A stretch of 19,916 nucleotides of DNA from Candidatus Hydrothermarchaeota archaeon (lineage in GTDB: Archaea; CAYFZR01). Position numbers and translations under genes: made by a program. The notes beneath the pieces are model-generated. The model made no database searches and was not told the origin of the DNA. It was given only the letters and a program-made list of their open reading frames with translations. Where the stretch lies: positions 1 through 19,916 of the forward strand of contig JBHIEG010000028.1 of assembly GCA_046760505.1 (NCBI GenBank). Reading direction: 5' to 3'. This document shows positions 1 through 19,916 of this stretch, piece after piece (the stretch's first letter is position 1; each line of letters opens with the position of its first letter).

Positions 1-212
1 CCTCTTATCATAGCCTCAGGCTCAATTCAGCTGTATAAACAATCTTATGAATTCCAGGTGAGTCTCAAAATCTTATTTTCATTTTTTCGTACTTAAGTAT
101 ATTGGATACATAACTTCCAAAGTTATCAAACTTCCGCTGGCATATAAATCAATGAGATTTTCTTGTCTGGGAACTTATCTTTGGATATTCTATCCCTGAA
201 AATTCTGGAGCC

Positions 213-269
213 AAAACCCTTAAATATTTTAATGATATTTAATTAGTAATTACATTTAATTAGAGGTGA
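213..269 (+). promoter_or_regulatory. Putative archaeal promoter (BRE/TATA), candidate operator and SD of the sulfate-activation operon
   Basis: AAAACCC precedes TTAAATAT (220-227). The ATTTAATTAG direct repeat (237-246 and 254-263) brackets the palindrome GTAATTAC (246-253). SD GAGGTGA lies at 263-269, before the ATG at 276. Confidence 0.55.
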
Positions 270-275
270 AAATAA

Positions 276-503
276 ATGGAAGAAAAGGAGGAGAAAAAAT
301 TCACCACGGTATCGATACCCACTCCTTTATTCGAGAAAATAAAGAAGAGAATTGAGGGAACTGGCTTTACATCTGTATCCAGTTACGTAACCTATGTTCT
401 GAGAGAGATAGTGGCTGAAGAAGAGGAAGAAGAAGAGCCCTTTACGGAAGAAGACGAGGAGAGAGTAAAGGAAAGACTCAGAGCCTTGGGCTACCTGGAC
501 TGA
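276..503 (+). CDS. CopG/ribbon-helix-helix family protein with acidic linker and C-terminal RLRALGYLD tail
   Basis: Beta-strand FTTVSIP, followed by helix LFEKIKKRIE, a G turn and helix SVSSYVTYVLRE, fits the RHH pattern. Strong SD; first gene of the operon. Confidence 0.8.
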   Translation: MEEKEEKKFTTVSIPTPLFEKIKKRIEGTGFTSVSSYVTYVLREIVAEEEEEEEPFTEEDEERVKERLRALGYLD

Positions 504-511
504 GGGATACC

Positions 512-1642
512 ATGATAAAGCCCCACGGAGGAAAGTTGATAAATAGGGTCTTCAGAGAAAAGGAAGAAGAGGCAAGGGAACTTCACAGGATAGCGATAAG
601 GAGAGATCAGGCAAAAGATGCTGAAAACATAGCAAATGGCGTTTTCTCCCCCTTGGAAGGCTTTTTAAATCAGGAGGATTATAAGAGCGTTCTCTATGAA
701 AAGAGACTTGCGAATGATATTCCATGGACCATTCCCATTGTACTGGATGTTTCCGAAGAAGATTCTAAGAAAATAAGTGAGGGAGAAGATTTAGCATTAA
801 CGTACAAGGACAAAATTGTGGCGATCCTCCATTTGGAAGAAAAATATGATTATGATAAGAAAGAGTTCGCTGAAAAGATATTCGGAACCGATGATAAAAA
901 TCATCCCGGCGTGAATAAAGTTTATGAAATGAAAGAAGTTCTTCTAGCAGGAAATATAGATCTTATAAGCGAGACAGACAATCCCTTTCTCAAATATACC
1001 CTGAAACCCATAGAAACGAGAATACTGTTCAAGGAGAAAGGATGGAAAACAATCGCGGGTTTTCAAACCAGAAATGTACCTCATTTAGGGCATGAATACG
1101 TTCAAAAGACCGCTTTAACATTTGTGGATGGAATATTCATAAATCCCGTGATAGGAAAAAAGAAAAAGGGAGATTTCAGAGATGATGTCATCCTTGAAAC
1201 CTACGAAGCGCTTATAAATAATTATTATTTGAAAGACAGCGCTGTTTTAAGCATTCTACAGTTCGAGATGAGATATGCAGGTCCAAGAGAGGCAATATTC
1301 CATTCTATTGTAAGAAAGAACTTTGGATGCACCCATTTCATAGTGGGAAGAGATCACGCGGGAGTAGGGGATTACTACGATCCCTATGAGGCTCAGGAGA
1401 TATTTAATGAGTTTCCGGATCTGGGTATAGTTCCTATTTTCTTTAAATCCTTCTTTTACTGCAAGAGATGTTCTGGCATAGCAAATGAAAAAACATGTCC
1501 GCATGATGAAAATCAACGCATAAAGTTCAGCGGAACAAGGATAAGAGAGGCTATTTCAAAAAAGAAGATTCCTCCAAAGGAATTGATGAGAAAGGAAGTT
1601 GCGGAGATAATACTTAGAAAGAAAAATCCTTTCGTGGTCTGA
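512..1642 (+). CDS. sat: Sulfate adenylyltransferase (ATP sulfurylase, Sat type)
   Basis: N-terminal PHGGKL, FSPLEGF, FQTRNVPHLGH (QxRN and HxxH), VGRDHAG, and a CKRC...CPH zinc site. Confidence 0.97.
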   Translation: MIKPHGGKLINRVFREKEEEARELHRIAIRRDQAKDAENIANGVFSPLEGFLNQEDYKSVLYEKRLANDIPWTIPIVLDVSEEDSKKISEGEDLALTYKDKIVAILHLEEKYDYDKKEFAEKIFGTDDKNHPGVNKVYEMKEVLLAGNIDLISETDNPFLKYTLKPIETRILFKEKGWKTIAGFQTRNVPHLGHEYVQKTALTFVDGIFINPVIGKKKKGDFRDDVILETYEALINNYYLKDSAVLSILQFEMRYAGPREAIFHSIVRKNFGCTHFIVGRDHAGVGDYYDPYEAQEIFNEFPDLGIVPIFFKSFFYCKRCSGIANEKTCPHDENQRIKFSGTRIREAISKKKIPPKELMRKEVAEIILRKKNPFVV

Positions 1643-2599
1643 ATGAAAAGAACTCTAATAATTCATCACTGGGACACAGATGGGATATGCTCTACTGCTT
1701 TACTTTTAAACTATCTTAAAGGATATATAAAAAACACCACTCCTGAAATAGGAAATTATTTTCTAAGAGATTCAGAGATAGAGGAATATGAAGATTATGA
1801 ATCCATAGTAATAGCCGATATAAGTATTCCGAGAGAAGACGTTCTGAAGATCAAAGAGAAAACAAACGCAGATATCATGATATTCGATCATCATTTGCAA
1901 GAGGAGATCAAGGAAGTATTTCATTGCAATCCTATTTTGAGAGGAGAGAGTCCGGAGATATATCCATCCACATCATGGGTGATAAACGATTATCTTAAAA
2001 ATCCTGTAAGCCTTCTATCGGTTCTCGGAGCGGTGGGAGATGCTGGAGAGAAGATAAGGGAAAATGAGTTCATCTTTCAAAAAATAAGGGAAAACATCGA
2101 TTTAAGATTTGAAGATCTGCTAAAAATGACAGAGCTAATAGATTCTAACTACAAGATTAATGACAGAAAGGGAGTAGAGAATGCGGTACATTATCTTTTA
2201 AAGAATATTAATCATCCTGAAAGAATTTTAGAAAATAGAGAATGGAATAAGAATCTAAGAAAAATAAATGTGGAGATTCAAAAGATCTTGGAAGAGCCCT
2301 CTCTATTCGAGGATGATTCTCTTATTCTTAAAGAATTTGAATCTGATTACAGCATAATTTCTTCTATAGCGAGAAATCTAGCATGGAACGCAAAAAAGAC
2401 AGCTATTGTCATCAACAAAGGCTTCTTCAAAGATAGAGATCAGATATATGTGAGAGGCGATGGATGTTTAGATAGAATTTTAGAGTTAGCAAGGGAGAGA
2501 GGCTACTCTTCTGGAGGAAAAAAGGAAGTAGTGGGTATAGTTTTGCCTAAAGAAGAATCTGAGAAATTTCTGGATAAAATACTGGAGGAACTGAGATGA
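1643..2599 (+). CDS. DHH family phosphoesterase (possible PAP phosphatase)
   Basis: DHH motifs HHWDTDG, IADI, FDHH and GAVGD; degenerate DHHA1-like SGGKKEVVG; starts immediately after the sat stop codon. Confidence 0.85.
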   Translation: MKRTLIIHHWDTDGICSTALLLNYLKGYIKNTTPEIGNYFLRDSEIEEYEDYESIVIADISIPREDVLKIKEKTNADIMIFDHHLQEEIKEVFHCNPILRGESPEIYPSTSWVINDYLKNPVSLLSVLGAVGDAGEKIRENEFIFQKIRENIDLRFEDLLKMTELIDSNYKINDRKGVENAVHYLLKNINHPERILENREWNKNLRKINVEIQKILEEPSLFEDDSLILKEFESDYSIISSIARNLAWNAKKTAIVINKGFFKDRDQIYVRGDGCLDRILELARERGYSSGGKKEVVGIVLPKEESEKFLDKILEELR

Positions 2600-3960
2600 G
2601 GGTTTTAGTGATAGGCCTGGACTCTGCTCCCCCGGAGCTGGTATTCGATGAATTCATAGATGAGCTTCCCAACATAAAGAAAATGGTTGAAAATGGTATT
2701 TATGGTAAATTAGAGAGTATTCATCCTCCCATAACAATTCCTGCATGGATATCCATGGCAACAAGCAAGAGTCCTGGCAAACTGGGACTCTACGGATTCA
2801 GACACAGAAAGAATTACTCTTATAAAGATATCTGGATTGCAAATTCCCATTCCATTAAAGAAAAAGCGATCTGGGATATTTTAGCAGAGCATGATAAAAA
2901 ATCCTGTTTGGTAGGAGTTCCTCCAAGCTATCCTCCCAAAAAAATAAACGGCTGGTTGATATCCTGCTTCATAACTCCTGATACAAAAAAAGATTATACC
3001 TATCCTAAAGAATTGAAAAGAGAAATAGAGAGCCTGGTGGGAGAATACATCGTAGATGTTGAATTTAGAACCGATGAAAAGGATAAACTGCTGAAAGAAA
3101 TCTATGAAATGACAGAGAAGAGATTTGAGGTAATTAAATATCTCCTGCAAAATAAAGACTGGGACTTCTTCATGTTTGTGGAAATAGGCTTGGATAGAGT
3201 ACAGCATGCATTCTGGAAGTTCTTTGATAAGGAGCATCATCTCTATCAGAAAAGCGAATACGAAAACGTAATTAAAGACTACTACAGGTATCTGGACAGA
3301 GAAATTGGAGATCTTCTTTCTATAGCAAGGGATGCCATTATATTAATTGTTTCTGACCATGGCGCAAAAAGAATGAAAGGTGCTTTTTGTATAAACGAGT
3401 GGCTGATAGAAAAGGGATATCTAAGGCTAAAGAACAAGCCAGATAGAATCATAAGTTTGGATAAGGCAGAGATAGACTGGAAAAATACAAAAGCATGGGG
3501 CTGGGGCGGTTATTACGCGAGAATTTTCTTGAATGTGGAGGGAAGAGAGCCTCAGGGAACAATAAAGCCCGCTAGTTATGAAAGTTTCAGAGATGAAATT
3601 GCAAGGGAAATAATGAATATAAGAGACTCGCAGGAAAATCCCATGGATAATAAGATTTTAAAGCCAGATGAGATTTTTGATGAATACAACGGAGACTATC
3701 CGGATCTCATGGTTTACCTCGACGATTTATACTGGAGATCAGCCGGCACGATAGGACATAATTCCTTATATTTAAAGGAAAACGATACAGGTCCTGATGA
3801 TGCGGTTCACTCTGCGCATGGAATTTTCATAATATACGATCCAAGGAAGAAGATCGGAAAAGAGGTTGATGCAAGCATACTGGATATTGCTCCCACGATT
3901 CTGGATCTCATGGGAATACCTGTTCCCCGTGATATGGAAGGTAGCATTATAAGGGTGTAA
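2596..3960 (+). CDS. Alkaline phosphatase superfamily protein (type I phosphodiesterase/nucleotide pyrophosphatase family)
   Basis: VLVIGLDSA, PPITIPAW (Thr nucleophile position), DRVQH, VSDHG, DAVHSAHG, SILDIAPTIL and DMEG. No signal peptide. ATGA overlap with the DHH gene. Confidence 0.9.
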   Translation: MRVLVIGLDSAPPELVFDEFIDELPNIKKMVENGIYGKLESIHPPITIPAWISMATSKSPGKLGLYGFRHRKNYSYKDIWIANSHSIKEKAIWDILAEHDKKSCLVGVPPSYPPKKINGWLISCFITPDTKKDYTYPKELKREIESLVGEYIVDVEFRTDEKDKLLKEIYEMTEKRFEVIKYLLQNKDWDFFMFVEIGLDRVQHAFWKFFDKEHHLYQKSEYENVIKDYYRYLDREIGDLLSIARDAIILIVSDHGAKRMKGAFCINEWLIEKGYLRLKNKPDRIISLDKAEIDWKNTKAWGWGGYYARIFLNVEGREPQGTIKPASYESFRDEIAREIMNIRDSQENPMDNKILKPDEIFDEYNGDYPDLMVYLDDLYWRSAGTIGHNSLYLKENDTGPDDAVHSAHGIFIIYDPRKKIGKEVDASILDIAPTILDLMGIPVPRDMEGSIIRV

Positions 3961-3963
3961 GAA

Positions 3964-4491
3964 ATGGAAAAGGGATTTGTCATATGGCTCACAGGACTTC
4001 CTGCATCAGGCAAAACCACCATAGCAAGAGAATTAGAGAGTATTTTGAGAGATAAAGGAATTAAAGTAGAAGTATTTGATGGAGACGAGGTAAGAAAAAA
4101 ATTGAGCCCTGACTTAGGATTCAGCAAGAGAGATAGAGAAATTCATGCGAAAAGAGTGGCTTATGTCAGCAAACTTCTTGCCAGAAACGGTGTGGCAGTA
4201 ATAGTTGCTCTAATATCTCCATACAGAAAATTTAGAGAAAATGCAAGAAAGGAAATCGGCGATTTCATAGAGGTTTACGTGAAATGCTCTCTCGAAACAT
4301 GCATGAAAAGAGATCCCAAGGGTATATTCAAAAAGGCGTTGAGAGGAGAGATAAATAATTTGACAGGAGTCCAAGATCCCTATGAAGAGCCTTTGAATCC
4401 TGAAGTAACAGTTAATACAGAAGTAGAGACTCCTGAAGAAAGTACAATGAAAATAATAGAGAAACTCAAGGATCTTGGATATCTGGAGTGA
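3964..4491 (+). CDS. cysC: Adenylyl-sulfate (APS) kinase
   Basis: WLTGLPASGKTT P-loop, DGDEVR, LGFSKRDR, ISPYR, RDPKG and TGVQDPYEEP. Confidence 0.97.
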   Translation: MEKGFVIWLTGLPASGKTTIARELESILRDKGIKVEVFDGDEVRKKLSPDLGFSKRDREIHAKRVAYVSKLLARNGVAVIVALISPYRKFRENARKEIGDFIEVYVKCSLETCMKRDPKGIFKKALRGEINNLTGVQDPYEEPLNPEVTVNTEVETPEESTMKIIEKLKDLGYLE

Positions 4492-4495
4492 TGAA

Positions 4496-5284
4496 ATGGA
4501 TCCTGCTCACCTTATCATCGGCTTTGTAGTAGGCTTCTTGATAGGTCTTAGCGGAGTTGGAGGAGGAGCAATTTTAACTCCTCTACTAATTTTTTCCGGT
4601 GTTTTGCCGATGTATGCGGTGGGCTCTAGTCTGGTATATGCATCTCTTACAAAGAGCCTCGGCTCCGTATTGCATCATAGAAAGGACAATATAGAGTTCA
4701 GTACGGTTAAGATCCTACTCTTAGGAAGTGTTCCTGCCTCATTTTTAGGCATACTATTGCTCAACTACCTCAAAAGTAAATTTAGCTTCCAGTTCCTCAA
4801 CGCATTCATAAGTTCCTTGCTGGCCATAATTTTGATTCTGGTGGCAATCATATATTTCTCACAGATAATGGGGAGTGGAATTAAACTGAAGAATCCTTCT
4901 AAGAAGAAACTGATTTTAGCCGGCTTTATAGTAGGAATAACCGTTCAGCTAACATCTGTTGGAAGCGGAGTCTTGGTAACGTTGTTTTTGCTTCCCATTT
5001 TAGTTCCCAGAAAGGTGGTGGGAACCGATGTATTCCATGCATTCGTGCTGACAAGTTTCGCAGGTATGATGCAATTTGGCATTGGAAACGTGTTGCCCTC
5101 TCTGGTTCTTGTGCTTCTGATCGGATCGATTCCAGGAGTAGTAATAGGCGTGAGTCTGAGCTCCAGAATACCTATAAAGCCTTTTCATATAATTCTAACC
5201 TTTGTGATATTTTTCTCTGGATTGCTTTTGCTCCTGAAGAACTTTGGCTTCATCATGGTTACAGATTTCTTGCAGGAGAAATGA
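4496..5284 (+). CDS. TauE/SafE (TSUP) family sulfite/organosulfur transporter
   Basis: Duplicated motifs GLSGVGGGAILTP and TSVGSGVLVT, VVGTD, and many hydrophobic segments. Start moved from TTG 4475 to ATG 4496, which follows SD GGAGTGA and removes the overlap with cysC. Confidence 0.88.
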   Translation: MDPAHLIIGFVVGFLIGLSGVGGGAILTPLLIFSGVLPMYAVGSSLVYASLTKSLGSVLHHRKDNIEFSTVKILLLGSVPASFLGILLLNYLKSKFSFQFLNAFISSLLAIILILVAIIYFSQIMGSGIKLKNPSKKKLILAGFIVGITVQLTSVGSGVLVTLFLLPILVPRKVVGTDVFHAFVLTSFAGMMQFGIGNVLPSLVLVLLIGSIPGVVIGVSLSSRIPIKPFHIILTFVIFFSGLLLLLKNFGFIMVTDFLQEK

Positions 5285-5350
5285 TCATCTTGTTATTACA
5301 TGGTAAATTAGATATAGATAAAATAACAAAAGATGTTTCTCGGTAGTTGC

Positions 5351-6292
5351 ATGAGGTACCTGATCTTGATTCTGTTAATCGGCGTCTCTGGAGCAGATAC
5401 CCTACTCTACACGCCGGGAATGCTCATAGAAAAGCAGGGAGACACCGTGGTAATACCTGCAACGATATATCATGATGAAAACTATAAACTCGAAGAGGTA
5501 AGCCTTTATTTGAAGCAATCTGGATTTATTACTCCAAATAAGACCAGCATAAAATACAAGAACGTTTGTCCGCGTTTGCCGAAGAGAGAGAAATTCTTCC
5601 TGGAAATTCCCAAGCGAACAGGTGAGGGAGTCTACATCGTAGATGTTATAATGGACTATGTGTACAAAGGAGAAAGATACAGAAAGATAAAGAGCATTCC
5701 TGTCTATGTATTGGAGAGGAGGGTTCATCTTTTTTCGGTTACCGCAAGGGATTCCATCACGCCAGGAGATTTTCTGATTCTAAACCTTTTTGTGGTAAAC
5801 ACAAATGAGAAAGAAGAGTCTTTCGCCTTACTTGTGAACTTTAGGAACGTATCGATAACAAAGATCTACAAAATAGGCGGGGATCAGCAAATAAATTATG
5901 GTCTGGCTTTAAAGATTCCAGAAAATATAACCCTCGGCTACCAGAAAATAACGGTGGACATGTACTCGGGAATCACCCATGAGAAATACGAGAAGTGGGT
6001 AAAAGTAGTTCCAAAAAATCTCCAGTATACGGTAGTTGTAAATCCTGAAACAGACTCCATGTCTTCAGATTTGTTAAAAGATGATTATAAAGTTGTATCC
6101 TGCGATGAAAATGTAGAGGGAAATCTTATTGTTATAGGGGGTGAAGAGACCAACAGATATGCCTCAGGTTTAGGACTGGGACTAAAGGCGTATAATCTGG
6201 GAGAAAGGGACATAATACTAATTGCTGGAAGAGATAGAGAAGAAACCTTGATGTTAACGCGTTATTTTCTGGAAATAGAAAAAAATATATAA
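5351..6292 (+). CDS. Exported protein with beta-sandwich-like domains and an S-layer C-terminal-like domain
   Basis: Signal peptide MRYLILILLIGVSGA from ATG 5351 (the ORF track starts at 5333). C-terminal NLIVIGG...N...IILIAGRDREET resembles the Methanococcales/Thermococcales S_layer_C pattern. Confidence 0.6.
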   Translation: MRYLILILLIGVSGADTLLYTPGMLIEKQGDTVVIPATIYHDENYKLEEVSLYLKQSGFITPNKTSIKYKNVCPRLPKREKFFLEIPKRTGEGVYIVDVIMDYVYKGERYRKIKSIPVYVLERRVHLFSVTARDSITPGDFLILNLFVVNTNEKEESFALLVNFRNVSITKIYKIGGDQQINYGLALKIPENITLGYQKITVDMYSGITHEKYEKWVKVVPKNLQYTVVVNPETDSMSSDLLKDDYKVVSCDENVEGNLIVIGGEETNRYASGLGLGLKAYNLGERDIILIAGRDREETLMLTRYFLEIEKNI

Positions 6293-6329
6293 CTGAAAGA
6301 ACATCATTTGCTTGGAGATGGGGGTAAAC

Positions 6330-7031
6330 ATGAAAAAATCTATAGTAGTTCTCCTGTTAATTGGGATCTTGATTTTACCCATGTGCCTCCAAGAGGAAGC
6401 AATTCCTCCAAAGACGGCAGAGGCAATCAAAGAAGAGGTTAAGAAGGAAATAGAGAAGCCTCCTTTAATTGAAGAGAAACCTCCGTTGGTACCAGAGAAA
6501 CCTAAAGAGCCAACAATTGAGATTCCCATAGTGACCCTTAAGGCAACCAAAGAGGAACTTCCTTGGGCAATACTGGTTGATACAAAAAAAGATGCCACAA
6601 TCGATTACCTAAAATCTGAGGGTTTCAGGGTTTATTTATATGAGGAATGGTTCTCTCTAACCGTATTTCCCAGATACGATGAAGTTTTAATTCTGAGGAC
6701 GGAAGATCCAATATTGCTCATGTACGGCGCGAGATACGCCAAACTCACAAACAAACTCCTTGTTGTAGGTCCCTGCGGCTGTGAAATAACCAAACTGGAG
6801 TACATCACCAAGAGACATGCAGCAAGTGGTGTCATCCTCTTGGGAGAGGAAAAGTGTCTCCTTCCCGGTGAAGTAAGCAAACTTAAAGCCATCCTAGAAA
6901 GGTTCGTAACAGTAGTCACGATGGAAACTACTGCGGAGGTAGCAAAAAAGGTCTATGAAGAAACCGGAAGAAGAGGAGTCTACGGAGGCGGCGGGGTGAA
7001 AAGAAAAGTTCCACCCGCTAACATAGGTTAA
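6330..7031 (+). CDS. Putative lipoprotein-like surface protein with Pro/Glu/Lys linker and divergent cell-wall-binding-repeat-2-like domain
   Basis: MKKSIVVLLLIGILILPMC is a basic n-region, h-region and Cys. EKPP repeats follow. The segment DEVLIL...GARYAKLTNKLLVV...VILLGEE...ETTAEVAKKV resembles CW_binding_2. Confidence 0.5.
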   Translation: MKKSIVVLLLIGILILPMCLQEEAIPPKTAEAIKEEVKKEIEKPPLIEEKPPLVPEKPKEPTIEIPIVTLKATKEELPWAILVDTKKDATIDYLKSEGFRVYLYEEWFSLTVFPRYDEVLILRTEDPILLMYGARYAKLTNKLLVVGPCGCEITKLEYITKRHAASGVILLGEEKCLLPGEVSKLKAILERFVTVVTMETTAEVAKKVYEETGRRGVYGGGGVKRKVPPANIG

Positions 7032-7032
7032 C

Positions 7033-7890
7033 TCATTCAACGTTTATCCAGAGATGAGTTTCGCGATAGGGTTCGGTAAAATTATTCTCTTTGTATAGTA
7101 AAAACTCCAACTTCAAATCCTTACCTTTTTTATTGGGAGTAAATATAATGGGCTCCTCGAAAGTCTCGTTGTGGTCTAGGCGCAGGGTTTTCTCAATTAA
7201 AGTTTCGTTGGATAGTTTTATTCTGAGCGTATAGTTGATCGTTTCGTATTCATGATTTACTATGCCCAGTATAACCTTTCCGGAATCTCCTAACTTCAAT
7301 TCAGTTGGATAATTCTTAGCAGATCCGTTTGGACCTAAAATGTAAAATTCCGTAAATCTTTCTCCTTTCTTTGGAGTTACAATAACGTATGCAAGCATGC
7401 ATACCGCTAAAAAGATGGAAATGATGAGAAAGATCGTCAGTATCTTGTCTACCTTACTTTTAGGCTTCTCAAAGATCTCTGCCTTAAATGATTCATAGAT
7501 CTCTTTAAATGGAACAAAAAATCTCTCCTCCTCTGGGAGTTTTAGTCTCCTTAGATGCGCGGTTACCACAAGCGCTAGGGTGAATACGGATAGAGTAACA
7601 ATTATCGGAATCAGTCTAATACCGAAGGGCGTGTAGTTTAAAACCAAGCCGAGCAATGGAACAACCGCTATGCTAAGTCCAAAACTCAAGGCAAATCTCT
7701 CTATTCCATCTAGATCTCCTTTTCTTGGAAATAAGGATGCTATCAATGCATATCCCGGCAGAAAAAGGACCATCATTATTCCAAGAATCACCCTGACTGG
7801 AGTCTTATTCAAGGGGGGAACGAGTACAAAGAGGAGTGTAAGTAGTACAAGCGCGGTTACGATTTGCAGATCTTTTGGAATCTTGAGCAT
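7033..7890 (-). CDS. DUF1616 domain membrane protein
   Basis: LFLPGYALIASLFP, ERFALSFGLSIAVVP, ERFTEFYILG...NYP, GIVNHEY and PYRETHLWINV are characteristic of archaeal DUF1616 proteins. Confidence 0.9.
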   Translation of the reverse strand: MLKIPKDLQIVTALVLLTLLFVLVPPLNKTPVRVILGIMMVLFLPGYALIASLFPRKGDLDGIERFALSFGLSIAVVPLLGLVLNYTPFGIRLIPIIVTLSVFTLALVVTAHLRRLKLPEEERFFVPFKEIYESFKAEIFEKPKSKVDKILTIFLIISIFLAVCMLAYVIVTPKKGERFTEFYILGPNGSAKNYPTELKLGDSGKVILGIVNHEYETINYTLRIKLSNETLIEKTLRLDHNETFEEPIIFTPNKKGKDLKLEFLLYKENNFTEPYRETHLWINVE

Positions 7891-7937
7891 ATGTTTAACT
7901 GAACTTTACATAAAAATAAGTTTATGCATGAGAATGT

Positions 7938-8252
7938 TCAAGATATGAGGACAAAATAGATCTTATTTATAAGTATGATGGTAAAAACTAATAACAAGGC
8001 TAAAATAGAGGCTTTTGTGCCGTTTGTCAGTGTTTTAATCCTTTTTGATATCGCTGACGTGGATAATTCCACTATGATCAAGAGCATGATAAGCGCTATG
8101 GTGGCAATCATTCCATTTGTCTCAAAATTCATGTGCAGTCCGGATACGGTAAGAGCATTGGTGGAAATCGCGCTGACACTTGATACAGAAGAAGTGGTTG
8201 TTGTGGTTGTGGTAACAGTAGAAGTGGTTGTGGTTATGGTCGATGAAATCAT
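7938..8252 (-). CDS. Small Thr/Ser-rich two-TM membrane protein
   Basis: N-terminal TTTTSTVTTTTTTTSS tract, then two hydrophobic helices separated by a basic loop. It has its own TATA box about 30 nt upstream and is co-oriented with its neighbours. Confidence 0.7.
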   Translation of the reverse strand: MISSTITTTTSTVTTTTTTTSSVSSVSAISTNALTVSGLHMNFETNGMIATIALIMLLIIVELSTSAISKRIKTLTNGTKASILALLLVFTIILINKIYFVLIS

Positions 8253-8275
8253 AAATGATATTCAAGCATACTCAT

Positions 8276-8292
8276 ATTTATAATTTTCTTTC
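8276..8292 (-). promoter_or_regulatory. BRE/TATA promoter for a probably leaderless transcript of the Thr-rich protein
   Basis: The minus strand reads GAAAGAAAA-TTATAAAT. The TATA box (8283-8276) starts 31 nt before the ATG at 8252, and there is no SD. Confidence 0.6.
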
Positions 8293-8303
8293 ATTATACT
8301 GAT

Positions 8304-8873
8304 CTAATCTCTTGTCTTTTGAATTATCCTATCTAACAGTTTTATCTCCTTTTCAGCGAAAAAAAGCGCTGTGTCATGGGCTTCTTCTACATTTTGCGTT
8401 ACAGGGGTACAAATCTGAATCATCATGCTGTACTTAAAGCTCGGAAGAAAGAATAAAACCTTGGATCTCCTCTCAAATATATTCAAGTACCATGCTATAA
8501 CCCATCTTTTTTCTCCGTTCTTTTCTACCAAAAGTTTCATCACATTTCTATCGTGGTAGATGGTTTTTTCTTTCGTTAATATGTTCCATCCGGCCAGTTT
8601 ATAGCATGTATACGGGTCCTGCAAACTTTTAAGCCCCCTACCTTTATAAAGCGCTATCCATGTCTTCACATCCTTGGATGTATACTGTTTTACGGCTACA
8701 GATTCTTTTTCTGATAGGGTAGACTCCCTGAATCCTGTTATAGTTGGAAACAACTCTTCCGATTTAAGCTCTGGAATTGAATCTCTTGGGAGAGGCTTTT
8801 GAACTATTAAAGGTATCCAAGACAGTATAAGTATGGTTAAGACAAGCAAGGCGTATCTCTGCTCTTTATTCAT
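8304..8873 (-). CDS. Exosortase-associated EpsI family protein (stand-alone)
   Basis: N-terminal TM, WIALY, and LQDPYTCYKLAGWNI, which matches the EpsI H-x-P-x-x-C-Y-x-x-x-G-W motif with the His lost. VIAWY follows. Overlaps the exosortase stop. Confidence 0.72.
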   Translation of the reverse strand: MNKEQRYALLVLTILILSWIPLIVQKPLPRDSIPELKSEELFPTITGFRESTLSEKESVAVKQYTSKDVKTWIALYKGRGLKSLQDPYTCYKLAGWNILTKEKTIYHDRNVMKLLVEKNGEKRWVIAWYLNIFERRSKVLFFLPSFKYSMMIQICTPVTQNVEEAHDTALFFAEKEIKLLDRIIQKTRD

Positions 8874-9657
8874 GGGCGAGCACCCTCAAATAAACTATCA
8901 TCAGGATCATGAACATTAACCAGCCTCCAAATATGTGAAACACTCCTTGAGCCAAGTGCATATTGTTTAGTGCTATCAGCAAGATCAGCATTAGTCTCAT
9001 GACATTAATTGCAGGTATGAGTAAGAGTATCGAAAGGCTTAAAATAGTTTTTCTCTTTAGGCTTTGGAGAGGTAAAAGAAAGATAAACGCTGTAAACACA
9101 AAAAAAGGTATCAGGATCTCTCCGCTACTGCAGAGAGGAGTTATATAGAACATAGGCACTCCTTCGTTGAGTATAACCGTATCTTTTAGAGATAGATCAG
9201 TACCCAATCCATTTAATATGTCGATGGCTAAGTTAGCCTCTAAAAGTGATAGTTTGGCTCCAAAATAGGTTATCACGTAGTAGTTTGGTGGTATTAAAAA
9301 TATTAAAAAGAGTATTGAAGGAATTGCTTTTTTTACCTTTTGAACAGGATAAAAGAGCAGTAAATAGCCAAATATGAAAGCCATTAGAGACAGAATCATT
9401 ACTTCCATCGAGAGATAGAACAGATTATACCTGAGAAAAGAGACAAGTACCAGTAAAATCAGACCCGCTACCCTGAAAAATTTTTCATTTTCACAGGGGA
9501 TTTTCCATCTTTCTTTAAATATAATAAAGGACATTATGGGCACCAGGATGCCGTGCCTTGACCACGGATCTTCGTACCAAATTGATAGAAGGCGAAAGAT
9601 CTCACTGCCGAAAAGAGGAATCAATGCGAGAATAAATACTGCATTTATGAATCGCAT
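8866..9657 (-). CDS. Exosortase/archaeosortase family transpeptidase (EpsH-like)
   Basis: WYEDPWSRHGILVP N-terminal motif, FLIFLIPP, and a catalytic triad context of PLCSS (Cys), INVMRL (Arg) and VFHIFGG (His). Start moved from 9852 to ATG 9657 to remove the overlap with the CPBP gene. Confidence 0.88.
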   Translation of the reverse strand: MRFINAVFILALIPLFGSEIFRLLSIWYEDPWSRHGILVPIMSFIIFKERWKIPCENEKFFRVAGLILLVLVSFLRYNLFYLSMEVMILSLMAFIFGYLLLFYPVQKVKKAIPSILFLIFLIPPNYYVITYFGAKLSLLEANLAIDILNGLGTDLSLKDTVILNEGVPMFYITPLCSSGEILIPFFVFTAFIFLLPLQSLKRKTILSLSILLLIPAINVMRLMLILLIALNNMHLAQGVFHIFGGWLMFMILMIVYLRVLAHE

Positions 9658-9682
9658 ACCGAGTAACTCTGTGTAGGATAAC

Positions 9683-9697
9683 TCTATAAATTTCTTT
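9683..9697 (-). promoter_or_regulatory. Internal BRE/TATA-like promoter upstream of the exosortase
   Basis: The minus strand reads AAAGAAA-TTTATAGA. The TATA box (9690-9683) starts 33 nt before ATG 9657. Confidence 0.45.
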
Positions 9698-10535
9698 ATA
9701 AAAATTTGTGATACGGGAGCATCTGAAACAACACCATGTTCACCATGAAGTGAGCGGCTATGGGAGTCATCAGACTTCTCGTAACATAAAAAATAATTCC
9801 AAATACTATTCCTACGTAGAATGTAAAAGCGATCTCCATGGAACTTAGCCATATGCTGTGCATGCCGCTGAATATAATGCTTGTCAATATGATTGCATAG
9901 AAAGAATCCGTAACCTTCAGTGCATTCGAGAGAAAAATCCCCCTGTATAGAAGCTCTTCTGTGAACCCAAGCATGAAAAATGTAGATACAGATACGAACG
10001 GATAGTAAGGTAAGACCTTTCCGGGAGAGAGTATTAAAAATTCAGTTATTCCAAGTATGGCTCCGAGTATCAGACCCAGGACAATGTTTTTCACGAAGTT
10101 TTCTCTGATCAGCCCTAGATCCCTAAGATCAAAGCCCTGATGATAGGCAAGGATCATGGAGGCTGGCAGCAGTATGGAATATGTTATCTGAAACTGATAG
10201 TGGGTCAGGAATAGATTTAAGGGAAGTCCGGAATTTACCAGACGGAGTAATGCGAAGAGTATAAAACTCTGAATTACGAGAACGATATTTCTTTCATCTA
10301 TAAAGAGAGGAGAAAGCACTGCGAGGATTATGAGTGCTACATACGCTACTATGCCCCAGTAGGTTGAGTGGTAGGAATAAATGCCCTCGCTGGATAGGAG
10401 AAACAGCGTAAATATCAATGGATACTTCATCTTGCTTAGGTTAAATCTTTCTAAGGAGAGATATTTAATAGCCAGTACAATGCAGGAGATTATTATAAGT
10501 ATATTCAAGATTAATACGGGAAAGCCGATGTTCAT
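9696..10535 (-). CDS. CPBP (Abi/type II CAAX, Rce1-like) intramembrane glutamic endopeptidase
   Basis: Three CPBP motifs, TEELLYRG (EExxxR), FSGMH (FxxxH) and AHFMVN (HxxxN), in a multi-TM protein. ATGA overlap with the 791-aa gene. Confidence 0.92.
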   Translation of the reverse strand: MNIGFPVLILNILIIISCIVLAIKYLSLERFNLSKMKYPLIFTLFLLSSEGIYSYHSTYWGIVAYVALIILAVLSPLFIDERNIVLVIQSFILFALLRLVNSGLPLNLFLTHYQFQITYSILLPASMILAYHQGFDLRDLGLIRENFVKNIVLGLILGAILGITEFLILSPGKVLPYYPFVSVSTFFMLGFTEELLYRGIFLSNALKVTDSFYAIILTSIIFSGMHSIWLSSMEIAFTFYVGIVFGIIFYVTRSLMTPIAAHFMVNMVLFQMLPYHKFL

Positions 10536-12907
10536 TCTTCCTCATCTCCCATCATGGCATAATTCTTGATGGCATAAATCGTGATGACAAATACAATCAG
10601 TGCGAGCGTAACCATTACCTTTAATGATCGAATTTTATCTTTGAGACTCGATAGATCATCTTTGGCAAATGATATTGTAATCTCAGCGTAATCATATGCA
10701 CGTTTAGCCTGAAGTTTGGAATCTGAATACAGGTGTGCCATGTACAGCGACCTTGCCTCGCTTTCATACTCTCTAGCCCTCTTGTAAAGGGACATCAGGT
10801 GATCCATGTCCTCCTTATCGGACTTGATCCAGAGGAACTCTACACTCTCCAGTTCTTTTATCAGATCACCTGCCTCTTTCAGCCTTTCCTCACATGATTT
10901 CAAATATTCCAATGCGGGTTCCTTTTCCTCAATTTCCTTCTTTCTTTCAATGTAACTGTACCTGTTTTCTGCAAGCGTTAAAAGCACGCTTGAAGAGTTC
11001 AAGAAGGAGTTTGCCCTGAGGAATTCTCCTTCAGAATATGCCTTTCTCGAGTCCTCCAACATCTTTTTGCTTAGATACAACAGTTCACTTGCATGGAGGG
11101 CGTCCGGGGATTTTATATAAGAAAGTTTATCTTCCAGCTCCAGGATCTCTTCCTCATTTTTTTCAATGCTTTTTGGAATTTTTTCTTTTATATAAGATAA
11201 TTTTTCGGTTTGTTTTCTTTTAAGTTCTGCCTTTCTTGTTTCCTGTATCCTTGCAATCTTTTTAAGTTCGTCATTGTAGTCTATTCTCAATGTTATATTG
11301 GTGGGAGATGTAAATTTATAGTAGAAAACGTCTTTTCCATCCTCTTTATATTGATACGCTGGAGGAGGAGAAGCTTTTTTAAGAATCAAACCTTCTGGAA
11401 GTTTTACTAAAATTTCAGCAAGAAAAACCTCTCTATTCAGAGCAGGTTTCAGGTAGAGGTAGTAATCAAAATCGCTCACTCTATTTATAAGATCTTTTGT
11501 ATAGGTCTCGATGGTATATCTGTATCGCCTTGTGTGCCTTACTGGCTCTCTAAAGGATGTTTGTATCAGGCTACCTTTGTCTTCCGGGATTACATTAAAT
11601 TTTAACGGCCCGTAGCGATCATATATCGCGAAAGAATTGGTGCTTCCCAGATTAAGATATATCCTGTCGTGGGTTATGTATGAAAAAGAGACATTGTTCT
11701 CGTATACTATGGTTCCGGTGAAATGGCAGGTTCCCGCCCCGGTTACATCAACGGTAAAGTAGACATTTGGATAGAAACCCTCTGAGCTTATGGCATGGGC
11801 TGGCAGCATTAATGCGAGAAGCAGAAACCAGAACCTCTTTCTAAAAAGGAAATAGAATATCAGCATCGTGAGTAGGGGTAGAACAGTGCCCATCGGGACA
11901 AATGGAACTGGAGGAATCACCTCTGGTTTGGTATAAACTTTTGCCCTCTTGATTTTCTCTCTCAAATAATCTAGAAGAAATGTCGCGGTTCTATTACTCT
12001 TGCGTATATCCACCGTCCATTTGCTCACCTCAGTAATTGGCAATTCAGTTTTAGGTATACTTACTTCGATGCTCTTTTCTCCCCATGAGATTGATGAACA
12101 CGATGCTAAACCGCTAAAATATGTTTTGTTCCATTTATACAATCTAAAAGAATCTCTTTCATCGATTTTAATCATGTAATCTGCTCCCATGGATGGAGGC
12201 TCCTCTCCGCTTGCTGATGTTGGCATCAAGGAAAGTGAGAATCCTGTTTTATTAGAGGAATCAGCATCGATCCATATGGTAAATTGCTTTGAGTAGGGCA
12301 GTGATTTCTCTATATCGCCCTCGGTTACGATCTTATAGTGCACGGTATCGTTCCCCTCAGATAGATATGAATTCACTATGTTTGATTCTGCAGGCGGCTT
12401 TTTTACATCCCCATCTTTGATAGAAGTTTTCCAGACCGGGGTTATGTTTTTTACAGATAGTTTTTCGATTTCTCTTCTATAATCAAAAAAATAGGCATTT
12501 GGGCGATTATACCTATCATATACAAAAAAAGGATAGAGACCATCTTCTTTTATGGAGGAAAGTTCAAATATAAGGATATATGGCTGAAGAGCCTTTAATT
12601 TTTCTAATTGAATGGAATAAGCCCTTTCCGCATGGAGTAATTTTGGCGTGATATTTAGAACCCTTATATCAATCCTCTTGGCATCAATGTCATAGGCTCT
12701 GAAATTCCTCGCGTATAAATTCTCAGAGAGTTCTATGGTTATGTTCTCCTTTTCCAAGTTTATGTCAGAGGTTAGAGTCACCATAGTACTTACAATAGGT
12801 CTTTGATCACTTGCTTTTTGGTCCGTGCATAAAATACTGGTCTGCGCGAGAGCAACGGGTAAAAGAAGTGCGATCAAGGTTACGAATGTTACATTTTTCA
12901 GAACCAT
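10532..12907 (-). CDS. Large bipartite exported/membrane-anchored protein: DOMON-like N-half, internal TM-RKR-signal peptide, C-half paralogous to the upstream gene
   Basis: 791-aa ORF with N-terminal signal peptide (LLPVALA), a WIDADSSNKTG...GADY...IEVSIP segment, an internal double hydrophobic segment at aa 330-372, a helical/coiled-coil region and a C-terminal TM. Confidence 0.8.
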   Translation of the reverse strand: MVLKNVTFVTLIALLLPVALAQTSILCTDQKASDQRPIVSTMVTLTSDINLEKENITIELSENLYARNFRAYDIDAKRIDIRVLNITPKLLHAERAYSIQLEKLKALQPYILIFELSSIKEDGLYPFFVYDRYNRPNAYFFDYRREIEKLSVKNITPVWKTSIKDGDVKKPPAESNIVNSYLSEGNDTVHYKIVTEGDIEKSLPYSKQFTIWIDADSSNKTGFSLSLMPTSASGEEPPSMGADYMIKIDERDSFRLYKWNKTYFSGLASCSSISWGEKSIEVSIPKTELPITEVSKWTVDIRKSNRTATFLLDYLREKIKRAKVYTKPEVIPPVPFVPMGTVLPLLTMLIFYFLFRKRFWFLLLALMLPAHAISSEGFYPNVYFTVDVTGAGTCHFTGTIVYENNVSFSYITHDRIYLNLGSTNSFAIYDRYGPLKFNVIPEDKGSLIQTSFREPVRHTRRYRYTIETYTKDLINRVSDFDYYLYLKPALNREVFLAEILVKLPEGLILKKASPPPAYQYKEDGKDVFYYKFTSPTNITLRIDYNDELKKIARIQETRKAELKRKQTEKLSYIKEKIPKSIEKNEEEILELEDKLSYIKSPDALHASELLYLSKKMLEDSRKAYSEGEFLRANSFLNSSSVLLTLAENRYSYIERKKEIEEKEPALEYLKSCEERLKEAGDLIKELESVEFLWIKSDKEDMDHLMSLYKRAREYESEARSLYMAHLYSDSKLQAKRAYDYAEITISFAKDDLSSLKDKIRSLKVMVTLALIVFVITIYAIKNYAMMGDEEE

Positions 12908-12908
12908 A

Positions 12909-14345
12909 TCATCCCTCTTTAATTTTTTCTTGGATCTTGGAGATTTTTTTATCGATTTCTTCCAACCTTCTCTCGTACTCCTCCTTGGATATCAGTTTTC
13001 TCTCATAGTCCTTGGATACTTTGATATACTCTTCCCTAAGCGACTCCAATGCTTCTGAGGGCTCTTCCATGCCAGAAATATAATCATAAAACCGGGAGAA
13101 TCTAAAGGCTATGTTCTCTTTGAATATCGCAAACACTCCTGCAAGAAGAATTACTCCGATTCCTAAGAGTGTTAATCGAACCATGGATTCTTTCCGTCTA
13201 ATCTCTCTGTCAGCAAGTGCAATAGCCTTAGAAGCATATTCCCAGGATTTTTTTGCCTCTACATTTGCTAAAAGATATTTTTTATTTTGGAGTGCTTTTT
13301 TCGCACTTTGATAATGGAGTTTTGAAGAGGAATATTCTTTGTTCACCCCGGTTACATTGGGCTCGATCCAGAGAAATCCATTCAGATGATCAAGTTTTTT
13401 TTCTATACGTCTCAAACTTTCATTAGCCATCTTTAGGTACATCAAACTAGATTTCAGAGCCTCTTTCTCAGTTTTTTGATTAAATTCTTCCAATTTGATT
13501 TGAATAGAATCAATCAAACGTGTCGATGATAACAGATAAGCCTCAGCGCTGTCAAAATCAGATTTTTTTAAATAGGACTGAGACAGTGCCAGCATTTCTT
13601 CTGCCTTATCTAAACACTCTAAGTACAGATCAACATTTCTCTCAACTTCTTGGAGTTCTGATGCAAGAGTCCTGAGACCGTTAATCCTCTCAATTTGGTT
13701 GGATATGTTTTGCTCTAACTCCAACGTTTTGGGCTCTGGGGGATTAAGTATCTTGGTGCCTCCTTTCTCACGGTTGTAGTGTATTGATATCCTTGTAAGA
13801 TCCGACATGGGCTTCAAATCATAGAAGAAGACAATTCTCTTTCCCTCTTTATATATCCGCTCTGGATCGGGTGAATAAGACCTGTACCTTGCGTTGTAAG
13901 GCAGTCTTATGAGTACATCAAGATCAGATACAGGTATTCCCTCGATGGTGCCGAATGTAAGGTTGAAGACGTATGAAAAAGTTCCAGTCTTGGTAACCAG
14001 TCCCTTTGAATAAAATTTCACCGTGTATCTTAAAACTTCTTTCGCAACGTCTCTTCTAAACTTAATGTCTATTGTTGATATATCTCCTTTTCTGATATCA
14101 TAATCAAAGGGTCCTTCCTCGCTTAATATTTCAACGTACCAGATTTCATCCACATTTAAGAATACAGTATCCTTGGTTGCGATTGTTTCATACTGAAGGT
14201 TGGAGTATGTAACGTTTAATACTATATAGGCAATTTCTTCCTCCAAAAGATCACAAGTTACCTTTATCTCCGGATGTATTCCAGAATAGCCCTGAACAGT
14301 AGAGAGAAGAGCGAGCATCATCAGCATCATAGCAATAAGTCTTAT
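12909..14345 (-). CDS. Exported beta-domain plus helical-stalk membrane protein with cytoplasmic SHOCT-like tail
   Basis: Signal peptide ending STVQG, TM LTLLGIGVILLAGVFAIF and tail LISKEEYERRLEEI. The ORF track starts at ATG 14330, but the SD position favours the in-frame ATA at 14345. Confidence 0.75.
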   Translation of the reverse strand: MRLIAMMLMMLALLSTVQGYSGIHPEIKVTCDLLEEEIAYIVLNVTYSNLQYETIATKDTVFLNVDEIWYVEILSEEGPFDYDIRKGDISTIDIKFRRDVAKEVLRYTVKFYSKGLVTKTGTFSYVFNLTFGTIEGIPVSDLDVLIRLPYNARYRSYSPDPERIYKEGKRIVFFYDLKPMSDLTRISIHYNREKGGTKILNPPEPKTLELEQNISNQIERINGLRTLASELQEVERNVDLYLECLDKAEEMLALSQSYLKKSDFDSAEAYLLSSTRLIDSIQIKLEEFNQKTEKEALKSSLMYLKMANESLRRIEKKLDHLNGFLWIEPNVTGVNKEYSSSKLHYQSAKKALQNKKYLLANVEAKKSWEYASKAIALADREIRRKESMVRLTLLGIGVILLAGVFAIFKENIAFRFSRFYDYISGMEEPSEALESLREEYIKVSKDYERKLISKEEYERRLEEIDKKISKIQEKIKEG

Positions 14346-14579
14346 GGTCGAACCTCCCCTGAGTTATCTTCTACCGTGAAATTTAAAAATTCTTCCATGA
14401 GCCACTGGATCTTTCGGCTATGAAGAAAAATATTACCTTAAAAACTTTGTCATCGGTAAAAATGTTGTATCCGCAAAATAATTAAATTGATTAAGAAATT
14501 CAAATAAAGGAGATAAACGACGGAGATAAATTGAGGGAAAGATAGTTAGAAATGAGAGTTTACATTAAAGGTGCTTGAG

Positions 14580-15851
14580 ATGAAAATCATAAGATGGAAT
14601 GATCTTTCTGAAATAGAGAAGGAGAGGATAGTTGACAGGGGAAGGGTAGAATTAACCAGGGCAATAGAAGCGGTGAGATCGATAGTAGATGATGTGAAGA
14701 TCAGGGGAGACAAGGCTCTGATAGATTATACAGAGAAATTCGACGGTGTAAGGCTTAAAGATCTGAGAGTAAGCGAAGAGGAATACGAGGAGGCTTTTTC
14801 TAAAGCAGAGAAGAAACTTATCAGAGCCATAGAAAGCGCCGCCAGGAACATAGAATCCTTTCACAAAAAACAGATTGATGTGGAATACAGAATCATTGAA
14901 GACGGGATAGAACTTAGAAGAATTGCTCGCCCCTTAGAGTCTGTAGGCATCTATGTGCCAGGAGGAAAGGCAGCCTATCCTTCCACTCTTTTGCATGCGG
15001 TTATACCTGCTAGAATAGCAGGGGTGGAAAATATTATAACATGCACTCCTCCCTTCAATGGCTCAATAAACCCATCAATACTGATAGCAGCAAGGATTCT
15101 TGGATTAAAGGAAATTTACAAGGTTGGGGGGGCTCAAGCCATAGCGGGAATGGCTTATGGTACGGAAACAATTAGGAAGGTTGATAAGATCATAGGACCC
15201 GGAAATATATACGTTACCGCTGCTAAAGAACTTGTCAGAGGAACCTGCGATATAGATTTTGTTGCGGGACCCAGCGAAATATTGATTCTCGCAGAAGAAG
15301 GCAATCCAAAATTTATTGCATCAGATCTCCTTGCTCAAGCAGAGCACGATGAATACGCTTGCGTTATAGCATGCGTTTTTGATGAAGAACTTGCTAAGAA
15401 GATTAAATTAGAAACCGAAAGGCTTCTCGAAGATCTATCAAGGAAGGATATAATTACCAAAGCAATGAAAAACGCTAAAATAATCGTTTTCGATAAACTA
15501 AAGGAAGGAATAAATTTCGTCAATAAATTTGCTCCAGAACACCTATCTTTGATGGTAAAAGATCCGGAAGAGGTATTAAAACAGATAAAAAATGCAGGCT
15601 CCATATTCATTGGTGAATACTCTCCAGTAGCAGCAGGGGACTATGCATCTGGCACAAATCATATCTTACCAACCCATGGCATGGCAAGATTCACATCTGG
15701 CATATCGGTAGATGACTTTTTAAAGAAGCCTACCGTACAGAAAATATCAAGGGAAGGTTTGAAGAAATTAAGAGAAACGGTAACGGTACTTGCAAGAACT
15801 GAGGGACTTGAAGCGCATGCAAGATCTGTAGAGATAAGATTTGAGGAATGA
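14580..15851 (+). CDS. hisD: Histidinol dehydrogenase
   Basis: [46 protein letters not shown] and [16 protein letters not shown] 14580 follows SD AGGTG (the ORF track uses GTG 14571). Confidence 0.97.
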
Positions 15852-15854
15852 TGC

Positions 15855-16613
15855 ATGCTTAAAAAGAGAATAATACCCTGTCTGGACGTGAAGGACGGAA
15901 AGGTCGTTAAAGGCATCCATTTTGTAAACTTGAGAGACGCGGGAGATCCTGTGGAACTTGCAATGATGTACAATGAACAAGAGGCAGATGAACTCGTATT
16001 CCTAGACATCACCGCTTCCCATGAGAAGAGGGACATAATGATAAACGTGGTCGAAAAAACCGCGGAGCACGTGTTTATACCTCTAACGGTAGGGGGAGGA
16101 TTAAGGGATCTGGAGGATATCAGAACCGTATTAAAGGCAGGAGCAGACAAAGTCTCCATAAATACCGCTGCGGTTTTAAATCCCGAACTTGTGAGGGAAG
16201 CAAGCAAGAAATTTGGCTCTCAGTGCATTACTGTAGCAATAGATGCCAAAAGAGTCTCTGATAAGAAGTGGGAGGTTTACATATACGGCGGTAGAAAGCC
16301 AACAGGACTCGATGCCTTAAAATGGGGCAAGAAGGTAGAAGAATTAGGTGCAGGAGAAATTCTTTTGACCAGCATGGATAGAGATGGAACAAAGGATGGA
16401 TATGATCTAGAACTTACCAGAACGTTTTCTGAGAATTTAAACATACCGATAATCGCTTCCGGAGGCGCAGGAAATAAAGAACATATATATGAGGCGCTCA
16501 CCTTAGGTAAGGCAGACGCCGCCCTAGCAGCTTCAATATTTCACTATGGAAAATATACGGTGAAGGAGATAAAAGAATATCTGACCTCTAAAGGCGTTCC
16601 GGTTAGAATTTAA
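15855..16613 (+). CDS. hisF: Imidazole glycerol phosphate synthase cyclase subunit
   Basis: [53 protein letters not shown] and AALAASIFH. Confidence 0.98.
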
Positions 16614-16633
16614 AGTATATTGGAGTAGTTTTT

Positions 16634-17731
16634 ATGATAGATCGCAAGGATATAGAAAAGGTTCTGGGAGAGTATGATAAAGATAATCTCACGATCGGAG
16701 TTATTGGTAGCCATTCTGCATTAGAAATAGGTTTTGGCGCAAAACAGGAAGGAATGAAGACTGTGGTGGTATGTCAAAAGGGAAGAGAAAGGACCTATAC
16801 AAGGCATTACAGAAATCTTTTCGATCATGTACTCGTATTGGATGAGTTTAAACATATAGTCAATGAGGATAGTCAGGAGTACCTGAGAAAACTGAATACT
16901 ATATTCCTGCCAAACCGGTCTTTTTCTGTCTACGTTGGCTATGATAACATAGAAAATAAATTTCTGATTCCAATGATGGGCAACAGATATATGTTAAGAT
17001 GCGAGGAGAGAGATGTAGAAAAAAATCAGTATTACTTGCTCAAAAAGGCAAAGATCAAAATGCCAAAGATATTTAATGATTATAAAGAGATAGACAGAAC
17101 CGTTATAGTGAAGGTACCTGAAAAGGAGAGAAAGATTGAGAGAGCATTTTTTTACGCCTCTTCTCCGGAAGAATTCGAAAAAAAAGCAAGAGAAAGAATA
17201 GAGAAGGGAGTTATAGATGAAGATCTTAGAAAGGCAACCATAGAAGAGTTTATCGATGGGGCAAAGGTGAATGCAAATTACTTTTATTCTCCAATAACTG
17301 ATGAGATAGATCTACTGGGCTTTGATAGGAGACTGCAAACAAATTTACATGGGGTAGTTGATTTACCGGCGAGAGAACAACTAGAGGCAAATATGCTGGT
17401 TCAAAACATAGAGATAGGGCACATGGGCGCTACATTAAGAGAATCTTTACTGGAGAAGATATTTGAGGAAGGAGAAAAATTCGTAGAAGTCTGTAAAAAA
17501 GAATATCCTCCAGGTATGATAGGTTTATTCGCCCTTCAGGGAGCCATTACAAAGGATTTAGAGTTTTGTGTATTTGATGTTAGTCCCAGAATACCCGGAT
17601 GCCCTTGCGTTGAGCCAACCTCCCCCTATGCAAAATATAAGTACGGAAAGGAGGTGGGACCGGGAAGAAGGGTTGCAATGGAGATAAAACTGGCAGTTGA
17701 GAAGGACAGATTGAGTAGTATTGTCACCTGA
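16634..17731 (+). CDS. purP: Formate--phosphoribosylaminoimidazolecarboxamide ligase (PurP) family ATP-grasp protein
   Basis: GSHSALEI...AKQEG, LPNRSFSVYVGYD, IEEFIDG, PPGMIGLFALQG, FDVSPR and GRRVAMEIK. The PNRSF variant suggests the PurP-like subgroup rather than the PHGSF type. Confidence 0.85.
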   Translation: MIDRKDIEKVLGEYDKDNLTIGVIGSHSALEIGFGAKQEGMKTVVVCQKGRERTYTRHYRNLFDHVLVLDEFKHIVNEDSQEYLRKLNTIFLPNRSFSVYVGYDNIENKFLIPMMGNRYMLRCEERDVEKNQYYLLKKAKIKMPKIFNDYKEIDRTVIVKVPEKERKIERAFFYASSPEEFEKKARERIEKGVIDEDLRKATIEEFIDGAKVNANYFYSPITDEIDLLGFDRRLQTNLHGVVDLPAREQLEANMLVQNIEIGHMGATLRESLLEKIFEEGEKFVEVCKKEYPPGMIGLFALQGAITKDLEFCVFDVSPRIPGCPCVEPTSPYAKYKYGKEVGPGRRVAMEIKLAVEKDRLSSIVT

Positions 17732-17743
17732 TTTCCCGAACCC

Positions 17744-17962
17744 TTAGATATGTGTTTTCACTTTTTTTAATCTTCTTTTCGCGTACCAGCAATCATTAAC
17801 TGAGTTTCCAACCAATCCCTGGGCTTTTAAATAAAATAGGGACCTGTAAATATCGTCAAGATCGCATGATACCAGGCGATGTAACCTTTCGGGGTTCATA
17901 CTCTTGGGGTAAACTCTTTGCAGCCATTCCAGTATTTCCTTATCCAACTTGTTTAAACCCAT
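17744..17962 (-). CDS. Small winged-helix-turn-helix protein
   Basis: LDKEILEWL...MNPERL...DIYRSLFYLKAQGLV...WY fits a wHTH pattern. GGAG SDs precede ATG 17968 and ATG 17962. The upstream 70 codons of the 147-aa ORF do not look protein-like. Confidence 0.6.
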   Translation of the reverse strand: MGLNKLDKEILEWLQRVYPKSMNPERLHRLVSCDLDDIYRSLFYLKAQGLVGNSVNDCWYAKRRLKKVKTHI

Positions 17963-18205
17963 TTTCATCTCCATCTCCAGATGTGTCTTTGGTGTACAAA
18001 TTATGTATTTCGAAGATGTTAAAATTTTAGTAAGCAAATATGCGGTATAATTATCAAAAATAAGGCTTGGCATGCGCAGAATTAATTTCCAATCTCTCGT
18101 CTGATAACTTATCTTCTGAAAATTCTCTTCCATATGGGAATTGAATTTCAATCTATCAGGTATAGACTCTGTGATTACAGGTACCATTTTATCTAAGGTA
18201 CTAAA

Positions 18206-18499
18206 TCATTTCAGCCCCTTAATCACCGGGAGCAGTACATTTTTGTACTTCATTACCGTCCAGTAAAATCCAACTATAAATACCAGAATAGTAGCGGTAT
18301 GAATCGTTTCAGACACGCATATTGGCGTATGTGCTGTGAATGGGTATGCAAGACCTGAAATCAAAAATCCAATACCCAAAAACGCGAATAACTTACTAAA
18401 GGTGCCTCCTCTGTATTCGTAAGCAATACGGAGTATTATTGTTGCACTTAATAGGTCCACAAATGCGTGCAATATCCCTCCAGCAATACCTGGATCCAT
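18206..18499 (-). CDS. Small three-TM hypothetical membrane protein
   Basis: Three hydrophobic segments. SD AGGTGA lies 5 nt before ATG 18499. A TATA-like TTATAAAA is at 18608-18601. Confidence 0.65.
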   Translation of the reverse strand: MDPGIAGGILHAFVDLLSATIILRIAYEYRGGTFSKLFAFLGIGFLISGLAYPFTAHTPICVSETIHTATILVFIVGFYWTVMKYKNVLLPVIKGLK

Positions 18500-18632
18500 A
18501 GGGGTCACCTGTTTCTAACCCCTTTCTTCTCTATCCTTAACCTCTGGAGCGTTTTTTTTCATCCAAGTAAAATGCTATATTATTTATAGTCGTACTCGTA
18601 TTTTATAAGTGTTTTGTAGACAAAAATGATTT

Positions 18633-18660
18633 ATTGTCTGGCAAATTTGTTTCAGACAAT
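18633..18660. repeat. 8-bp inverted repeat (possible terminator hairpin or operator)
   Basis: ATTGTCTG (18633-18640) and CAGACAAT (18653-18660) flank a 12-nt spacer containing the palindrome CAAATTTG. It lies just downstream of the PsiE-like gene stop. Confidence 0.45.
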
Positions 18661-18678
18661 TATTCATCCTTCTTTAAA

Positions 18679-19179
18679 TCATATATTATTCATGGACTCG
18701 TAATTAAGACCTTCTCCATAACTCTTCAATTTTTTTCTATAAACAAAGTAAGTTATTGAAAGAATGATCGTGGCAAATAGATATATTAGCACGTACTCTT
18801 GGACGTTAGCGGCGCCCTCACCTTCATGGACGAATGGAGTCAGCATCAGTTTTAGGATGAAAAACACGGTGGAAATTTCAATCAAGGAAAGTATTAAATC
18901 CGTTCTCCTCTGAAGAAAATGTAGATTTACCCTAAACAATTCTATTGTCATAAAGGATGTCGCAATATGTTTCAAAAAATGTCTCTGCATTTCCAGATTG
19001 TGTATAGGGTGATCGAGCTGGAAGTTTATGATCCAATCCGAAAAGATCCACATAAGGGAGTGGATAATCGTGATCGCTGCGGAAATTCCAATGACTGCCA
19101 GTAATCCTAGTAATAGTATGTTTTCAGGTCTCACCTCACCTAACTTGCCAAAGAAGTCCTGTGTTTTATTTTCAGCCAC
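18679..19179 (-). CDS. PsiE (phosphate-starvation-inducible E)-like four-TM membrane protein
   Basis: Four TM segments, with FMTIELFR and LIEISTVFFILKLM resembling the PsiE IEL...IE....R/K pattern. SD GGAGG precedes the GTG start. Confidence 0.6.
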   Translation of the reverse strand: MAENKTQDFFGKLGEVRPENILLLGLLAVIGISAAITIIHSLMWIFSDWIINFQLDHPIHNLEMQRHFLKHIATSFMTIELFRVNLHFLQRRTDLILSLIEISTVFFILKLMLTPFVHEGEGAANVQEYVLIYLFATIILSITYFVYRKKLKSYGEGLNYESMNNI

Positions 19180-19433
19180 GAAATAGGTCCTCCTTTATTT
19201 AATAGGGTTTATAATAGGTTTATGCGATTTCCTTCCTTACCTTTTACAATCAAGGATAAATATAGATTTTCCCAGATCTAAACCATCTTTCTACCAAATT
19301 AGTCCCAAGTATCATTTGAAATCATGAATGCAATCTAAACACCCAAGAAAAATACATTACGTTTGGAGCAGAGGCTCATCCTTCTCATCGATGGAGGGAA
19401 GAAATCGAATTTTCAAAAATTCTTATTCGAACT

Positions 19434-19661
19434 TCAGGCTTTTGCCACCAGTACTTTCTTTTTCTTCTTTTTCTCCCTCATCTTTTTTATCCATTTTTCT
19501 AATTCAGTTTTACTTATTTTTACTAGATCCTGTTCGTTTTTGCCTTGAGCATGCCATTCTTCCTGCAGAAATTCAAAAAATTCCTTATCAAGTAGATCCT
19601 GCTTGGTGGTTTCATCTAGAATCTCAAATAATCTGTTCCTCTGTCTAATCCAACAAACCAT
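19434..19661 (-). CDS. Small hypothetical protein with poly-Lys C-terminus
   Basis: Charged helical composition. SD AGGTG precedes ATG 19661, directly after the stop of the upstream gene (the ORF track uses GTG 19670). Confidence 0.55.
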   Translation of the reverse strand: MVCWIRQRNRLFEILDETTKQDLLDKEFFEFLQEEWHAQGKNEQDLVKISKTELEKWIKKMREKKKKKKVLVAKA

Positions 19662-19662
19662 A

Positions 19663-19916
19663 TCAAACACCTGCTTTAAGTTTAAGCCAGTTCAATCTCT
19701 CTTCTAACACCTTTAAGAGTTCTTCTCTAACCGGCTTTCCCCTGTATATTTTACCGGTTCCTAACTTATCAACTTCTCTTACTTTATTATTCTTTATCCT
19801 ATTAATTTTTATCCTATCAATTCTTCTCGATAATGTTGCGTCGCCGAAAACATCGCTGATCCACTTCTGAAAATGATTGTTACTGAGATGGTATATCAGA
19901 GAATTCTCATCCACAT
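19663..19916 (-). CDS. DUF5752-like protein, probably 5'-truncated by the window edge
   Basis: SLIYHLSNNHFQKWISDVFGDATLSRRI...REELLKVLEERL matches the S-x-x-x-H...F-x-x-W-I...G-D-x-x-L pattern of DUF5752-type domains. Confidence 0.6.
   Translation of the reverse strand, partial: VDENSLIYHLSNNHFQKWISDVFGDATLSRRIDRIKINRIKNNKVREVDKLGTGKIYRGKPVREELLKVLEERLNWLKLKAGV

Follow-up and report, generated by a model that had tools for sequence, protein, structure and literature searches.

Ribbon-helix-helix (RHH) antitoxins of the ParD, CcdA and RelB type, known for conditional cooperativity, bind an operator in front of their own operon and carry, behind a flexible linker, a C-terminal stretch that folds onto the product of another gene of that operon. 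Another RHH protein, the Mnt repressor, has a C-terminal tetramerisation helix and acts on tandem operator sites, and MetJ and NikR are RHH repressors of metabolic operons that are coupled to a metabolite or a metal. In the cysteine synthase complex, the C-terminal tail of CysE, which ends in Ile, plugs into CysK and enters its PLP active site, and CysK is also the enzyme that acts as the partner of the repressor CymR. To our knowledge, nothing is known about the regulation of sulfate activation in archaea.

A cluster for sulfate assimilation, pych_17520-17570, has been described in Pyrococcus yayanosii (Jin et al. 2021, PMC8268124). According to the part of that report available to us, its genes come in the order PYCH_17520 ('putative copG transcription factor'), ATP sulfurylase, DHH pApase, type I phosphodiesterase, APS kinase and TauE; the DHH pApase, PYCH_17540, was assayed, and the type I phosphodiesterase was 'speculated' to degrade PPi. 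In the accessible part of PMC9653972, TON_1705 of Thermococcus onnurineus is tabulated as a pyrophosphatase with a kcat of 2.1 per s and a Km of 18.8 uM (Table 1). TON_1705 is also named in the available text of PMC4463584, and its original assay is that of Lee et al. 2009, as cited in PMC8268124.

The window analysed here, i.e. the whole stretch of 19,916 nucleotides from a Candidatus Hydrothermarchaeota archaeon, contains an operon that matches the published cluster in gene content and order as far as the available part of PMC8268124 describes it, and by gene order alone its genes are presumably orthologous to their P. yayanosii and T. onnurineus counterparts. PYCH_17520 has the same gene order around it and the same presumed regulator role as the RHH protein of the window, but no operator, tail or partner is given for it in the available part of the published description (PMC8268124). 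The operon itself is already published for P. yayanosii; new here are the operator, the shared tail module and the docking model. The features of the locus are:

230..245, no strand: candidate operator copy 1, TAATGATATTTAATTA, with one mismatch to TAATTA-N4-TAATTA (motif search)
247..262, no strand: candidate operator copy 2, TAATTACATTTAATTA, with perfect palindromic half-sites (motif search)
262..267, + strand: GAGGTG, Shine-Dalgarno-like, 8 nt 5' of the ATG (read directly)
276..503, stop included, + strand: RHH gene, coding for a 75-aa protein (ORF reading, database search)
300..428, + strand: RHH DNA-binding domain, residues 9-51 (AF2 model)
414..437, + strand: acidic linker AEEEEEEE, residues 47-54 (ORF reading, family alignment)
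438..500, + strand: LGY tail module PFTEEDEERVKERLRALGYLD, residues 55-75, with a helix at 58-70 (alignment, HMM, AF2)
512..1642, + strand: sat, ATP sulfurylase (PF01747 and PF14306; NF003166 at 548 bits)
1643..2599, + strand: DHH-family protein, probable PAP phosphatase (PF01368; gene-order match to PYCH_17540)
2596..3960, + strand: tail-less NPP/AP-superfamily enzyme (AP enzyme) of 454 aa, the modelled docking partner (PF01663, E=3.8e-46)
3964..4491, + strand: cysC, APS kinase with an LGYLE ending (PF01583)
4475..5284, + strand: membrane protein of the TauE/SafE family, whose gene shares 17 nt with cysC (PF01925, E=4.3e-36)

The RHH protein is very probably an autoregulator with a defined putative operator, and it is well supported that it stands at the head of the published PAPS operon and that it carries a portable module common with NPP-type enzymes. 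It differs from the antitoxins in that its modelled partner is a metabolic NPP-type enzyme and no toxin is present (a toxin family was sought among the neighbours Sat, DHH, AP, CysC and TauE, and none was found), and in that its tail is also the built-in end of the partner's homologs. With Mnt it has in common tandem sites and a C-terminal helix set apart from the RHH domain, but its helix is common to enzymes and is modelled on an enzyme. Unlike MetJ and NikR, it has no ligand-binding domain and only a 21-residue tail after the RHH. The logic of tail docking and of enzyme-coupled transcription would be that of CysE-CysK and CymR-CysK, which also belong to sulfur metabolism, whereas the folds and motifs are unrelated to those of CysE-CysK, the tail of the window being a 15-residue helix that ends in LGY and is modelled on an NPP fold.

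Translation of the ORF at 276..503 gave the 75-aa protein MEEKEEKKFTTVSIPTPLFEKIKKRIEGTGFTSVSSYVTYVLREIVAEEEEEEEPFTEEDEERVKERLRALGYLD, with the C-terminus ...AEEEEEEEPFTEEDEERVKERLRALGYLD, and confirmed the acidic linker and the PFTEEDEERVKERLRALGYLD ending that the original prediction had reported. In the AF2 model (overall pLDDT of 83, with 93-95 over residues 11-40 and 69 over residues 51-60) an extended segment KFTTVSIP (9-15) is followed by helices 16-25 and 34-51, and a separate tail helix (58-70) lies beyond the weaker linker. The strand is unpaired in this model because a monomer was folded; strand and two helices are those of the RHH (Arc/MetJ/CopG) superfamily. The nearest solved folds found by Foldseek were ParD2, Arc, ParD and Omega, all at E>1, as expected with about 40 residues, ParD2 being the top match (E=1.8, rmsd 1.8 over 41 columns). 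Searches of curated families with the 75-aa protein gave no Pfam match at E<=0.01, a best NCBIfam match to NikR (E=0.0012, 19 bits) that is far below the cut-off of 119, and NikR again, at a non-significant E of 0.2, in a PDB profile search. Database relatives are labelled as 'CopG family' or 'Arc/MetJ-type' regulators in their source annotations; at E<=1e-3 the search gave 2354 database clusters, and identity is 77-100% in the best 120 of the 2354. A scan of one genome per species yielded 373 relatives, the best 80 of which (70-89% identity, the locus of the window included) are referred to below as the 80 loci. Hosts of these best 80 of 373 are Thermoplasmata, DHVE2/Aciduliprofundum, Hadarchaeota, Bathyarchaeia, Asgard archaea, Nitrososphaerota, Chloroflexota and Actinomycetota.

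The five genes downstream of the RHH gene are separated by tiny gaps or overlap, and the RHH gene is the first gene in nearly all of the 80 loci (best 80 of 373). As determined by tblastn in these best 80 of the 373, Sat is encoded in 60, CysD in 15 and CysN in 13 of the 80, with Sat or CysD in 75, while the DHH protein is found in 58 and CysC in 61. Clustering and Pfam searches of the same best 80 of 373 added a small sulfotransferase (43/80) and a Na/sulfate symporter (28/80), and also identified a Usp protein and a sugar nucleotidyltransferase among the further neighbours. Members of the RHH-LGY family stand at the head of PAPS operons in Thermoplasmata, DHVE2, Bathy-, Had- and Asgard archaea and in some Chloroflexota and Actinomycetota.

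Alignment of the regions upstream of the RHH genes revealed the palindrome TAATTA-N4-TAATTA just 5' of the ribosome-binding site, often in arrays, which in many loci comprise 2 to 5 repeats spaced by about 10 bp. With at most one mismatch, the motif is present within 160 nt upstream of the RHH gene in 71 of the 80 loci (best 80 of 373), including GC-rich and bacterial ones. There are 140 matches in 12.6 kb of upstream DNA and 6 in the 844 kb that make up the rest of the loci, an enrichment of about 1500-fold. In one locus (L078) the RHH gene comes last in order, and the motif is instead found upstream of sat. The 2.17-Mb genome contains 18 operator-like matches, 230-262 being the only paired site; the others are all single sites, and no second target of the regulator is evident among the 18. 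Since the conserved palindrome sits before its own gene, the RHH protein is most probably an autoregulator of its own operon, and the position of the sites suggests repression. The two sites at 230-262 lie between the start codon and the AT-rich promoter region, and RHH dimers would most likely bind both of them.

The tail is kept in all of the 80 loci (80/80; best 80 of 373), and in 26 aligned members of the family P55, F56, D60, R63, K65, R67, L68, A70, L71, G72 and Y73 are invariant. RL..LGY is also kept in second RHH copies of 55-65% identity and in two bacterial RHH proteins of 26-30% identity (loci L123 and L128). Such endings are rare in the genome of the window, where 5 of 5745 ORFs of at least 60 aa end in LGY[ILMVF] plus 0-2 residues and the motif L..LGY occurs 22 times in the 592,434 residues of the long ORFs. 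Three of the five are sulfate-activation proteins (RHH, CysC and, on contig C54, CysD), and the others are a Lon-like protein and one probably spurious ORF. Full-text searches of a limited literature collection returned no earlier account of the LGY tail or of the operator, and for the locus tags they gave only the three papers cited above.

The AP enzyme was confirmed to lack the tail, as originally predicted. The 454-aa PF01663 protein ends in ...PRDMEGSIIRV, and no hidden tail can follow since the next gene begins 4 nt past the stop. The original prediction had further held that many AP-superfamily and sulfotransferase proteins carry such a tail. A search with the AP enzyme gave 14,653 representatives (50% clusters) at E<=1e-3, 150 of which were listed, and the statement proved right for the AP proteins: 28 of these 150, about a fifth of the NPP-type homologs listed, end in L..[LIMV]GY within their last 14 residues. 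It was not confirmed for the sulfotransferases, as none of the sulfotransferase ORFs of the 80 loci (best 80 of 373) ends in an LGY tail. The AP tails mostly read [FYW]S.E[DE]E..[IV]K.RL..LGY, an example being ...FSKEDEEKIKERLRSLGYMG. Among 126 aligned AP representatives, 80 end no more than 12 residues past the DMEG glycine, like the enzyme of the window; the LGY tail is present in 24, and ALYL or K/R-rich variants occur in a few.

An HMM built from the RHH tails alone was run against a database of 5958 sequences. It matched AP C-termini over profile positions 3-21, with P0270 as the best match (E=7.7e-12) and 10 AP representatives at E<1e-3; among the ORFs of the genome itself nothing scored below 0.08 except the RHH protein. 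By these strong E-values, the tail of the RHH protein and the helix that closes the AP-family enzymes are, as judged from their sequences, one module that is truly shared. R, L, G and Y are invariant across 14 AP tails, and residues 56-75 of the window's RHH protein fit the module in having an aromatic residue, S/T, an acidic run and [IV]x[EQ]RLxxLGY plus 0-2 residues at the extreme C-terminus. Word-indexed searches were uninformative on absence: RHH residues 36-75 searched against longer proteins gave two over-long RHH proteins among 115 candidates, and residues 467-506 of P0270 gave the query alone among 5 candidates.

CysC (3964..4491) ends in ...KIIEKLKDLGYLE, which had been called similar to the RHH tail. 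The ending is indeed there, but it is not the same module, as judged from an E of 0.91 with the RHH-tail HMM and from the conserved end of solved APS kinases, whose native last helix it represents: the alignment of the window's CysC with 7yq0 (...KKLMELGYL), 8a8h (...AQKLGYL) and 5cb6 (...LVDLKYIE) extends to their final residue. The CysD ending, QKLRALGYM, was likewise discarded as an LGY module, as only the last 8 profile positions match (E=0.082) and it lines up with the native C-terminus of 1zun_A.

Structure models indicate where such a helix might bind. P0152, a tail-bearing AP homolog of 492 aa, was modelled at a pLDDT of 96.7, with the blocks that hold the tail helix (475-487) at 86-96, and the model suggests that the helix packs in cis on the NPP domain. 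For the complex, the AP enzyme of the window (107-row alignment) was modelled with RHH residues 41-75, and the interaction between the 75-aa protein's tail and the 454-aa enzyme that had been proposed was indeed predicted: three runs scored 0.65, 0.66 and 0.64, and the best of 3 controls 0.02. The mark for this score is reached by 116 of 157 solved complexes and by 2 of 215 mismatched pairs, and is a rough guide here, with self-made alignments. The runs have at least 72% of their contacts in common, with a partner pLDDT of at least 61. On the RHH side, residues 55-56, 60-61, 63-65 and 67-75 touch the enzyme, which includes all invariant tail residues. The enzyme side of the modelled interface is formed by residues 67-69, 81, 83-86, 112-113, 125-126, 128-129, 132, 154, 156-158, 287-289, 303-305, 384-385, 396, 398 and 401, and covers the family-wide motifs YGFRxR (67-69), FLTP (125-128) and DVxxFR (154-158). 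T47, which from NPP motifs we take to be the nucleophile of the enzyme, lies outside this interface.

The score is not the memory of a solved complex, since no close solved relative of the complex was found by sequence and the nearest solved folds to the AP enzyme are NPPs at 12-16% identity. The model may instead re-create the cis arrangement of the tail-bearing homologs; what it demonstrates is likeness rather than binding. Conservation of the groove residues is 0.55 in tail-less and 0.41 in tail-bearing representatives, as compared to 0.48 over all positions. The groove may thus serve another role, such as substrate binding, because it is conserved in tail-less homologs, and 80 of the 126 aligned representatives are tail-less.

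RHH-LGY genes had been expected to go together with tail-less AP enzymes, and here the expectation was not supported, the two being distributed largely independently. By tblastn, an AP enzyme is encoded in 20 of the 80 RHH loci (best 80 of 373), 16 of these being orthologs of at least 45% identity; an ortholog is found in 14 of the 62 RHH loci with at least 5 kb of downstream sequence. None of the AP genes in those 20 loci has the LGY tail. In 51 loci without AP, F56, D60, E61, R67, L68, R69, L71, G72 and Y73 are invariant, as they are in 18 loci with AP. Positions 55 (P to A/V) and 63 (R to K) alone shift in the AP-less loci, and both contact the enzyme in the model, but the shifts are confounded by phylogeny. 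Because the tail is equally invariant in these 51 loci, a constraint other than the AP enzyme must hold it there, and with the ortholog in only 16 of 80 loci, docking on AP cannot be its sole role. The original proposal that the tail acts in trans on the enzyme is supported by the docking model but not with the enzyme as the only target.

A survey of 129 genomes of the class of genome G001 (the window's own class and phylum comprise two genomes) found the RHH protein in 75 and an AP-family match (E<=1e-20) in 44, with both in 42, RHH alone in 33, AP alone in 2 and neither in 52. The RHH protein is thus present in 42 of 44 genomes with an AP-family match and in 33 of 85 without, counts that are uncorrected for kinship. 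The AP ortholog itself (61-63% identical, 458-460 aa) occurs in 5 of the 75 RHH-bearing genomes, always within 3.5 kb of the RHH gene. Among 20 AP paralogs sampled from other RHH-bearing genomes, one has an LGY tail, three end at the MDG motif and most have a K/R-rich helix of their own.

In addition, 80 metagenome loci around a bacterial AP clade were gathered with 5 AP sequences. Of these enzymes, 51 carry the tail, and none of their loci contains a second LGY-tailed ORF; 28 have no tail, and another LGY-tailed ORF is present in 4 of their loci. Two of the four encode small RHH-LGY proteins (L123 and L128); the others are an AP paralog that bears the tail (L140) and an ORF of 76 aa that is doubtful (L146). 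A very divergent RHH-LGY protein (26-30% identical) adjoins tail-less AP genes in L123 and L128. The association between tail and neighbouring LGY ORF in this bacterial set has a Fisher p of 0.014, which is uncorrected for phylogeny and is not to be leaned on. When the 98 enzymes with a visible C-terminus were pooled from both sets of loci, a small LGY protein was found nearby for none of 50 tail-bearing and for 22 of 48 tail-less enzymes. This complementarity is the pattern predicted but does not count as statistically independent evidence: the tree has just two changes of tail state and 3-4 independent pairs, too few for any statistical power, and because of these two changes co-evolution of tail-less AP enzymes with RHH-LGY proteins cannot be shown.

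Of the alternatives, the one that survives best is that the tail serves the repressor itself, joining RHH dimers on neighbouring operator repeats for a Mnt-like assembly or cooperativity, and that the docking model reflects helix homology. The arrays of regularly spaced operator repeats, the equally invariant tail in the 51 AP-less loci and the architecture of RHH, linker and short helix, which resembles that of Mnt, all speak for such self-assembly. We nevertheless regard it as rather unlikely, as nearly all tail residues are conserved (four basic ones, Pro-Phe and Gly-Tyr), beyond the needs of an amphipathic helix for self-association, and as the same module is confidently packed in cis in models of enzymes that look monomeric.

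Less likely again is that the tail binds a more universal partner in sulfate activation, either a protein (Sat, CysD/CysN, CysC, the DHH phosphatase or the small sulfotransferase in the AP slot) or a ligand (sulfate, APS, PAPS or PAP) that would set repression. The invariance of the tail across operon types that have no enzyme family in common (Sat or CysDN; AP or sulfotransferase) would agree with this, an anionic ligand would go well with the four basic residues that are conserved, and CysD of this genome has an LGY ending of its own. However, no protein family is present in all loci, which makes a single protein partner hard to name, the similarity of the CysD and CysC endings to the profile is confined to its final 8-12 positions and both endings are native to their own families, and a lone 21-residue helix would be a poor nucleotide pocket.

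That the invariant tail tyrosine covalently accepts sulfate, phosphate or AMP through the action of the AP-type enzyme, with the helix as substrate or pseudo-substrate, is very improbable: Gly-Tyr is invariant in both RHH and AP tails and Y73 contacts F68 and R69 of the conserved YGFRxR loop in the complex model, but the modelled interface contains neither the presumed nucleophile T47 nor the presumed metal ligands, and some AP homologs have ALYL or K/R-rich helices in place of LGY. In addition, the assayed counterpart TON_1705 is reported as a pyrophosphatase in the available part of PMC9653972.

The reading that we prefer, at a probability of roughly 0.45, is that the RHH protein is an autorepressor with a portable tail that docks in trans on the NPP-type enzyme of its operon and couples enzyme and repression. 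The tail itself appears to be a real and apparently undescribed portable docking helix, for which docking in trans is predicted by the model. Under this reading, the RHH protein would be the autorepressor of the PAPS-synthesis (sulfate-activation) operon, and its C-terminal 21 residues a portable docking helix on a flexible acidic linker. In tail-bearing NPP-type enzymes the same helix appears to be folded back onto the enzyme, whereas in the operon of the window it is the repressor that has the helix, and the enzyme is without it. The repressor tail would dock in trans, in the enzyme's conserved groove (YGFRxR, FLTP, DVxxFR), and repression would then respond to how much enzyme is present or to its state, as when an RHH antitoxin tail binds its toxin; alternatively, the repressor would modulate the enzyme. 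Computation shows the fold, the operator motif, the linkage within the operon, the identity of the module and the docking in a model; that the protein represses, that it binds inside the cell and which way the coupling runs are deductions.

A broader form of this proposal is more doubtful. The LGY helix could be a transferable plug that fits a conserved groove next to the catalytic centre in this clade of NPP enzymes, supplied by the repressor where the enzyme has lost its own, so that the two form a toxin-antitoxin-like feedback pair for a metabolic operon. Sulfation enzymes of both archaea and bacteria could more generally use it as an assembly tag. If it is such a plug, the enzyme would be a co-repressor or an anti-repressor, and the repressor a regulatory subunit of the enzyme.

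The analysis yields a defined operator, a defined 21-residue interaction module and a named candidate partner. Should the docking prove real, this locus would clearly exemplify the transfer of a structural element from an enzyme to the transcription factor that goes with it, and antitoxin-style regulation applied to metabolism. It would also bear on the true role of the NPP-type enzyme, as a pyrophosphatase or otherwise. The family of this enzyme is tied to PAPS metabolism by one of its representatives, P0146, which is a fusion of APS kinase, AP domain and tail.

The genes of the sulfate-activation operon headed by the RHH protein are tightly packed in the window. The start of cysC lies 4 nt from the stop of the gene for the tail-less NPP-type enzyme (AP family, PF01663), and other neighbours overlap as follows:

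2596-2599: overlap of the DHH and AP genes, 4 nt
4475-4491: overlap of cysC and tauE, 17 nt

This tight packing is consistent with a single transcript and translational coupling. The interval between the DHH gene and cysC, which holds the NPP-type enzyme gene in the window (2596-3960, plus strand), is occupied in the RHH loci (e.g. L003, L005, L007 and L012) either by this enzyme or by a small sulfotransferase of about 190 aa, and almost never by both together. The two proteins look like alternatives for one operon slot, and with such an alternation a role of the NPP-type enzyme as a pyrophosphatase only sits oddly.

A natural fusion of an APS kinase, an NPP-type enzyme and the LGY tail is found in the 712-aa AP-family representative P0146, and constitutes a direct link between the NPP-type enzyme family and PAPS metabolism. 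In most of the AP paralogs (500-550 aa) from RHH-bearing Thermoplasmata genomes (loci L176-L195), a K/R-rich C-terminal helix (...SELEKIRELRKKF and similar) stands in place of LGY, and the NPP-type enzyme family thus has several flavours of C-terminal helix.

Around the bacterial AP clade, two metagenome loci share the same arrangement, in which the membrane protein (274-304 aa) has no Pfam match:

L123:2-2684 and L128:3-4108: AP paralog, divergent RHH-LGY protein, membrane protein and tail-less AP enzyme, in this order

In four other loci from soil and peat metagenomes (L137, L159, L163 and L147), a Sat-CysC fusion of 590-609 aa comes after the tail-less AP gene. Approximately 4 kb beyond this fusion lie a phosphopantetheinyl-transferase/carrier protein and another AP paralog, the second of the locus. 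This second paralog bears the LGY tail in L140.

The phylum and class of the window are represented in the collection by only two species genomes. The RHH protein had no match in the genome of the same genus (G006, completeness 100) and is 80% identical to proteins from other phyla and from bacteria, which suggests horizontal transfer of the operon. The window's own genome contains a second sulfate-activation set, adjoined by a sugar nucleotidyltransferase gene:

Contig C54:2117-5756 (locus L082): CysD (263 aa, C-terminus QKLRALGYM), CysN (419 aa) and a PF01663 paralog (303 aa)

Neither an RHH gene nor an operator-like pair was found at this locus. In the window itself, the sulfation operon is adjoined by a cell-surface processing set:

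7033-10535, minus strand: DUF1616 membrane protein, DUF3485-like protein, exosortase/archaeosortase of the EpsH family and Rce1-like CAAX protease

These are followed by two large proteins (791 and 473 aa) without Pfam matches.

Follow-up and report, generated by a model that had tools for sequence, protein, structure and literature searches.

A sulfate-activation cassette of published type in a Hydrothermarchaeota archaeon, with an NPP-fold enzyme as candidate pyrophosphate remover

The contig analysed here in full (the window, 19,916 nucleotides of a Candidatus Hydrothermarchaeota genome) carries at positions 276-5284 a set of tightly spaced genes that is best explained as a self-contained, self-regulated and accessory sulfate-activation cassette. 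Our best reading, to which we give a probability of roughly 0.45, is that its AP-superfamily enzyme is a Sat-coupled pyrophosphate remover that reads LGY-type protein tails. We consider this enzyme more likely to be a helper of the Sat step than a new sulfotransferase. Gene identities, linkage, fusions and fold were established in the present analysis, and the pyrophosphatase activity is ascribed by analogy with a Thermococcus counterpart, TON_1705, as it appears in the table of PMC9653972.

All genes of the cassette lie on the forward strand. The tight packing of Sat, DHH, AP-superfamily, CysC and TauE genes described in the initial annotation is borne out by ORF coordinates and profile matches; these five genes stand, and an RHH/CopG-like regulator of 75 aa (276..503, an ORF located 8 nt 5' of sat) had been overlooked. 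Sat, an ATP sulfurylase of the homo-oligomeric type (512..1642), matches PF01747 (303.7 bits), PUA_2 (PF14306, 186 bits) and NF003166 (548 bits, cut-off 387). It is followed by a putative PAP phosphatase of the DHH family and of archaeal MtPAPP type (1643..2599; PF01368, match to 8a8k), by the 454-aa NPP-fold enzyme with Thr47 as predicted nucleophile (2596..3960; PF01663), by the APS kinase CysC (3964..4491; PF01583, 203 bits; TIGR00455, 221.5 bits, cut-off 138.7) and by a TauE/SafE (DUF81) membrane permease (4496..5284; PF01925, 125.2 bits). Distances between sat, DHH, AP and cysC genes are 0, -4 and +3 nt, and the cysC-TauE gap is +4 nt when the ATG at 4496 is taken as the TauE start, an alternative earlier TTG start being found at 4475.

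Sat converts sulfate and ATP into APS and PPi, CysC converts APS into PAPS, and a PAP phosphatase converts PAP into AMP and Pi. The identification of Sat and CysC by profile matches supports the earlier proposal that the operon makes PAPS. The reported lack of cysH, apr, sulfite reductase and sulfotransferase in the window also holds, as the profile search returned no match to these families among its 19 larger ORFs. The idea that the DHH protein removes PAP is supported as well, but NrnA is not its closest model: the nearest solved relative, and the sole PDB chain matching at E <= 0.01, is the PAP phosphatase of M. thermolithotrophicus (MtPAPP, 8a8k; E 9.2e-42, residues 4-310 versus 21-325), with which the HHWDTDG and DHH motifs are aligned. 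Full-length similarity and motifs show the DHH protein to be homologous to MtPAPP, a solved relative whose PAP phosphatase activity is documented (PMC10322725, section 8). Because the cassette includes a probable PAP phosphatase, PAPS is presumably being spent.

This cassette was already known, since its gene content and order are those of the published P. yayanosii/T. onnurineus type. Jin et al. 2021 (PMC8268124, sections 2.1 and 3.3) described in P. yayanosii the cluster pych_17520-17560 plus tauE, composed of copG, ATP sulfurylase, DHH, phosphodiesterase and APS kinase genes, with copG at a place equivalent to that of our RHH gene (section 2.1), and T. onnurineus has a matching sulfate-activation ('assimilation') cluster, TON_1704-1707 (PMC4463584, section 2.6.4). 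The sequential order copG/RHH, ATP sulfurylase, DHH, PF01663 enzyme and APS kinase is identical, TauE being adjacent, and in P. yayanosii, too, neither a sulfite reductase nor a sulfotransferase could be identified (PMC8268124). What differs from the Thermococcales cluster is that the DHH protein is here matched to MtPAPP and to no other PDB chain at the above threshold, and that the host phylum is represented by two species genomes in the collection, the sister species being without the cassette. The legend to Figure 1B in Jin et al. (PMC8268124) also lists F. placidus alongside the cluster, and a Ferroglobus MAG locus has the arrangement Sat-AP-CysC-TauE, its AP protein being 61% identical to the 454-aa enzyme.

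The authors of the cluster assigned PPi removal to its type I phosphodiesterase/nucleotide pyrophosphatase gene (PMC8268124; PMC4463584), and this assignment, made for a cluster of identical order, argues by analogy for the same role here. In Table 1 of PMC9653972, in an entry credited to Lee et al. 2009, TON_1705 is listed as acting on PPi with a kcat of 2.1 s-1, a Km of 18.8 uM and a kcat/Km of 1.1e5 M-1 s-1. The equivalence of the 454-aa enzyme with TON_1705/PYCH_17550 rests on gene order, on the Pfam name and on the 61% identical Ferroglobus locus. The M. thermolithotrophicus system (Jespersen and Wagner 2023, PMC10322725) shares with the cassette stand-alone ATPS and APSK and an exonuclease-derived DHH PAP phosphatase (8a8k), but it has a PAPS reductase resembling AprAB as well as Fsr, neither of which was found in the window's genome, and the paper makes no mention of an AP/NPP-family gene ('phosphodiesterase' and 'alkaline phosphatase' each occur 0 times).

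The 454-aa enzyme scores 158.7 bits against PF01663 (cut-off 23), the only profile reported at E <= 0.001; no match to sulfotransferase profiles, to the PF00884 sulfatase domain or to the family I pyrophosphatase domain PF00719 was obtained for this protein by profile search. Its AlphaFold model (pLDDT 92.3) has ENPP1, ENPP3 and Xac NPP as best fold matches (TM about 0.6; Foldseek against ENPP1, 4gtw: E 2.3e-18, TM 0.60). The PPITIPAW motif reported in the initial annotation was confirmed at residues 44-51, and its Thr47 is invariant, together with D9, D200, H204, D254, H255, D401 and H405, in 31 aligned homologues. T47 aligns with the Thr of the Xac NPP motif PSLTFPN, and D9 and D254-H255 also align with Xac NPP; D200, H204, D401 and H405 are probably metal ligands. 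By these family criteria the protein is, as far as alignment can tell, an enzyme of NPP fold with a Thr nucleophile and a complete two-metal ligand set. Thus it shares with the NPPs (Xanthomonas NPP 2gsn, ENPP1 4gtw, ENPP3) a common fold (TM about 0.6, Foldseek E 2e-18), a Thr nucleophile in P-x-x-T-x-P, the DHG metal motif and a two-metal site, but it is cytoplasmic, only 12-19% identical to them, bears an insert at about residues 270-400 and is a predicted binder of peptide tails. In addition, the Asn that follows the NPP nucleophile (T-F-P-N) and contacts a phosphoryl oxygen is replaced by Ala50 (T-I-P-A-W), a departure that counts against the pyrophosphate-removing role. In some homologues of the enzyme, a precomputed PF00884 label stands beside PF01663.

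The association of this enzyme with Sat and CysC is far from chance. In 74 of 80 metagenome loci holding a homologue of 54-80% identity, Sat and/or CysC lie on the strand of the AP gene at a distance of up to 2.5 kb (37 of 40 when only loci with full flanks are counted), a TauE gene being present in 8 of the 80; Sat and CysC adjoin the AP gene in 2 of 4 close genome loci. Moreover, the search for long homologues (E <= 1e-30) gave 188 proteins, and all 120 of those listed combine PUA_2, ATP-sulfurylase and Phosphodiest domains, which makes at least 120 Sat-AP fusions, three of whose sequences were inspected; a Sat-AP cluster is also present in Atlas. In these 120 proteins the fusion partner is Sat, the PPi-forming enzyme, rather than CysC. 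A diverged paralogue on contig C54 adjoins CysDN, an ATP sulfurylase non-homologous to Sat, and a glucose-1-phosphate thymidylyltransferase, and both of these enzymes form PPi. The linkage, the Sat fusions and this paralogue beside PPi-forming enzymes all speak for PPi removal. In some eukaryotes, APS kinase and pyrophosphatase are fused to ATP sulfurylase, and the Sat-AP fusions would similarly join a PPi remover to ATP sulfurylase, the eukaryotic domain being a family I pyrophosphatase and that of Sat-AP an NPP-fold domain. Identity is 60-69% across homologues labelled as Asgard, Bathyarchaeota, Verstraetearchaeota and bacterial, and such conservation across domains would fit a universal small substrate.

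The tight Sat/CysC linkage, with ENPP1 and ENPP3, cleavers of nucleotide phosphoanhydrides, as nearest folds, would also suit a nucleotide pyrophosphatase acting on APS, PAPS or a faulty analogue (e.g. adenylyl-molybdate or selenate products) and so limiting or proofreading the pool of activated sulfate. We regard this as very improbable, as constitutive co-expression and even fusion of such a hydrolase beside Sat would mean a futile cycle, and the literature consulted gave no evidence for such substrates.

Under the preferred reading of a Sat-coupled pyrophosphate remover, TauE would import sulfate, Sat would make APS and pyrophosphate, CysC would make PAPS, the DHH enzyme would clear PAP after PAPS use and the RHH protein would control the operon. 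The NPP-fold enzyme would most likely serve at the Sat step as a two-metal, Thr47-dependent hydrolase whose removal of PPi drives the reaction of ATP sulfurylase, in itself unfavourable, in the forward direction. Several observations count against it. A dedicated slow pyrophosphatase looks redundant, because a family I pyrophosphatase-like gene (PF00719) is present on contig C16 of the same genome, as in the sister species, and T. onnurineus has Ton1914, with a kcat of about 3e4 s-1. Also, a PAP phosphatase implies PAPS use, yet a known consumer was not found in the genome.

Indeed, no known PAPS consumer is recognisable in the window's genome. Profile searches found neither NIR_SIR (sulfite reductase), nor sulfotransferases (PF00685, PF13469), nor sulfatase-fold PF00884 proteins there, and ComA is likewise absent from it. 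An AprA-like match was rejected as a flavoprotein of succinate dehydrogenase/fumarate reductase type with TfrB-like neighbours. The genome-wide search for cysH, apr and sulfotransferases thus leaves one CysH-like protein, of PRK13795 type, which is 78% identical in the sister species lacking the cassette; neither of these two proteins was counted as a PAPS consumer. This gap favours the proposal of the initial annotation, in which the sulfuryl group of PAPS would move to Thr47 and from there to a glycan, lipid or metabolite, with PAP being cleared by the DHH protein. Jespersen and Wagner (PMC10322725, section 11) postulated a non-canonical sulfotransferase in such archaea, and glycan-synthesis genes flank 35 of the 80 loci. 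There is a precedent for an AP-superfamily enzyme as sulfotransferase: according to PMC11980604, Agl30 (VNG1056C) and Agl31 (VNG1057C) are N-glycan sulfotransferases of Halobacterium salinarum, as shown by deletion and heterologous expression. These are, however, of the sulfatase fold (PF00884-like), unlike the NPP-fold enzyme of the window, whose genome has no PF00884 match, and the text on them does not name the sulfate donor ('PAPS', 0 occurrences).

The distribution in 121 Asgard genomes, 42 with the AP enzyme and 79 without, bears on both readings. NIR_SIR was found in 0 of the 121. The CysC-positive genomes divide into 10 with both the AP enzyme and a canonical sulfotransferase (PF13469/PF00685), 21 with the AP enzyme only, 18 with a sulfotransferase only and 2 with neither, so that a canonical sulfotransferase is lacking in 21 of 31 genomes with the AP enzyme versus 2 of 20 without it, a complementary pattern that is unexpected for a pure helper and speaks for the sulfotransferase idea, although these genomes are kin within one phylum and Fisher values overstate the case. 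Canonical sulfotransferases nevertheless coexist with the enzyme in 10 of the 31 CysC-positive genomes and in 13 of all 42, and sulfatase-fold proteins, more direct Agl30/31-like candidates, co-occur with it (27/42 versus 19/79). Identity of 60-69% across domains would be unusual for an enzyme with lineage-specific acceptors. Given that the cassette was already published, that the AP enzyme is fused to Sat and not to CysC and that TON_1705 is entered as a pyrophosphatase in the table cited above, a role of the enzyme in sulfating sugars, lipids or metabolites appears quite unlikely; all sulfotransferase readings taken together are possible but doubtful.

Another property of the cassette concerns protein tails. 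The RHH protein has an acidic linker followed by a C-terminal tail (...EERVKERLRALGYLD), and E59, L68, L71, G72 and Y73 are invariant in an alignment of 31 homologues. Of the 65 loci having at least 260 nt of room, to which the count was limited, 54 show a small tail-bearing ORF that ends no more than 900 nt upstream of the cassette's first gene. All 59 of 59 such upstream tails have Tyr as their aromatic residue, the search pattern also permitting Phe, Trp and His. LGY-type ends are rare (7 of 20,696 ORFs of the window's genome), and RHH, CysC and CysD are among them; CysC ends in ...KLKDLGYLE, and among 60 related loci there are 20 whose CysC has a tail of this kind. A complex between the AP enzyme and the RHH protein was predicted with a score of 0.61 versus 0.01 for the best control (contact agreement between runs of at least 89%, partner pLDDT of at least 72). 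Solved complexes attained the mark for this score in 116 of 157 cases, mismatched pairs in 2 of 215. In this model the interface on the enzyme comprises T47, F68, R69, D154, F157, R158, W303-Y306, A383-T385 and D401, and RHH residues 67-75 occupy the catalytic cleft, touching T47 and D401.

As part of the pyrophosphate-remover reading, the cleft is predicted to bind the ...RL(R/K)xLGY tail of the RHH regulator, of CysC and of the genome's CysD, and this binding might act as docking or pseudo-substrate control, by which the pathway's state would be coupled to the enzymes and the regulator. A peptide modelled over the nucleophile nevertheless looks more substrate-like than dock-like. It may be that the enzyme modifies or demodifies the invariant Tyr of the LGY tails (RHH, CysC, CysD and some sulfatase-fold proteins), the added group being sulfate or nucleotidyl, the usual NPP chemistry, from PAPS, APS or ATP; the outcome would then be a switch for feedback or a relay of sulfuryl groups. 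If there is any acceptor, the complex model would point to a protein tail with an invariant Tyr instead of the surface glycan suggested earlier. We hold this chemistry to be unlikely: the model gives a pose and not a reaction, the Tyr73-Thr47 pair is not among its best-supported contacts, and a factory modifying only its own parts would leave the bulk use of PAPS unexplained. Furthermore, the C-terminus of CysD from E. coli likewise reads ...ELKKRQGYF, and we know of no AP enzyme of the present kind in E. coli, so the tail may have a more ancient function within ATP sulfurylase. The tail hypothesis draws additional support from two loci (L022 and L058), both without Sat and CysC and both belonging to the sulfatase (PF00884) neighbour cluster, in which ORFs of 588-624 aa ending in LRRMGY(I/V)(D/E) lie directly upstream of the AP gene.

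The cassette proved to be packed as the initial annotation had described it. Window ORFs, together with Pfam and NCBIfam profiles, place five genes in one direction within 512-5284, encoding Sat (PF01747; NF003166, 548 bits), a DHH protein situated between Sat and the AP gene, a 454-aa PF01663 protein (2596-3960, hereafter the AP enzyme), CysC (PF01583, TIGR00455) and finally a TauE/DUF81 permease. The junctions measure 0, -4 and +3 nt, and the fourth +4 nt if the ATG at 4496 is the TauE start. One gene was absent from the operon first drawn: a 75-aa RHH/CopG-like ORF (276-503), located 8 nt before sat, which has an acidic linker and the C-terminus ...EERVKERLRALGYLD. The DHH protein has a sole PDB match at E ≤ 0.01, namely 8a8k (E 9.2e-42 over residues 4-310), which is the M. 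thermolithotrophicus PAP phosphatase and hydrolyses PAP at 50 umol min-1 mg-1 (PMC10322725, section 8). The role of PAP remover, initially proposed by reference to NrnA, thus stands as the probable one on sequence comparison, 8a8k being the closest solved relative and a nearer one than NrnA.

This cassette is of an already published type, in which the role of one enzyme is the testable point. According to Jin et al. (2021, PMC8268124, sections 2.1 and 3.3 and Figure 1 legend), P. yayanosii has a five-gene cluster of copG, ATP sulfurylase, DHH phosphoesterase, 'type I phosphodiesterase/nucleotide pyrophosphatase' and APS kinase, which adjoins a DUF81/TauE gene and is listed also for Ferroglobus, Aciduliprofundum, Aeropyrum and Ignicoccus. 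The same passages offer PPi degradation by the phosphodiesterase as a speculation, and in them neither a sulfotransferase nor a sulfite-to-sulfide enzyme is identified for P. yayanosii. In T. onnurineus, TON_1704-1707 are given as APS kinase, pyrophosphatase, PAP phosphatase and ATP sulfurylase (PMC4463584, section 2.6.4); Table 1 of PMC9653972 reports for TON_1705 a kcat of 2.1 s-1, a Km of 18.8 uM and a pH optimum of 9.5, and for the canonical pyrophosphatase Ton1914 about 3e4 s-1. How PAPS is spent in archaea that produce it yet have neither reductase nor sulfotransferase is a question raised by two groups (PMC10322725, section 11; PMC8268124, in its section 3.3).

The present genome (2.17 Mb in 142 contigs, contamination 5.67%) offers a clean case of this question, with a completeness score of 100%, consumer searches that returned no match, a deep-branching phylum represented by just two species genomes in the collection, and a sister species without the cassette. 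The lack of a reductase and a sulfotransferase, initially noted in the window, extends to the searches of the whole genome: sulfite reductase (NIR_SIR), AprAB-type reductase and sulfotransferases (PF00685, PF13469) gave no match, nor did sulfatase (PF00884), and PF01507 retrieved CysD and a 640-aa PRK13795-type protein. PF03567, PF09037 and PF17784 (Sulfotransfer_2, Stf0 and Sulfotransfer_4) were also silent, which are weak negatives, the control genomes being equally silent. The coenzyme M route for PAPS was discarded, as the genome has no match to ComA. An AprAB-like PAPS reductase of the M. thermolithotrophicus kind was rejected as well. The single TIGR02061 (AprA-like) match scores 37 bits (cut-off 642) and is a flavoprotein whose best PDB match is SdhA (462 bits, versus 115 bits to 8a8o); lying between fumarase and an Fer2_3+CCG subunit, it belongs to a fumarate reductase. 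This cluster (contig C7, locus L096, 1877-6857), made of fumarase, the TfrA/SdhA-like flavoprotein and the TfrB-like Fer2_3+CCG subunit, neighbours a methylmalonyl-CoA mutase fragment and an aldehyde:ferredoxin oxidoreductase; the AprA/flavoprotein profile has no match in the sister species.

The 640-aa protein combines PUA, PAPS_reduct and ferredoxin domains, falls short of the cut-offs for cysH, APS reductase and PAPS reductase, and has a 78% identical counterpart in the sister species, where searches found no AP enzyme, Sat or strong CysC. It was rejected as the reductase of the cassette because of these scores and its retention without the cassette, which also makes the cassette accessory and the protein not tied to it; it may still act as a reductase. 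Both species have a family I pyrophosphatase-like gene. Each also shows a weak second match to the APS-kinase family (C24:18339-18788, 90 bits, in the host; C39:24910-25362, 85 bits, in the sister species), probably a different P-loop kinase.

Of 8000 scored candidates, 7239 are homologues of the AP enzyme at E ≤ 0.001, and the best 120 (60-69% identity) are labelled as Asgard archaea, Bathyarchaeota, Verstraetearchaeota and bacteria. Residues D9, T47, D200, H204, D254, H255, D401 and H405 are invariant in 31 aligned sequences. The predicted structure (pLDDT 92.3) has ENPP1, ENPP3 and Xanthomonas NPP as closest solved folds (TM about 0.6), and profile alignment puts T47 at the NPP nucleophile position and D254-H255 in the DHG motif; unlike the NPP family, however, the AP enzyme has Ala50 in place of the Asn of T-F-P-N. 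Hydrolysis of APS or PAPS at this NPP-like site is, in our estimate, most improbable. Sulfotransferase and sulfatase profiles do not match the AP enzyme; literature searches on COG3379 brought up nothing related to it, and, to judge by titles and abstract openings, none of the papers listed on AP-superfamily proteins and PAPS-dependent sulfotransfer in archaea describes it.

Because a scan of genome contigs with the single protein gave six loci only, neighbourhood statistics were drawn from metagenome contigs. They cover the top 80 among 521 confirmed matches and count genes that share the orientation of the AP gene and lie no more than 2.5 kb from it (4 kb for TauE). The association with sat and cysC, first seen in the window, is recurrent: Sat and/or CysC were found near the AP gene in 74 of these best 80 loci (Sat in 59, CysC in 61, both in 46), a DHH protein of the MtPAPP type in 12 and TauE in 8. 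In the 40 loci with at least 2.5 kb of upstream and 1.5 kb of downstream sequence, the corresponding counts are 37 (Sat 31, CysC 33, both 27), 8 and 6. Neither Sat nor CysC occurs at L027, L048 and L058 despite ample flanks. Among four close genome loci, both adjoin the AP gene in two, and none lies within 7 kb in the other two.

The initial annotation had proposed that the AP enzyme transfers sulfate from PAPS to a sugar, lipid or metabolite. Genes for glycan synthesis (UDP-glucose dehydrogenase, sugar nucleotidyltransferase, glycosyltransferases, flippases) flank the AP gene in 35 of the 80 loci, 10 of which are non-independent because they belong to one syntenic bacterial group. Canonical sulfotransferase families were absent among 90 neighbour-cluster representatives run against Pfam, a set confined to longer ORFs that recurred between loci, with clusters of overlapping spurious frames left aside. 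Agl30/Agl31 are described as AP-superfamily proteins acting as sulfotransferases, but they are sulfatase-fold and the sulfate donor goes unnamed in the relevant parts of that paper (PMC11980604). While the PAP-phosphatase part of the initial interpretation was borne out by the 8a8k match, we regard sulfate transfer to glycans or metabolites as unlikely.

Long AP homologues (796-2270 aa) number 188 at E ≤ 1e-30, and all 120 listed of these consist of PUA_2, ATP-sulfurylase and Phosphodiest domains over about 860 aa. Such Sat-AP fusions join the AP enzyme to the PPi-forming step. The three that were inspected keep the PPIT(I/V)PAW and SDHG motifs; one otherwise conserved fusion (P0218) has Ala at position 265, for which reason CysH-like thiol chemistry via Cys265 was dismissed. 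A second sulfate-activation locus of the host (contig C54, locus L089, 1-6979; 6979 bp) encodes, in order, CysD (ending ...KLRALGYM), CysN, a small DUF2281-like ORF, an AP paralogue and a glucose-1-phosphate thymidylyltransferase (TIGR01208, 497 bits), which places an AP-fold enzyme next to an ATP sulfurylase for a second time, here one of the non-homologous type. This paralogue is 30% identical to the AP enzyme, has Ser in the nucleophile motif and is split into frames of 304 and 148 aa, which may reflect a frameshift or an assembly error.

The RHH protein carries a C-terminal tail, ...RL(R/K)xLGY, with an invariant tyrosine (Tyr73). L..LGY followed by at most five residues ends only 7 of the 20,696 host ORFs of at least 40 aa, three of which are RHH (RLRALGYLD), CysC (KLKDLGYLE) and CysD (KLRALGYM). 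In 54 of 65 loci with room, a small ORF with the tail ends no further than 900 nt ahead of the first gene of the cassette, an undercount because some Sat frames extend upstream of the true start. Although the pattern permitted Phe, Trp or His, the aromatic residue is Tyr in 59/59 tails. In related loci the tail is found in CysC (20/60) and AP paralogues (2/11) and is absent from the AP enzyme (0/77), Sat (0/60) and the DHH protein (0/14). Two loci without Sat and CysC, L022 and L058, have directly upstream of the AP gene a long ORF (5-1876, 624 aa, and 1351-3114, 588 aa, respectively) ending ...LRRMGY(I/V)(D/E); both loci are in the sulfatase (PF00884) neighbour cluster. The CysD of E. coli K-12 (L095, 4422-5330, minus strand) ends ...SMELKKRQGYF, a looser version of the motif; this looser form may thus be old in CysD, and the tail may go back to an ancient trait of the CysD C-terminus.

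Complex prediction with the AP enzyme (alignment A1) and the RHH protein (alignment A2) in three runs gave a score of 0.61, versus 0.01 for the best control, with contact agreement of at least 89% and partner pLDDT of at least 72. Among solved complexes, 116 of 157 attain the score mark, compared with 2 of 215 mismatched pairs, counts that are only a rough guide here because the alignments were self-made. The modelled interface comprises RHH residues 55-56, 60-61, 63-65 and 67-75 and AP residues 47, 67-69, 81, 83-86, 112-113, 125-129, 132, 154-158, 287-289, 303-306, 383-385, 396, 398 and 401. Many of these positions are invariant, and the nucleophile is among them, as is one putative metal ligand. 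The model supports binding of the RHH tail by the AP enzyme. That the enzyme also performs chemistry on the tail tyrosine seems doubtful to us.

Co-occurrence was surveyed in 121 genomes (completeness not given) of the phylum to which the Promethearchaeota locus belongs. The AP enzyme (E ≤ 1e-80) is present in 42, CysC (E ≤ 1e-30) in 51, a sulfotransferase (PF13469 over cut-off, or PF00685) in 41, PF00884 in 46 and NIR_SIR in none. Among the 51 CysC-positive genomes, sulfotransferases are present in 10 and absent from 21 of those with the AP enzyme, versus 18 and 2 of those without it (Fisher p 5e-5, a value inflated by the relatedness of the genomes). In 11 genomes (G008, G020, G031, G041, G050, G079, G091, G094, G099, G102 and G120) CysC is part of a 472-586-aa frame, presumably that of a fused PAPS synthase, all 11 without the AP enzyme and all 11 with PF13469/PF00685 sulfotransferases. 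Sulfatase-fold proteins occur in 27/42 genomes with the AP enzyme versus 19/79 without; the 21 genomes with AP enzyme and CysC and without canonical sulfotransferase have a sulfatase-fold protein in 13 cases and neither in 8.

Published activity, the Sat fusions, the paralogue beside CysDN and very high conservation favour a pyrophosphatase role, and our leading, still tentative reading (probability about 0.45) is that the AP enzyme is a Sat-coupled pyrophosphate remover that reads tails. Redundancy with canonical pyrophosphatases, the built-in PAP phosphatase, the absence of known consumers, the complementary pattern with canonical sulfotransferases and the Tyr-bearing peptide predicted over the nucleophile all count against this role and favour a PAPS consumer. 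In its boldest form, a long shot in our view, the AP enzyme would be a new-fold PAPS-dependent protein-tyrosine sulfotransferase loading the ...RLxxLGY Tyr of RHH, CysC, CysD and, elsewhere, sulfatase-fold proteins; sulfo-Tyr would then serve as an operon feedback signal, possibly also as a sulfuryl carrier, and the sulfated tail could be the aryl-sulfate donor for enzymes of the Agl30/31 kind that sulfate glycans. The remaining odds fall to something else. The question comes down to one small soluble enzyme and a peptide of 20 residues: if the AP enzyme is only a pyrophosphatase, the outcome is routine annotation, and if it uses PAPS, it would represent a new sulfotransferase fold extending across Asgard archaea, Bathyarchaeota, Thermococcales and many bacteria.

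Directly after TauE and in the same direction, 5333-7031 holds orf6 and orf7 (319 and 239 aa), both with hydrophobic stretches at the N-terminus and neither matching a Pfam or NCBIfam family. They were rejected as hidden sulfotransferases, since no family matched and these stretches suggest export; they may be exported proteins and could share the cassette transcript. The envelope island on the minus strand (7033-14330) encodes a DUF1616 membrane protein, a DUF3485-like protein, an exosortase/archaeosortase-family protein, a CPBP (Rce1-like) intramembrane protease and two large proteins (791 and 473 aa) without family match. The housekeeping genes hisD, hisF and purP (formate-dependent FAICAR synthetase type) at 14571-17731 mark the end of the accessory region.

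Follow-up and report, generated by a model that had tools for sequence, protein, structure and literature searches.

The window analyzed here, the whole 19,916 nucleotide stretch of DNA, carries on its minus strand, as for all features described below, an open reading frame (ORF) of 791 amino acids (10532-12907), which is translated with no internal stop codon. By inspection and hydropathy the protein starts with a predicted signal peptide (aa 1-21; 12845-12907), with Lys4, an apolar run from residue 6 to 21 and A-L-A at its end. It is followed by the cargo domain of the N-half (aa 22-329; 11921-12844), which is beta-rich, contains seven N-x-T sequons and is an orphan in homology searches. The segment that joins this domain to the rest of the protein, aa 330-372, translates from nucleotides 11920-11792 with exactly the letters that an initial annotation of the sequence had quoted. 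It contains, in the order given there, a Pro-rich motif (aa 330-340; 11888-11920), a transmembrane (TM) helix (aa 341-355; 11843-11887), the basic cluster RKR (aa 356-358; 11834-11842) and a signal-peptide-like h-region and c-region (aa 359-372; 11792-11833), made of 12 apolar residues (aa 359-370) and ending in A-H-A at 370-372. In hydropathy analysis the first apolar run covers aa 330-355, with a TM core at 339-355. The C-half (aa 373-791; 10535-11791) contains a beta sandwich and a helical stalk, and its C-terminal TM helix spans aa 764-780 (10568-10618). Since 433 residues remain after RKR and 419 after A-H-A, the putative sorting signal is not at the extreme C-terminus of the protein. The sequon density of the N-half is 2.3 per 100 amino acids against 0.41 genome-wide (5.6 times the background) and that of the C-half is 1.9 times the background, an enrichment that fits a location of both halves outside the cell.

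Downstream of this ORF, in the same operon, are genes for a protease, an exosortase and an EpsI-like protein. The start of the CPBP (Rce1-like) intramembrane protease gene (9696-10535; PF02517, 59.8 bits against a cut-off of 22.4) overlaps the stop of the fusion ORF by 4 nt, and its position beside the exosortase gene is a conserved arrangement. The exosortase/archaeosortase-family protein (8866-9657) has 263 amino acids if translation begins with the Met codon at 9657, upstream of which the mechanical ORF continues. It is encoded two genes downstream of the fusion ORF, is the sole one in the genome and matches PF09721 with 104.4 bits (cut-off 25.7) and TIGR04178 with 34.7 bits (cut-off 23), while none of the exosortase subfamily models (XrtA, XrtD and others) reaches its cut-off. 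In a three-sequence alignment C176, R221 and H241 are invariant, and we take these Cys, Arg and His columns to be the catalytic residues. The EpsI-like (DUF3485) protein (8304-8873) scores 23.4 bits, below the cut-off of 26.1, and has 33% identity (E 1e-42) to the EpsI homologue of the sister species G001, which does pass the cut-off. The last gene of the conserved block encodes a DUF1616 membrane protein (7033-7890) that is also found after the exosortase in G001. Type I signal peptidase is represented by four matches to TIGR02228 in the genome, three of them over the cut-off, so that both enzymes on which the initial annotation relied, an archaeal type I signal peptidase and an exosortase (one gene), are present. 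The annotation had left the choice of the tag-cutting enzyme open between the exosortase and the CPBP protease. In the published passages on known CPBP-type sorting enzymes these are tied to signals with an invariant Cys, and the fusion signal has none, which favours the exosortase.

Judged by its alignment over the full length with four free-standing paralogues, signal peptides included, the C-half is a formerly independent gene. One of them is the gene immediately upstream (12909-14330), which encodes a 473 amino acid protein with a signal peptide, a beta domain, a long helical region, a TM helix and a cytoplasmic tail. When aa 373-791 are compared with this protein by BLASTP, 412 columns align at 25% identity (E 2e-22), from residue 5 of the C-half query and residue 17 of the paralogue onwards, in agreement with the match of mature N-termini proposed earlier. 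In a MAFFT alignment of the five paralogues, A-H-A shares its columns with V-H-A, V-Y-A, V-H-G and V-Q-G, which stand before Y-S-G in the four free-standing proteins; the fused copy has two extra residues past the site. Pfam gives nothing above noise for the five paralogues, and no Ribophorin_I.

The columns of the h-region and A-H-A thus align with the N-terminal signal peptides of four paralogues that start with Met, and this positional homology supports the view that a second signal peptide lies inside the protein. Substrates of signal peptidase I have a positive n-region, an h-region of about 7-15 apolar residues and small residues at -3 and -1. The RKR cluster, the run of 12 apolar residues and A-H-A follow this Sec/SPI pattern, and the run is shorter than the other three hydrophobic segments of the fusion protein (16-17 residues). 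The one departure is location, as the segment begins at residue 356 of 791 and not at the N-terminus.

The nature of the first half of the junction is indicated by the sister species. When the N-half was used as a query against G001, one match was obtained, which covers aa 323-355 only (39% identity, E 0.0017). In G001 this match closes an ORF: its stop codon comes 6 residues past the last basic residue, and the next gene is the EpsI homologue. The signal there is at a true C-terminus. Of the 44 columns in the alignment of the two signals 12 are invariant, and the motif PPxPxxPxGTxxPL directly before the TM helix is common to both; in the fusion protein the TM core is followed by RKR, giving the hydrophobic helix and basic cluster of a sorting signal. 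The motif occurs once in the source genome and once in G001; a genome search for further signals, as had been recommended, finds the copy in the fusion alone. The match at an ORF end, the invariant columns and the single copy per genome place the signal beyond chance, and its homology to a genuine C-terminal signal bears out the earlier reading of this segment. Curated CTERM models (NCBIfam; PEP-CTERM, PGF-CTERM and others) give no family at E <=10 for three cut-outs of the signals and none at E <=0.01 for the whole fusion protein. By its sequence and homology, the signal is of the exosortase type and of a motif class so far unclassified, PPxPxxPxGT followed by a TM helix and a basic cluster, a definition that is thin because it has two known examples.

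Another question is how widely the fusion is distributed. In the comparison of fused and split homologues proposed in the initial annotation, the Pro-motif tag is kept in G001, and the fused state is seen in one species population. G001 has neither the N-half domain nor a fused gene, and on this distribution there is no evidence of selection for the fused state. Among 61 genomes (60 relatives and the source genome), five match the fusion protein at E <=0.001, the source genome included, and all matches outside it cover the C-half only. One match that overlaps the junction, in genome G015, was spurious, being on the antisense strand of an unrelated ORF of 278 amino acids. The comparison within the phylum took in two genomes. 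In G001 a stretch of ~19 nt ahead of the CPBP start is conserved, the remainder there consisting of a tRNA-Arg and spacer; the stretch was considered as a remnant of a fused gene and is read instead as the translation start region of CPBP.

The N-half finds no other protein than itself, both with phmmer (aa 1-372 against 1.84 billion representatives) and with a word-based search restricted to proteins of 435-1385 amino acids, and for this reason fused and split forms cannot be compared through it. The word-based search with aa 373-791 also returns only the query, and lacks the sensitivity to detect paralogues that are 25% identical. AlphaFold run on the N-half without an alignment gave a mean pLDDT of 39.9, which is unusable. 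In the ESM Atlas the best score was 0.83 and the query-normalised TM scores were all <0.5, with one row at 0.64 by target length; the modelled resemblance to Glucodextran_C-like beta sandwiches may serve as a weak lead. The exosortase is also isolated. In a database of 5.8 billion proteins it has three relatives, at 100%, 82% and 25% identity, that is, itself, one close and one distant relative. JGI metagenomes yielded 225 relatives, of which 80 were kept, and the identity of 23-30% means that no close kin is among them. A regex scan of these 80 loci (0.70 Mb) found four canonical tails and no internal PEP-like signal followed by an h-region, a count that is no measure of how often the layout recurs.

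Taken together, the 791 amino acid ORF represents two surface-protein genes that lay side by side in an uncultured vent archaeon and have naturally become joined in frame. Based on the signals that it contains, the fused chain is probably cleaved to give two separate proteins. Each half would keep what it needs for this. The N-half has its own predicted signal peptide and appears to retain a complete exosortase-type sorting signal. The C-half seems to have kept the hydrophobic core and the A-x-A site of the signal peptide with which it once began, and the single RKR may have two roles, closing the first signal on its cytoplasmic side and providing the n-region of the second. In the proposed mechanism, Sec would insert the chain so that the two large domains end up on the outer side of the membrane. 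The tag helix would pair with the short h-region in a hairpin that crosses the membrane, and the third helix would anchor the C-terminus. Signal peptidase I would cut after A-H-A, and the co-encoded exosortase would cleave at the Pro motif or close to it, probably transferring the N-half to a membrane anchor. The outcome would be a pair of surface proteins, with a hairpin peptide of ~35-40 residues staying behind in the membrane. The topology, the two cleavages, their order and the anchor are what we infer from the arrangement of these signals. The account as a whole, from the fused ORF and Sec insertion to cleavage by the two enzymes, is in our judgement a reasonably probable one, held with moderate confidence.

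The predicted system has much in common with the substrates of PEP-CTERM/exosortase and PGF-CTERM/archaeosortase A systems, namely a predicted N-terminal signal peptide, a tag made of motif, TM helix and basic residues, a multi-pass PF09721 enzyme with a Cys, and an EpsI-like partner. XrtA systems have such an EpsI-like partner. It differs from the canonical ones in that the tag is not C-terminal and matches no curated CTERM model, in that one substrate is found in the genome where canonical systems have many, and in the CPBP protease gene that is conserved beside the exosortase. The second half of the junction calls to mind the envelope polyproteins of flaviviruses and bunyaviruses, in which internal signal sequences are cut by the host signal peptidase. 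The fusion would work in a similar way, with a stop-transfer helix, a short basic cytoplasmic loop, and a short re-initiating signal with a small-x-small site after which the next ectodomain is released. Unlike the viral proteins, it is encoded by a cellular archaeal gene, for its upstream cut it would depend on an exosortase and not on a viral or host protease, and there is no homology between them.

The closest precedent is HVO_0405 of Haloferax volcanii (Abdul Halim et al., 2017, J Bacteriol; described in PMC7157517 and PMC6098224), in which the PGF signal lies centrally in a protein that arose by a fusion specific to one strain. In the published passages it yields ArtA-dependent N- and C-fragments in vivo (PMC7157517, PMC6098224), and the uncut full-length protein does not accumulate, for which instability is given as the cause (PMC7157517). 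As far as those passages describe HVO_0405, both cases have a whole tripartite signal of the archaeosortase type that a gene fusion has brought into a central position in the protein, and both are confined to one strain or species. HVO_0405 has a PGF signal, is cut in vivo and depends on ArtA, whereas the present fusion has an unclassified motif and a very divergent exosortase and is known from sequence alone. The C-part of HVO_0405 carries a NifU domain, and we read this part as cytoplasmic and without a signal peptide, a point on which the passages themselves are silent. In contrast, the C-part here is predicted to be an exported protein with a signal-peptide core straight after the basic cluster, which implies a second protease, signal peptidase. 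The initial annotation had required that signal peptidase first leave the sorting signal newly C-terminal. This step appears unnecessary, since the HVO_0405 experiments, as reported in the passages, indicate that the archaeosortase cuts a central signal without a prior downstream cut (PMC7157517, PMC6098224). By analogy, fusions of the HVO_0405 kind may be tolerated accidents. A bacterial case is MXAN_5598 of Myxococcus xanthus, with an internal MYXO-CTERM, whose N-part was proposed to be processed and anchored (Guo, Haft and Wall, 2025; PMC11980579). There the tag has an invariant Cys, the CPBP myxosortase acts after lipidation and the processing is a proposal only; the passage on it (PMC11980579) describes no second signal peptide.

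Several other explanations have to be weighed against the two-cut account. The ORF could be an assembly or sequencing artefact, in which a stop codon was lost or two sequences were joined as a chimera; the genome was binned from a metagenome, in 142 contigs and with an estimated contamination of 5.67%. This is largely refuted by bridging contigs. The initial annotation had asked for such a control, and long contigs of four runs cross nucleotides 11792-11920 with no indel, joint or substitution. The per-run contigs cover the junction at a word depth of 20-35, in records of 9-26 kb, and as the four runs come from one study and one of them may be the source of the window, they amount to three other independent samples. 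We consider an artefact extremely improbable. It is scarcely less doubtful that the C-half is translated separately from an internal start at Met339, Met348 or Met366, so that the ORF would hold two overlapping genes. Three in-frame ATG codons do lie within the junction, yet inspection finds no purine-rich Shine-Dalgarno-like motif 5-10 nt before any of them, whereas CPBP, the next gene, has GAGGAAGA immediately before its ATG; moreover, with no stop codon in between, ribosomes on the N-half would read through.

A recent fusion accident, neutral or mildly harmful, with an unstable or non-functional product and a decaying locus, would agree with the restriction of the fusion to one species, with an N-half that is an orphan among 1.84 billion representatives, and with the behaviour of HVO_0405, which is reported not to accumulate when uncut (PMC7157517). 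Nine SNPs among the runs fall within the ORF, five synonymous and four non-synonymous, which gives no clear sign of purifying selection. Against decay, none of the four runs has a stop or indel that would break the frame, all signals are intact, and the fusion protein is the sole candidate substrate for a complete and conserved exosortase/CPBP/EpsI set; we regard this explanation as improbable. The alternative that deserves most attention, although we think it unlikely, is that the protein stays whole or is cut just once. If whole, it would be a three-helix membrane protein in which the hairpin merely joins two outside domains; if cut once, exosortase would act and signal peptidase would not, leaving the C-half with the hairpin at its N-terminus. 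An uncut topology is self-consistent (signal peptide, domain, TM, RKR inside, TM, domain, TM), and internal cuts by signal peptidase are documented mainly in viral polyproteins. It fits less well with a second hydrophobic stretch of just 12 apolar residues, ending in Pro-Ala-His-Ala, whose length and form are those of a cleavable signal peptide and not of a TM helix, and which corresponds in position, by homology, to the signal peptides of the paralogues; the homology of the tag to the terminal tag of G001 and the co-encoded cognate exosortase also speak against it.

The principle is not new, as fused sortase substrates with internal signals are already in print, and the present case is an archaeal variant in one species. 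Its value is limited by the precedent in Haloferax, by the species-specific fusion and by a processing that is deduced from predicted signals. A more far-reaching possibility, which we consider quite unlikely, is a dedicated single-substrate maturation system in which the polyprotein would deliver, at a 1:1 ratio, an exosortase-anchored, heavily N-glycosylated outer protein and a membrane-anchored stalk protein, the latter with a beta sandwich and a helical bundle, that assemble into a two-part surface structure. Exosortase and signal peptidase would each cut at one end of the TM hairpin, and the hairpin left over would be cleared or processed by CPBP, whose gene is a conserved neighbour. If this were true, it would be the first cellular case in which biogenesis of the envelope starts from a polyprotein and relies on two membrane proteases, with a new class of archaeal signal. 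Independently of this, a new sorting motif, together with a highly divergent exosortase/CPBP/EpsI set, is added from a phylum that is represented by two genomes in the comparison, and the large C-terminal fragment would be, if the chain is cut as proposed and as with HVO_0405, a convenient reporter for an exosortase activity that is otherwise intractable. If the two-cut processing takes place as proposed, one archaeal gene would give rise to two surface proteins through two unrelated membrane proteases, and searches for sorting signals that are limited to C-termini would miss real substrates, here the only one in the genome.

The 791-aa fusion protein (10532-12907) lies on the minus strand of the window in a tight operon of surface-protein, protease and exosortase genes; the window is one entire contig (19.9 kb) of a metagenome bin of 2.17 Mb in 142 contigs (completeness 100, contamination 5.67). 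On the same strand are a 473-aa protein (12909-14330), a CPBP/Rce1-like protease (9696-10535; PF02517, 59.8 bits) whose gene overlaps that of the fusion by 4 nt, an exosortase-family protein (8866-9657; PF09721, 104.4 bits; TIGR04178, 34.7 bits against a cut-off of 23) for which no exosortase subfamily model exceeds its own cut-off, an EpsI-like protein (8304-8873) and a DUF1616 protein (7033-7890). The mechanically called exosortase ORF carries 65 extra codons 5' of a conserved Met (9658-9852, minus strand), which overlap the end of the CPBP gene and are probably not translated, since the orthologue in the same-genus species G001 begins at the conserved Met. G001 and the window's own genome, G000, are the only two genomes of the phylum in the collection searched. 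A sulfate-activation cluster adjoins the operon (512-5284, plus strand) and encodes ATP sulfurylase, a DHH phosphoesterase, a type I phosphodiesterase-like protein, APS kinase and a TauE exporter; as a speculation, it may be a source of sulfate groups for surface glycans.

Residues 330-372, as quoted in the initial annotation, are identical in the translation of the ORF. Hydropathy analysis shows four apolar segments: a predicted N-terminal signal peptide (6-21), the Pro-rich motif and transmembrane helix (330-355), a stretch of only 12 residues with A-H-A at its end (359-370) and a predicted C-terminal anchor (764-780), with RKR sitting between the second and the third. When the N-terminal half (358 aa) was searched against G000 and G001, one G001 match was found, which covers residues 323-355 only (39% identity, E 0.0017); a second match, on contig C4 of G000, falls short of significance (E 0.065). 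The sequence matched in G001 comprises the final ~35 residues of an ORF truncated by the contig end, and consists of the same Pro motif, a transmembrane helix, a basic tail and a stop. This ORF end overlaps with the 5' end of a DUF3485/EpsI gene (Pfam, 36.8 bits against a cut-off of 26.1) that is 33% identical to the EpsI-like gene of the window (E 1e-42). The two signals have 12 invariant columns in common and the cargo preceding them is unrelated.

A search of the genome for further signals of this type found the window's copy to be the only one in G000. Three regular expressions, two strict and one loose, were tested on 20,835 six-frame segments of G000. The strict versions match the window only; the loose version matches six places, of which only the window's was judged a signal of this kind. 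A degenerate DNA pattern for the motif gave one match in G000 and five in G001: two with an in-frame TGA (by our reading of the matched letters), two in a Pro/Thr-rich ORF that has no following transmembrane helix, and the signal on contig C29. None of the NCBIfam CTERM models matches either signal. From these sequence comparisons we conclude that residues 330-358 are a real exosortase-type signal of an as yet unclassified motif, and that each genome has one substrate with this tag, in an internal position in that of G000.

The second segment was proposed to be a signal peptide, and the similarity of what follows A-H-A to the mature N-terminus of the upstream paralogue is borne out: residues 373-791 align over the full length with the 473-aa protein (25% identity, E 2e-22), starting directly past its hydrophobic N-terminus. 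Three further free-standing paralogues, one on G000 contig C38 and two in G001, each open with Met and a hydrophobic stretch, with a small-x-small site ahead of Y-S-G, and in the five-way alignment the h-region and A-H-A of the fused copy share columns with the signal peptides of the paralogues. G000 has archaeal type I signal peptidase genes (four TIGR02228 matches, three above the cut-off).

One can ask whether the fusion is an artefact of assembly or sequencing, or whether the C-terminal half is translated on its own. Contigs of four public runs (X1-X4) of one hydrothermal-vent metagenome study were mapped onto 10400-14400, and a long record spans 11792-11920 in all four (X1 record 8, X2 record 9, X3 record 10 and X4 record 12), with no indels across the mapped region and no substitutions within 11792-11920. 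Nine of the 15 variable sites listed fall in the 791-aa ORF (five synonymous, four non-synonymous, no stops). An artefact is therefore very unlikely, with the independence being that of three further samples from a single study, as one run may be the source of the window. Separate initiation also looks unlikely, because none of the three in-frame ATG codons at the junction is preceded by a purine-rich motif at Shine-Dalgarno distance, whereas the CPBP start is. As for how such a fusion could arise, at 1468-1475 of locus L011 (G001 contig C29) the stop of the tagged cargo gene overlaps the start of the next gene, which is EpsI-like and whose product opens with a basic n-region and a hydrophobic helix. 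Loss of a few nucleotides or a shift of frame at a junction of this type would yield a fusion of the window's kind.

Another question is which enzyme acts on the tag. The CPBP-exosortase-DUF1616 block is orthologous in G001, with the exosortase 82% identical, and carries a tRNA-Arg upstream in place of the cargo genes of G000. There, at the cargo-gene position directly upstream of the block, two tandem ~90-nt elements with an internal hairpin precede tRNA-Arg(GCG) (locus L013, 1-250; contig C71). Conservation of the CPBP gene beside the exosortase gene in both species implies that it takes part in the system in some way. Known sorting enzymes of the CPBP type, according to PMC11980579, target signals that contain an invariant Cys; as this signal has no Cys, the exosortase is the likelier tag enzyme. 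A possible substrate of a CPBP-type sorting enzyme is the Cys-containing tail of a 386-aa multihaem c-type cytochrome of G000 (locus L028, 199-1359, plus strand; C6:42598-43758), which ends in Cys-Gly-Pro, a transmembrane helix and KRRK; no CTERM model reaches its cut-off on this tail (best Heimdall-CTERM, 13.8 bits against 24).

The N-terminal half has no detectable relatives among 1.84 billion representatives. It is predicted to be beta-rich by a poor model (mean pLDDT 39.9), has only weak leads in the ESM Atlas, to Glucodextran_C-like sandwiches, and carries seven N-x-T sequons, a density of 2.3 per 100 aa compared with 0.41 across the genome. The C-terminal half, modelled from the five-paralogue alignment (mean pLDDT 80.7), is predicted to form a beta sandwich (~residues 6-172 of the half), long helices and a transmembrane anchor. 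Its best Foldseek matches in the PDB are chains of the human and yeast oligosaccharyltransferase complex (E 1e-11 to 1e-8, TM about 0.33), and M1 aminopeptidase N-domains; the TM scores are only about 0.3 overall. The search names no chains; those of the oligosaccharyltransferase complex are probably the ribophorin I/Ost1 subunit. Neither this half (10535-11791, minus strand) nor its paralogues (12909-14330; loci L002, L004 and L008) match Pfam Ribophorin_I, and these fold matches are a lead only. A third stalk-like paralogue lies on G000 contig C38 and G001 contig C41 (L002 and L008) within a conserved neighbourhood. One neighbour is another secreted protein (~420-440 aa) that has a coiled coil and a C-terminal transmembrane segment; the second, an ORF of 235 aa, has a hydrophobic N-terminal stretch and a coiled-coil region. 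This setting suggests that the lineage possesses a family of surface stalks anchored in the membrane. In a distant archaeon (G025 contig C114; locus L005, 889-1977, minus strand) the same beta domain is fused to a transmembrane helix and, by eye, an apparent cytoplasmic DNA-binding domain, and because of this fusion it appears to double there as an extracellular sensor module.

The sequence-level parts of the initial interpretation thus stand; the fused state is confined to one species among those compared, and we infer that the fusion is processed into two proteins. Sec would insert the chain with both domains outside and RKR inside, and the tag helix would form a hairpin with the 12-residue h-region. 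Signal peptidase would cut after A-H-A, the exosortase would cut at the Pro motif and transfer the N-terminal half to an anchor, and the hairpin peptide would be left in the membrane. A prior downstream cut would not be required, because ArtA cuts the central signal of Haloferax HVO_0405 in vivo. In HVO_0405, a fusion described as specific to one strain, an ArtA substrate is joined to a NifU-domain gene, and the N- and C-fragments detected depend on ArtA (PMC6098224, PMC7157517). Guo, Haft and Wall propose the same kind of processing for Myxococcus MXAN_5598 and state that sorting tags function mid-protein (PMC11980579). A scan limited to 80 exosortase loci from bacteria turned up no internal PEP-like signal followed by a second signal peptide. 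Compared with the known cases, what is new in this fusion is an archaeal host combined with a secreted C-terminal partner; new as well are the tag motif, a very isolated exosortase, and an internal signal that is the sole one in its genome.
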